A model generated the notes under the pieces. It had not been told where the DNA came from and made no database searches. It was given only the letters and a program-made list of their open reading frames with translations. DNA of 52,218 nt from Candidatus Finniella inopinata (GTDB lineage Bacteria; Pseudomonadota; Alphaproteobacteria; Paracaedibacterales; VGCI01). Positions 1-52,218 of the stretch are shown here, piece after piece; the first letter of the stretch is position 1, and each line of letters opens with the position of its first letter. Position numbers and translations under genes: made by a program. The stretch lies in assembly GCA_945877185.1 (NCBI GenBank), contig CAMCRD010000003.1, positions 1 through 52,218 of the forward strand. Direction: 5' to 3'.

Positions 1-213
1 TTCAACATACACGACATAGATCAATTCCGAATTTCTTCGCAAATATTCTGGCTGGATTGCTGGCTTATATTTTTAAACCCAAAAAACCAACGGTTTCTTT
101 TGCCCAGACTATTACTCATAAATTTTTGCTTACGTCGAGCTGAGGTTAATTTACCCTGAGTAAATAAACCGTTCCATCATACAGCCGGTATTTCCCTTGG
201 AAAAATGCCATTT

Positions 214-1005
214 TTATGGCGCTTGATGGAGTGCAATTAAATAAGGAGAGGTAAGCCAGTTTTTGGGTATTTTAAGGCCATATCGTTCCAATATCCAAAA
301 GATTTTTGAACTAGCAGACAACCCATGACGAAGATACTTGTTTAAGGGATGATTTGAAAAAGAACCAGAGTTTACAATACTTAAGTTAATAGACATAAAA
401 TAATCGCATTCTTTTAAAGGAAGGTGCGCTTGGCTATGCGCATTAATGAGCTTTTTCTTGGTTAAAGGCATGTGAATGTCATAAATTTCACGGTCCACAA
501 GCTTCTGAATGAATCCTACCACACTTGGAATATTGGGTATAAGCGTTAATAAATGCCCACCTGGTTTCACAAAAGCCGCACAAGATTTTAAGCAGTCAGC
601 AGTATTTTCAAAGTGTTCAACCACCCCAAAGGAAACAACAAGATCGAATTTTCCGAGTAGTTCGGATGGAGGAGAAAACAAATCCGCGCAATAAATTTCA
701 CATGGAATTTTATGATGCTCTAAGAGAGCACGACTTTTCTCGCAGCCAACTTCCGAATAGTCCAAACCATAAACTTCAGCATCGAAATACTGATGAAAAT
801 AAACTGGCCATGTCGAATTTGCGCATCCGATTTCTAAAACGCTGAACCCTTTCTTATTACCTAGAACTTTTTGAAAATATTTATGAAGTTCTAGATTATA
901 ATGATTATCAAGGCTTTGATTTGTATGATCAAAAGGTTTTGGAAAATCAACTGTAGACCAATTATCATCCCAATAAGGAGTACCAGCTTTATCTATTTGT
1001 GTCAT
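214..1005 (-). CDS. Class I SAM-dependent methyltransferase
   Basis: Motif I VLEIGCANS, GLDYSE, FDLVVSFGVVEHF, VKPGG. Start placed at the ATG at 1005 (MTQIDK), overlapping the upstream gene end. Confidence 0.85.
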   Translation of the reverse strand: MTQIDKAGTPYWDDNWSTVDFPKPFDHTNQSLDNHYNLELHKYFQKVLGNKKGFSVLEIGCANSTWPVYFHQYFDAEVYGLDYSEVGCEKSRALLEHHKIPCEIYCADLFSPPSELLGKFDLVVSFGVVEHFENTADCLKSCAAFVKPGGHLLTLIPNIPSVVGFIQKLVDREIYDIHMPLTKKKLINAHSQAHLPLKECDYFMSINLSIVNSGSFSNHPLNKYLRHGLSASSKIFWILERYGLKIPKNWLTSPYLIALHQAP

Positions 1006-2203
1006 CTTTTGTGACCTTTTGTATGATTCCATCAAGAATTCCACCTACATACTCGGGAGAATGATATTTTTTAACGTATTCCAACGATTTCTGTCCTATT
1101 CTTGTACGGTCTTCAGCAGACATTTTCATTAAGTACAAAATCTTATCCTTAATATTATCAATATTTGCATTGATAATAGGGCACTCCTTCCAAGGCCTAT
1201 AAAGCGCCTTTAAATCATCTCGCAGATAACAAATGACGGGCTTACCCAAACTCATTGCTTCAATCGCGAGACGGCCGTATGCGCCAGCTAATAACTGATC
1301 AAAAACAATATCAGCTTTACCCATTTCATTCATTACTTGGGTATTGTGAACATTCTTTAAAATAACTAATGAGCACTTCTGTCCGTCCTTGTTGATTTTA
1401 TTTACCGCTTCTTCCAAAAAAGATACACCTTTTAAATGAGCATGGTTTGTCGCGTGAAAGATTTTAAAGATGGTATTTTTTTTGGGAGGTAAAATTGGAT
1501 GTTTTTGTACGTTCGCACAACGCATGTGTAAATAGATAACATTGTTACGATTTAAATAATCAGAATATTCCACAGAAGCAATTATTTTATCAGCATGATT
1601 TTCGCAGTATCTGTTATTACGCTCAACATCTTTACTTTTAATTTTCGAGTAATAAGAATCCATAGCCCAGGCTTTCAATATTAATTTTTGAGTTTTATCC
1701 TGGGAATTTTCCCATACTTTTGGGTTATGAATGTCGCCACCATAGGGGTTGAGAATAATAATCTTATTGGCGAAATGTAACAGTTGGAATTCAAACCATT
1801 TCAAATAGGCTGTTCGATCTAAAAGTCTATTTCTAAAAGGCATTAAATAAATATCAAAATTGAACAAAGACCATATAAAAAAACCATATATTAAAAGCTG
1901 TTGCCCAAAAAAATTTGCATACATTCTAGGAAACAATGATTTTATATCTAAATCATATTTGATAACATTTCTTTCATGATCAGGTATGATCCATGGAATA
2001 CATTGGACATGGTAGCCACGTTTCTTTAAAGAGTCTGCCACATAAACTAAATTATTATTTGACATGAGTCCCAAGAAAACGCGTTTTTTTGATTTTTTTT
2101 CATATAATATAGAGATTAAAGTTGCAGGAAATATAAAAAATATCGCAATAGTATCAAAAATTATTTTTATGGATATTTGAATGTATATTTTCATGGAATT
2201 CAC
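989..2203 (-). CDS. Glycosyltransferase (GT-B, GT4-like)
   Basis: C-terminal HATNHAHLKG and ADIVFDQL..GAYGRLAIEAMSLGKPVI motifs; hydrophobic N-terminus. GTG at 2203 forms a GTGA overlap with the wbqC stop (ATG at 2194 is an alternative). Confidence 0.8.
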   Translation of the reverse strand: MNSMKIYIQISIKIIFDTIAIFFIFPATLISILYEKKSKKRVFLGLMSNNNLVYVADSLKKRGYHVQCIPWIIPDHERNVIKYDLDIKSLFPRMYANFFGQQLLIYGFFIWSLFNFDIYLMPFRNRLLDRTAYLKWFEFQLLHFANKIIILNPYGGDIHNPKVWENSQDKTQKLILKAWAMDSYYSKIKSKDVERNNRYCENHADKIIASVEYSDYLNRNNVIYLHMRCANVQKHPILPPKKNTIFKIFHATNHAHLKGVSFLEEAVNKINKDGQKCSLVILKNVHNTQVMNEMGKADIVFDQLLAGAYGRLAIEAMSLGKPVICYLRDDLKALYRPWKECPIINANIDNIKDKILYLMKMSAEDRTRIGQKSLEYVKKYHSPEYVGGILDGIIQKVTKDDTNR

Positions 2204-2871
2204 ATAAATGGATTTTTGTAACCGTGGCATGCTAAATAATCTAAAATGGAAGGCTTACATATGGTATTTGTGGAAATCGATTGATAATTAAAAGTTGGAT
2301 AATTTATATAAGAGAGGCTTATTCTTTTGTCTGAAAAAAAACCTTCATTTTGGTAATTTCTTGCCCCATTACCTGAGAGATATTCATTGCCTCCCACGGA
2401 CTTGACGAGATCAATAATTCTTTCTTCTCCCGAAGTTGTAAGGTTATAAGTAGAAGAAAATTCTATTCTTTTTTGAGGAAACCACTTGCTAATAAGAAGT
2501 TTCAGAAAATCACAATTCACATCAATTAATTTTGTGTAATTCCTGATATTCTCTAAAATAAATAACATTTCAGGTATGTCTTTATAATGAGCGGATTTAT
2601 TATAAAATCCCTTTACGGTTTTGTGCAAATTGTTTATGTGTTCGTTTTTAAAAATGTCAACATCCTTTATTAAATCTTTTAAGTGAGGTTTTTTTATAGG
2701 TACGGTAAGCCATTGTTTCCCACTATTAGATAAAATTTGGGTTCTATTTATGTGTGAATTTTTCGTATACTGAACATCATCCAATATAACAAAAACATCA
2801 CATAAGTGAATTTTGTAAAAATAACCAAGCCAAGGGAGAAAATTTGGCTGATGTATTGCAACTTTAGTCAC
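2200..2871 (-). CDS. wbqC: WbqC-family protein
   Basis: Signatures AIHQPNFLPWLGYF, FVILDDVQY, NRT, YLSG.GA..Y, SILD. Start moved to the GTG at 2871. Confidence 0.9.
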   Translation of the reverse strand: MTKVAIHQPNFLPWLGYFYKIHLCDVFVILDDVQYTKNSHINRTQILSNSGKQWLTVPIKKPHLKDLIKDVDIFKNEHINNLHKTVKGFYNKSAHYKDIPEMLFILENIRNYTKLIDVNCDFLKLLISKWFPQKRIEFSSTYNLTTSGEERIIDLVKSVGGNEYLSGNGARNYQNEGFFSDKRISLSYINYPTFNYQSISTNTICKPSILDYLACHGYKNPFM

Positions 2872-3310
2872 TTTTAAGCACACATCCCATAAAGAGTGAT
2901 TTTTCTTCATCATAAATTCTAAAGAAGTCCATTTTTTGATAGAAGGCTTCAGTAAATTCATTGTTTTTATCTATTTTTAGAGATAGAAGTTTATAACTAA
3001 TCTTTAAATCAGCAATTAAATTTTTTAGAAAAGTTGATCCTAACCCTTTGTTTCTATGCAAAGGATTTATGACAAACCGATGTAAATGGACGCAATTAAC
3101 TGTTTTTTCAGATAAAATAGCGTATCCCATGAGTTGGTCATCTTTTATCATAATTTTTGATAGTTTCCATTTCTTTAAAAGGTCTCTTTGAAAATTAGTT
3201 ATATCCCAGATTAACGCTAATCCAGAGGTTTTCTCTAAATGCTCAAATTGAAGCCATTCACGGTATATAAAAGCAGGAGATATGCTAATGATTTGAAAAT
3301 CTTTCATCAA
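2864..3310 (-). CDS. GNAT-family N-acyltransferase
   Basis: Acetyl-CoA motif A V.P.HRNKGLGS and N..TEAFYQKMDF; 148 aa. Confidence 0.85.
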   Translation of the reverse strand: MMKDFQIISISPAFIYREWLQFEHLEKTSGLALIWDITNFQRDLLKKWKLSKIMIKDDQLMGYAILSEKTVNCVHLHRFVINPLHRNKGLGSTFLKNLIADLKISYKLLSLKIDKNNEFTEAFYQKMDFFRIYDEEKSLFMGCVLKSD

Positions 3311-3948
3311 TAATACTCACGGATCACTTCAAAAGCTTCAGCGAAGTCCAAAGAGCTTTGGCAACCGCGAACCCGAGCAAGACCTGTAATAAAATCTTTA
3401 TCAAAGTAAGGGCGTGATAAAGAAATCTGACTTTTATAAAAAGATAGGGCATGCAGCTTTTTATCTACTATTTCTTGAGTCAACGAAACATAAACGATCC
3501 CATTAAATTGCATTTGATTCCAAGGAAGCTCGTAGCACCAAATATTATGAAATTTAAAGGAACGTGCGGACTCATTATGAACCACCTGATGATCCTGATG
3601 AATATCATTTTTAGAGGGTATTATAATTAAATCAGGACGAATCTTATTTCTAAGCTCTATGAGCTTATCTAATATGTTTTGCCGATGAGCTGAAAATTCC
3701 CTTAAGGGAAAATCATATATAAAGCGAGATTCTTTTGGAACCCCAGCATAGTCCATCGATTGGTTAAATTCTTCTTCCAATTGGTTGGGAGGCAAACCAT
3801 GCGATTGCAGCGACTCTCGTGCCAAAGAGAAAACCGCAATGTAAACATCTTTTTTCTCTTCCAAAAACCTTATTAAGGTTCCACCTGCACCTAATTCAAC
3901 ATCATCTGTGTGGGGAGATATAAATAAAACCTTATTGAAACTTTTCAT
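3307..3948 (-). CDS. PIG-L/LmbE-family de-N-acetylase
   Basis: SPHTDDVELGAGG and DIHQDH metal motifs; C-terminal AEAF. Confidence 0.9.
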   Translation of the reverse strand: MKSFNKVLFISPHTDDVELGAGGTLIRFLEEKKDVYIAVFSLARESLQSHGLPPNQLEEEFNQSMDYAGVPKESRFIYDFPLREFSAHRQNILDKLIELRNKIRPDLIIIPSKNDIHQDHQVVHNESARSFKFHNIWCYELPWNQMQFNGIVYVSLTQEIVDKKLHALSFYKSQISLSRPYFDKDFITGLARVRGCQSSLDFAEAFEVIREYY

Positions 3949-5098
3949 GCAATACCCCACAAATATAATTTAATTGGCTCAATTCCACATGCCCACTCAT
4001 AGGCAAGCTCAGTACATCCTTGGCAAGGGCCTCACAGACGGGTAAAGCACCTCTCGATGATTCAAAGTAATGACGGTAAGCTGTTTGTTCATGTAGGGGC
4101 TTGGTATAGTAAACCATGGTTGGAATGCCAGCTTCTTTAAGATCGGCCATGAGCTTTGCACGATTAACCTCGCGCGGTAATCGAATGGTATATTGCGCCC
4201 AAGCAGATGTTGTGTCCGCGATGACCAAGGGCACTTGGACAATATCTTTTAAGTGGGCATTGTAGGTATCCGCGATTTGCTGACGCGTAATAAGCTCTTC
4301 CGGGAATATTTTAATTTTCTCTATGAGAATGGCAGCTTGGATCGTATCTAAACGTCCATTCATGCCGATGCGGACGTTATCGTACTTATCTGAGCCTTGC
4401 CCATGAACTCTCAAGCTTTTAACAATACTTGCCAGCTCATCATCATTTGTAAAGATGGCGCCACCATCCCCATAACAACCTAAAGGTTTTGCAGGAAAGA
4501 AGCTTGTTATAGCGAGATCACCTATATTGCCGACTTTACGACCCTTATAAGAAGCTCCAAAGCTCTGAGCGCCATCCGCAATTACCCATAGGTTATAGGT
4601 ATCAGCAACGGCTTGGATGGCATCATAATCAGCGGGTTGTCCGAATAAATCAACAGGAATAATCCCGACGGGGTGAAGGCCGACCTTTTTTGCAGTTTGG
4701 ATCCCAAGTTCCAAGTTTTTCGGGTCGATATTATAGGTGCCTGGCAAAGAATCAATAAAAACAGGGGTCGCTCCCATCCAGGCAACAACCTCCGCCGTTG
4801 CTGCAAAAGTAAAACTTGGGACAAAAACAGCATCTCCCACACCAACGTTCTTCGCCAACAATCCAAGCGCCAGTGCATCCGTTCCATTTGCACAAGAAAT
4901 GGCATGTTTTACGCCACAAAATGTAGCCAACTGCTTTTCAAGTTCAAAAACCTCTGGGCCCATAATGTATGCCCCATGGTCTAAAACACGTTTTATAGCG
5001 GCATCAATTTCGGGACGAATACGATCCTGTTGAGCTTTTAAGTCAACAAACTGAATTGGCTTTAATATCGATTCAGGCTGTTTTGCGGCTTGTATCAT
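3932..5098 (-). CDS. wbpE: DegT/DnrJ/EryC1/StrS aminotransferase, WbpE-like (UDP-3-keto-GlcNAcA aminotransferase)
   Basis: [27 protein letters not shown] lysine motif [25 protein letters not shown]; adjacent to the wbpB-wbpD fusion. Confidence 0.85.
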
Positions 5099-6647
5099 TT
5101 TTAGTAATCTCAGTTAAGTTATTATCTTCATTGATTTGATAACGGCGTCCCTCTCTCGGGCAAATTAAGTCATCTCCTAATTTTTCTCCTGCATGGCTTA
5201 CCCAACCAATTTGTTTTGCTGGGTTGCCGACCATAAGGGCATGGGGTTTTATGTTTTTTGTAACAACAGCTCCTGCACCAATGAGAGAGTAAGCCCCTAA
5301 ACGGTTACCGCAAACAATGGTTGCATTCGCCCCAATCGTCACACCTCGTTCAACGTGCGTAATTTGGAATTCATCTTTACGTTCGATTCTGGCACGAGGA
5401 GTATGCACATTGGTAAACACACAAGAGGGGCCGCAAAAAACGCCTTCTTCCAAAATAACGCCCTTATACAGGCTAACATTATTTTGAATTTTGCAGTGGT
5501 TCCCCACGACAGCATCTGGGCCAATCATCACATTTTGACCAATTACACAATTTTTCCCAATCTTACTCCCTTTAAGGATATGGGAAAAATGCCATATTTT
5601 TGTTCCTTGACCAATATCACAACCTGCATCAGCCAATGCGGTCTCATGACAGAAATAAGGCAAAGTCTCACAACGTAATGTAATGGTTTTTCTACTATGT
5701 AACGATTGTTGAGCTGCCTCAAGAATCTGCAAAACACGCAGACCTTCCGCCCCATCGGTATGAGGCTGGGATTGATTTTGAATACAATCAAGAAAGTGTT
5801 GGCATTCTAGTTTTAAGGGTTCAGAATTTTCTAAAGAAACACCCACAACATCAGCTTTTCCTGGTTGGGGTAGCCCATTCACCCAAGTCACTTGATGGGG
5901 ATAAAGTTTAAGTTTTTCGTTCCACGGTAATCCATCATCGAATACAGCCATGCCACGATCACCAACAACAACAAGCTTTTGCTCCTTATAAGGGTGCAGC
6001 CAGGATACAAATATATGAGCATGAACGCCATTTTTAAATGACAGATGGGTCGTAGTGACATCATGAATACGTGGGTTAAGATGGCAAGCACCTGTTGCAT
6101 AAACTGTTTCAGGTAATTCACCAACCAAACCCAAAATCATCGAAATATCATGGGGAGCAAAGCTCCAAAGAATGTTTTCTTCATTACGAAACTTCCCCAA
6201 GCTCAAGCGATTTGAGTAGATATATTGAAGGCGCCCAAGGTTACCTTTTGCAATCAGTTGTTTTAATTCCCAAAAAGCCGGGTGGTATTGGAGTAAATGT
6301 CCAACCATCAAAGTACGATCTACTTGAAGGGCGAGATCACAAAGTTTTTGAGCTTCTTCAATCTTTAAAGATAAAGGCTTTTCAACAAACACATGTTTTC
6401 CAGCCTTTAAACTTTCTTGTGCCAGGGTATAGTGCTGTTCAGCGGGCGCTGCAATCACGACCCCATCGACACTACTCTTCAGAACCTGCTCCAGACTTAA
6501 AGAAGGAACCTGGTACTGCTCAGATGCGGCTTTAGCCAGTTCTTGAATCACATCGCAGACAGAAGATAAAGCACCGAGTTCTGAAAAATTCCGGACAAGG
6601 TTTTTTCCCCAATAGCCGCAACCAATAACAGATATTTTAGTGTTCAT
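5073..6647 (-). CDS. Fused Gfo/Idh/MocA C3-dehydrogenase (WbpB-like) and hexapeptide N-acetyltransferase (WbpD-like)
   Basis: N-terminal [23 protein letters not shown]-terminal left-handed beta-helix [13 protein letters not shown]...KIQNNVS...VFTN...GANATIVCG...GNPA. Confidence 0.9.
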
Positions 6648-7788
6648 TTGATATCTTTTTCATAAAGTTTAAAAAATAGCGATAAACAGGCTTTAAATAT
6701 TTTCGTGATTTTTTGTGCCACAAAGTATTGTAAATATTAGGGTAATCCCTATAGAATTTAGGTTTTTCTTTTAGAATTTGTTCTAATCTCTGTTCATCGA
6801 TATTAAATTTTTTAGCTACATATTGTTTGAGGTAAGGCACCTCAGCCTCTTCTATAGGAGGTTTTTTGAGTTCGTTTAAGGCTTCAATTCTTGAAAGAAC
6901 GTCCGCGCAAACTAAATTGGAAAGATGGCCTTTACGCTTATCAAATCCGAATTTTGTTGGAAGGATATAACCTTGAAAAAACTTTGTATAAATTGACTCA
7001 TAGTGTTTTCCACCATAGTCTTTCCATTCCAATTCTTTTTGGATGATGCCTCTTGCTTGCGCAAGGTTAAATTTAAAAAAGTCAAATAGGGGCACCATAG
7101 AAATCCCCCGAATGCGCCTATAATAAAAGCGTTTTAGGGCATTTAGATGCGGAAATGTTTTCAGTTTCTTATTGCCGAATAATTTACTTAATCCCTTAAT
7201 ATAACGCCAATCTCCATGTCCTTGTGACCAAGCTGGAGGCATGATGCGTTCCGTCAGAAAGTTAGCGCCGCTTATAATGTGCTTAATATTATATTTAGAT
7301 GCAATTTCGTAAAGAGTAGCACCTATTGCGTGGTCTGTTGGAATTTCAGAATCTGGCGTTGAGGCGCATAGAAATGCTAATTGTAAATCACGAAACTCAT
7401 CCCAATCTAGGATTTTTGTAAACAAATCAATATCAAGTTTCTTAATAATGTTCTCAACATTTTTTACGGACAATTCAGAATTCCATCCATTATCCATGTG
7501 AACAGCGATAGGCCGTAATCCCAAGATTTTTTTTACAACATAAGCCACATATGTGCTATCGACGCCCCCGCTCAAACCAATTACACAATCATATGGTTTT
7601 CCTTGTCCATCTTTTTTAATCTTATTAATAAGATTGCTAAGAAGATTGCTTGAATCTGGATGAAAGATGGGAAGCTTTGGTAAATCTTCGATATATGAGG
7701 TGCAATGATTGCAGATCCCTTTGTCATCAAACACGATATCTGGATCTGTCGCATCCATAACACAAAAATTACAAATTTTAACTGACAT
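6637..7788 (-). CDS. N-acetyl sugar amidotransferase (WbpG/WbuX-like, PP-loop)
   Basis: N-terminal CxxC...CxxC, PP-loop [29 protein letters not shown]. Confidence 0.9.
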
Positions 7789-7797
7789 GGTTTTCCT

Positions 7798-8523
7798 TTA
7801 ATATTGAATAAGCACAGCTTTATGAGACCCCTGATAGATAAACGTGCTTCCAGCAGCAGCTGAATGAGCCCCTTTCTGAATTGCTTCAAGAAAGTCTTGC
7901 GGATAACGGGCGCCTCCACAAAGCACTATCGGGATATTAATTTTATTTTTAATTTTTTCTAGTAAAGTGTAATCAAAACCAGAAAAATGTCCATCATTAT
8001 TAATGTTATGAAGTATAATTTCTCCACAATTAACATTTTTAATAATGTTGGCGATATTATCAATCAAAATTTTTACCTTTTCTTGACCGCCATTTTTATA
8101 GAATCTATACCTCTGAAAAAAGTTTAACTTATAATCCAATGAAAATGAAACAGCTTGGGAGCCATAACGCTGAGATATTTTTGCAACTTCTTCAGAGTTT
8201 TCAAAAGCAAGGGAATTAACAATAATTTTTTCTGCGCCGAAACCAATTATTTTTTGTGCATCCTCGACATTACGAATGCCACCTCCATAACCAACAGGCA
8301 TTTGACATTCAGATAAAAGCATCTCAATAAACTCAAAATCAGGCTTTTTGTCCAATGCATTTGGTGTAATGTCCATAATGATAAGCTCATCAACTTCTTT
8401 ATCATTGAAAATCTTGACGATATTCAAGGGATCGCCAACATAGGACGGCTTTTTAAAGCCGACTGTTTTAACCAGCCGCCTATTGAGAATTTGTAAAACA
8501 GGGATACGTCGAGGTGCGAGCAT
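7798..8523 (-). CDS. hisF: HisF-like cyclase-fold subunit for sugar amidation (WbuZ/AglZ-like)
   Basis: LVKT..F..P.YVGDP.N.VKIFN.KEVDEL, YGGGI, AAAGSTF, AVLIQY. The ATG at 8523 overlaps the upstream TAA. Confidence 0.85.
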   Translation of the reverse strand: MLAPRRIPVLQILNRRLVKTVGFKKPSYVGDPLNIVKIFNDKEVDELIIMDITPNALDKKPDFEFIEMLLSECQMPVGYGGGIRNVEDAQKIIGFGAEKIIVNSLAFENSEEVAKISQRYGSQAVSFSLDYKLNFFQRYRFYKNGGQEKVKILIDNIANIIKNVNCGEIILHNINNDGHFSGFDYTLLEKIKNKINIPIVLCGGARYPQDFLEAIQKGAHSAAAGSTFIYQGSHKAVLIQY

Positions 8524-9161
8524 TATATCGTACAAAAATTCTTCAAGAGTTGTAATCCTTGGCTATAGCTTTTCTCGGGATGAAATTGTATTGCCGTTAC
8601 GGATTCATTGCTGATGATAACTGGAAATTGGCAGCCATAATCAACAAAAGCAAGAGAGTGATCTGATTTGGGAAAATGATAGGAATGTGAAAAATAAAAC
8701 CTTTTCTCCAAATTAACATGGGTCAGAAGGTTGGGTTTTGGGTGGGACGGATTGGCTTCCATACGATTCCAACCTAAGTGGGGTATCTTTATGTTGCCAC
8801 CCGGCTTAATCTTCTTCACCAAGCCTTCAAGAAGGCCCAATCCTTCTTCATTCCCTTCTTCACTTCCCTCAAAGAGTATTTGGGCTCCTGCACAAATCCC
8901 TAATATTTTTTTGTTTTCTAACTTTTCAGGGTTTTTAAGATAATCCCAGAAGCCTGTCTTTTTTAAAGCATGAACGCAAGTATCAAATGAACTAACACCA
9001 GGTAAAATTATTTTATCGATTTGTTCATTTATTTCTTTGGGATGGTGTGACACTTCAAAAAGTGTCCCCAGTCTTTTGAATGCAGAGATCACGGACCCTT
9101 TATTGCATTGGCCATAATCGATAATTTGTATTTTATCCATGGTGAGTGCGGGAATATTCAT
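8523..9161 (-). CDS. hisH: HisH-like class I glutamine amidotransferase (WbuY-like)
   Basis: IIDYG, LPGV, catalytic GICAGAQ, PHLGWN, QFHPEKS. Confidence 0.9.
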   Translation of the reverse strand: MNIPALTMDKIQIIDYGQCNKGSVISAFKRLGTLFEVSHHPKEINEQIDKIILPGVSSFDTCVHALKKTGFWDYLKNPEKLENKKILGICAGAQILFEGSEEGNEEGLGLLEGLVKKIKPGGNIKIPHLGWNRMEANPSHPKPNLLTHVNLEKRFYFSHSYHFPKSDHSLAFVDYGCQFPVIISNESVTAIQFHPEKSYSQGLQLLKNFCTI

Positions 9162-10687
9162 TGTACGATACTAATTTTCTCTAATAAATTTTCGACAGAC
9201 CTGATTGGTTCTGCAAGATCCAGCCTTTTTTTATCTGGGATAAAATTTTTGATGTATTGAATAATCGATTGTTTATCCACAATAATGATACCATCTCCAT
9301 TTTTAAGAAATTGGGGATGCTCACTTTGAACCAAGTCGGATATGAAAAGGGTTTTAAGGCCAAAAAATTTGGCTTCCAAGCATGTACTTGAGCGGACGGT
9401 TATATGCAAATCCATATTTCTTAATAATGCGCCTAAGGGCAACCTTGAGCTTTCCTGTATTTCGACTTGATTACTTTTGAGGGAAAGGATCTTATCGAGT
9501 CCTTCCGTCTTATTACCAAAAACGGTCGTCGGGTGATTCCGAATCCACCACCGAACGTTACCAAAATCGTGTTGAATGACTTGTGCAAGGGTGTCCCAGT
9601 AGGCTTGAAAAGCCATAACGGGTTGCAAGGTTACAAGAATATCGATAACATTCTTGTTTGCGGACATCTTTTGTTTGAGAGATTCTATTTTTTTATCATA
9701 GCCTTGTACGGTCTTGTTTTTGGAAAGCCAAAACTCAACTGTCGGGTTTCCTCCCACAAAAGCACGATGGGCTACGTGCGTTTTGCTTCCCCACTTTTCA
9801 ATCTCAAGGGCATCTTCCTGACTCCATGTCCAGAATAGGGAAGGAAGTTCAGGATAGCCGTGTGCTGGAACTTGTTGCCAGTGATTATAGGCGTCATGAA
9901 TACCCCCTTGGGTTCCATGTTGAATTTCTACGGTCGGAATCCCAAGCTTTTTGCAGGCCCTATTAAAGGCAAATCCCAAATCATGGTAGTAAGAGATAAT
10001 CATAGCAATTGAAGGGTTTATGTGGTTTAGAATTAGAGAAAAAACCTTCTCAATTAAAGAAATCTTATAAGATTTAAAGAATATTTCCTTATAAGAAAAA
10101 TATTGCAGGGGAATCTTGTGACGATTCAAAATTTCTATAAATGTATCATAATCTTCAAGATGAATCCTTTTGAATGGGAACCGAATTCGTAAAGAGGTCA
10201 ATATTTCAGCCCCAGTTCCAATAATTGATATATTGTACAGTGGGCTTTTAAGGGGCTTTAAGGAAATCTCAAAAGGAGAAATCGAGAGAGCTCTATATCC
10301 TTGATCATTCAATTGGTCTTCAATAAGCCGAAAAAATTTATCTGACCAAATATCATCAATGCAATCTAAAGAACAGCCATCACTAAATAAAACCGCGTCA
10401 TGCTGTTTTAAAATTCTTCTGAAGGGAAAGTTGTAAAACCCTTTACAAAATTGCAGAATTTTTGAAAAAGACCTGTTTGCCAAGGAAGTATCGCTTTGGT
10501 GGAAAAAGATTTGTTTCATAGATTTTTGGCGACCAGCTTCAAAGATAATAGGACGTAATTGCAACCTTAAAATGGGCCAGATATAAACACCATTGATGAC
10601 CCAATCTTTAACAGGCACTTTGCTTTCAATTTCATGAATAATTGAAAAAATATAATCTGAAGAAAGATTTTCGATATGACTACTCAT
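9158..10687 (-). CDS. Putative GT-B glycosyltransferase (possible ulosonic-acid transferase)
   Basis: GIPTVEIQHG, VGGNP, IRNHP, HITVRSSTCLEA motifs typical of sialyl/Kdo-transferase-like GT-B proteins; lies within the NeuAB module. Confidence 0.55.
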   Translation of the reverse strand: MSSHIENLSSDYIFSIIHEIESKVPVKDWVINGVYIWPILRLQLRPIIFEAGRQKSMKQIFFHQSDTSLANRSFSKILQFCKGFYNFPFRRILKQHDAVLFSDGCSLDCIDDIWSDKFFRLIEDQLNDQGYRALSISPFEISLKPLKSPLYNISIIGTGAEILTSLRIRFPFKRIHLEDYDTFIEILNRHKIPLQYFSYKEIFFKSYKISLIEKVFSLILNHINPSIAMIISYYHDLGFAFNRACKKLGIPTVEIQHGTQGGIHDAYNHWQQVPAHGYPELPSLFWTWSQEDALEIEKWGSKTHVAHRAFVGGNPTVEFWLSKNKTVQGYDKKIESLKQKMSANKNVIDILVTLQPVMAFQAYWDTLAQVIQHDFGNVRWWIRNHPTTVFGNKTEGLDKILSLKSNQVEIQESSRLPLGALLRNMDLHITVRSSTCLEAKFFGLKTLFISDLVQSEHPQFLKNGDGIIIVDKQSIIQYIKNFIPDKKRLDLAEPIRSVENLLEKISIVQ

Positions 10688-10693
10688 TGGTTA

Positions 10694-11320
10694 TTAAAGT
10701 ACCATAAAATTTTTTAAGAGGGTTAAACCGCTATCTCGACTTTTTTCAGGATGGAACTGGCAACCAAAAACATTATCTTTTTCAACCAAGGCCGTTATAG
10801 GATAATCTTCGTAGCTTGCCAGGCATGATTTTGCTGATGAATCTTGTATATTTGAGTTATAAGAATGAACAAAATAAAATGCTTCTTCTGGCTCTATATT
10901 TTTTAAGAGTTGACCCCTAGAGGACTCGTTTATAGAGCGCCAGCCAATGTGAGGAACCTTTAGCCTTTTTCCATCCCATAGGGTGGGAATGGGATCAACA
11001 GTACCAGAAATGATGCCAAGCCCTTTAGATTCTCCCCCCTCAAAGCTCTTGCTCATGAGAAGTTGCATGCCAACACAAATACCTAAAAAGGGGCGTCCAC
11101 TTTTTATAAACTCTAATATAGAGTCAATAAACTTTAAATCTTCTAAGGTATCTATGCACTTTTTAAAGGCCCCAACACCTGGAAGAACAAGGCGATCTGC
11201 ATCTTTAATCGCCTGTGGCGTTGAAACAAGCACCGGATCTGCACCAATGTGCTTAAAAGCCTTTTCAACACTATAGAGGTTGCCGATAGAATAATCCAAA
11301 ATAGCTACTTTTAAGGCCAT
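10694..11320 (-). CDS. hisH: HisH-like glutamine amidotransferase, second copy
   Basis: ILDYSIGNL, LPGVGAF, GICVGMQ, FYFVHSY, QFHPEKS. Confidence 0.9.
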   Translation of the reverse strand: MALKVAILDYSIGNLYSVEKAFKHIGADPVLVSTPQAIKDADRLVLPGVGAFKKCIDTLEDLKFIDSILEFIKSGRPFLGICVGMQLLMSKSFEGGESKGLGIISGTVDPIPTLWDGKRLKVPHIGWRSINESSRGQLLKNIEPEEAFYFVHSYNSNIQDSSAKSCLASYEDYPITALVEKDNVFGCQFHPEKSRDSGLTLLKNFMVL

Positions 11321-11321
11321 G

Positions 11322-12053
11322 TTAACAATAACCTATGTGTTTTTTGACATCAATTGGGGTGCATAGTTTATAATGGAAGGCTGTGCCAATTGCTATGCCG
11401 TCGGCAAGGTTTTTTTCAATTAGGGGATCAAGGTGCGATAGCTTACCCATTCCTCCGCTAGCAATAAGAGGAATATCAACGATTACAGACATTTTCTCAA
11501 GTAAATCTGTATCAAACCCTTTTTTGGTTCCATCTTGATCAATGGATGTTAACATAATCTCGCCACATCCAAGGTCAATTCCTCTTTTTGCCCACTCTAA
11601 AACATCTATTCCTGTTTTTTCTCGCCCACCATCAATATAGACTTCATAACCAAGATTTGTTTTTTTAGCATCAATTTGTAAAACCATACATTGGCTACCA
11701 AAGTTGTCGGACACTTCTTTGATTAATGAAGGGTTTTTAACGGCTGCAGTATTTATGGAAACTTTATCGGCACCGGAGCGTAAGATGGCTTCAACGTCCT
11801 GAACTGTTTTTATACCTCCTGATACTGTTATGGGAATAAATATTCTCTCCGCTGTTTTTTTAATTAAATCAACAATATACTCTCTTTCATAGAGGCTTGC
11901 TACAGAATCCATGTAGATTAATTCGTCTGCATTTTGATTGTAATATAATTCAGCATAGTCAACCGGATTTCCGATGACACGGAGCCCTTCAAGATGAATA
12001 CCTTTAATGAGGTTTCCTCCCTTAATATCCAATCGAGAAATAACACGTACCAT
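11322..12053 (-). CDS. hisF: HisF-like cyclase subunit, second copy (glycan-locus type)
   Basis: [49 protein letters not shown]. Confidence 0.9.
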
Positions 12054-12056
12054 CTT

Positions 12057-13142
12057 TTAATGTTTCCTCAAGGAAGCCATGATCTGGTCTAATATTTTTT
12101 GACTAGCCCCGCCATACTGTTCTAAAATGTGGTCATTTTGAAGGATAATATTGTCCTCGATAAATCTCTCTAATTCCAAAGGTGTTTCAATATTGGAAGC
12201 GCCTTTGTTGGCAAGTGGAAAAAATTCTAACCCGCCGGAGTATTTTTTATGGGCCTCTAGAAGCTCATCAAACATCATGACGGAAGCGAGCTGAGGAGCT
12301 TTTGCTTTCATCAGGTCTTTGAGCAAGAAAGCGTCAAAAAGACATGTAGAGAAGCAACTCAATATTTTTACCGCCCTCATCATTAGGGACTCGATACAAG
12401 AGGGGCGAGCCTCTAAAATGGTTATGTTTCCGTGTTTAGAGGCTGAATCAATCAAAAAACTTTCTTCTAACGGATGGAGTAAATAAATCAGTTTTCTCGT
12501 TGTTTTTTCATAAGCTTCAATAACAATTTCTAGTGTTTGTTTATAACTAGGCAAATGCCACAAAGGCTGACCAATAAACAAATCATAGTCGGGTGATGAC
12601 GACGTATCGAGGTGTTGACTTATTTCTTCGCGCTTTTTTGCCACATAATAATCATATTTAGGGGAGCCGACGATGGAGGTTGGCGCCATGATTTTTGTGG
12701 CTGTTACTTCTAGAGCTAAAGAATCTAACAAAAAAATATGATCAGCATGAACACCTAAATTTAGGTTCACATACCCCCAATAGTCTTGAAAACTAAACGT
12801 TGGAATTTTTTCTTTACATACCTTTAATAAGACTTCATCAATTCCCGCATAACTCCCAGAAATGCCCGTTAGCAAGACATCTGGCCTTAAGATGTTAGTG
12901 TATTTTGTCAGTTCTTCTTGAAACTTCTGAAGATAATCTGGGCTATCGAGCCCCTCTGAAGGAAGAGGGAGATGATAGATTCTTCCTTCCCTATCTTGTG
13001 GAAAAAGTTCCTGGGAAGGCCCAGAGATTAGGCAAGAAACCTCGATCTCATTATGATGGGATAAACACGCTTCATAAACGGGGTAAAGAGCGGTCCCTGA
13101 TCCAAAATCGTTAGCTGATATAAGAAGTCTTTTCTTCATCAA
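12057..13142 (-). CDS. Hypothetical GT-B-like protein (putative glycosyltransferase)
   Basis: QDYWG, VGSPKYD, LHP.E, SCFST and C-terminal GASQKI resemble GT-B proteins of nonulosonate loci. Confidence 0.45.
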   Translation of the reverse strand: MMKKRLLISANDFGSGTALYPVYEACLSHHNEIEVSCLISGPSQELFPQDREGRIYHLPLPSEGLDSPDYLQKFQEELTKYTNILRPDVLLTGISGSYAGIDEVLLKVCKEKIPTFSFQDYWGYVNLNLGVHADHIFLLDSLALEVTATKIMAPTSIVGSPKYDYYVAKKREEISQHLDTSSSPDYDLFIGQPLWHLPSYKQTLEIVIEAYEKTTRKLIYLLHPLEESFLIDSASKHGNITILEARPSCIESLMMRAVKILSCFSTCLFDAFLLKDLMKAKAPQLASVMMFDELLEAHKKYSGGLEFFPLANKGASNIETPLELERFIEDNIILQNDHILEQYGGASQKILDQIMASLRKH

Positions 13143-14137
13143 AAAGAGATCGTTCTTTTCTCTTCGGTTGAGAGTCGAATCGCATCAATAATTTCAACAA
13201 CACGTTTTCCATCCTCAAACTTAGGGCCTTGTTGGGCACCATTTGTTTTAATTTGATCAATAAAATAATTCACTTCATTGACATACATTTGATTGTAGTC
13301 CTTGCCTTCCATCAAAACTTCTTTCTTATTATCGATGGTTTCATGGATAATCTTGCGGGTGTGAATATCCCATGTTAATGTCCCTTCAGTCCCGCTGACT
13401 TGAAAGAATTCACGCCAAGGCCTCGTGAATAAGTCGATGTGAATTGAGACATTTAAATTAGATTTCATTGTAAAGATGAATTCGCCAAAATCATCTGTCT
13501 CAATTTCTAAATCGCTATGCTTTTTTGTAATACCAAATACAGACTCAATATCACCAAAAAACCACAGGGCCATATCATACAAATGGCTTTGATCGAGCAA
13601 AGTCCCTCCGCCCAGCTTCTTTTTCGCCATATAGAAGGTGCGATAGTCTTCATGGGGGTGCCAGTCTGGCAGATAAGTGGACATCTCCGCACGGGCATAC
13701 AATAATTTTCCAATAAGCCCACTTTTGAGGAGCTCACTAAATTTATTAGCGACAGGATCAAACCGAAAACAGTAGGCTGTGAAAACAAAGTTATTATTTT
13801 GTTTTGCTTTTTCTTCCAGTTGTTTTGCAAAGCGACCATCGACGCCCAGGGGCTTTTCGATCATTAACGCTAGCTTGTGGTCGATGAGAGACAGAGCGTC
13901 TTCGTAATGCAATGAAGTGGGCGTTGCAACGATAGCGCCATCGTAAACATTCGCTGTCAGCGCATCTTCCCTTGTTGGGAAAACTTGATTGGCAAGAACG
14001 CCCAGGCTCACAATTTCCTTTCTTCTCTCTTCATTGGGTTCCACAACAAAAATGCCATTTGGTGAGCCCATTACAGATAATAGATTCTTAATGTGGCGTT
14101 TTCCAATGCTGCCACCACCTAACACTAGTATTTTCAT
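13139..14137 (-). CDS. Gfo/Idh/MocA oxidoreductase
   Basis: GGGSIGKRH, IEKPL, YLPDWHP.EDYR, GGGTLLDQSH. Confidence 0.9.
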   Translation of the reverse strand: MKILVLGGGSIGKRHIKNLLSVMGSPNGIFVVEPNEERRKEIVSLGVLANQVFPTREDALTANVYDGAIVATPTSLHYEDALSLIDHKLALMIEKPLGVDGRFAKQLEEKAKQNNNFVFTAYCFRFDPVANKFSELLKSGLIGKLLYARAEMSTYLPDWHPHEDYRTFYMAKKKLGGGTLLDQSHLYDMALWFFGDIESVFGITKKHSDLEIETDDFGEFIFTMKSNLNVSIHIDLFTRPWREFFQVSGTEGTLTWDIHTRKIIHETIDNKKEVLMEGKDYNQMYVNEVNYFIDQIKTNGAQQGPKFEDGKRVVEIIDAIRLSTEEKRTISF

Positions 14138-14850
14138 TTTATTTTCCTTTCTTCATTTTTATTATTAAAAAGATATGCCTCAGCTATCTTCCAGTCGTGT
14201 TCTGTATCAATATTGACAGATCGCTCTCTGGGCATGACATACGTTAGGGTTTCATCATCAAAAAAACATTTGTTCTTGATGAACCATGGCGTTTTGACTA
14301 CATATAAAGCTCCATTAATTTCATAAGGGATCGGCATATCTTGCGACCGGGTATGGTTTAAATCCTTAATAGAAATACCGCAAGGAGAAGCCAACCTCCC
14401 CTCCTCATCTCGCATAAAAAGCATCAAATGGCTTTTCTCAGATTCACACACGCTAATAACACTATCTTTGTTCTTTGAAAGGGCAAACTCGATAGCGCGG
14501 TCAATATCTTCTGTCGTCCGAAAGGGCGATGTAGGCTGGAGTAAGACAACCCAATCATACTTTTCTTCCAATGATTGCAGGGCATGAAGGACGACATCGT
14601 AGGATGTAGCATGATCTCCGGAAAGGGCATCTGGCCGGACAAAAGGCACATCACAGCCTTCTTTTTTTGCAATTTGAATGGCCTCAGGGTCATCGGTGGA
14701 CAAGATCAGGCGATCAATATGTTTGGAGTGTTGAGCAGCTCTTATCGTCCAAGATATAAGGGGAGCATCCCCTAGAAGTCTAATATTTTTTTGAGGGAGC
14801 CGCTTGGAACCTCCTCTTGCCGTAATGATGGCTAAAACCTTGTCTTGCAA
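14134..14850 (-). CDS. neuA: Acylneuraminate (ulosonic acid) cytidylyltransferase
   Basis: ARGGSKRLPQKN, STDD, LLQPTSPFR, NGALY, SVNIDT; TTG start. Confidence 0.9.
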   Translation of the reverse strand: MQDKVLAIITARGGSKRLPQKNIRLLGDAPLISWTIRAAQHSKHIDRLILSTDDPEAIQIAKKEGCDVPFVRPDALSGDHATSYDVVLHALQSLEEKYDWVVLLQPTSPFRTTEDIDRAIEFALSKNKDSVISVCESEKSHLMLFMRDEEGRLASPCGISIKDLNHTRSQDMPIPYEINGALYVVKTPWFIKNKCFFDDETLTYVMPRERSVNIDTEHDWKIAEAYLFNNKNEERKIK

Positions 14851-14852
14851 AG

Positions 14853-16142
14853 TTACCCCCGTCCTTGTTCTAAATTTATAACTTCACAAACAGATTGGCC
14901 ATTTTCTGTTACAGCTGCCACGCCGACTCTTTGAATAGTGCTCCAACGTGGAGAAGAATATCCCCATGATGTTGATGATTCCATGGTCATATTATCTCGG
15001 TAAAACAACCCACCTTCCTCTTCAACAGCTAAGAACACATCTCCAGAGAAAACAGGTTGATTTGAAGAAGCTATTAGTACCTCATTCTCAACCTTAAGGC
15101 TGAGAGAAAGAGGAAGTTTTTCTTGTTGGTTGAGATAAAGTTTTGCCGCTTCAAGGGCATTCACATATCGCCACTCAACATCAGGATAGTCTGGTGAAAT
15201 TTTTGTAATAAGCCTATGCATATGTTCAATTTCTGGTCTGATATCCCGCCGATCATGGTTGGTATAGGCAAGAACAGCAACGCCTGTTTCCCGGGCTTGA
15301 TGAAAGGCAATTTTAACCTCTTCATCATCCAATCTGCAGCCTGGTGTTTTAATATCAAGGCATCTAAAAATGCTTCGTTTCATATTGCCTACTTTACGAT
15401 AATCATAAAAACAAGGATTATAGGCTCCCCACGTCATAGGAGCATGGCGCCAATCACTTTGTGATCCCGCGGAAAACTCTGCATATTTATTATTCTGATT
15501 TGAATAGTCAAAGGGTATAAACCGCTCTAGCCAATGGCTAATATCGTTTCTTTCAATAACCCCCCCGGAGCGGAACAAGACGGGGAACCATTTTTTCTCA
15601 ATAACTTTCCTGGCTAAAACCTGTTCATGAAAATCATTATTAGACCAGCTTGTATTATAATGAAGCGCATGGTGTGTGGGGGGGACGGTGTGAAAATGCC
15701 ATCCAATCACATCATTATAAAAACGGTCTTTTAAGATGCGATGATAGTGATCCCAAACAGTATGGAATCCAAGGGCTTTTCTTCGAGGGTTATCTTTGTA
15801 CCCGACGATATCGATAATAAACCAGGAAAAGGTATAAAGGCTTCCGTCCGGGCTTGCATGGGCCTTTCGGTACGCAGGATCTGTGGCTTGCAAAACCATT
15901 TTTTCAAGATCTTGCCAGGTTGATAGATAAGACAATCGGGAAGGGGAAAGATACTCTGCAACATCATTTTCCTGGCCGCCTAAGTCGATCTCTTTATTTT
16001 GTAAGGCTTCTAGGGTTTGTAGGGAAGGTGGAAGGTCCACATTTCGTTCTTTCCTTAACCTCTCAAAGGTTGCTTCTAAGCTTTCTTCAAGGGGGCCTTC
16101 CGTATCAACACAATGAACCACGTAGACAACAGGTTTTGACAT
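14853..16142 (-). CDS. Hypothetical protein, probable CE4/NodB-like metal-dependent deacetylase fold
   Basis: HCVDTEGP, GWHFH, FRSGG, FDYS, TNHD appear in the order of CE4-like motifs 1-5. Confidence 0.5.
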   Translation of the reverse strand: MSKPVVYVVHCVDTEGPLEESLEATFERLRKERNVDLPPSLQTLEALQNKEIDLGGQENDVAEYLSPSRLSYLSTWQDLEKMVLQATDPAYRKAHASPDGSLYTFSWFIIDIVGYKDNPRRKALGFHTVWDHYHRILKDRFYNDVIGWHFHTVPPTHHALHYNTSWSNNDFHEQVLARKVIEKKWFPVLFRSGGVIERNDISHWLERFIPFDYSNQNNKYAEFSAGSQSDWRHAPMTWGAYNPCFYDYRKVGNMKRSIFRCLDIKTPGCRLDDEEVKIAFHQARETGVAVLAYTNHDRRDIRPEIEHMHRLITKISPDYPDVEWRYVNALEAAKLYLNQQEKLPLSLSLKVENEVLIASSNQPVFSGDVFLAVEEEGGLFYRDNMTMESSTSWGYSSPRWSTIQRVGVAAVTENGQSVCEVINLEQGRG

Positions 16143-16810
16143 TAGATTCCTTTATTATTCCTGGCAAAAACAAGAAAATCCCGGGATTGGGATGATAAAT
16201 CAATATCCTGGGATTGGTTTTGTTGGGTACCAATTTCATGGTAATATACTAGGAAGTCTTCGATGATCAATTCCTTTGAAATAATTTCTAAAAAATCTTT
16301 TTCGTCAGAAATTATTTCCCTAAAAAAAACGTTTGTATTCTTGAAACCCATAGAAAGGGCTGCCAATCCATCTGGTTTCAGCAGGCGTTTCATTTCGATT
16401 AAGCAGGGATTGATGAAATCCAAAACATATTGGAAGACTCCATAGCAGACAATAATATCAAAAGTATTATCCGCAAAATCAAGTCCTTTAAGAAAATCCC
16501 CCGTTTGTAATTTGATATCTGGACCATATAGGTTCTTTCCTTGCTCAACGGCTGTGGGGCTAATGTCGATGCCAATGGCATCTATACCGTCTTGATGTAG
16601 ATGATTTATGAATGCACCGTAGCCTGCACCAATATCAAGGATTTTAACCTTCTTCCCCATAAGATTGATTCTATCGATGACAAGGCGAAATTTAGGAGAA
16701 TCAATTTGAAATTGACCAGGGTAAACATTATCAAAATTTTTATAGGCGCTCTCAAAGTCTCTGATCACTTTTTTGTTTTGAACATCAAATATATGCTTGT
16801 TATAGGTCAT
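16142..16810 (-). CDS. Class I SAM-dependent methyltransferase
   Basis: ILDIGAGYG, GIDIS, FDII, RLLKPDG. Confidence 0.85.
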   Translation of the reverse strand: MTYNKHIFDVQNKKVIRDFESAYKNFDNVYPGQFQIDSPKFRLVIDRINLMGKKVKILDIGAGYGAFINHLHQDGIDAIGIDISPTAVEQGKNLYGPDIKLQTGDFLKGLDFADNTFDIIVCYGVFQYVLDFINPCLIEMKRLLKPDGLAALSMGFKNTNVFFREIISDEKDFLEIISKELIIEDFLVYYHEIGTQQNQSQDIDLSSQSRDFLVFARNNKGI

Positions 16811-18092
16811 TGACTTTTCTCCTGAGGCGCCATGAGTCGCCTTCTTTCACCCAAAGATGAGGGGAGCGGAAACGGTTCGTGAGAGCGTTAAAGTAATTCC
16901 GGTCCATAATAGGGACTTCAAACTGCTTTGAGGCTTCTGGAAAATCCTCGGGAGGTAAGCTCAAATAGTCGAGTATTTCTTGAAAAAATCTCTCTGGAAA
17001 TTCACCATCGTAGCGTTTCACCAGCGCGACCCCTTCTTCACGGGTAATGTCCCCAGAGCGAATTTCCTGGGCGGCATCATAAGATGCCCGACCAATCCCA
17101 AATTTAATATAAGTTGTAAAATAATGCAGATCATCAATTTTATCATCGATGCTATTGTATTTGCTATAAGTTCCCGGCGTTCGTTCCGGTGCTGCCTGAA
17201 AATTACTATGTTCCGTTGCGTAGTAATAGCAACTTTGAGGGTGCCACTCTAAGTAATAACCCAAATAATGGACTTTAATATTTTTTTCTTCTAAAGTACC
17301 AAAATCAATAGGTAAATAGGGGTTTAAATCGACGGCTTTTAGACCATAGTCTTCTTTTAATTGGGTGATAGATACACCCCCCAGATAAAGCTCTTGAGAA
17401 TCACTGGCGTAGTAGGATTTATCACGAAGAGCGCTTAAGGTATCAGCTATTGGGTTCCCATACTCAGCTTCATTTTCACCATAAAAAACAAGCGGAATAT
17501 TAAAAAGTGCGGCCATTTTTGGTGCATAAGATTTCTGGCCAATAATAAAAGGCTGGAACGGATGAAATAAGTTCTCTACAGCCAGTCGCGTCAGGAGTCT
17601 ATGGATGCGCCCGTTGGGGGTGCATAAGTAGTTATCAAACCCGGCATGTGTCCAGGATTCAAAGTTTTTCCATCCCCAATCCGTATACATGTGAGGCGCC
17701 CACGTTACTGTTAAAGGATTCATACCATATTTGTGTTTAAGAACATGAGCTGCATAAAAGCTATCTTTGCCACCGGAACCGGGGACCAAACAATCATATT
17801 CCCCATTATTCTTTCGGTATCGGTCACATAATTCTCTTAATTGTTTATCCCGCTCTTCCCAATTGATGGTTGTCTTTTTTTGCTCTGCCAGCCTACAGGC
17901 GTCACAAATCCCCTCTTCATTGAAGCCAATCGTCTTTTTTAAGCTCTTTTGATTATGTTCATATTCCACGCAAGAATTGGGCCGCTGATTAGAAATAACA
18001 CATTTTTTGCAATACTCTACGAGGGGGGGGAGGCCATACCAAGCTTCATGATCATGTTGATGGTTTACATTCTGATATGTGGGATTGGTCAT
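16800..18092 (-). CDS. N-acetyl sugar amidotransferase (PseA/PtmG-like acetamidino synthase)
   Basis: CKKCVISNQRP, CDAC, PP-loop PGSGGKDS, YGENEAEYG, KFGIGRA. Confidence 0.9.
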   Translation of the reverse strand: MTNPTYQNVNHQHDHEAWYGLPPLVEYCKKCVISNQRPNSCVEYEHNQKSLKKTIGFNEEGICDACRLAEQKKTTINWEERDKQLRELCDRYRKNNGEYDCLVPGSGGKDSFYAAHVLKHKYGMNPLTVTWAPHMYTDWGWKNFESWTHAGFDNYLCTPNGRIHRLLTRLAVENLFHPFQPFIIGQKSYAPKMAALFNIPLVFYGENEAEYGNPIADTLSALRDKSYYASDSQELYLGGVSITQLKEDYGLKAVDLNPYLPIDFGTLEEKNIKVHYLGYYLEWHPQSCYYYATEHSNFQAAPERTPGTYSKYNSIDDKIDDLHYFTTYIKFGIGRASYDAAQEIRSGDITREEGVALVKRYDGEFPERFFQEILDYLSLPPEDFPEASKQFEVPIMDRNYFNALTNRFRSPHLWVKEGDSWRLRRKVNDL

Positions 18093-18826
18093 ATTTTAGA
18101 TCTCTTTTTTGTAACTTTTAAGATGCTTTGATTAACGAGTTGTCCTGCGCCGTTGACTTGTTGGAATGAGTTCTCATTTGTTTGAATAGTCCAGGTTCGC
18201 ATGGGGTCTTCTTGGTGGGGCGCTCGTGCAAAGGGCATTTTAAAATCAACCCACTCAAAGTCTGCCTCATGGCTTGATAACAGGTTTTCTATACCGACCT
18301 TAGAAAAAATATTCCACCCCTTTTCCCAAGAAGATGGAGAATTTCTGACGTCTCGGTATCGCATAATGACATCAATTGGAAACGTATTAAACTCACTCGT
18401 TATCAGTAAGATACCCCCTTCATTAACAGATGAATATAAATTCTCGAAAGGTTCTTTGAAATCATCAAATATAGAAAACGTACCTAAACAAGTAATGGCA
18501 TCATATGTTGATTTTATACAATTTTTCTCTGTCAAAGAAGCCTCTATTGTAATGGCTTCTTTTATGTTTTCTTTTAAAATATTAAGAAGCTCTTTGTGAA
18601 TATCTAAACCTGTCATGTGGATTTGTTTATCTGGTAATGAATTTTTTAAAAGATATAAGAAGCTCCCTTGAGCACACCCAGCATCCAAACATGAGAATTC
18701 TTGCTGGTCTGAAAAATGATCCCTTATTAAAGAGACAACTTTTTTGTGTATTTCTTTGGGGTTATCGATGGGGATATTGCAGTATATATTTTTATCTATA
18801 TTGCGGCTGGAAGTAACTGGGAGCAT
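18089..18826 (-). CDS. Class I SAM-dependent methyltransferase
   Basis: LDAGCAQG, GLDI, YDAITCLG; AGAGG RBS upstream of the ATG. Confidence 0.85.
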   Translation of the reverse strand: MLPVTSSRNIDKNIYCNIPIDNPKEIHKKVVSLIRDHFSDQQEFSCLDAGCAQGSFLYLLKNSLPDKQIHMTGLDIHKELLNILKENIKEAITIEASLTEKNCIKSTYDAITCLGTFSIFDDFKEPFENLYSSVNEGGILLITSEFNTFPIDVIMRYRDVRNSPSSWEKGWNIFSKVGIENLLSSHEADFEWVDFKMPFARAPHQEDPMRTWTIQTNENSFQQVNGAGQLVNQSILKVTKKRSKI

Positions 18827-18840
18827 TGGATCCTCTATGT

Positions 18841-20007
18841 TCAGGCTATTTCGTGAAATACTTTTTCACAATTATCTTGAAAATTATAACTAATTATTTG
18901 TTCAACTATCTTTTGTGCCGTTTTCCCTGTCCCGTAAGGGTGATCCTTTTTATTCACATCTTCCGAAAATTCAGATGAAATCGCTTGTTTAATGGATTGA
19001 CGTATGTCTTGTGCATTAAAATTACAATCTATAATGGAGGATGTTCGAAGCCGGCCTTCTTGACGTCGGCCAATATTAACGGTTGGTGTTCCCACGATAG
19101 GAGCTTCGATAATGCCACTGGATGAATTTCCAACAATGGCACGCGCATTTTTTAAAGCAGATAGATATAGACTTCCAAGATTATCTACAGAAAAGTACCG
19201 TTTATCTTGGGATATCGCTTTTTGGAGGACGATCTCGTTGATTTTCCGACCTTTAGGGTCAGCATTTGAACTGGTCCACAAGATTTGATGATCCGGAAAC
19301 GCATCTAAGGCGCTAAAAAGAGGCTCGAGTTGTCCTGCTACATCGTCATTTCCTTTTGTTTCAGGGTGAAACGTTATTAAAAAATAATTCTCTTCCAAAG
19401 GAATTTTTAGAGTATGCGCAAGCTCTTTCGTCGTTTTTTGAGGGGTCATTAAGACATTATCTACCGCTAGGGCACCAACATTAAAAACAGACCCAGGCTG
19501 CTCCCCCATTTGAATGATCCGCTTCTTGTAATCCTCTGTAGCTGCAAAATGGAGGGTGGCCATTTTGGTAATGCAATGCCTTATAGCATCATCAAAGGCC
19601 CCGTAGGTGAGCTCTCCTCCATGAATATGGGCGATGGGTATCCCAAAAATATGAGTTGCCGTTGCAAAACTCATCATTTCAAACCGATCACCCAGCAATA
19701 CCACAAGATCAGGCCTTAAACGAGAGAGGATGTTTGAGTATTGAACCATTCCCAGGCCCATGGATGTTACAGTTGCAGCGGAATCATCAGATGATATCAA
19801 CATGCTTGTCTTCTCGGTAATAGGATACCCATCAGCCTCAATAAGCTTCCACGTATTTCCAAACTCCTTGCTTGTATGCATGCCAGAGGCAATAAGTTGC
19901 AAATCAATATGATCTGATTGCTTTTGGAGTTCATTGAGAAGGGGGCGCAACAAAAAATAATCTGAGCGCGCACAGGTAAAAACGCAAATTTTCTTCTTAT
20001 GTATCAT
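18841..20007 (-). CDS. neuC: Hydrolysing NDP-N-acetylhexosamine 2-epimerase (NeuC/LegG)
   Basis: ARSDY, GDRFE, AHIHGGE, DDAIRH.ITK, TFHPET, GNSSSGIIEAP, RQEGR. Start at the ATGA overlap (20007). Confidence 0.92.
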   Translation of the reverse strand: MIHKKKICVFTCARSDYFLLRPLLNELQKQSDHIDLQLIASGMHTSKEFGNTWKLIEADGYPITEKTSMLISSDDSAATVTSMGLGMVQYSNILSRLRPDLVVLLGDRFEMMSFATATHIFGIPIAHIHGGELTYGAFDDAIRHCITKMATLHFAATEDYKKRIIQMGEQPGSVFNVGALAVDNVLMTPQKTTKELAHTLKIPLEENYFLITFHPETKGNDDVAGQLEPLFSALDAFPDHQILWTSSNADPKGRKINEIVLQKAISQDKRYFSVDNLGSLYLSALKNARAIVGNSSSGIIEAPIVGTPTVNIGRRQEGRLRTSSIIDCNFNAQDIRQSIKQAISSEFSEDVNKKDHPYGTGKTAQKIVEQIISYNFQDNCEKVFHEIA

Positions 20008-21050
20008 CGCCCACCAAAAATTTCTCTTACCGCCTCTAAATCGCGGATATTCCCAATGTCTTGCCAATTCTCATAAATAGGAAAGACCATAACTTTTTTC
20101 TTATGATTAAGGAGTTGAGCGATTAAACAGGTCATATCTATCTTCTTATCTGTTTGAATTTCCGAGATTGTTTTGGGAGAAAGGACATATATTCCACAAT
20201 TAATACAATAAGGGACTAAAGGTTTTTCCTCTAAAGATGATACATGACGATCTTCGTGGTTGATGACACCATAAGGTACCTTTAGCCAAATCTTTTGTAT
20301 CCCAACTGTTGCATCAGCATCATCATTTACATGATAATCTAATAGCTCTCCGAAATTAACACTTGTTACAAGATCTCCATTTAAAATGATGATATTCTTA
20401 TCAATCTTTTCTTTTTCTAATAATTTGAGAGAACCAGCAGTTCCAAGCTTTTTGTCTTCTTTTAAATAAGAGATGTTCACGCCCCACTTTTTTCCATCCC
20501 CAAAGTAACTCTCTATCATATCACCCAGATAGTTTATTGATAAATAAAAATTCTTAAATCCCTGATTGATGAGGTGAACAAGAAGACGTTCAATGATAGG
20601 GCTTCCATTAAGGTCAACTAAAGGCTTTGGAATAGTATTTGTGATAGGACGGAGGCGAATCCCTTCACCCCCAGCCATGATGACGACTGGATTATCTCGT
20701 GAAGTGATCGATAACAAGTCATCTTTTGAATAAACCCCCTTTAGTTCTCTTTTTTCATTTATGACAGGTATATATTTCAAATCAAGTGCAATAGCTTTTT
20801 TGAAAATCTCTTGACTAGGCGTGCTTTGGAATACTGTAACAGGATTGTTATTAATAACTTTCTGCACGTTATCATTTAAGTCAATATTTTTTAAAATGCC
20901 ACGACGGATGTCACCATCTGTTATGGTTCCCATAAGTATATTGTCTTGACTTGCGACAATTGCAATTTGTGCCCTATTTTTTTCAAAAAGACTCATAACA
21001 CCTTTGATGGTCTCACCTTCTTGAATAACTAATTTTTTCCAGTCTTTCAT
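20004..21050 (-). CDS. CBS-domain sugar-1-phosphate nucleotidyltransferase (PtmE-like)
   Basis: N-terminal CBS pair (GTITDGDIRR), IMAGGEGIRLRPIT..PKPL, LGTAG, NGD, WQDIG. Confidence 0.9.
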   Translation of the reverse strand: MKDWKKLVIQEGETIKGVMSLFEKNRAQIAIVASQDNILMGTITDGDIRRGILKNIDLNDNVQKVINNNPVTVFQSTPSQEIFKKAIALDLKYIPVINEKRELKGVYSKDDLLSITSRDNPVVIMAGGEGIRLRPITNTIPKPLVDLNGSPIIERLLVHLINQGFKNFYLSINYLGDMIESYFGDGKKWGVNISYLKEDKKLGTAGSLKLLEKEKIDKNIIILNGDLVTSVNFGELLDYHVNDDADATVGIQKIWLKVPYGVINHEDRHVSSLEEKPLVPYCINCGIYVLSPKTISEIQTDKKIDMTCLIAQLLNHKKKVMVFPIYENWQDIGNIRDLEAVREIFGGR

Positions 21051-21053
21051 TGA

Positions 21054-21653
21054 TTAACTACCCTGCCAAATATTTCCGGCCTTGATGAAAGAATTTTCAG
21101 GAACAGATGTGCTTTGAATGATAACCGAAGAAGCCCCTATATAGGAACAGTTTCCTACCTTTGCACCACCCAATATGATCGAACCAGGGGCAATATGAGA
21201 GCCTGCTCCAATATAGGCATCGTGTTCAATAATGGCTCTTGTGTTGATAATGGTATCTTCTTCGATGCATGAAAAGCTATTGATCACAGCTCCTGCCAGA
21301 ACGTGAGCCCCAGGATGTATTTTAGAAGTAGGGCTGATAATGGCTTGAGGATGAATGATCGTGGGGAAAATAGCCCCATAGGCCTTGTATGCGTGAATTT
21401 TTTGGAAGCGTTCTTTTAAAGAATCAGCATTTTTGCCGACGATACTCATGGCAAATTGTGATTTTTTAGAACACAGTTCTTTCACCTCTACCTCTGAAAG
21501 CCTTGGAATAGAGAGATTTTCCAACCAATCGATAGGAGTTAAGTCACTGTACCCTAAAATTTTTCCACCGCGTAACATAAGGCAGTCAACGATAACCTTG
21601 CAATGGCCGCCTCCCCCGATAAGGTAAATAGGACTCTTTACATCTAATTCCAT
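21054..21653 (-). CDS. NeuD/PglD/LegH-family sugar N-acetyltransferase
   Basis: IGGGGHCKV, IIHPQA, IINT.AIIEHD, hexapeptide repeats. Confidence 0.88.
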   Translation of the reverse strand: MELDVKSPIYLIGGGGHCKVIVDCLMLRGGKILGYSDLTPIDWLENLSIPRLSEVEVKELCSKKSQFAMSIVGKNADSLKERFQKIHAYKAYGAIFPTIIHPQAIISPTSKIHPGAHVLAGAVINSFSCIEEDTIINTRAIIEHDAYIGAGSHIAPGSIILGGAKVGNCSYIGASSVIIQSTSVPENSFIKAGNIWQGS

Positions 21654-21660
21654 AAAAACC

Positions 21661-22740
21661 TCACAATGGATCTCCTGGTTGATAGTCTTTTGATGCAGAG
21701 CTTCCCTTAATGTCCCAAAAATGGATAGGAGATGTTTTGTTTTCAGGGCGTAAACAATCTATTTTATCTTCCGTCAAAATATCTCCCTGTTTTATAAGTC
21801 CTTTAGCATACATACTTTTTCGCACAACTCTGGCTGTATCTCTTTCATTACCTTGAGGGACCTTAAGGCCATCACCAAGAGCACTTTCAATTTCTCTCAC
21901 CTCCCAAACCATTCTCTTTAGCTCAGTTGGTGTCAAGGATGCTTTATGATCTGGACCAGGCAGATTTCGATCCAGCGTAAAGTGTTTTTCAATAATTTTA
22001 GCGCCCATGGCTGTAGCTGCAACGGGAATATGGGTCCCTAAGCTATGATCCGAGTACCCAACAGGGATAGAGAATTCATTTTCAAGGGTTGTCATGGCTC
22101 GTAAATTTATCAGTTGAGATGGGGCAGGGTATTCGCTTAAGCAATGGAGTAAAGAAACTTTTTCAGCAATAGACCCGAAATTCTGGTCTGAAGAATAATC
22201 AAGAAGATCTCTTAAACTTAAAGGGTCTTCTCGTCCTTTTTCATAACCCCATTTAAGAATTGATAAGGCTATCCTGACCTCGTCGAGCGTGGACATACCC
22301 GATGATAAGATGACGGATAGGTCGGCCTTAGCAGTTTCTAGGAGAAGAGGGCCATTTGTTAAATCTCCTGAGGAAATTTTAATCATATTGAGGCCAAGAG
22401 ACTTTAAAAAATGAAGAGAATCGAGATCGAAAGGCGTCGATAAAAACTTAGCGCCATCTTTTTGAAGGGCGTATTCATATAAGTCCTTAAAATCGCTTTC
22501 TTTCAGTTCATAACTTTTGAGCATTTCATATTGAGATTTTTCAGCTTTTAAGTTGTTCTTTTGATAAACAGCCATAGGGGCGTCTTTTTTAACCAAGGCG
22601 TCTACTTTGAAAGTTTGAAATTTAACGTAATCTGCGCCGACTTCACAAGCCACATCAATCATTTCTTTTGCAAGTTCTATATCACCATTATGGTTCACAC
22701 CACATTCGGCAATAATGATTACCTTTTGTTTAGGGTACAT
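21661..22740 (-). CDS. neuB: PEP-dependent ulosonic acid synthase (NeuB/LegI) with SAF domain
   Basis: IIAECGVNHNG, VKFQTF, STPFD, HCLSEYP, GYSDHS, IEKHFTLD, GPDH, RKS. Confidence 0.93.
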   Translation of the reverse strand: MYPKQKVIIIAECGVNHNGDIELAKEMIDVACEVGADYVKFQTFKVDALVKKDAPMAVYQKNNLKAEKSQYEMLKSYELKESDFKDLYEYALQKDGAKFLSTPFDLDSLHFLKSLGLNMIKISSGDLTNGPLLLETAKADLSVILSSGMSTLDEVRIALSILKWGYEKGREDPLSLRDLLDYSSDQNFGSIAEKVSLLHCLSEYPAPSQLINLRAMTTLENEFSIPVGYSDHSLGTHIPVAATAMGAKIIEKHFTLDRNLPGPDHKASLTPTELKRMVWEVREIESALGDGLKVPQGNERDTARVVRKSMYAKGLIKQGDILTEDKIDCLRPENKTSPIHFWDIKGSSASKDYQPGDPL

Positions 22741-23881
22741 ATGAACTTTCCATATATTTCATTAACGTATCTTTAACATACATGAGTTCATTATCTGTAA
22801 TGGAAGACGAAGATGGTAAAATTAAAATTTTATCCCAGATACGTTCGGATACATCCTGTTTTGTTTGAGGATAATCCTTATAGGGAGCTTGTTGATGGAT
22901 TGGTTTCCAAAACAACCGTGATTCGATGCTATTTTCTCTTAAGAAGCTTATAACTTCTTTAACCCGCCCTTCTGGCAGAAATATGCCAGACAACCAACAT
23001 GAACTCTCGTACCGCTGACTTTGAGGAAATAGAGTAACATTCTTTATTGTTTTGAAATGCTGATTATAAAATTCCCTAATATATTTTTTTCTTTGAATAA
23101 AGGTTTCGAGCTGCTCTAACTGAGCGCAACCAACAGCGGCCTCAATGTTTGTCATTCTGTAATTATAGCCAACAACATCATGATCGTAATCGGGACCAAC
23201 TCGTGCTGTGGTTGAGAGGTGCCGCGCTCTTTCCATTAAGTCTTGTCTATGGCCGACAATGGCGCCACCACCACCACATGTTATTGTTTTATTGCCATTA
23301 AATGAAAAAACGATCAAATCTGAATTTGTCGAACCAATTTTTGCATTGCCATAAGTAGCCCCTATTGCAGCTGCTGCATCAACGACAACAGGCAAGTTAT
23401 ATTTTTTTGCTAATCGATCAATATTTTCCATGTCTGCTGGTAATCCCAAAGCATAAACAGGAACAATAGCTCCTACGCGGCGCTGGGTCGCTTTGTGAAA
23501 TAGGGTTCCCTCTTTATAAAAAGTATCAGATTCTAAAATTTTTTCTAAAAGAGTTGCATCTAAATTCCAGTCTTTTTCGCTTACATCTACAATCCAGGGA
23601 ATGGCTCCACAATGCCGTACGGCATTTGCAGTTGCAATAAAAGTGAAGGAAGGAATGATGACAATATCGCCCGGCCTAACTTGAACCGTAACCAGCGCCA
23701 AATGGAGCGCACAAGTCCCTGAAGAAATCGCCAAGGCATAAGAAGCTCCTGTCTCTTTTTTTAATGCTTCTTCAAACTGGGTAACAAAAGGCCCAACTGA
23801 AGACACGAATCCGTCATCAATACATTGAGTTAAATACTTTTTCTCGTTTCCCGTAAGAGATGGAATAGCGCTCAGTATTAT
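22730..23881 (-). CDS. legC: LegC-family PLP-dependent C4 aminotransferase
   Basis: FIATANA, SFNGNKTITCGGGG, GYNYRMTN. The frame extends 25 codons beyond the ORF-track GTG (IILSAIPSLTGNEKKYLTQCIDDGF) to an ATA at 23881 preceded by AAGGAG. Confidence 0.88.
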   Translation of the reverse strand: MILSAIPSLTGNEKKYLTQCIDDGFVSSVGPFVTQFEEALKKETGASYALAISSGTCALHLALVTVQVRPGDIVIIPSFTFIATANAVRHCGAIPWIVDVSEKDWNLDATLLEKILESDTFYKEGTLFHKATQRRVGAIVPVYALGLPADMENIDRLAKKYNLPVVVDAAAAIGATYGNAKIGSTNSDLIVFSFNGNKTITCGGGGAIVGHRQDLMERARHLSTTARVGPDYDHDVVGYNYRMTNIEAAVGCAQLEQLETFIQRKKYIREFYNQHFKTIKNVTLFPQSQRYESSCWLSGIFLPEGRVKEVISFLRENSIESRLFWKPIHQQAPYKDYPQTKQDVSERIWDKILILPSSSSITDNELMYVKDTLMKYMESSYVP

Positions 23882-24858
23882 TTTAAGTCTCCTTGGCTAA
23901 ATTGGTTATCTCTATACCACTCAAAAGTTCTTTTCAGCCCCTCATTCAAACTTATTTGAGGTTCATAATTTGTGATAGCGATCAAGGCTGTGGTTTTTGG
24001 GACTCTCCGTGGGGGTGAACCTTGCGTATCTGGCATAGATTGTACAGATATTTTCTTTCCTGTTGTTTGCACGATCTGTTCTCCCAAATCTTTCATTGAA
24101 ATTTCAGGAGCTTCTACGCCTAAGTTGAGGGCTATGTTTTTTTCCGGACCCATCATTAATTTGATAATATAATTTACGGCGTCATCAATGTAGCAGAATG
24201 TCCTTTTATGTGTTGGGGAATATACCTCAAGAGCACCATTGTTATCTAAATAGAACGCTTTCTTCAAAAGTTGTGGGATAACATGTCTATTTCCCATCCG
24301 AGGACCATATATATTATGTGGTCTCAAAATTATGTATGGTATACCTGCATGTCGACATAAAGCTTCCCCATATATTTTAGAGAGCATATAGGAAGTTCTG
24401 CCATTTTCAAGGGGTGTAAGGGTAAGTGGGGTTTCTTCGGAGGTTGGAAAATCCAAAGAATAATGCTGCAAGGTACCCGCATAAACCTCACTTGTCGAAG
24501 TAAAGATTAACTTTTTTAATTTTTTTTGTATTTTTCCAATTTCTAAAGCACTTATGGTCATCCAAGCGTTTTGTTTCATGACTTCATATGGGTTTTGAGT
24601 TACATTTTCAACCCCGAGGAGTGCAGCTAAGTGAAAAATATAGTCATAATCTGTATCGGGCTTAAAACTCGCCCCTAAACTAGATAAATCATGCTGAAAA
24701 TATCGATGGGAGGGGTTTTCAAAAAAACATTGATCGTTTAAATCTTGGGTTTTTAAATCCCTATAATCGACTATATCAATGAATACACCTATCCCCTGTA
24801 TCTTTTGGGCTAAATGAAACCCAATAAATCCCAATCCACCTAAAATTAGTACCTTCAT
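23878..24858 (-). CDS. Extended SDR NDP-sugar enzyme (UDP-glucuronate-decarboxylase-like, or dehydratase)
   Basis: GGLGFIG, HLAALLGV, TSTSEVY, RTSYMLSK, NIYGP, RTFCYIDD. Confidence 0.75.
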   Translation of the reverse strand: MKVLILGGLGFIGFHLAQKIQGIGVFIDIVDYRDLKTQDLNDQCFFENPSHRYFQHDLSSLGASFKPDTDYDYIFHLAALLGVENVTQNPYEVMKQNAWMTISALEIGKIQKKLKKLIFTSTSEVYAGTLQHYSLDFPTSEETPLTLTPLENGRTSYMLSKIYGEALCRHAGIPYIILRPHNIYGPRMGNRHVIPQLLKKAFYLDNNGALEVYSPTHKRTFCYIDDAVNYIIKLMMGPEKNIALNLGVEAPEISMKDLGEQIVQTTGKKISVQSMPDTQGSPPRRVPKTTALIAITNYEPQISLNEGLKRTFEWYRDNQFSQGDLK

Positions 24859-24870
24859 TTATCCTCGAAA

Positions 24871-26259
24871 CTATGCTTTCCCGCGGCCAATAACAAATAT
24901 ATTGTGATCTTTTTCGATCAATTCTTGTATGCTACCCTCACTCAAAAGGCGACAGGCATCCATAATCAAAGGCTGGCTTTGGCCTAACCACTCACTTATG
25001 TTGAGTTTTTTATAATTTTGATGCGCCACCCCGAATATAACTGCATCAAATTCTGCAGGGTCAAGTTGGTGAATATTGGTTTCAACTTGAACATTTGTCT
25101 CAGGCCATCTTTCAACAAGGGGATCATGGCAAATTACAGTTGCTCCTTGAGCAATCGCCGCGCGATAAAAAATCTCAGCGGGTGAGTATCGCGTATCTCC
25201 AATATCCTCTCGGTAACTGATACCCATCAATAACAGTTTTTTGTTATGCAAACTGCCAAGTTGTTCTTGGACTCGCTTGAGGCAGCGAAGCGGCATTTGT
25301 TGGTTAACTTGAACGGCAAGCTCACAAAATGGAAATTCAAACCCCTTTAGATTTAAGATATTTTCGCTTCCTAATGAAGCATATAAGGGATCTTTTGTGA
25401 GGCAGTAGCCCCCAACGCCAAACCCAGGTTGGCGAATGTTGGAATGTGTCGGACGCAGTCTTATAGCATCAACAACTTCATTTAGGTCAATACCGAGCTT
25501 TTCAGAAAATTCAGCCCATTCTTCAATGAGAGCTATGTTAATGGCGCGGTAGCTGTTTTCGAGAACCTTAGCAATTTCAGAGGCTTCAAGGGTCTTTAAC
25601 CTTGTTAAGGGCCATTCTTTGGCATTGATGACCCGAGATAAAAAAAGTTCACATAAATCCGCTGATTTTTCGTTATATCCAGCGTAGCAACGATAAAAGT
25701 CTGTAATAGATTTTAAATAATCTTTTCCTGGCATGACGCGTTCATAAGAATGGCACAAAAGAATATCTTCTGGTTTGTGACCATTTTTTAGAAAACCCTC
25801 CTGAATAATAGGGAGAATAATATTACGACATGTTCCTGGAGGCACCGTTGTTTCAATAATTACCAGACATTCCGGAGACATTCTTTCAGAAAAAATATGG
25901 ATTGCTTGCTTAAAGTCATCCAGCAAAAAATTCTTATTTGGATCCGTTAGGGAGTCAATGCCAAAGGCGATGCTCACAATAATATAATCAGCTTGCTTAA
26001 AGACGTCAGGATCGCATGTAGCCGTTAAATTACCCTGTTGATGTGCTTTGCGCGTTGCTTCCTGTAGTTCATGATCGGTTGTTGGGAAAGGGAATATGCC
26101 TTGATTCAGCGAATCAACCCTCATTCTTCCTAAGGGGTTATCGAGATCGACCCCAATAACGCGATAGGCTGGGGTTTCTTTATTTGCCATAGCAGAGGCC
26201 GTTGCAACTGCCATAGCGCTACCAACGAATCCCAAACCTTGTATACAAACAGTTTTCAT
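24871..26259 (-). CDS. NDP-N-acetylhexosamine/hexose 6-dehydrogenase
   Basis: GLGFVG, IETTVPPGT, catalytic K in EIAKVLEN, catalytic C in GVGGYCLTKD. Confidence 0.9.
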   Translation of the reverse strand: MKTVCIQGLGFVGSAMAVATASAMANKETPAYRVIGVDLDNPLGRMRVDSLNQGIFPFPTTDHELQEATRKAHQQGNLTATCDPDVFKQADYIIVSIAFGIDSLTDPNKNFLLDDFKQAIHIFSERMSPECLVIIETTVPPGTCRNIILPIIQEGFLKNGHKPEDILLCHSYERVMPGKDYLKSITDFYRCYAGYNEKSADLCELFLSRVINAKEWPLTRLKTLEASEIAKVLENSYRAINIALIEEWAEFSEKLGIDLNEVVDAIRLRPTHSNIRQPGFGVGGYCLTKDPLYASLGSENILNLKGFEFPFCELAVQVNQQMPLRCLKRVQEQLGSLHNKKLLLMGISYREDIGDTRYSPAEIFYRAAIAQGATVICHDPLVERWPETNVQVETNIHQLDPAEFDAVIFGVAHQNYKKLNISEWLGQSQPLIMDACRLLSEGSIQELIEKDHNIFVIGRGKA

Positions 26260-26281
26260 ATATTATCTATTTCAAAAATTT

Positions 26282-27583
26282 CTATTCTAAACCTAAAAGC
26301 CATTTGTTTTTCTGTAAAAACATCGCTCCAATTCGAAAAGAGGGCACACCCTTTTTTCGCTCTTCTTCTAAACCAACATGGGACCAAAATAGATTCTGCA
26401 AGGTTATTTCTTCTTCAGATTCTTGCCATTCACCGTTCAATCGACGATGCATTTCTAAAGCTAAATCTCTAATTTCTTCGGATGTATTCTCAATAAGCTC
26501 AATATTGTTTTCCACAAATAGCTCTGTTCTATTAAAATATGCCATTCCCCGGTTAACAATTTCTTTTGCGCTTAAAAAGCGTTTCTCGTCCTTGCACCAA
26601 TATTTCTTAAAGATCATGAGATCGTAAGGAGCACAGGCTTCGTAAACATTGCAAAGCATTGAAACGACGTTTACATAGGCAACAGGCTTTCGAAAAAGGG
26701 CAGCAACGGTAATGGGTCCAGTGCTTGCGCTTAAGAAGAATTTGCATTTTGATAAGATGAAAATATCCATAAAATCGGTACGATAATTTAGAGCATAATC
26801 AATAATACGAGAATGGTTAACGGGTAAGTCCTCTGCGTGGGTGACCCCCATGCGTAAGCAAAAATATCCTATTTGAGCAAGTTCCTCTATAGCATCTTTA
26901 TAATGCTTTACGGATGTGTCTCGATAATTATGGTAGCTTGTATCACATTTGTGAAATCGCTGCTTCAAATACTCGGCTTCTCTATTCATGAAAGGAACGA
27001 TAGGTCCATCGATGCCCATTTTCTGAAGTTGTTCCTGCCCAAATTTTTCTTCTTCTTTAGTAAACGATATATGGATTTTACTCTTCCAAACTATACCATG
27101 CCTATCCGTGCTCTTATCCATGGGTAAAATGTGCGGTTCATGTCCAGGAAATACCTTATTTAAGGTATCTAGATATTTTGCAAAACTGAAAATAGGAAGC
27201 CTACTTCTATTCCACATTTTTGCTAATTGAGAGTTAGCTACTACATAGGACTTATCTGGCAAGGCATGGTAAAAGAGATCTAAACAACGTTTTTTAGGTT
27301 GGCCAACCTTCCATTCTTTTTTACAAAGATAAATTTCTTGGTCAATGGCTAAATGCCCAAAAGAAGCAGATTGGATAGGAGAAAATCTTATTAAAACGAT
27401 GGGTCTAAGTCCCCTTATGATCATTGCAGGTAGGAATGCTAAACCTATTAAAGCAAGATTCTTCAGTTTCTTTATGACAGCTTTGAAACCATTATTTCGT
27501 ATCTCTATAAAGTGGCGTGTTGGGTTTAGCCACTTTTTCAAATCATTAGAGATTGTTTGCATCTTCTCAATTTCTATTTTCAT
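26282..27583 (-). CDS. Putative glycosyltransferase, TIGR04372-like
   Basis: FGHL, VANSQL, HNYRD, LRMG, DFMDIFILSKCKFF, ENTSEEI, C-terminal IG..FL. Confidence 0.75.
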   Translation of the reverse strand: MKIEIEKMQTISNDLKKWLNPTRHFIEIRNNGFKAVIKKLKNLALIGLAFLPAMIIRGLRPIVLIRFSPIQSASFGHLAIDQEIYLCKKEWKVGQPKKRCLDLFYHALPDKSYVVANSQLAKMWNRSRLPIFSFAKYLDTLNKVFPGHEPHILPMDKSTDRHGIVWKSKIHISFTKEEEKFGQEQLQKMGIDGPIVPFMNREAEYLKQRFHKCDTSYHNYRDTSVKHYKDAIEELAQIGYFCLRMGVTHAEDLPVNHSRIIDYALNYRTDFMDIFILSKCKFFLSASTGPITVAALFRKPVAYVNVVSMLCNVYEACAPYDLMIFKKYWCKDEKRFLSAKEIVNRGMAYFNRTELFVENNIELIENTSEEIRDLALEMHRRLNGEWQESEEEITLQNLFWSHVGLEEERKKGVPSFRIGAMFLQKNKWLLGLE

Positions 27584-29376
27584 GTATTTGATCGTTTAAG
27601 GTTTTTTTGAGTTAATTCTTCATATTCGAACTGATCTATTAATTCTCCTTCAGACATCATGATCACTCGATCACATTTCTTTAGTGTTGTAAGACGATGC
27701 GCAATCATAATAACAGTGCGATCTTGGCTAATGGCATGGATTGTTTCCATGAGTCGAGCTTCTGTTTCGTTATCCAGAGCTGCTGTTGCTTCATCAAAGA
27801 TAAGGACGTCTGGGTTGCGATAGAGGGCACGCGCAATAGCAATCCGTTGCCTCTCACCGCCTGAAAGTCGGATCCCTCGCTCACCGACAATGGTTTTTGT
27901 GTCCTCAGGAAGCGACTTAATAAGCTTAGTAAGCTGGGCCGCCTCAATGACTTTGGTTAACTGGACTCTATCAATATTTTCAGGACTTATACCAAAAGCA
28001 ACGTTTGCTTCAATTGTGTCGTCTAATAAATAAATAGATTGAGGTACATAACCGATTTCTTGGTGCCATTGGTAAGAGTTAACGGGGTATTGATTGTCAC
28101 AAAGGATGCTTCCTGCATAAGGCTTTAATAACCCTAAGATTAAATCGACAAGAGTTGATTTTCCAGATCCCGTTTCGCCAACAATCCCAATGCATTCACC
28201 TCTTTTAATAATGAGATTAATATTTTTTAAGGCGTCATTGGGGCTGTTGTTATAGCGAAATGAAACATTATGAATGCTAAGAGATTGAAAAAATTGGAAG
28301 TTAGGAATATCTTGATAACTCTCTTTTTCAAAAGCTAGATGATATTCTTTATGTACACGTTCTATTGCAGGAATAGCTGATTTGAAGGTATTTGTCTGAC
28401 TAATAATGCGGTTGAGAGCCGGCATCAAGCGAAAAGCTGCATAAAGATACCCTCCCAAAATTCCCATCATTTCTTGCATCATACCATTTGTAAGAAATAG
28501 ATATGAGATGGCTACAACAAATAGGCCAACAAATAAAACCTCTATAACCATTCGTGGCAGAGCATTGGTCGCTAATTGAATAGCCTGGACTCGGGCCTTG
28601 CGCCGGGCATGGATTTGATACGCATTTATAAAAGCATCCCTTTTGCCATTGAGAATAATCTCTTTAAAGCCATGAAAAAATTGATAAAGATTTTGTGAAC
28701 ATTGCATCGAGGCTTCTTGCAAATGTTGCCCCCACCGATAAAAAAGCGGCAATACGAATTTGCTGACAACAAGTGTAAAGACGGTGCCAATTCCGAAGAT
28801 AAATATTGCAAGTGATGGATTCATATAAATGATCATAGAAACAAGACAGAAAGCAACAATGCTCTCAGACAAGATGGCGGCCAGAGTTACCATGCCTGCT
28901 GAAAAAATGAACTCCACATCTCCCCCAACAATAGCGGCATTATAGGAAGAATTTCGGGTAAGATAGAAGCTATAATCAATTTCTGCATAGCGTTGTAGGA
29001 TTTTATTTTTGAAATGATAACACATTTTTTGGATAGAGAAATTTTGATAGAAGGTTTCTATAGCAGCGACGATATTTTTAATTAGATAAACAATTCCGAA
29101 TATCACAGCAATATACAATATAACATGGTTAGGCGTTAAATTTTCTTTAAATCCGACTACATTCAAATAGTGTATGCCAATTTCTGGTTGATTTAAGACT
29201 TGAGCAAAAATAACAATGATTGTTGCTGCGACGATCTCTAGACAAGACATGCATAAAGCAAATCCTAAAATTCCAAGCCATTGAAGTTTTTCAGAGCGAG
29301 TGAGTAGAAAGAAAAGTTTTTGTACACTCGAGAAAATTGATGGAATTTCTAAAGATGAAGTTAACTTTTTAGTCAT
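27580..29376 (-). CDS. ABC exporter, fused permease plus ATPase (PglK/MsbA-like glycolipid flippase)
   Basis: N-terminal transmembrane domain; Walker A GETGSGKST, signature LSGGERQR, Walker B LIFDEAT, IAHRL. Confidence 0.9.
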   Translation of the reverse strand: MTKKLTSSLEIPSIFSSVQKLFFLLTRSEKLQWLGILGFALCMSCLEIVAATIIVIFAQVLNQPEIGIHYLNVVGFKENLTPNHVILYIAVIFGIVYLIKNIVAAIETFYQNFSIQKMCYHFKNKILQRYAEIDYSFYLTRNSSYNAAIVGGDVEFIFSAGMVTLAAILSESIVAFCLVSMIIYMNPSLAIFIFGIGTVFTLVVSKFVLPLFYRWGQHLQEASMQCSQNLYQFFHGFKEIILNGKRDAFINAYQIHARRKARVQAIQLATNALPRMVIEVLFVGLFVVAISYLFLTNGMMQEMMGILGGYLYAAFRLMPALNRIISQTNTFKSAIPAIERVHKEYHLAFEKESYQDIPNFQFFQSLSIHNVSFRYNNSPNDALKNINLIIKRGECIGIVGETGSGKSTLVDLILGLLKPYAGSILCDNQYPVNSYQWHQEIGYVPQSIYLLDDTIEANVAFGISPENIDRVQLTKVIEAAQLTKLIKSLPEDTKTIVGERGIRLSGGERQRIAIARALYRNPDVLIFDEATAALDNETEARLMETIHAISQDRTVIMIAHRLTTLKKCDRVIMMSEGELIDQFEYEELTQKNLKRSNT

Positions 29377-29521
29377 TTAAACCTAAATATTTTTTGATAA
29401 ACTGGGTACATATTTCGAAAATTATGGTATCAAATCCAAGATCTTTATAGATAACTCGAAAAAAACTTAAGAGTTTAACATCACTATACAAGCGATACAT
29501 TCAAGTTAAAGAAAACTATTT

Positions 29522-30484
29522 TTACAGCGTATCCATTTTTTCATAAAACATATGTGCCTTAGGAAAATGATAACCGAAGATTTTGATGCACATTTCATCG
29601 AGTTGTTCATATGAAAACTGTGGAGAGTATGATAATTCTTTAAGCAAAATAAGTGCTTTTCTCTCCAGATACCTGAATAAAGGGTTGTCTTGATAAAGTG
29701 AAAAATTAATTCCCTTTTCTAAGCCTTTTATTAAAAATTGGAAGGCTACATCTGTAGCCTTATTCTGAAAAAGAAACACAGATAGATAAATAATATTTTG
29801 TGCAAGTAAGTTTAAGTTTTTTTCTGCAAAAATTATTTCTGGATCCTTGATCCAAATACCATCTGTTGAAACAAGATATCCATATTTATCGTTAAGCGTA
29901 TAAGGTGAACATGCGATTCCTTTGCCATCGTACTCCAAATTCACAAGTTCAAACCCATAAGATGATAGATAGTCATTTATATCAGCGAACATAGGAGCAT
30001 TTTTGAAAACCCTGCGAAATGAAACTTCGGACCTTACACCCAAAATATTATTCTTGAGTTGCTTTTCAGCCCCACACAAAACGTCAAGCTCAGAACCTTC
30101 TACATCAAGCTTAAGAAATTGGGCTTTCTCTTCTTTAAAGACGTTATCCACGGTATCTAACTTAATAGAATGCCGCTCACGTACCTCAAATTCCACTGTC
30201 ATATGGTCAATTTTTGAAATACTATCCTGTTGGACTTCAAAAAGTGAATTTAAGGCTTTGTGAGAAAACTCATTATACTCATGAATTTCCTTGTTACGAC
30301 TCAATCCTAGATGATGGATTTTAATATTTTCATGGTTTTTGTACTTATTTTGGAGGCGTTCGCATTCAGCTTGATCAATATCAAAAAGATGAAATTCACA
30401 AAGATCTTTCAATTCTTGCCAGCTTGGATGGAGCCCATAACGAGCCCCAGCATCAATTATGAGTGGATGCAAAGGATAACTCAT
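29522..30484 (-). CDS. FkbM-family methyltransferase
   Basis: IDAGARYG, LKLDVEGSELDVL.G, SEVSF, GFEL. Confidence 0.85.
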   Translation of the reverse strand: MSYPLHPLIIDAGARYGLHPSWQELKDLCEFHLFDIDQAECERLQNKYKNHENIKIHHLGLSRNKEIHEYNEFSHKALNSLFEVQQDSISKIDHMTVEFEVRERHSIKLDTVDNVFKEEKAQFLKLDVEGSELDVLCGAEKQLKNNILGVRSEVSFRRVFKNAPMFADINDYLSSYGFELVNLEYDGKGIACSPYTLNDKYGYLVSTDGIWIKDPEIIFAEKNLNLLAQNIIYLSVFLFQNKATDVAFQFLIKGLEKGINFSLYQDNPLFRYLERKALILLKELSYSPQFSYEQLDEMCIKIFGYHFPKAHMFYEKMDTL

Positions 30485-30489
30485 TTTTC

Positions 30490-31530
30490 TTAAGCTTTAA
30501 GCTTTTTGGGAAGATTTTGCATATACTCACCTCCATGGTTTGTAACGGCTACTCTACCAAAATATTGATCAAATAAGTCTTCGAATGACAAATTATACTC
30601 TTCATTTTTCTGGTATGCCCGTGGAATACCAAACATATCTTCACGATTTATGACATCCAACTTTTTAACCAGCTTAAACCCTAAGTCTTGGAGAACATTG
30701 TCATAATTAAACGTGTGTCTATTCGGTTTTAGCTTATTACTATCTCGGATATAAAAATAACCTCCATTTTTCAAACATCTAACTGTGTTGTGTAATAACC
30801 AAACAATTCCAGCAGGTGATACTTCGTTAAGAACGAAAGTAGCCGTTGCCAAATCAACTGATTTATCCCCCAGCATAGAAAAGTGCCATGAAGGCAGATG
30901 GAAAAAGGCGTATTTCTCGATGGATGATAAGTGCTCTTTAATTTTACTTTCAGAAACTCCTAGAGTCTCAGCATTAATCAAATCATAATACGGGTTAGTA
31001 GCATGAGAAAGGTATCTATAAATAAGCCGTTGCACGGCATACATATAATCATTTGCTTCCAAAGCTATATAAGATGAATTTAAAATCTTATTACTATAAA
31101 TTGCATGAGTCCCTAGGCCTGGGCCAATATCTAAATGCACTGGTTTATTAGGTAACTCACTTAGAAAAAGTTCATTAAATGAAAAATCTTGTGTTCTAGC
31201 CAATGCAGTACACTTAATATTATTTTTAATTCTTTTATCTATCTCTAGAGAGGGGAAAAAATGACTTACGACCTTTTCAAGTGTTTCATTAAGGCTATTA
31301 AAACATTCATCATGTTGTTTTGATTTTTTTAAGACTTCAGGTGATTCATATTCTTCATAATACATAGATAAGCATTGTAAAATAGCATATTCTTGCTTCA
31401 AAAAACTATGTCCATCCATCCGCGATCCATCCACCCACGAGAATGGGTTTCCTATTCTGCTCCACCGATCATCAAATACCCAGCGCTGACTTAACATTGC
31501 TTTTTCTAATGAGTTAAAAAAATCTTTCAT
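30490..31530 (-). CDS. Class I SAM-dependent (sugar O-) methyltransferase
   Basis: HLDIGPGLG, SVDLATATFVLNE, LKNGGYFYIRD. Confidence 0.75.
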   Translation of the reverse strand: MKDFFNSLEKAMLSQRWVFDDRWSRIGNPFSWVDGSRMDGHSFLKQEYAILQCLSMYYEEYESPEVLKKSKQHDECFNSLNETLEKVVSHFFPSLEIDKRIKNNIKCTALARTQDFSFNELFLSELPNKPVHLDIGPGLGTHAIYSNKILNSSYIALEANDYMYAVQRLIYRYLSHATNPYYDLINAETLGVSESKIKEHLSSIEKYAFFHLPSWHFSMLGDKSVDLATATFVLNEVSPAGIVWLLHNTVRCLKNGGYFYIRDSNKLKPNRHTFNYDNVLQDLGFKLVKKLDVINREDMFGIPRAYQKNEEYNLSFEDLFDQYFGRVAVTNHGGEYMQNLPKKLKA

Positions 31531-31562
31531 AAAAATTTTATCCTTTTATATGTTCTCTGTTA

Positions 31563-32639
31563 TTAATACGGACCTTTAAAATTATCTTCTATCACAATGT
31601 CTTCTAACGATGACACATCTTTGTTCAACATTAACAAAACCTCTTTAGCAATTGTGGAGGCATTGGGATAAAAAACATCTTCCAGAGACTTTGAGACAGG
31701 CGTAGGACAGTCTTGCCAGGCAAGTCTTTTGACAGGTTGTTTTAAATACTGAAACCCTTTTTCTGCGCAAATGGCAGCAACTTCACTGCACACGCCAAAC
31801 ATTTTCCATCCATTATCAATGACCAGAATGCGGCCTGTTTTCTTCAAGGAAGTTAGGATTGCCTCCTCATCAAACGGGCGGATAGACCTTAAGTCTATCA
31901 CTTCTGCTTTTATACCTAATTTTCTTAAGGATTCCGCTGCAACAATAGCTTCCCTTGCCATTTGAGAAACAGCGATTATGGAAATATCACTTCCTTCACA
32001 AACAATGTTCGCTTTCCCAATGGGCACAGAAACACAATCCTCATCAACCACGCCTGACGTTTCGTATAAAGAACGATGTTCTAGAATGATCGTCGGTGTA
32101 TTCCCTTGAAGAGCTGAAATCGTTAATCCTTTTGCGTCTTTTGGAAAAGCAGGCATAACCACATGAAGACCTGGGAAATATCCTAAAATGGTGTGAAGGC
32201 TTTGTGAGTGGGTAGCACCTTGCCCCCAGCCCCTGCCAATAATTCCTCTAATGACAATCGGCAAATTACCCGCATTTCCTCCATACATATATTTCCACTT
32301 GGCCGCTAAGTTTATAAGCTGATCAAGCGCTAGAAACATAAAGTCATTTCGAAGATGAATAATAACGGGGCGTTTTCCCATCGCGGCTGCTCCAATAGCA
32401 ATGCCGGTGAGGGCATTTTCCATAGCAGGTGTATCAAAAATTCGCTTTGAACCATATTTCTCGATTATTTGATGGGTAGTTCCAAACACAGCTGAGGAGT
32501 AGTCCACACCAATACCAGCGATAAAAATAGAAGGATCTTGTGCCATACACTGAAGATAAGCTTCTTCGAGAGCATCCTTATACTTCATAACTTTATTGCC
32601 AACGAGGCTCTTTGCAGATAATAGGGAGGATTGCATCAT
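31563..32639 (-). CDS. ThDP-dependent dehydrogenase E1 beta / transketolase C-terminal-like subunit
   Basis: FDTPAMEN, DQLIN.AAK, GATHSQ, PGLHVVMP, EVIDLRSIRP, KTGR. Start uncertain (32639 or 32588). Confidence 0.9.
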   Translation of the reverse strand: MMQSSLLSAKSLVGNKVMKYKDALEEAYLQCMAQDPSIFIAGIGVDYSSAVFGTTHQIIEKYGSKRIFDTPAMENALTGIAIGAAAMGKRPVIIHLRNDFMFLALDQLINLAAKWKYMYGGNAGNLPIVIRGIIGRGWGQGATHSQSLHTILGYFPGLHVVMPAFPKDAKGLTISALQGNTPTIILEHRSLYETSGVVDEDCVSVPIGKANIVCEGSDISIIAVSQMAREAIVAAESLRKLGIKAEVIDLRSIRPFDEEAILTSLKKTGRILVIDNGWKMFGVCSEVAAICAEKGFQYLKQPVKRLAWQDCPTPVSKSLEDVFYPNASTIAKEVLLMLNKDVSSLEDIVIEDNFKGPY

Positions 32640-32644
32640 AAATC

Positions 32645-33613
32645 TCAATAAATATTGTTTAAAATAGCCTCAGTAGCAGGCCAGGGAGACAGCTGTGCCT
32701 GTAGAACAGCATCACGCACTATTTTCTCATAATAAGCATGGTATGTTTCCTGTTCTGTCAAAGAAACAATCCCATTTTCACTCAAATGTTTACTCATCAA
32801 GGCTATTGGGCACCGTTCTTGCCATTGTTCGATTTCTTCTTGAGTCCGATAAGTGCGGTGGAGTTCATAATCAAAATAGGGCCCAACATGCTCAAGCCAT
32901 CGATAGGTATCACACTCTAAAAACACTGGGCCGTTCCCTTTTCGGCATTCCTCGACAGCCTTTGAAGCAACAGTATGTACAGCAATCACATCATTACCAT
33001 CAACCTTATAAGATGGTATGCCGAAAGCCTTTACACGATCCACAAATTCTGTTCCTGGTTTTTTTCTAATATCTAACTTCGTTTCTGTAGAATAGAGATT
33101 GTTTTCACAAACAAAAATGACAGGCAGTTTTTGAATTGCTGCATAGTTTAGTGACTCATAAACGATACCTTCATCAAAGGAACCATCTCCAAAAAAAGTA
33201 ACTGCAACATTAGGCTTCTTATCCATTTTAAACGACAATGCGGCTCCCACAGCCACGGGGATCATTTGCCCAAGGATAGCACTGGTTGCAACAACACCTG
33301 CTTGAGAATCTGTTAAATGAACAGAGCCCCCTCTTCCTTGAGAACAGCCTGATTCTCTGCCATAGAGTTCAGCAACAAAGCGATTAAGATCTCCACCTTT
33401 AGCAAGGTAGTGATTATGGCATCTATGATGACTAAAAATGACATCTTCTTGACGAAGAGCTGCACAAACGCCAACTGCTGACGCCTCTTGCCCAATACCA
33501 AAATGCACAGGAGTCCTTATTTCTTGAAGTTTATAGTGATCTGCAAGAATTTGCTCCGCATAACGAATCAAGAGCATCTTTTTAAACAACTCAATCATAA
33601 GATCTTTTTGCAT
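32645..33613 (-). CDS. ThDP-dependent dehydrogenase E1 alpha subunit
   Basis: GQEA, HRCH, GRGGSVH, ThDP motif GDG-x26-NN (FGDGSFDEG...CENN), YRWLEH. Confidence 0.92.
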   Translation of the reverse strand: MQKDLMIELFKKMLLIRYAEQILADHYKLQEIRTPVHFGIGQEASAVGVCAALRQEDVIFSHHRCHNHYLAKGGDLNRFVAELYGRESGCSQGRGGSVHLTDSQAGVVATSAILGQMIPVAVGAALSFKMDKKPNVAVTFFGDGSFDEGIVYESLNYAAIQKLPVIFVCENNLYSTETKLDIRKKPGTEFVDRVKAFGIPSYKVDGNDVIAVHTVASKAVEECRKGNGPVFLECDTYRWLEHVGPYFDYELHRTYRTQEEIEQWQERCPIALMSKHLSENGIVSLTEQETYHAYYEKIVRDAVLQAQLSPWPATEAILNNIY

Positions 33614-33616
33614 GCC

Positions 33617-34276
33617 CTAACTTTCTAAAATCGTCCAATCGTAGTCACCTTTATACCCAGCCTCTTCAAAAACTTCTAACCATTTTTCTGGATAATCATG
33701 AAATTCAGCCGTCAGAACCCATTGCTCAAACATTGCTTTTTGTTCGTGGGTTTCATAAGAATCGACTTGAACAAAGGACTTACCTTTCCCCACACGCTCA
33801 ATTTCTTGAAGGGCTTTAATAACTTGCCCCCTTCCCAGGTTATGGAGCGTATTCATAGACAAAACCAGGTCAAAACTCTTATCGGGAAAAGGCAAACTCA
33901 TCGCATTTCCTAAATGCAACCTACCAATCACATCTGATGAGCAATTTTTTAAAGCATATTCTGAAATATCAAGACCAAAAACCTCAATACCAGGACACAT
34001 GTCCTTTAAATCTTTAACTAAAAATCCTTTGGCGCACCCAATATCAAGGACACGCATACCCGCTTTAAGGGAATAATGATCGATAATGTCTTTTGCAACA
34101 GGGATCCATCGGCCATCGTAAGAATAACCGCCATAACCATGAGATCTTGAACCATCAAAATATGCGTGCCCAAATTTCTTGGACTCAGCAACAACGGCTT
34201 CGTTTTTCTCAGTATGCCTTGCTTTTATATTTCTTTTAGAAGAAGGCAATGATTTTAATAAATGAGTTTGAGGCAT
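33617..34276 (-). CDS. Class I SAM-dependent methyltransferase
   Basis: YFDG.R..GYGGY.YDGRW, VLDIGCAKGFL, LPFPDKSFD, NTLHNL. Confidence 0.88.
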   Translation of the reverse strand: MPQTHLLKSLPSSKRNIKARHTEKNEAVVAESKKFGHAYFDGSRSHGYGGYSYDGRWIPVAKDIIDHYSLKAGMRVLDIGCAKGFLVKDLKDMCPGIEVFGLDISEYALKNCSSDVIGRLHLGNAMSLPFPDKSFDLVLSMNTLHNLGRGQVIKALQEIERVGKGKSFVQVDSYETHEQKAMFEQWVLTAEFHDYPEKWLEVFEEAGYKGDYDWTILES

Positions 34277-34280
34277 ATTT

Positions 34281-35123
34281 TTATGAAATCCAACATTGGA
34301 GAGAATTTTTCACTGTCCATGGCTCAAAACCATACTCTCTTGCTCGATCAAAATTGATCGTGAAGGATTGTTTATCATGATCAATAAGCTTAACTTTTGG
34401 TTGATATTTTAAAAGATTGGCCATGAAGAATATGCACTCTTTAATACTTATTGTTTCTGTGCATCCTAGGTTCACCACATGCGATCCTGCTTTTTGAACT
34501 CCAAGAATATTAACGATATAAGAACAGAGATTCTCTACGTGGATACAATTATTAAAGCCAGAATCTGGGTTATAAATGTCGATTTCTTCATTTTCAAGGA
34601 GTTTTTGGTAGACCTTGGATAGCCAATGTCTTGTGGCCCCTTTCCCAATAATTGCCGGCAATCTCAAGCTAAAAGATACGAAATCATTTGCTGTATCTTT
34701 TAAAAGCATCTCTCCCGCGAGCTTACTGAGGCCGTAGGGGGATGGATTCATTATAGAATGGTCTTCAGTCAAAACGGCTTCATTAACGTCGCCGTAAACA
34801 CTCACGGAAGAAGCATAGATGAAATGACTGACACCAACCTTTTTGGAAAAATTGATAAGAAGCCTCGTTGATTCAGTATTGTTAAGAAAAAGGTTGTTCA
34901 CACTGTAATCTGGCGGCGAAGTAACAGCCGCCAGATGAACAACTGCCTCTATGTCTTTTGGTAAATCTTCATACGTAGAAGAGCACGATAAATCACCAAT
35001 CAACTGATTTTTACTCGTTGAACCAGTCCTGGTAATACCATAAACTTCATACCCATATCCCTGAAGAAGAGGCATTAAGCTCTTTCCTACAAAGGACCGG
35101 GAACCTGTCACTAAAATTTTCAT
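34281..35123 (-). CDS. NAD(P)-dependent NDP-sugar epimerase/reductase (SDR)
   Basis: TGSRSFVG, HLAA, ASSVSVYG, YGLSK. Confidence 0.85.
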   Translation of the reverse strand: MKILVTGSRSFVGKSLMPLLQGYGYEVYGITRTGSTSKNQLIGDLSCSSTYEDLPKDIEAVVHLAAVTSPPDYSVNNLFLNNTESTRLLINFSKKVGVSHFIYASSVSVYGDVNEAVLTEDHSIMNPSPYGLSKLAGEMLLKDTANDFVSFSLRLPAIIGKGATRHWLSKVYQKLLENEEIDIYNPDSGFNNCIHVENLCSYIVNILGVQKAGSHVVNLGCTETISIKECIFFMANLLKYQPKVKLIDHDKQSFTINFDRAREYGFEPWTVKNSLQCWIS

Positions 35124-36001
35124 TTTGCTTCTTGAGTGCCTTTTAACATTCGCTGAATGCCATCATTCAGGTCCATAAAACGAAAATCAGGAAAGGCACG
35201 ATAGAGATTTTCATTATCAAAATACCGATGAGTTATGGCTGAAGAGCGTGGCTTTTGAATGATTGTCACATCTGAATTTAAAGATTTTTGGATACTTTTA
35301 GCAATATCGAAGAAAGAAACTGTGGGCGCAGGACACATATTCAAAGTTCCCGTGCTTTTATGGCGTAAGGCTTTTATTGTTAACTCAACCACATCGTCCA
35401 CAAAAACATGGCTTCTTTTTTCTTCTCCTCCCCCAAATAAAGTGATTGTCTGCTGGTCGAGTGCTTCTCGTAGAAAACGATTTGGTCCATAAGAATTATG
35501 GGTATCACCTGGACCGAAGATGAGCGTTGAACGTAAGATTCCAAGAGGCACAGAGAGCGTTTGAAAGAGTTTTTCGCGCGTCAAATGCATCAGACCGTAT
35601 AAATCTGAAGGACACAAGCATGAATCCTCCCGTAATAATTCCGAGGTCATAGGGAAAATAGCTTCTGAACTAAATAACAAAACATGTCCAACGGGTTTTT
35701 GTTGCAAAGCCTCAAACACATTTCTTGCAAGGGCGATATTATCTTGGAAGGCTTGGATTCCCTGACCTTTATCGGGTGTAATTGCGCTCAAGAAAACGAG
35801 ACTATCATTTTCTTGAAAATGACCTTTCAAAAACTCTACAGCGTGAGCACTCCCCAGGTCACAATCTTTCCGTTCAATCCCTAACATATCTATATTTTTT
35901 GATTGGAGGGATTTGGCCAATCTTTTCCCGACAACACCGCCTGATCCAAGGACAATGACGCGACCAGGGGATTGGGGGTTTTCATAAGCGTGCTTTAACA
36001 T
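35120..36001 (-). CDS. Atypical SDR NDP-sugar reductase/epimerase
   Basis: LGSGGVVG Rossmann motif; YxxxK replaced by YGLMH; HNSYGPNRF. Confidence 0.75.
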   Translation of the reverse strand: MLKHAYENPQSPGRVIVLGSGGVVGKRLAKSLQSKNIDMLGIERKDCDLGSAHAVEFLKGHFQENDSLVFLSAITPDKGQGIQAFQDNIALARNVFEALQQKPVGHVLLFSSEAIFPMTSELLREDSCLCPSDLYGLMHLTREKLFQTLSVPLGILRSTLIFGPGDTHNSYGPNRFLREALDQQTITLFGGGEEKRSHVFVDDVVELTIKALRHKSTGTLNMCPAPTVSFFDIAKSIQKSLNSDVTIIQKPRSSAITHRYFDNENLYRAFPDFRFMDLNDGIQRMLKGTQEAK

Positions 36002-37245
36002 ATCTGTTTTCCTATTTGGTAAATTTTAGAGTCACCATTTTTCTGTTTTATCATTCCATAAGGATCAATAATGTCTCCGGAAAAGGTCTCATAATTTATT
36101 TTAGAAAAATCTGCCCAAGGCGTCATAATGGCTAATAGGGTAGAATTTTTAATAACATCCTCGGCCGTTTTACAAAGATTGACGTGATCGTGGCCTTTTA
36201 AGCTTGCAACGGCAGGATCATAAGCGTACACGGGATGACTCTTGCTCATTGATTTTAAAAACTTAAGGCTTGCGGAATTTTTTAAAGAATGGGTGTTTTC
36301 TTTGTATGTTAAACCTAAAATACCAATTTTTTGATTTGTACTCGACTCACAATGCTGTTTTAAAATACGTAGCCCCCAATTTAAACGATAGGCGCTGTCT
36401 TCCAGCTCTACATCAATGAGTTTCGCAAAGCATCCATGGTTAAAGGCAATTTTTTGAATCGTTGCCAAATCACGCTCCAGATTCCCACCTGCTAAGCCCA
36501 AGCCAGGTTTTAAGTAGGCATAAGGCCCAATCCGTTTATCTAAACGCAAAGTCTCAGCTATATCTTCCCAATCAGCGCCAACATGTTGGCAAATTTCAGC
36601 AAGTGTGTTCGTTGTGGTAATTGTTGAAACTAAATACAAATTAATAGAAATCTTCGCGAGTTCAGCGCTCTCGTAATTCATAACAAAAATAGGACAATTA
36701 AACTTTTTTAAGTAAGTTTCATAGGCTTGTGGAAGTTTCTTGGTCTTCTCACTATTTCCAATAATAAAACGTTCTGGAAATAAGGCTCTTTCCACGGCCT
36801 TTCCAAATATCAACGTCTCAACTTGATAAAACAGCCGCTCTTGAGGAAAAGGGACACTACGTGTAAAGCCAGGAGGAACTTGGCTCAGAATCACTAAAAT
36901 GGCAGAGTCTGATAGATGAGGGAGCATCTCTTCAATCTGCTTACTAATGATACTAAGATCACTCGTTCCTTGATCATCTGTTGGAACGTCAATGGCCAAA
37001 TAGACAAGCTCACATTGGCTAATATCCGTCAAATTGCTTGTAAAAGTAAGATGAGCTTTATTTTTATCTAGCAACCTTAAAAGATCCGGTTCTTGAATGC
37101 TTAAAGTTTCTGGTTTACCCTTCTCGAAAAGATGCTCTTGCGCATAACAAACAACTTTAAAGTCACCTCCACATTTTTCAGCCGCAGAAATAGCCGATAC
37201 ATAAGAAAGGTGAGAAGCACCCACAAAACCAACGGTAAAAGTCAT
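35995..37245 (-). CDS. UDP-glucose/GDP-mannose dehydrogenase-family protein lacking the catalytic Cys
   Basis: DVPTD, SQVPPGFT, ESAELAKISIN, D.RIG, GLTYKENT. GGNLERD replaces GGxCxxKD. Confidence 0.8.
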   Translation of the reverse strand: MTFTVGFVGASHLSYVSAISAAEKCGGDFKVVCYAQEHLFEKGKPETLSIQEPDLLRLLDKNKAHLTFTSNLTDISQCELVYLAIDVPTDDQGTSDLSIISKQIEEMLPHLSDSAILVILSQVPPGFTRSVPFPQERLFYQVETLIFGKAVERALFPERFIIGNSEKTKKLPQAYETYLKKFNCPIFVMNYESAELAKISINLYLVSTITTTNTLAEICQHVGADWEDIAETLRLDKRIGPYAYLKPGLGLAGGNLERDLATIQKIAFNHGCFAKLIDVELEDSAYRLNWGLRILKQHCESSTNQKIGILGLTYKENTHSLKNSASLKFLKSMSKSHPVYAYDPAVASLKGHDHVNLCKTAEDVIKNSTLLAIMTPWADFSKINYETFSGDIIDPYGMIKQKNGDSKIYQIGKQIC

Positions 37246-38145
37246 CTAAAAATTCCTTGAAATCCACGCATCGTTATCAATATTGGTTCCATGACCTTGG
37301 AAGCATAAATTTACAAAATGCTGATATTCTAATTCCCAGGTTGGGTCTAACTGGGTCAAGGTTACGGAGTCTTCGCTTGGTCGACCACTGGGCAAAATTC
37401 GTTTCCGGGTCGTGAACGTACTCGGGCCCCATTTGCATAATGAATCAATATGCGCTGATCCATTTTCCCCATAAATATCGCACGTAAAGTGATTGCGCCA
37501 GCTCAGGAGAGTCATTTCTAACTGAGCGTAGGGCGTTCCCTCAGAATGAATAACAACATGGTCAGGCGCTTTGTTTTCAAAATTATTTGTCGCAATTTTC
37601 TTAAAAACCCTTTGCGAATCGTCAAACCAAAACAAAAATGTATCTAAAAGATGGGATCCTAAGTCTTGGATAACGCCTAAATCTTTATCTCGCCAAGGCG
37701 AATTCCGCACATCCCGCGCTGTACCATTTCCATAAAACATCCGACAGGTATAAATTTTTCCAAGCTCGCCACTCTTTATATAATCCTTCATGCGAATAAA
37801 ATGTGGTTCGAATCGATGATTATAAGCCGTGTAGCAGACGGCAGAATTTGATAGATTTTTAATATCGCTTACCTCTTGTTGATTGAAAATAATAGGTTTT
37901 TCAACAAGAACATGTTTTTTATTGACCAGGAGGTATTTTAAAATACGAAACTTCTCTTGATCTGGCACACAAACGAGTGCTGCATCATAGTCTTCTAACG
38001 GTACTGACTCTATAGATTGATAATGAGCTTCGGGAAAAATCGGGTCTACAATCGCCTGGCAGCCATCTGGTAAAAGCTTAAAACGCTTCTTTCCTTGGAT
38101 CCCAAAGCCGACAATAACAACTCGTAGTTTAGATGATTGAGTCAT
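37246..38145 (-). CDS. Gfo/Idh/MocA oxidoreductase
   Basis: GFGIQG, KHVLVEKP, YNHRFEP, YGNGT, DLGSHLLD. Confidence 0.88.
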   Translation of the reverse strand: MTQSSKLRVVIVGFGIQGKKRFKLLPDGCQAIVDPIFPEAHYQSIESVPLEDYDAALVCVPDQEKFRILKYLLVNKKHVLVEKPIIFNQQEVSDIKNLSNSAVCYTAYNHRFEPHFIRMKDYIKSGELGKIYTCRMFYGNGTARDVRNSPWRDKDLGVIQDLGSHLLDTFLFWFDDSQRVFKKIATNNFENKAPDHVVIHSEGTPYAQLEMTLLSWRNHFTCDIYGENGSAHIDSLCKWGPSTFTTRKRILPSGRPSEDSVTLTQLDPTWELEYQHFVNLCFQGHGTNIDNDAWISRNF

Positions 38146-38177
38146 GGCTATTTAGGAAATTCAAACATTTTTACAAA

Positions 38178-38762
38178 TTACCATTTCGTTGCGTTTTTTT
38201 GTAAAATGGGATGGCTGACTAAACAATGCCAAACAACAGCTTGAAAAGCCTCTGTGTGAGGCGTGACGCGGTCTGCATGCACCGTTGGAATAACAACAAC
38301 ACAATCCCCTTTTTCTTTTGTGTAACCCCCATCGCGGCCGACAATTCCAAAGATCTTCAACCCTCTTACTTTGGCCTCATCAATGGCCTTAACAAGATTG
38401 ACACTGACCTTCTTTTCTGAATTGCCTCCCCCAACTGAGAGTATCAAAAGCGCATCATTTTCCTTAGCCTGGCTCACCATAAGCCATTGTGAAAAAACGG
38501 TTTCCCACCCTTCATCATTGGTTCGAGCCGTTAATTCAGAGACATTATCCGTTGGTGCGTAAGCTTCAATGCCACAAAGTTTACGGAAATCATTAACGGC
38601 ATGGCTGCAGTTGGCAGCACTGCCTCCAACACCGAGAATGAAGAGGCGACCTTTACTCTCACGCATTTCGTACAATGAGAGAGCAAGTTTTTCAACTCCT
38701 TCATCACTTAACGCATTAGCAATTTCACTAACTTCTTTCATAAAGAGCTTGGAATGAGTCAT
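38178..38762 (-). CDS. gmhA: SIS-domain phosphosugar isomerase (GmhA-like, divergent)
   Basis: GVGGSAANCSH, TARTND, LSVGGGNS, GRDGG, PHTE...VWH. Confidence 0.82.
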   Translation of the reverse strand: MTHSKLFMKEVSEIANALSDEGVEKLALSLYEMRESKGRLFILGVGGSAANCSHAVNDFRKLCGIEAYAPTDNVSELTARTNDEGWETVFSQWLMVSQAKENDALLILSVGGGNSEKKVSVNLVKAIDEAKVRGLKIFGIVGRDGGYTKEKGDCVVVIPTVHADRVTPHTEAFQAVVWHCLVSHPILQKNATKW

Positions 38763-39949
38763 GACCGCACCTCTTGAGAACCGCCTATAGCTGAAATATT
38801 TTCTAGTTGTCTAAAATGCATCTTGAAAGACCAATTTTCACTTTTACTTCTTTTGATAACATTGTTGACTGTCTGCGTAACAAGAGGGACGTAGACAACA
38901 GAATCTTTGGGAACCTGAAAGGGATGATAGATTGGCACTCCCAAATGTTGGCTTCCTTTTTTGGTAGAATCTTCATCAACAAAGAAACAGACTGACCCTT
39001 TATTTTTGAGTGATCCATATAACCAGGTAGAGGATATGGAGCTGCCAAATATGCCAAATGATTGATCAAGCGAATAATTGTTGGCGTCAGAAATCATATT
39101 CGTTAGATAATCGACGTTAGAAAGAAGTTTATGATAAATAGCATCAATATTATGCTCTCTTGATTTTACGATTGGTTTGTCTAATGGTCTGGCAATCAAT
39201 GATATTTCTTTAAATACCCACTCTCTAGTAAATTCAACAATTTCATACCCAGCAAGTTCAAGAAGGTACGAAAGTGTCTCTGGGTAAAAGTGTGTTACAT
39301 GATCTGCCACCAAAATATCAAAAGGATTTTTATCATTATCCGGAACTTGGATAAAGAGTACCCCACCGGGCTTAATCAGTTTTTTAATTTCACTCAAAAA
39401 GCTTAATGGATCTGGGATGTGCTCCAAAACGTGTTGAACAGAAACAACATCAAATTTTTCTGTTACATCTTCTAATTGACCCGAATAAAAATGAGAGAAA
39501 TTTTCAAGAGAACTAAAGACATTCAGTTTTCTCTCATTGATATCGTAAGCGTTTAAATTTATGGTTTCATTTTCTTTGCTGACAGCCCTTAAAAAAGCCC
39601 CATTCCCAGCGCCGATATCCAACAAATCCTTTTTCATATAAGGAGAAAGCTTTTTTGCAATCAAAGCTGCTCGATCAGCCTCTCCCGTCTCTTGAAATAC
39701 AACCTGGCTGCTTATGGAAGAGGAAGCATATAAATCATAAGAATGATAGATAGAGGCAGACTCTTCTAAAAATTTTTCATCTACTGCTTTTTGAAGCGTT
39801 GCGCATTTTTTGCATAAATGCAAAGCCCCCCCTTTACCAAAGGGCTTTGCATCTGAAGTTACCCTTGGCAACTCAGAATATCCAGGGATAGGAATAAGCG
39901 AACTATTCCTACAAACAAGACAGTTATCTTGTTCTATTGGCAGATTCAT
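38759..39949 (-). CDS. SAM-dependent methyltransferase with N-terminal Cys4 zinc site (NDP-sugar C-methyltransferase-like architecture)
   Basis: CLVC...CKKC, LLDIGAGNG, HVLEHIPDP, C-terminal Rossmann-like GIFG...FVDED. Confidence 0.8.
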   Translation of the reverse strand: MNLPIEQDNCLVCRNSSLIPIPGYSELPRVTSDAKPFGKGGALHLCKKCATLQKAVDEKFLEESASIYHSYDLYASSSISSQVVFQETGEADRAALIAKKLSPYMKKDLLDIGAGNGAFLRAVSKENETINLNAYDINERKLNVFSSLENFSHFYSGQLEDVTEKFDVVSVQHVLEHIPDPLSFLSEIKKLIKPGGVLFIQVPDNDKNPFDILVADHVTHFYPETLSYLLELAGYEIVEFTREWVFKEISLIARPLDKPIVKSREHNIDAIYHKLLSNVDYLTNMISDANNYSLDQSFGIFGSSISSTWLYGSLKNKGSVCFFVDEDSTKKGSQHLGVPIYHPFQVPKDSVVYVPLVTQTVNNVIKRSKSENWSFKMHFRQLENISAIGGSQEVRS

Positions 39950-40742
39950 ATTTTTTACCTATCTCATTTGCGGGCGAACTACTAAAAAACTCATAATAAG
40001 GCTTACCTCTCACAACTCTTCCGAAATCAATAGGAGCAGAAGCACTAACCAAGCGTATGTCCGTTGAAAATCTTGTTTTCTGGCTGGCATTAATGACTTG
40101 ACCATGGACTGTTGATAAAGAAAACATCAGAACTTGGCTAGGCTCAACACATACCTCTATCAACCCAGTATAGAGCTCCTTATCTAAAAACAAAGGCTCA
40201 TAAGCAAACCCGACCAAGTGCTTTTCTGATCCTTTTTCTATTTCTGAACTTCCCCTTTCATAGGGAATTTCAGATTCTGAAGCAATGTGTGACCCGGGTA
40301 TCACTTGTAGGGCACTCCCCTCCCTCATGGGAGTTAATGGAATTGAAACGGAAACTTCATAGGCAGAAGCGCCATACCATGTGTCTCTATGGTACCCAAT
40401 GTTATCTGAATCAATCCCAGGCCTAGATATTCTAAAATGAGGTTGCGTTTGGATGTACAAATCTTCACCCAGCAAATGACGAAACACATCGATATTATCT
40501 TGAATAATCGCTTTTTGAAGCCCTAATTCCCAAAATTTGGTCGTCAACTCTACTTGTATTGACGTATGGAGCTCCTCATTAAGCGGTAGATTATGGTAAT
40601 CTTCGAGAGAAGCTACTTCTAACCCCCTCTTTTTCAAGCAAAAAAAACAGAAATCAATAGCCTTGTCTAGAGAAGATCTATTATATAAATCAGCGACAAC
40701 GTAGCCATTTTCTTTAAAGGAAGTTATATCTGTAAATGCCAT
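39924..40742 (-). CDS. Fe(II)/2-oxoglutarate dioxygenase, PhyH family
   Basis: HxD in GYHRDTWY, LQVIPGSH, distal His in TVHG, R.S in RFSTD. Confidence 0.82.
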   Translation of the reverse strand: MAFTDITSFKENGYVVADLYNRSSLDKAIDFCFFCLKKRGLEVASLEDYHNLPLNEELHTSIQVELTTKFWELGLQKAIIQDNIDVFRHLLGEDLYIQTQPHFRISRPGIDSDNIGYHRDTWYGASAYEVSVSIPLTPMREGSALQVIPGSHIASESEIPYERGSSEIEKGSEKHLVGFAYEPLFLDKELYTGLIEVCVEPSQVLMFSLSTVHGQVINASQKTRFSTDIRLVSASAPIDFGRVVRGKPYYEFFSSSPANEIGKKYESANRTR

Positions 40743-40792
40743 AAAATACCCGTCTCAAAAAAATCAATAAAACAAAATATTACAACAGATTA

Positions 40793-41950
40793 TTAAGTTA
40801 AATTAGAAATTAAATCTATGTATATTTTCGTTTCATCTTGGCGGTTATGTTTTAATATATTCGCCAAAGAATCAAGGTCGTACTCTTTCAAAAGAGCTTC
40901 AATAGGAGTTATATCCATATTCTGGATGGATTTTACATTCTCCAAAAAACCAGAAAATTTTTCTTTTAAAAACAAATCAATATTCATTTTTTCCTTAGAT
41001 ATAGCCGCTTCATCCACATGAGAATTATACATACTTTTCATCATATTTCTTCCAGAAATTTGATGAAATTTTGGTAAATAAATGTTCTTTTCACTCTTAT
41101 ATACATCCAGAAGTTTAGAAAGAAGATGAGAATATCTTGTCTCTTTTTTAGATGTAAAATTATTTGTTTTTATATATTCTAACATGTTTATGCATAAGCC
41201 CATTTTTTTATGAATTAAGGCAAAAAGAGCATATTGATACATTTTATCAATATCATTATGATGAATAAGTGAATTGAAGTTTTTAATATAGACAAAATCA
41301 GCATACATAATTTGCTCTTCTGCCCTAAAACCTATAGGCAATGAAATCGGAGAAGCTCTGCCTATTGAATTTACATCTATTAACTCAAAACCCATACTAT
41401 TCAAAAGACGGTCTATCTCTGAGAATACACGTTGATTTTTATACAGTTCGATAAATTCAATTTCCAGCTGTATCCCTACAACACTCTGCGCAATAACATC
41501 TTTAGAACCCAGTAAAATGTCATATTCTGCTCCTTGAACATCTAATGACAAAAAATCTATGGGCAAGGATTTTTTTTTTAAAAGTTCTGATAAGGAAAAT
41601 GTTTCAATAAATACGCTCTCTTCTGATTTTAAACTATCTCCATATATAAACTCCCCATACTTAGGATATGTAACAGAAGAGAAGTTTTTATATTCTTCAT
41701 TAAAACGATAGAGAGAACTACCTGCTGGATGATACGTGATATAAAACTCTGCAGACCCCTTTTCCTTGCCTATACAATAAGGGAGAACCATAGTTTCCCC
41801 AAAATTCTCATACTTATTCTCTTGCATATGCTCTAAACAATCACGATCCGCATCATATAAAATCAAATGGAAATCTTTTAAAAGATTCCCTTTCTTTAGC
41901 GGAAAAGGAAAAGTGCCATTACGCCCTCCAATATGGTGGTAATGTATCAT
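40793..41950 (-). CDS. FkbM-family methyltransferase
   Basis: IGGRNG, SSLY, IDFLSLDVQGAEYDIL.G, LYKNQ..F..ID. Confidence 0.85.
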   Translation of the reverse strand: MIHYHHIGGRNGTFPFPLKKGNLLKDFHLILYDADRDCLEHMQENKYENFGETMVLPYCIGKEKGSAEFYITYHPAGSSLYRFNEEYKNFSSVTYPKYGEFIYGDSLKSEESVFIETFSLSELLKKKSLPIDFLSLDVQGAEYDILLGSKDVIAQSVVGIQLEIEFIELYKNQRVFSEIDRLLNSMGFELIDVNSIGRASPISLPIGFRAEEQIMYADFVYIKNFNSLIHHNDIDKMYQYALFALIHKKMGLCINMLEYIKTNNFTSKKETRYSHLLSKLLDVYKSEKNIYLPKFHQISGRNMMKSMYNSHVDEAAISKEKMNIDLFLKEKFSGFLENVKSIQNMDITPIEALLKEYDLDSLANILKHNRQDETKIYIDLISNLT

Positions 41951-41966
41951 TTTATTTTTTATCCTT

Positions 41967-43544
41967 TTAACTAACCATTCTTATGGCATCTTTATGACTA
42001 GACCAAGAGTGAGCTAATTCCAGTCGATCAATCTTATCCATAACTTCTTTTTGGGTGACCGGAATATTTCCCAAATGCTCACATTCAATAGCCGCAGCAA
42101 GAGAACCCAGAACACCTGCAATCACTTCATTACCTGTTACAATGTGAGCCAGAGTTGCATAGGCCAACAGAGCATCCCCTGCACCCACAGCGTCTAGGAC
42201 TTTATCGCTAAAGCTATCAACGATGAAGAAGGACCGCAGATCTGAATCCACATCTAAGCGATTGCGATAAACCAAAATACCTCGTTCACCAAGTTTCAAG
42301 ATCAAATTTTTACATTCGGCTTGTTTAAATAAATGGAGGGCGAGGGGGCGAACTACCGAATCCTGGTCTCCAAGAGAAAACCTTGCCTCTCGTTCATTGG
42401 GTGTAATCAGGTCGAAATCTTTAAAATCAAGAATGTTTCCCCACCGACTGGCGACCTGACTGTCAGCAACTTTGAAAGCATGGGAAGGAATGCTCTCGAT
42501 TAAGCTAGGAATTGTTGCTGCTGAGAAAATTCCATGTCGGAAATCACTAAAAATAACGCAATCCGTTGGTTCTGCTTCGAGTTGTTTTTTAAGGGCTTTG
42601 CATATTTTATCTGAAATGACCCGATTATCAAGGGTGTCCAATTTCAAGAGTCGATGAGCTTCGCAAATGATCGCATTCTTGTTTGTGGTTGGCCTTGACT
42701 CATCAATGATGGGCAGAACCTTAACGCCAAAATTGACCAAATCATTGAGGACAAAGTCTTTCCAAGCATCGTTTCCGAGAACCGTTGAAAAAGTGACATC
42801 CGCGCCTGCCGCTTTAAGATGCTTTGCAACAATTCCTGCCCCACCAACATAGTTTTCTTGAGTATCATGCCGGACAGACAAGGTTGGTGTCTTTGTTTGT
42901 CCACCGATCATTGTAGTGTATGTATACGTATCCACAATGGTGTCTCCAACAACATGAACGCGAATACCCTTAAATTTGTCAAAAGCTCCCCGCATGTCTT
43001 CTAAAGTAAGGCCCTCTCCGTCTAAAAGAGATTGGAGTTTTTCTTGGGATAGATTAGGTGGTGAATTCTCAATAATTGCAGAAGACGAATAGACGACATC
43101 ACCTGGGGTAAATAAAATCTCTCCCCCATAGGCATTAATAACGTCAAGCTCTTCTTGTGTTTTGGGATTCATGCTGCCGGAGACATACTCATATCCCTTG
43201 GCAAAGTAATCAGGCTGTAATTCAGACAAGGTTTTCAGGGGTTTTTCGTCAGGGTCAACATAAACGAAATCCACCATTTCTAAGGCAGCTAGGTTTAATG
43301 CGCGAAGGTCTTCTGAAATAAACGGGCGCACATTTGCTTTTTTGATATGGGCATCGCAGGTGATGCTCGCAATAAGGATATCCGCCGCGTGTTTTGCATA
43401 CATCAAGTGTCGAATGTGGCCAGGGTGAACAATATCAAATGTCCCATGGCACATGATAACTTTCTTATCCCGTGGAAAGGGGCCTATTATTTTTTTGATT
43501 TCGTCGAGGCTTTTAATTTTTGATCTATATTTAATGTCAATCAT
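41967..43544 (-). CDS. Bifunctional nucleotidyltransferase plus PfkB kinase (HldE/RfaE-like, reversed domain order)
   Basis: N-terminal HGTFDIVHPGH (HxGH), KG.EY, SSS. C-terminal GDTIVD, TPNEREAR, DAVGAGD. Confidence 0.88.
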   Translation of the reverse strand: MIDIKYRSKIKSLDEIKKIIGPFPRDKKVIMCHGTFDIVHPGHIRHLMYAKHAADILIASITCDAHIKKANVRPFISEDLRALNLAALEMVDFVYVDPDEKPLKTLSELQPDYFAKGYEYVSGSMNPKTQEELDVINAYGGEILFTPGDVVYSSSAIIENSPPNLSQEKLQSLLDGEGLTLEDMRGAFDKFKGIRVHVVGDTIVDTYTYTTMIGGQTKTPTLSVRHDTQENYVGGAGIVAKHLKAAGADVTFSTVLGNDAWKDFVLNDLVNFGVKVLPIIDESRPTTNKNAIICEAHRLLKLDTLDNRVISDKICKALKKQLEAEPTDCVIFSDFRHGIFSAATIPSLIESIPSHAFKVADSQVASRWGNILDFKDFDLITPNEREARFSLGDQDSVVRPLALHLFKQAECKNLILKLGERGILVYRNRLDVDSDLRSFFIVDSFSDKVLDAVGAGDALLAYATLAHIVTGNEVIAGVLGSLAAAIECEHLGNIPVTQKEVMDKIDRLELAHSWSSHKDAIRMVS

Positions 43545-44538
43545 GATTTGTTTGCTCTAAATTATTAAACCATATCGCTGTTGCGTCTTTGATAGACTCA
43601 GGCGTCCAAAGAGGCGCATTCTGCCAATACTCTATTTCGTCTAGAATCAGCTGAACACCCTCTTCAAAGGTAATTTCTGGCGACCATCCTAAATCTTTTT
43701 GAATCTTTGAAATATCCGCCCAAGTGCAATCTGGCTCTCCCGGGCGTTTTGGAATATACACCGTGTCTCCTTGAAGGAGCTCGACTAATTTATTTACAGA
43801 CTGAGGACTTCCAGCGCCCAAATTGTAAATCTCTCCTACTTTGGGCGTTTCTGCAGCTGCATAAAAGGCTCTGGCTACATCTGTTACATATAAAAAGTCC
43901 CGTTTTTGGGTTCCGTCTCCCACAATCGTAAATGGATGACCTGCCAACTTTTGCTTTAAAAATACGCCAAAAACAGCACCATAAGCTCCCGATGTCCGGG
44001 ATCGTGTGCCATAAGCATTAAAAATTCGAATAACATTCACAGGGAGTTTATAAACTTGCTGCCAATGAAAACAGGCTTGCTCTCCCTGGTATTTACTTAA
44101 AGCATAAGGATATTGCGGTTGAATAGGGTGATCTTCTTTTGTTGGTGTGCTCGCCAGTCCATAACAAGACGAAGAAGCGGCATAAACAAACTTCTTAATA
44201 CCAGCCACCCTTGCGGCTTCGAGAATTTTCACGGTGCCTTGAACATTTACATCCATATAATCAGATGGCTTTTCAATGGAGGGGACGATATCACCAATAC
44301 CTGCAAAGTGGAAAACGTACGAAGCCCCCTTAAATAAAGGATGATGAGGTGAAATTGACCTAATATCAGCCTCTTCAAAAACGAGGTCTGGGTTGGAATG
44401 ATGATGGCTTAAATTTTGCAGCCTTCCCCCATATAAATTATCAACAACATGGACTCGAAATCCTTGCTCAATCAAGAGATCAACAGTATGGCTCCCTATA
44501 AATCCAGCCCCACCGGTGACAACAGCAATTTCTTTCAT
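43537..44538 (-). CDS. NAD-dependent NDP-sugar epimerase/dehydratase (SDR)
   Basis: TGGAGFIG, AASSSCYG, YALSK, FNAYG, GDGTQKRDF. Confidence 0.9.
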   Translation of the reverse strand: MKEIAVVTGGAGFIGSHTVDLLIEQGFRVHVVDNLYGGRLQNLSHHHSNPDLVFEEADIRSISPHHPLFKGASYVFHFAGIGDIVPSIEKPSDYMDVNVQGTVKILEAARVAGIKKFVYAASSSCYGLASTPTKEDHPIQPQYPYALSKYQGEQACFHWQQVYKLPVNVIRIFNAYGTRSRTSGAYGAVFGVFLKQKLAGHPFTIVGDGTQKRDFLYVTDVARAFYAAAETPKVGEIYNLGAGSPQSVNKLVELLQGDTVYIPKRPGEPDCTWADISKIQKDLGWSPEITFEEGVQLILDEIEYWQNAPLWTPESIKDATAIWFNNLEQTNHD

Positions 44539-44541
44539 AAC

Positions 44542-45552
44542 TTAGGCAGCTTTTGTGGTTTTAAGATTGCGGACATTGATATATTCAGGATTATTCATGG
44601 AATCAACAAATTTGTTTTCTTTAAAAGCACGACAAATATCCCTCACCGCATCCTCAATAGTATGAAGCGGGGAAAATCCCAAAATATCCTTAATCTTATC
44701 GGAGTTAATGTGATAGGAGCGAAGATCATTGCTGGCCACTGTTTCAATATCAATCTGAGAATTTTCTGGAAACTCATTTTCAACAACATCGCGGACAATT
44801 TCGGCCAACTGGGATATTGATTGATTTTGATAGCCAATATTGAAAGTCTGACCTTGGATTTTTTCCCTTGGTGCTTGAAGCATCAGTTTGTAAACGTTAC
44901 ACATATCCTGTATGTGAAGATTTGGGCGAAGCTGAGACCCCCCAAAAACAGAAATTTTACGATTGTTAACCGCATGATTTGTTAGAATGTTAACAGATAG
45001 GTCAAACCGCATACGTGGGCTGTATCCGCAAATGGTGGCGGGTCTAATTGTAACGCAAGTAAAACTATCATCTTGATATTTAAAGAGAAGCGGCTCACAC
45101 ATCCCTTTGTACTTATTATATAATGTGAGAGGAACAAGGGGGTGTTCTTCCGTAACGTCTGGAGCTTCTGAAACCCCATAGACTGAACTGCTTGAACAAT
45201 ATACAAACCGCTTAACCCCTGATTCTTTTGCAGTTTTTACGAGATCCTCGAAACAATCATAGTTAATACTTTTGCTAAGCCCTTCATCCAGCTCAAAACT
45301 GGGATCATTTGAAATGCAGGCTAGATGAAGAACAACGTCAACTCCTTCACAAGCTTTTTTAAAGGCAGCATTATTTCGAATATCTTCTTTGATGACCGTC
45401 AACTTTTGATGGGGCTTTAAATAACACCCAAAATATTGGGTATCATAAACAATGATATCATTTCCCTGTTCTAATAACTGAGGGATCAATAATGTCCCAA
45501 CGTAACCCGCACCACCTGTGACCAATACTGTTTGCATCTTCATATCCCTCAT
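44542..45552 (-). CDS. NAD-dependent NDP-sugar epimerase/dehydratase (SDR)
   Basis: TGGAGYVG, HLACISNDP, SSSSVYG, YNKYK, RFDLSVN. Confidence 0.9.
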   Translation of the reverse strand: MRDMKMQTVLVTGGAGYVGTLLIPQLLEQGNDIIVYDTQYFGCYLKPHQKLTVIKEDIRNNAAFKKACEGVDVVLHLACISNDPSFELDEGLSKSINYDCFEDLVKTAKESGVKRFVYCSSSSVYGVSEAPDVTEEHPLVPLTLYNKYKGMCEPLLFKYQDDSFTCVTIRPATICGYSPRMRFDLSVNILTNHAVNNRKISVFGGSQLRPNLHIQDMCNVYKLMLQAPREKIQGQTFNIGYQNQSISQLAEIVRDVVENEFPENSQIDIETVASNDLRSYHINSDKIKDILGFSPLHTIEDAVRDICRAFKENKFVDSMNNPEYINVRNLKTTKAA

Positions 45553-46265
45553 GCCGCTATTTTAAATCCAGCTTCTTTCGCATCATTATAAAACATTTGA
45601 ACAGTTTCTAGGCTGTATTCCGTCAAGTCCTTCCCTAAAAGGTTAAGCTTACCTAAGATATCTGATGTGGCTGTGATAATGTCACAACCCACGCTATCTG
45701 CTTGAATAACATTGAGAACTTCACGAGGGCTTGCCCATAATAACTCCAGTTTCGATTGATGGCGCATCATATCTTTAGCCTCTTTCATTAAGGGAGCCGG
45801 ATCAACGCCCGTATCAGCGATACGACCCGCAAATATAGAGATAATTGCTGGAATACCCTCGTTCAAAGCACCCATAATTTCTTGCACTTGACCGATCGTA
45901 AATACAGCCGTTACATTCAGCTTTACGCCCTTAGCCGACAATTCTTTGATCACAAGCGACGTTGATTCGCCACTTGTGTTTGTGACGGGAATTTTTATGT
46001 AGATATTTTCTCCCCAAGAATCGATTTCCAAAGCTTGGTCAACCATACCCTGATGATCATCAGCAAACACTTCGAATGAAATCGGCTTACCACGAATAAC
46101 TCTTAAGCAGTCTAGAGCGAATCTTTTATAATCAGCTGTTCCGGCTTTTCTTATTAAGGTAGGATTTGTTGTCAAACCTTGGATCCAATCGTACGATGCC
46201 ATTTTTTCTATGACAGAAAGGTCAGCCCCATCCGCATAAAGCTTAATTTTTAAATCATTTTTCAT
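45549..46265 (-). CDS. Short (FSA/TalC-type) transaldolase dedicated to the glycan locus
   Basis: YADGA, TTNPT, SFEVF, Schiff-base Lys in YIKIP, NVTAVF, SIFAGRIAD, LWASPRE. Confidence 0.9.
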   Translation of the reverse strand: MKNDLKIKLYADGADLSVIEKMASYDWIQGLTTNPTLIRKAGTADYKRFALDCLRVIRGKPISFEVFADDHQGMVDQALEIDSWGENIYIKIPVTNTSGESTSLVIKELSAKGVKLNVTAVFTIGQVQEIMGALNEGIPAIISIFAGRIADTGVDPAPLMKEAKDMMRHQSKLELLWASPREVLNVIQADSVGCDIITATSDILGKLNLLGKDLTEYSLETVQMFYNDAKEAGFKIAA

Positions 46266-46801
46266 GCCTTTTTCAAACCTTCTTGTTCAATGATATAATC
46301 TTTTGCTTGTGTTAATGTGTTGCAAATATAATCAGGGTTAAAAATCATTTTTTCGGTGTAATTTCTATCGAGCAGAATGGTTTTATAGCATCCTGCATTA
46401 ATTCCCGCCCCAATATCACGCCAACGATCACCAATCATATAGCTTTTCTTCAATTTTATGCCAAACTCTTCTGCAGCCTTTAAGAGCATCCCAGGATTCG
46501 GTTTATAATCTGAACTACCTTCGTCTATGCATATTCTTATGCTGTCTAAGGGTAAATTATCTATAAGTTTTTGGTGCATAGCCTCAACAACTTCTACTAG
46601 TTGAGTGTCGCGAGATATATCTGGTTGATTTGTAACGACAATTAGTTTAAAGCCCCCTCGTTTAAACTCGTTGAGCGCCCCATGGGCATCTTCATAGATT
46701 TTGAATTCTTCTAATGTTTGAGGCGGGAAAGGTTTACCTGCCCGTATCATAGGATAGTTCAATACGCCATCCCTGTCTAAAAATATGGCTTTATTTATAA
46801 T
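46262..46801 (-). CDS. gmhB: HAD-IIIA sugar-bisphosphate phosphatase (GmhB-like)
   Basis: The frame extends upstream of the ORF-track TTG to IINKAIFLDRDGVLN (HAD motif I); also VTNQPD, KPNPGM, IGDRWRDI. An in-frame TAA lies at 46802-46804, so the start is uncertain. Confidence 0.85.
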   Translation of the reverse strand: MINKAIFLDRDGVLNYPMIRAGKPFPPQTLEEFKIYEDAHGALNEFKRGGFKLIVVTNQPDISRDTQLVEVVEAMHQKLIDNLPLDSIRICIDEGSSDYKPNPGMLLKAAEEFGIKLKKSYMIGDRWRDIGAGINAGCYKTILLDRNYTEKMIFNPDYICNTLTQAKDYIIEQEGLKKA

Positions 46802-46826
46802 TTAAGTGCTCTTTCCCATAGCTGCC

Positions 46827-46856
46827 GCAGTCCGGGTGAAAATCACCCCAGACTGC
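46827..46856 (-). promoter_or_regulatory. GC-rich stem-loop in the leader of the glycan operon
   Basis: Minus strand GCAGTC-TG-GGGTGA-TTT-TCACCC-G-GACTGC; no downstream U-tract on either strand. Confidence 0.5.
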
Positions 46857-46960
46857 AAAAATTGTATTTAACTTTCATTCTTGCAAAAACACAAGAGTTT
46901 CATAACGCTCATAACTTATTCTAAAAGAATAAAGTCAAGAGCGACGCTGTTCCCACTGCT

Positions 46961-47557
46961 TCATTTTACATCCCCCTCGCCAAAGGAACTTCTTGAAATA
47001 TGCAACAAATACAAGGTGAGAAGCCGATTTGGGTCAACTTTCTCTTTAATAGAATCATAGGTGCCTTGAGGGTTCATCACATCTGTAACCAAAATTGCAT
47101 CATAGGCCTTTAAGTCTGCGTCTTCACTGACAAAAGAAACGTCCAGACCATTTCCGTGGGCGACAAGTTGAGCAATGTCGGCAAGGTCCCCGGCGCCAAC
47201 AAGGCCAATTTTTTGCCATCCTTTATGCTGACATTCCTCAAAAAGAACTTCGCATTGGGTTCTCGCATCACGGAAAAAAGTTAAGGAGCGCGCTAAATAA
47301 TCTTTCACCATATGGCTTTTTTCTTTAAACCCTTCTGGGGTTAGAAAATAGGTAATGCGGCGGGGAGAAATTTGGGTAGCGCGAATCCAGCCCTTTGTTA
47401 CACAGCTTTTTAGATATTGATTCATGAGCCCCAAAGCAATCCCAAGCTCAGAAGCTAAGCCACGCTGAGTAAATGAGGGATTGCCTTCAATTTCCGTTAA
47501 GAGATGAACCATCACCTTTTGTTCTGTTTGCTGCCGAGTATCTTGGAAAGCTGCCAT
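46961..47557 (-). CDS. MarR-family EPS-associated winged-helix regulator (TIGR04176-like) with C-terminal Rossmann-like domain
   Basis: TQRGLASELGIALGLMN.YLK, KGW, YFLTPEGF.EK; C-terminal GLVGAGDLA. Confidence 0.88.
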   Translation of the reverse strand: MAAFQDTRQQTEQKVMVHLLTEIEGNPSFTQRGLASELGIALGLMNQYLKSCVTKGWIRATQISPRRITYFLTPEGFKEKSHMVKDYLARSLTFFRDARTQCEVLFEECQHKGWQKIGLVGAGDLADIAQLVAHGNGLDVSFVSEDADLKAYDAILVTDVMNPQGTYDSIKEKVDPNRLLTLYLLHISRSSFGEGDVK

Positions 47558-47598
47558 TTTTGTTCGTTGAATCCGATATTAAATTGATAGCTATTTAT

Positions 47599-47639
47599 GT
47601 TCATGAACGAAACTTACACGCCCGTATTTCAGCAGTCAA
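47599..47639 (-). promoter_or_regulatory. Putative sigma70 promoter of the regulator, with palindrome near +1
   Basis: TTGACT (47639-47634), 17 nt ending in TG, TAAGTT (47616-47611); palindrome GTTCATGAAC at 47599-47608. Confidence 0.55.
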
Positions 47640-47748
47640 GCTTTTTGTGCCAAAAAATTATTGACTTGAAAGGTCAAGGGGAGGGGGCTCTTAAGAGCAA
47701 ACAAAAGGCGTTTAAGCAATAAGGTTGGCTTTGAGTTTTGTAAATTTA

Positions 47749-47835
47749 TGGTGCCCGCTGCCGGACTCGAACCGGCACGACTTTTGGTCGACAGATTTTA
47801 AGTCTGTTGTGTCTACCAAATTCCACCAAGCAGGC
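47749..47835 (-). tRNA. tRNA-Leu (anticodon TAA)
   Basis: GCCTGCT acceptor, anticodon arm ACAGA-CTTAAAA-TCTGT, long variable arm, GGTTCGAGTCC, encoded CCA; 87 nt. Confidence 0.95.
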
Positions 47836-47845
47836 GCCATGGGCA

Positions 47846-47874
47846 ACTTTAATCATTTCTCGTCCACCTTTCAA
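47846..47874 (-). promoter_or_regulatory. Putative sigma70 promoter for tRNA-Leu
   Basis: TTGAAA, 17 nt, TAAAGT ending 10 nt upstream of the tRNA 5' end. Confidence 0.5.
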
Positions 47875-47926
47875 CAAAAACTGTACGCGCTTTCTAATAT
47901 TATGTGATAGTTTATGCCTCGAGCGA

Positions 47927-48016
47927 GGAGGAGTGCCGGAGTGGTCGAACGGGACGGTCTCGAAAACCGTTGTGCGCGTAAGCGTACCGTGGGTTCGAAT
48001 CCCACCTCCTCCGCCA
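47927..48016 (+). tRNA. tRNA-Ser (anticodon CGA)
   Basis: GGAGGAG...CTCCTCC acceptor, anticodon arm ACGGT-CTCGAAA-ACCGT, long variable arm, GGTTCGAATCC, discriminator G plus CCA; 90 nt. Confidence 0.95.
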
Positions 48017-48056
48017 TTATGATTAGGTAGGGCCTTGTGCCCTCCCTAATCATAAT
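48016..48056. terminator. Long hairpin directly after tRNA-Ser
   Basis: ATTATGATTAGG-T-AGGGC-CTTGT-GCCCT-C-CCTAATCATAAT (17 paired positions, 1 mismatch); no clear U-tract. Confidence 0.5.
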
Positions 48057-48071
48057 ATTGTGGAAAAGTGA

Positions 48072-48319
48072 ATTCGAACCCACGGTCAATAAAAATTGGG
48101 GTTCGGGCCGACCGTAGGGAGGCAACGCGCGTGAGCGCGATAATCCCACCTCCACCACCACCCGCCGTCGCGCGGAACGCGCTAAGGCGTGGTGTCACGA
48201 CGTAGCTAAAATTACGCTGTAGCTTGTACCAAGTCGTAGCTTTAGCGAAGACTGGTAAGCGAAAGCGAATGAAAGCGAAGGCGGACAAAATTAAAGCGGC
48301 TTCGGACCCACGGTTAATA
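48072..48319. repeat. tRNA-derived repeats plus REP-like palindromic element
   Basis: 48072-48086 is the exact reverse complement of tRNA-Ser 47986-48000. 48142-48160 matches the tRNA 3' end 17/19. 48301-48319 repeats 48073-48091 17/19. Contains a GTCGTAGCTTTAGCGAAGAC palindrome. Confidence 0.75.
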
Positions 48320-48339
48320 TAATTAGGATTGAAGGATAG

Positions 48340-48886
48340 TATGATTTTTTGGAATGTAAACAAATTAAAGAGCAAGATAATTAGTAAAGAATTATCGGAA
48401 ACTAACTATTTTCTATATTTTCTCATCTCAACTTCTATAGGCTGTGTTGAGATATTTAGGCTCATGATGAACGATTTTTCATACCTAAGCTTTACATGCC
48501 TAATTATTCTTGGTCTTATATTGCCTATAATTTGCTTCTTAGCTAATCAATATTATAAAGTTCCTCATTTTATAGAAAAATATTATGCTCTAAGCTTTGT
48601 TGTGGTTATTAGATTTTTGGTGTTTCTTCTGTTATTTGTTGTGGCGTCTTGCATTGTAGTAATATCTATTAGCTTTATTTTAAAATTTGTTGCTCCGGAA
48701 AAGGTTATTTTTATATCTCAATCTCTGAAATATTTCAGCGAACAAATGGCTCAATCCACTAGCTTTCTTCATATTGGTCAACAATTGGTCGTTGTCAGTA
48801 TATTTTGTTTGTATACATTAATGCATTATCGAGATTTATGTCAGAAGTATGCGGGTAAATGTAAAGAAGAGAAGGTTCATAATTAA
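48340..48886 (+). CDS. Hypothetical integral membrane protein
   Basis: About 4 hydrophobic segments; AAGGA upstream of the ATG at 48340. Confidence 0.7.
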
Positions 48887-48912
48887 AGAGACTATTAAGT
48901 GAAACATCCCCT

Positions 48913-49608
48913 ATGCAAAAAAACCATCTCCTGTTGATCCTCCTCGGCGTCCTTGGGGCTTTGTTGCTTGGATACCTCCTCTGGCGGTTTCCCCATGTTC
49001 TTGAATCAGACGATAATCTTGCTTATTTTATCCGCTCCCTTCTGCTTCTTGGCTTCCTGGTTCCTTCCGTATTCCTTCATCGTCATGCGCCTCAAGCCCT
49101 CAAATACGGAGCTTGTTGGGTCGGTATCTTCCTGATTTTGTTCGTCGGATATAGTTATCACGAGGATTTGGGCCATGTATGGGATCGGCTGAAAGGCAAC
49201 CTTCTTCCTTTCTCAGGGACACAAAATGCCGATGGATCTATAACTTTTGTTCGCGCAGAAGGGGAACATTTTTTGATTGAAGCCTTGGTGAACGATGTGC
49301 CGATACAGTTTATGGTTGATACGGGCGCCACACGCGTGGCCTTAACGCTCCAAGATGCCAAACGGTTAGGGTTTGATGTGGAAAATTTATCCTACCGTGA
49401 GCTCATTCATACGGTGAATGGCGATACCTTTGCGGCTCCTGTATACCTTGCGGAGGTTAAGGTAGGGTCCATTGTTGTGAAGGATCTCGGCGCTACCGTG
49501 AATAAGAACCTGTCTGGCCATTCCTTGTTGGGCATGAATTTTTTGAAGAAGCTAAAAGGCTTTAAGATTGAGGGGAACCGCCTAACCTTCGAGGTACCTC
49601 AGTTTTAA
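48913..49608 (+). CDS. Clan AA (retropepsin-like) aspartic protease, TIGR02281-like
   Basis: 3 N-terminal TM helices, FMVDTGAT catalytic motif, SLLGMNFL. Confidence 0.9.
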   Translation: MQKNHLLLILLGVLGALLLGYLLWRFPHVLESDDNLAYFIRSLLLLGFLVPSVFLHRHAPQALKYGACWVGIFLILFVGYSYHEDLGHVWDRLKGNLLPFSGTQNADGSITFVRAEGEHFLIEALVNDVPIQFMVDTGATRVALTLQDAKRLGFDVENLSYRELIHTVNGDTFAAPVYLAEVKVGSIVVKDLGATVNKNLSGHSLLGMNFLKKLKGFKIEGNRLTFEVPQF

Positions 49609-49650
49609 GGCAATGGTCTTTGTGTTTTTTTAATAAAAGGGAGAATAAAA

Positions 49651-49929
49651 ATGAAATTTCAAGCCTCTGTTTGGGTATTTCAAGGAACCGGGGCAAAATT
49701 CCCTTCTGCAATATATTCCACAAAGGAAAATGCAGAGAAATTAATAAAGCATAATAAATTAACAGGAATTTTAACTAATTATCCTTTAGATGCTTTTGTC
49801 TATGATTGGGCTATTGAAAATAATCATTTTACTCCACAAAAAGAATCCGAAAGTACTAAAGAATTTAAACAGAATTTTACTTCAGGATCTCAAGAACATT
49901 ACCATTACGAGGATGGAGCGTTAGATTAA
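49651..49929 (+). CDS. Small conserved hypothetical protein (possible orphan immunity-type protein)
   Basis: 92 aa with strong RBS (GGGAGA); pattern VWVF.G....FPS..., LT.YPLD..VYDWA, FTS.SQEH.HYE.G. Immunity role is inference. Confidence 0.65.
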   Translation: MKFQASVWVFQGTGAKFPSAIYSTKENAEKLIKHNKLTGILTNYPLDAFVYDWAIENNHFTPQKESESTKEFKQNFTSGSQEHYHYEDGALD

Positions 49930-50018
49930 TGTTGTAAAAAGCTTGTCGTCTGTAGTCAGTTCATCAAACAAAATCCTCTTCATTGGCTGGTAGGATGTTT
50001 TAGAAGATAACATCCGAA

Positions 50019-50456
50019 TTATGTATTGAGAGGCTCTTGCATAACGTCCGTTCCTGTTCGCATCGTCGTTGCCAGGCGTATCGCGCGCTGTCCCACTTCC
50101 CTGGCCCAAAGGCTATCCAGCATCGCATTTGCGGCGCTATCCCAGTCCTCATCTTGAATAGCCTTCCACATCCCTTTAAATTCCATAACCCCCTCAAAAC
50201 CGATATTAAAGGCCATTTCCGTGATGACGCGCTGGCGGGTTTCGGAGAGTTGGGAAAAATTGGGAAGGGGGGCCAACTCTTTTTCAATGCGCTGAATATC
50301 ATTATTTAAGAGATAAAGGGCTTCTTGTGCAGTAATGCCCTCATCATTCAAATTTCTGCCGACACCAATCGTGAGCTTACCGACCGTATCTGTATACGGC
50401 TTCAATCGGAGCCCTTCATCAGCGATCAAATTTTTTGTCAGAATATCGTTGTTCAT
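50019..50456 (-). CDS. GH24 (phage T4-like) lysozyme
   Basis: Catalytic E-x8-D-x5-T (EGLRLKPYTDTVGKLT), TIGVGRNL, MAFNIG, S.WA..VG.RA; RBS GAGGAGG. Confidence 0.9.
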   Translation of the reverse strand: MNNDILTKNLIADEGLRLKPYTDTVGKLTIGVGRNLNDEGITAQEALYLLNNDIQRIEKELAPLPNFSQLSETRQRVITEMAFNIGFEGVMEFKGMWKAIQDEDWDSAANAMLDSLWAREVGQRAIRLATTMRTGTDVMQEPLNT

Positions 50457-50476
50457 TCTTTTCCCTCCTCAATGAT

Positions 50477-51559
50477 TTAGTCATCCAATAGACGGGCAAT
50501 TTCCGTAAGGTCGGCTTGTTTTTCCTGAATAAGCTCTTTTGCATATCCTTCTAAAACTTTGATATTTTCAGGGCTGGCATTATCAAACGCTGTATGATGG
50601 GCGTCGAGCCGCACTTGAAAGCGGTGGTATTTCTGGGTACCCTTGTCATTCTTAAAGATTTCTTCCATTTGATAATCGACAACTTCATTTGTTGCGTTCA
50701 TCATGACGGGGACAATACTGGGTGCCCATTCAAGCTTACCGCCGTCGTCGATATTTTTCCCTTCAAAGGATAATTTCCCAGGGGTTACGGGATTATTGAT
50801 CCCTGTTCCAATGGAAATCACCAAAAAATCGTTATCTCTTCCAAAAAGCTTAAGGGCATGGACGCAAGCGGACATTGTTGGGTTATTGAGACCAAGGCCT
50901 CCATCAACTAACGTATATGTTTTTTTACGGGCTAGGTCCTGGATCTGGGCGGGTTTAAAATAGGTGGGCGCCGCGCTGGTGGCCCGGGCAATGTCTTTGA
51001 AATAAAAATCTCGTTCTAAATCGAGTTTGGACTTATCACTTTTGAAAAAGACATAGTTGTCTTGGCTAATATCATAGGCCGGGATAATGACATTGGTGAG
51101 GGCGTCTTGTAACCGACAGTTTCCATAAAATTTCTGTAGGTTCATTTCTAAATGATCAGAAGGGTATTTCTCACTGAGCCACCCATTACAAGTCGTTAAG
51201 TAGTGCCACCAAGACTGGTTAAAAACAAAAGACCCGAGATTTCGATAAAATGAAATCACATCTGACGCACGGTATTTTGGTGTGTTATGAGCATCCGGCA
51301 TATTGAGGAGCAACACAATCATCCCGCCCGTAGAAGTTCCGGACATCATATCAAAACATTCGGCTAAATGTTGTTTGCGTTTCAGCTTCTTTTCAATCTC
51401 TTGCAGAATGAGGGCAGGTATGATGCCTCGGATTCCCCCGCCATCCAGGGAAAGGATTTTAATGAGTTTCCTTTTAGAGGCTTTCTTTACGCGAGATTGG
51501 GTATTTGGTGTAGATTTTGCCTTTGCTTTAGGAGGGTTATCCTTGCTCTTATCGCTCAT
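50477..51559 (-). CDS. Patatin-like phospholipase
   Basis: ILSLDGGGIRG, GTSTG nucleophile elbow, ATSAAPTYF, DGG..NNP, SIGTG. Confidence 0.92.
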   Translation of the reverse strand: MSDKSKDNPPKAKAKSTPNTQSRVKKASKRKLIKILSLDGGGIRGIIPALILQEIEKKLKRKQHLAECFDMMSGTSTGGMIVLLLNMPDAHNTPKYRASDVISFYRNLGSFVFNQSWWHYLTTCNGWLSEKYPSDHLEMNLQKFYGNCRLQDALTNVIIPAYDISQDNYVFFKSDKSKLDLERDFYFKDIARATSAAPTYFKPAQIQDLARKKTYTLVDGGLGLNNPTMSACVHALKLFGRDNDFLVISIGTGINNPVTPGKLSFEGKNIDDGGKLEWAPSIVPVMMNATNEVVDYQMEEIFKNDKGTQKYHRFQVRLDAHHTAFDNASPENIKVLEGYAKELIQEKQADLTEIARLLDD

Positions 51560-51702
51560 CGTCTTCTCTTTGCTTTGATCTCGTCATTGGTGAACTATAA
51601 ATTAAGCCTAACCAAAAAAGATAAATATTTTCCTAAGGGGGGCTTCTACACTCAGGGGGTGAGGGGGCATTATGAGCTACCCTTTGATGAGTCAATCTTC
51701 AT

Positions 51703-51812
51703 AAGTAACAAAATTCCCTAAATTCGTTAGTTACGGTGAATTAAGTAACATAAAACGGCAAATTCGTTAGTTAATTTATAACAAGTAACGTTCGCGTTAG
51801 TTATTGAATAAC
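51703..51812. repeat. Degenerate 40-bp tandem repeat
   Basis: AAGTAAC at 51703, 51743, 51783; AAATTCGTTAGTTA at 51720 and 51760; CGTTAGTTA again at 51795. Confidence 0.75.
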
Positions 51813-51860
51813 ATCTTGGGCATGACAAATTCCCAAAAAAAGCATTAATTTCATTACGTT

Positions 51861-51927
51861 GTCACTGCGAGCATCGCAATTTGCTCTGTCCCTTGATCGC
51901 CGTGTTGCGCACGCTTCTTTCAATGAT
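51861..51927. repeat. Degenerate REP/RPE-like palindromic element
   Basis: GTCACTGCGAG...GCAAT...GATCGC...CAATGAT resembles the alphaproteobacterial GTCATTGCGAG...GCAATC...GATTGC...CGCAATGAC repeat. Confidence 0.55.
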
Positions 51928-52073
51928 GTAATAGAGGAAAAAAGTTTTGACTTTGGATCACCTGCCATTGTAACTTAAGCTGGAGAGCATCGATAAAGTA
52001 AATTGCACACCTCCACCTTACTTATAAGGAATGTTACGAATGGTTCGTAACAGCGCAACGTATGAGCACTGTA

Positions 52074-52218
52074 AGAGGTGGTCCCCAAAATTTGGACAGT
52101 TTAGCAGCAAAGTTAAGCTATAGTCGTATTATGTTACGCTGCTAATCTGGTCTCTGAATGGGGCGCCCCATTCAGATTTTTTATTTTTACGTATACCTCA
52201 TGGGGCGTTTGACCGTCA
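52074..52218 (-). mobile_element. Right end of an IS3-family insertion sequence (truncated by the window edge)
   Basis: Minus strand ends ...AAACTGTCCAAATTTTGGGGACCACCTCT (IS3-type terminal IR), downstream of a transposase C-terminus. Confidence 0.8.
52134..52217 (-). CDS. IS3-family transposase OrfB C-terminal fragment
   Basis: Manual translation DGQTPHEVYVKIKNLNGAPHSETRLAA*, matching the (L)DGQTPxEVY...LAA* tail of IS3-family OrfB proteins. Confidence 0.75.
   Translation of the reverse strand, partial: DGQTPHEVYVKIKNLNGAPHSETRLAA

Follow-up and report, generated by a model that had tools for sequence, protein, structure and literature searches.

A widespread gene cassette in Candidatus Finniella inopinata that may supply a surface glycan with a nucleotide-activated higher-carbon sugar

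The window analysed here, a stretch of 52,218 nucleotides from the symbiont Candidatus Finniella inopinata, carries in a surface-glycan locus an operon-like block (29522-46801, minus strand) built on a gene cassette that hundreds of bacterial species have in common, among them apparently the agent of Q fever. Judging from its predicted enzymes, the product of this cassette could be a higher-carbon sugar, activated by linkage to a nucleotide and destined for a surface glycan; an octose is the best reading, and we give this proposal about an even chance of being right. The best explanation for the block is that a widespread and horizontally mobile cassette is present here in a decorated form specific to this lineage.

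All the genes of the block lie on the minus strand, and since neighbouring genes overlap or sit 3-50 bases apart (Table 1), their spacing fits a predicted single transcript. A promoter and terminator scan gave no more sites than shuffled sequence. Every gene family named by the first-pass annotation, which had covered 35995-46801, was recovered by family models in its place and on the minus strand. Three genes of this interval had been left out, namely an FkbM methyltransferase, a class I methyltransferase and a 2OG-Fe(II) oxygenase that has a relative in 3 of 80 loci; all three are lineage-specific inserts. The block goes on downstream as far as 29522, adding two more SDRs and a methyltransferase, then the PDH-E1 alpha and beta genes, an ORF of no recognised family and another FkbM methyltransferase. 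The GalE-like SDR is outside the conserved core, and the last two genes had no relatives in the 80 loci. A separate E1 pair on contig C27 is 35-39% identical to that of the block, which holds no aminotransferase. Besides, the MarR-type regulator located directly upstream has a relative in just 3 of 80 related loci and is therefore placed outside the conserved cassette.

Table 1. Genes of the block and the adjacent regulator, with their family-model matches.
Feature	Coordinates	Strand	Evidence
MarR-family, EPS-associated-type regulator	46961..47557	-	TIGR04176 62.5 bits, below cut-off 88
GmhB-like HAD-IIIA phosphatase	46262..46801	-	NF006506 76 bits, cut-off 178
Transaldolase, TIGR02134 type	45549..46265	-	TIGR02134 331 bits, above cut-off 282; PF00923
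Extended SDR, epimerase-like	44542..45552	-	PF01370 131 bits; SSSVYG ... YNKYK
Extended SDR, epimerase-like	43537..44538	-	PF01370 202 bits
Fused nucleotidyltransferase and PfkB kinase	41967..43544	-	PF01467 residues 32-159; PF00294 residues 196-494
FkbM-family methyltransferase	40793..41950	-	PF05050 52.6 bits; relative in 1/80 loci
2OG-Fe(II) oxygenase (PhyH-like)	39924..40742	-	PF05721 32 bits; TIGR04324 72.7 versus 150
Class I SAM methyltransferase	38759..39949	-	PF13489 72.7 bits; 4/80 loci
SIS/GmhA-like isomerase	38178..38762	-	gmhA model 64 bits, cut-off 209
Gfo/Idh/MocA oxidoreductase	37246..38145	-	PF22725 and PF01408; GxGxxG intact
UDP-glucose/GDP-mannose-dehydrogenase (UGD) homologue	35995..37245	-	Three UDPG_MGDP_dh domains
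RmlD/GDP-fucose-synthase-like SDR	35120..36001	-	Weak NCBIfam matches; orthologue in 44/50 loci
Additional SDR, GalE-like	34281..35123	-	70 bits; reciprocal best hits in 12 loci only
Small class I methyltransferase	33617..34276	-	NF045667 45.6 bits versus 155
PDH-E1 alpha homologue	32645-33613	-	TIGR03182 299 versus 394; in 12/50 loci
PDH-E1 beta homologue	31563-32648	-	NF006667 300 versus 321; in 11/50 loci
Unknown ORF, 346 aa	30490-31530	-	No family found
Second FkbM methyltransferase, last gene of block	29522-30484	-	TIGR01444 54.9 bits

Relatives of the fused nucleotidyltransferase-kinase were found in at least 574 species genomes from many phyla, and in most of the 80 loci kept from other species its orthologue is flanked by the same partners in the same order. 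The association of these genes is far above chance. The genes mostly follow one another as isomerase, phosphatase, transaldolase, two SDRs and fused enzyme, and then the Gfo/Idh/MocA oxidoreductase, the Cys-less UGD homologue, an SDR and a methyltransferase. Partner counts come from 50 of the 80 loci, those with 6 kb or more on either side, and are 46 for the SDR at 44542..45552 and 48 for that at 43537..44538, the most conserved partner (median identity 71%), 48 for each of the Gfo/Idh/MocA and UGD-like genes, 44 for the RmlD-like SDR, 42 for the small methyltransferase (median identity 56%), 41 for the transaldolase, 40 for the phosphatase and 38 for the isomerase. All nine occur together in 24 of these loci. 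Cultured bacteria that carry a complete cassette include Sulfidibacter corallicola M133 and Skermanella aerolata KACC 11604. In all five apparently transaldolase-less loci that were examined, a copy 53-57% identical is encoded elsewhere in the same genome; in L008, L017, L031 and L036 the gene is on the same contig, just past the fetched stretch. Among 401 sampled Pseudomonadota genomes, the fused-enzyme orthologue and the TIGR02134-type transaldolase each occur in six (G000 included) and are found together only in G000 and G400, which speaks against the octose proposal; the remaining matches are variants B and C of the cassette or lone copies. Variant C, with a GHMP kinase and an NTP_transferase, is found in L097, Rhizobium jaguaris and, according to RefSeq annotation, Lawsonia, while L095, of variant B, holds inside its cassette a different PF00923 transaldolase (30% identical). 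The neighbourhoods of the cassette are very varied: L095 has radical SAM genes there, whereas L097 and L103 have IS66 elements.

In the UGD homologue, alignment to 4a7p places an Asn at the position of the catalytic Cys. All 74 of the 74 orthologues share this Asn, so that the protein is not a true uronic-acid-forming enzyme; the first part of its GxGxxG motif is replaced by His-Leu-Gly. The other UGD copy of the window (24871-26259) has both GLGFVG and GGYCLTKD, and the variant C homologue has Thr at the catalytic position in 120 of 120 sequences. In almost every case the gene immediately upstream of the UGD homologue is that for the Gfo/Idh/MocA oxidoreductase. LmbL and LmbZ oxidise and dehydrate the sugar side chain, and the invariable loss of the Cys agrees with the LmbL/LmbZ-like two-protein role first suggested for this pair.

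The fused enzyme has the same domains as HldE in reverse order, the nucleotidyltransferase being N-terminal and the PfkB sugar kinase C-terminal. All 22 sequences compared keep its HPGH and GAGD motifs unchanged, and it scores 134 against a cut-off of 345 with the rfaE domain I model and 89 against 181.5 with that of domain II. The isomerase, just 26.5% identical to the canonical GmhA of this genome, has a five-residue insertion in the phosphate-binding loop that is kept in 55 cassette sequences; it belongs to a distinct GmhA-like subfamily and may convert a ketose phosphate to an aldose phosphate. The phosphatase ORF is listed with a TTG start (46762), and the same frame encodes a DRDGV nucleophile motif a short way upstream, behind a stop. 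Therefore, the start is likely the ATT at 46801, the end coordinate of the first-pass annotation. An FLDRDG-type motif occurs near the N-terminus in 56 of 57 phosphatase orthologues from other loci, the exception being a 122-aa fragment in L067. This enzyme would take the terminal phosphate off a sugar bisphosphate. The SDR at 43537..44538 lacks, after its Ser motif, the acidic pair that we take to be typical of dehydratases.

The proposed octose route, with predicted substrates and products throughout, builds on the gene content, the synteny, the loss of the Cys and the heptose genes found elsewhere in the genome. The transaldolase, as the source of the ketose phosphate precursor, would transfer a dihydroxyacetone unit onto an aldose phosphate other than erythrose 4-phosphate, most likely ribose 5-phosphate, giving octulose 8-phosphate. 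The divergent GmhA-like isomerase would convert this ketose to the aldose phosphate, the PfkB domain would phosphorylate C1, the HAD phosphatase would release the terminal phosphate, and the cytidylyltransferase-like domain would form the NDP-sugar, which may be ADP- or CDP-linked and beta-configured by analogy with HldE. Two epimerase-type SDRs could then invert centres, the NAD-binding Gfo/Idh/MocA protein and the Cys-less UGD homologue could oxidise and dehydrate the side chain, the RmlD-like SDR could act as reductase of the keto group, and the small methyltransferase could methylate the product. The extra genes of this genome might provide a two-carbon branch, through thiamine-dependent addition by the E1 alpha/beta pair, more methyl groups and one hydroxylation.

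Given the HldE-like kinase and nucleotidyltransferase, a natural alternative is an ADP-heptose derivative. Sedoheptulose 7-phosphate taken from central metabolism would be isomerised, ADP- or CDP-activated by the reversed HldE, epimerised, oxidised or deoxygenated and methylated, and the transaldolase would serve only for its supply or be a travelling housekeeping enzyme. We consider this rather unlikely, with the following points in its favour. HldE-type domains, a GmhA-like isomerase and a GmhB-like phosphatase are the exact ADP-heptose family set, and CBU0678, the reversed HldE of Coxiella burnetii, is handled as a heptose enzyme in the available part of PMC6759588. Besides, family model, catalytic residues and placement in the tree all make the transaldolase look like an ordinary one. 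It passes TIGR02134, a plain transaldolase equivalog of NCBI, and is about 50% identical both to copies of lactobacilli beside LacI and PTS genes and to a Streptomyces plasmid copy beside an arabinonolactone oxidase. Its Asp, Glu, Lys and Phe line up with positions of the Thermoplasma transaldolase 3s0c that are presumably catalytic. In a FastTree phylogeny of 93 sequences, the catabolic Streptomyces enzyme is sister to the group of the window (support 0.846), and thus the cassette transaldolases do not form one clean clade. The only other transaldolase gene of this genome ends after 116 residues, leaving the cassette copy as the sole intact one, and each of four variant B genomes has a single, cassette-linked PF00923 gene, which could therefore double as the housekeeping enzyme.

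Against a heptose, the genome has, elsewhere, a GmhA-like gene (190 bits), an HldE (361 bits; cut-off 345) and a transketolase (839 bits; cut-off 682), so sedoheptulose 7-phosphate and the ADP-heptose route are already provided for; the block is thus set apart as a second sugar-nucleotide pathway, in line with the first-pass interpretation. Moreover, all four cassette enzymes fall far under the heptose equivalog cut-offs, and the phosphate loop of the isomerase is remodelled. To our knowledge, no transaldolase is encoded in the heptose clusters that have been characterised (Campylobacter, Burkholderia, Yersinia, septacidin). The initial argument from a private transaldolase holds in part: the gene almost always accompanies those of the isomerase and phosphatase, the three recurring together in three cassette variants, and it is retained in large genomes with a second transaldolase-family gene (three of five), but the family itself is ordinary and has catabolic relatives.

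According to published annotation, the cassette apparently has its counterpart in C. burnetii cbu0674-cbu0683. In the available portions of the literature, CBU0678 is essential for phase I (full-length) LPS, reviews link it to virenose production, and CBU0683, a methyltransferase of the same block, has been proposed to act in virenose synthesis (PMC5843353; PMC13552124; PMC13252051). Together with the conserved methyltransferase, this would suit virenose or another 6-deoxyhexose bearing a branch or methyl group, the early enzymes then offering an alternative way to turn a hexulose phosphate into a hexose 1-phosphate. Such a product seems improbable. The loss of virenose in the mutant could merely reflect a truncated O-antigen, and the published route, in the same portions, starts from GDP-mannose with enzymes outside the cassette (PMC5843353; PMC13552124; PMC13252051). 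In the window, no GDP-mannose dehydratase is found beside the block, and the models matched by the conserved methyltransferase are general class I ones, not those of sugar C-methyltransferases. It is also hard to see what a dedicated transaldolase would do in a hexose pathway. Finally, a sugar for protein (e.g., flagellin) glycosylation or a small secreted glycoside, in place of an LPS or capsule unit, is more improbable still: family-model searches recognised no glycosyltransferase inside 29522-46801 and the neighbourhoods of the cassette differ widely, but the block sits amid a nonulosonic-acid gene set, an ABC exporter, glycosyltransferases and WbqC-like genes, and the Coxiella counterpart gene alters LPS length (PMC5843353; PMC13552124; PMC13252051).

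The first claim that the system is undescribed is half right: by published annotation, its Coxiella counterpart is genetically known through CBU0678. Against an octose, the LPS sugars named in the accessible parts of the Coxiella literature are virenose, dihydrohydroxystreptose, mannose, heptose and Kdo, with no octose among them (PMC5843353; PMC13552124; PMC13252051). Compared by family, variant C (Rhizobium jaguaris, Lawsonia) is nearer to the lincomycin enzyme set than the block of the window. The kinase and nucleotidyltransferase, initially likened to LmbP and LmbO, are of the HldE type (PfkB and cytidylyltransferase-like), and we take LmbP and LmbO to belong to other types. In lincomycin synthesis, as given in the available parts of two papers, LmbR (transaldolase), LmbN (isomerase), LmbK (phosphatase) and LmbO (nucleotidyltransferase) yield an octose nucleotide that is then converted by LmbM, LmbL, CcbZ and CcbS (PMC4351081; PMC12945683).

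Searches against Pfam and NCBIfam resolved the block, the operon-like run of genes at 29522-46801, into the features listed in the table, whose block rows follow the order of transcription with the MarR-type regulator first. From 29522 to 47557 every ORF is on the minus strand, with overlaps or spacings of 3-50 bases between neighbours except for gaps of about 145-160 bases at both ends; in a promoter and terminator scan of the block, the site count did not exceed that of shuffled sequence. The genes that the first-pass annotation had read at 35995-46801 were all recovered, with their families and coordinates, although its list had missed three genes inside that interval and seven downstream. 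No aminotransferase was found in 29522-46801 by Pfam or NCBIfam. The ORF of the HAD phosphatase as listed begins at a TTG (46762), and its essential DRDGV nucleophile motif lies in frame upstream, past the stop codon, with no ATG, GTG or TTG start upstream of the motif in 46762-46801 (minus strand). Hence, this gene should start at a non-standard codon upstream; ATT or ATA is implied, and the start is probably the ATT at 46801, which matches the end coordinate read in the first pass.

Features of the block and of the neighboring glycan locus
Feature	Coordinates	Strand	Basis
MarR-type regulator	46961-47557	-	Pfam/NCBIfam
GmhB-like HAD phosphatase	46262-46801	-	Pfam/NCBIfam
Transaldolase	45549-46265	-	TIGR02134, 331 bits (cut-off 282); PF00923
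Epimerase-like SDR	44542-45552	-	Pfam/NCBIfam
Epimerase-like SDR	43537-44538	-	Pfam/NCBIfam
Fused cytidylyltransferase-like (residues 32-159) and PfkB kinase (196-494), HldE reversed	41967-43544	-	PF01467, PF00294
FkbM methyltransferase	40793-41950	-	Pfam/NCBIfam
2OG-Fe(II) oxygenase	39924-40742	-	Pfam/NCBIfam
Class I methyltransferase	38759-39949	-	Pfam/NCBIfam
GmhA-like SIS protein	38178-38762	-	Pfam/NCBIfam
Gfo/Idh/MocA oxidoreductase	37246-38145	-	Pfam/NCBIfam
UDP-glucose-dehydrogenase (UGD) homologue	35995-37245	-	Pfam/NCBIfam
Further SDR	35120-36001	-	Pfam/NCBIfam
Further SDR	34281-35123	-	Pfam/NCBIfam
Small methyltransferase	33617-34276	-	Pfam/NCBIfam
Pyruvate-dehydrogenase-E1 homologue, alpha	32645-33613	-	Pfam/NCBIfam
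Pyruvate-dehydrogenase-E1 homologue, beta	31563-32648	-	Pfam/NCBIfam
ORF without recognised family	30490-31530	-	Pfam/NCBIfam
Second FkbM methyltransferase	29522-30484	-	Pfam/NCBIfam
ABC exporter	27580-29376		Family search
Canonical UDP-sugar dehydrogenase (GLGFVG and GGYCLTKD)	24871-26259	-	Motifs read
DegT-family gene near block	22730-23806	-	In nonulosonic-acid part of locus
DegT-family gene near block	3932-5098	-	In nonulosonic-acid part of locus

A large surface-glycan locus makes up the rest of the window, as the first pass had supposed: the ABC exporter, a nonulosonic-acid set, a WbqC-like protein and a glycosyltransferase surround the block. The DegT-family genes tabulated are those nearest to it. 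The nonulosonic-acid set (legionaminic/pseudaminic-like; 3932-26259, minus strand) comprises NeuB, DegT aminotransferases, a PglD-like acetyltransferase, a CBS-NTP_transferase, a UDP-GlcNAc 2-epimerase and a CMP-type cytidylyltransferase; two HisH/HisF-like pairs and an NAD-synthase-like protein in the same region suggest an amidino-type decoration. Six minus-strand ORFs of 346-509 residues (9158-10687, 12057-13142, 14853-16142, 16800-18092, 26282-27583 and 30490-31530) gave no Pfam match, four of them even at E 0.01, and may encode polymerases, flippases or glycosyltransferases that belong to families not yet recognised. Beyond the glycan locus, a retropepsin-like aspartyl protease domain protein (48913-49608, plus strand; PF13975, 85.6 bits) precedes a patatin-like phospholipase (50477-51559, minus strand) that scored just under the cut-off of the CBASS cGAMP-activated phospholipase model (185.7 vs 200), and a phage-lysozyme-family ORF (50019-50456) adjoins the latter, the window ending at 52218.

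The genome (G000; 1.85 Mb in 112 contigs, about 91% complete, the window being contig C3) carries heptose genes elsewhere. A GmhA-like gene on contig C5 reached 190 bits, just below the cut-off of 209, whereas the isomerase of the cassette, the conserved core of the block, reached 64 bits; a canonical HldE on contig C56 passed its cut-off (361 vs 345 bits), whereas the fused enzyme scored 136 bits. The two isomerases of the genome are 26.5% identical, and that of the cassette has a five-residue insertion in the phosphate-binding loop, which is kept in 55 cassette sequences. A transketolase was also found (839 bits, cut-off 682), so that sedoheptulose 7-phosphate is available without a private transaldolase. 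A housekeeping E1 alpha/beta pair on contig C27 is 35-39% identical to the pair in the block, which is therefore extra. Judged from these sequences, the block is a second pathway and not the LPS-core heptose pathway.

When one genome per species was scanned, at least 574 stretches proved to encode a relative of the fused enzyme. Partners were sought by tblastn with the window proteins (coverage of at least 50%) in the best 80 of these loci, and the counts over 80 refer to that sample. Its members are labelled Alpha-, Beta- and Gammaproteobacteria, 'Deltaproteobacteria', Myxococcota, Acidobacteriota, Verrucomicrobiota, Planctomycetes, Rokuibacteriota, Methylomirabilota and SAR202 cluster, and include isolates of Azospirillum, Skermanella, Tardiphaga, Bradyrhizobium and Sulfidibacter. 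The closest named locus among them (L003, from a Candidatus Finniella sp. MAG) has a 95% identical fused enzyme and the same extra genes. The most constant partners were the SDRs at 44542 (75/80) and 43537 (74/80), the Gfo/Idh/MocA protein (75/80) and the UGD homologue (74/80), followed by an RmlD-like SDR (64/80), the transaldolase (62/80), the methyltransferase at 33617 (59/80), the HAD phosphatase (58/80), the SIS isomerase (55/80), E1 beta (24/80) and E1 alpha (20/80). By comparison, the three inserted genes (FkbM methyltransferase, 2OG oxygenase and class I methyltransferase) occurred in 1-4 of the 80. The usual order spans about 9.5 kb: SIS, HAD, transaldolase, SDR, SDR, fused enzyme, Gfo, UGD-like, SDR, methyltransferase. 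Fifty of these loci extend for 6 kb or more to either side, and of these, 24 held all nine partners, 41 the transaldolase, and 48 each the Gfo and the UGD-like gene, which are adjacent in the window; the E1 pair is optional (alpha 12/50, beta 11/50), and one locus (L035) had the fused enzyme without any partner. The idea that some cassettes truly lack the transaldolase was rejected, as all five genomes examined carry a 53-57% identical copy, in four cases (L008, L017, L031, L036) on the same contig just beyond the compared stretch. Searched against plasmid sequences, the fused enzyme gave no match at E 1e-50.

The UGD homologue departs from the UDP-glucose/GDP-mannose 6-dehydrogenases, which carry a Cys in GGxCxxKD and an N-terminal GxGxxG; the window protein has neither and falls below the TIGR03026 cut-off (183.6 vs 189.8). 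In an alignment with 4a7p from Sphingomonas, Asn stands where that enzyme has its catalytic Cys (GGSCFPKD), as it does in 74 of 74 cassette sequences. The N-terminal motif of these proteins reads GFAGMTHLG, with the His kept in 73 of the 74. As a consequence of the Cys replacement, given the known role of this residue in the family, two-fold oxidation to a uronic acid is unlikely. The adjacent Gfo/Idh/MocA protein has its normal GxGxxG intact, and a joint role of the two proteins is plausible; a complex prediction for the pair (alignments A3 and A2), run without controls, scored 0.00 and carries no weight for or against such a role. In an ESM Atlas search with the UGD homologue, the clusters listed were only generic 'nucleotide sugar dehydrogenase' ones; among those nearest by features, the two ranked 14 and 22 are mostly viral (Uroviricota).

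Two further forms of the cassette, here called variants B and C, the window type being variant A, emerged from 401 sampled Pseudomonadota genomes including G000. Five others (G400, G167, G139, G075 and G055) carry an orthologue of the fused enzyme, 57-60% identical, and five (G028, G400, G348, G159 and G280) carry a transaldolase at least 53% identical, G400 being the only one besides G000 with both. The four with the fused enzyme alone make up variant B, consisting of SIS, fused enzyme, SDR, Gfo and UGD-like genes and devoid of the two epimerases. Each has a single PF00923 gene, and in one variant B locus (L095) the cassette includes a HAD together with another kind of PF00923 transaldolase, 30% identical. 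In variant C, exemplified by G028 (locus L097), activation would fall to a GHMP kinase and an NTP_transferase, which stand with a methyltransferase, an SDR, a UGD-like gene, an adh_short SDR, Gfo, SIS, HAD, the transaldolase and a GDP-mannose-dehydratase homologue. The same set is found on a Rhizobium jaguaris replicon (L103), and a Lawsonia intracellularis plasmid belongs here by its RefSeq annotation (SIS, HAD-IIIA, transaldolase, nucleotide sugar dehydrogenase, SDR, Gfo/Idh/MocA, galactokinase, nucleotidyltransferase). In G159, the SIS, HAD and transaldolase genes stand at the end of a contig, and G348 and G280 have lone transaldolase copies. The UGD homologue of variant C shares 28% identity with that of the window and reads GGTLLRD; in a protein search with the variant C protein, the matches listed were only close relatives, unnamed or generically named, and all 120 had GGTLxRD and a His-Leu-Gly near the N-terminus, none the Cys motif. 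The trio of transaldolase, SIS and HAD thus recurs in variants A and C, and the loci indicate that this trio and the Gfo and UGD-like pair travel with two different activation systems. Other features of these loci include an IS66-family transposase near the transaldolase end of variant C, 3.4 kb away in L097 (5025-6620) and about 0.9 kb in L103 (13589-15241), which in two unrelated records hints at cassette movement. Locus L095 is flanked by two radical SAM genes (165-1877 and 8148-9248), one with a SPASM domain, suggesting another kind of tailoring. In L101 (G077:C4, about 9737-10435), a 45% identical transaldolase lies within a 955-residue open frame, possibly a fusion protein.

The first pass had envisaged a dedicated transaldolase and had named grouping with housekeeping enzymes as a refutation of its reading; the protein looks ordinary by model, residues and tree, which by that standard speaks against a specialised enzyme. 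It passes the curated plain-transaldolase model TIGR02134, and its Asp, Glu, Lys (Schiff base) and Phe align with residues of the true transaldolases 3s0c and 1vpx, which we take to be the catalytic ones, fructose-6-phosphate aldolase having Tyr in place of Phe. Copies about 50% identical are found beside LacI and PTS genes on plasmids of lactobacilli and, on a Streptomyces plasmid, beside HxpB and an arabinonolactone oxidase, and a Treponema copy stands alone. A tree of 93 sequences (FastTree, LG+gamma, SH-like supports) had its root placed on the L095 copy, which is 30% identical; 12 of its sequences were hand-picked from the 120 matches listed by a separate search, the S. aureus ones being left out. 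The lactobacillus and Treponema copies formed a small separate group, the Streptomyces copy and the window/L003 group came out as sisters (0.846), and the lone sequences from G348 and G280 were nested among cassette copies. A clade of cassette transaldolases apart from ordinary ones was not upheld, given the positions of the Streptomyces, G348 and G280 sequences. The case for a special precursor relies on gene linkage and not on the transaldolase sequence. A second gene, of the Fsa/TalC type, lies on contig C41 of G000 (141-491, minus strand; L002), runs for 116 residues and ends at a stop 140 bases short of the contig start; a pseudogene or an assembly break is likely, so that the cassette copy may be the only working transaldolase of the genome.

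The cassette appears to have a counterpart in Coxiella burnetii. The published gene order of cbu0674-cbu0683 (the 'virenose region') is the cassette order, a match by annotation, order and residue numbers as far as the available excerpts of these reports go, whereas the window copy has extra tailoring genes. Excerpts of one report describe CBU0678 as a bifunctional heptose kinase/adenylyltransferase homologue with 'an unconventional, reversed domain arrangement', mutated in all sequenced phase II strains, essential for phase I LPS and of unknown function (PMC5843353). Its role is still called unclear in the available passages of a 2026 review and a 2026 preprint, which link it to virenose production and an origin in Alphaproteobacteria (PMC13552124, PMC13252051). 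In similarly partial texts, CBU0674 is annotated as a phosphoheptose isomerase and CBU0676 and CBU0677 as SDR epimerases (PMC5843353), CBU0681 is weakly RmlB-like (PMC3539893), CBU0683 is a methyltransferase (PMC13252051), and CBU_0673, 0676 and 0678-0682 were probably gained in a single event (PMC5423948). The substitutions P74A and G369R, reported there to impair CBU0678 in a passage variant (PMC5843353), fall on columns that are invariant, with the same numbering, in our 22-sequence alignment of fused enzymes (A1), in which the active-site D455 predicted in the same excerpt corresponds to D457 of the window, within a GAGD motif. The word 'transaldolase' occurs in none of the Coxiella papers searched for it.

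Taken together, we see about an even chance that the product is an NDP-octose. The transaldolase would form octulose 8-phosphate, which the isomerase, kinase, phosphatase and nucleotidyltransferase would in turn convert to the NDP-octose; this would then be epimerised, dehydrated and reduced in its side chain, and methylated. In G000, the extra genes would add C-branching, methylation and hydroxylation. A modified heptose, with the transaldolase present for supply or housekeeping, would suit the ordinary sequence of that enzyme and its possible standing as the only working copy; the linkage of the transaldolase to the cassette and the transketolase of G000 weigh on the other side, and we consider this reading rather unlikely. 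A virenose-like sugar, which the literature on the Coxiella block would suggest, is improbable, and a product for non-LPS use, from a block set in a surface-glycan locus, is still more so.

The NDP-octose reading opens a broader one, which we hold only tentatively: that transaldolase-derived, nucleotide-activated neutral octoses made by the cassette are a widespread, overlooked component of surface glycans, that the GHMP-kinase variant is the stock of the lincosamide octose route, and that the Coxiella block, CBU0678 included, makes such a sugar or a derivative and not a heptose. If so, a ten-gene cassette in hundreds of species of many phyla would represent a pathway class otherwise known only from one antibiotic family, and would provide a concrete biochemical hypothesis for a Coxiella block of which one member has been studied and found necessary for full-length lipopolysaccharide. 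The Cys-less UGD homologue and the Gfo/Idh/MocA protein would then form a recognisable two-protein module for side-chain dehydration, a new enzyme type. Harmless carriers in culture (Sulfidibacter corallicola, Skermanella aerolata, Azospirillum cavernae and Rhizobium jaguaris) would allow direct analysis. Should the product be a modified heptose instead, setting the reversed-HldE cassette apart from the LPS-core heptose pathway would still be a useful annotation. The initial view of an undescribed system holds in part: by published annotation, the gene block is already known genetically, in one pathogen and without chemistry, whereas the literature searched contained no description of a transaldolase-dependent octose in a polysaccharide cluster, nor of how widely the cassette occurs, the forms it takes, its Cys-less dehydrogenase homologue, its constant transaldolase or the lincosamide parallel.

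Among known systems, the canonical ADP-heptose pathway (GmhA/HldE/GmhB) draws on the same four families for its isomerase, 1-kinase, terminal phosphatase and nucleotidyltransferase steps. However, the bifunctional enzyme of the window reverses the canonical order of kinase before adenylyltransferase domain, the scores of the cassette proteins all fall far below the NCBIfam equivalog cut-offs (gmhA 64 vs 209, rfaE I 134 vs 345, rfaE II 89 vs 181.5, GmhB 76 vs 178), the cassette adds a transaldolase, a Gfo/Idh/MocA protein and the Cys-less UGD homologue, and G000 carries its GmhA-like gene and canonical HldE elsewhere. The E1 homologues recall, by description, AviB1/AviB2, presumably E1-like, in that an alpha/beta-like pair stands within a sugar-nucleotide cluster, here in addition to the housekeeping pair of G000 and as an optional add-on. 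In the excerpts available, the AviB1/AviB2 complex of avilamycin biosynthesis is proposed to add a C-4 acetyl branch from pyruvate (PMC4753412).

The lincomycin/celesticetin GDP-octose route resembles the window by described function, with transaldolase, GmhA-like isomerase, kinase, HAD phosphatase, nucleotidyltransferase, SDR epimerase and a UGD-family protein paired with a Gfo/Idh/MocA protein, the window pair being a possible counterpart of LmbL/LmbZ, to which we ascribe the 6,8-dehydration of the octose. The first pass had matched the kinase and nucleotidyltransferase of the window to LmbP and LmbO, which we take to be a GHMP kinase and an NTP_transferase; instead of separate enzymes, the window has a fusion of PfkB and cytidylyltransferase-like domains (PF00294 and PF01467), and the lincosamide types occur only in the variant C loci of other organisms. 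The window also has two or more extra SDRs and a methyltransferase, no aminotransferase of the LmbS kind, carrier-protein domain or peptide-coupling gene in the block, and the setting of a Gram-negative surface-glycan locus and not of an antibiotic cluster. In lincomycin biosynthesis, according to the excerpts at hand, assembly of the octose nucleotide was demonstrated for LmbR, LmbN, LmbK and LmbO, and LmbM, LmbL, CcbZ and CcbS act on it afterwards (PMC4351081, PMC12945683). Lincomycin is thus the characterised precedent for a transaldolase within such a cluster, and the window shares with it a transaldolase gene clustered with a GmhA-like isomerase and a HAD phosphatase.
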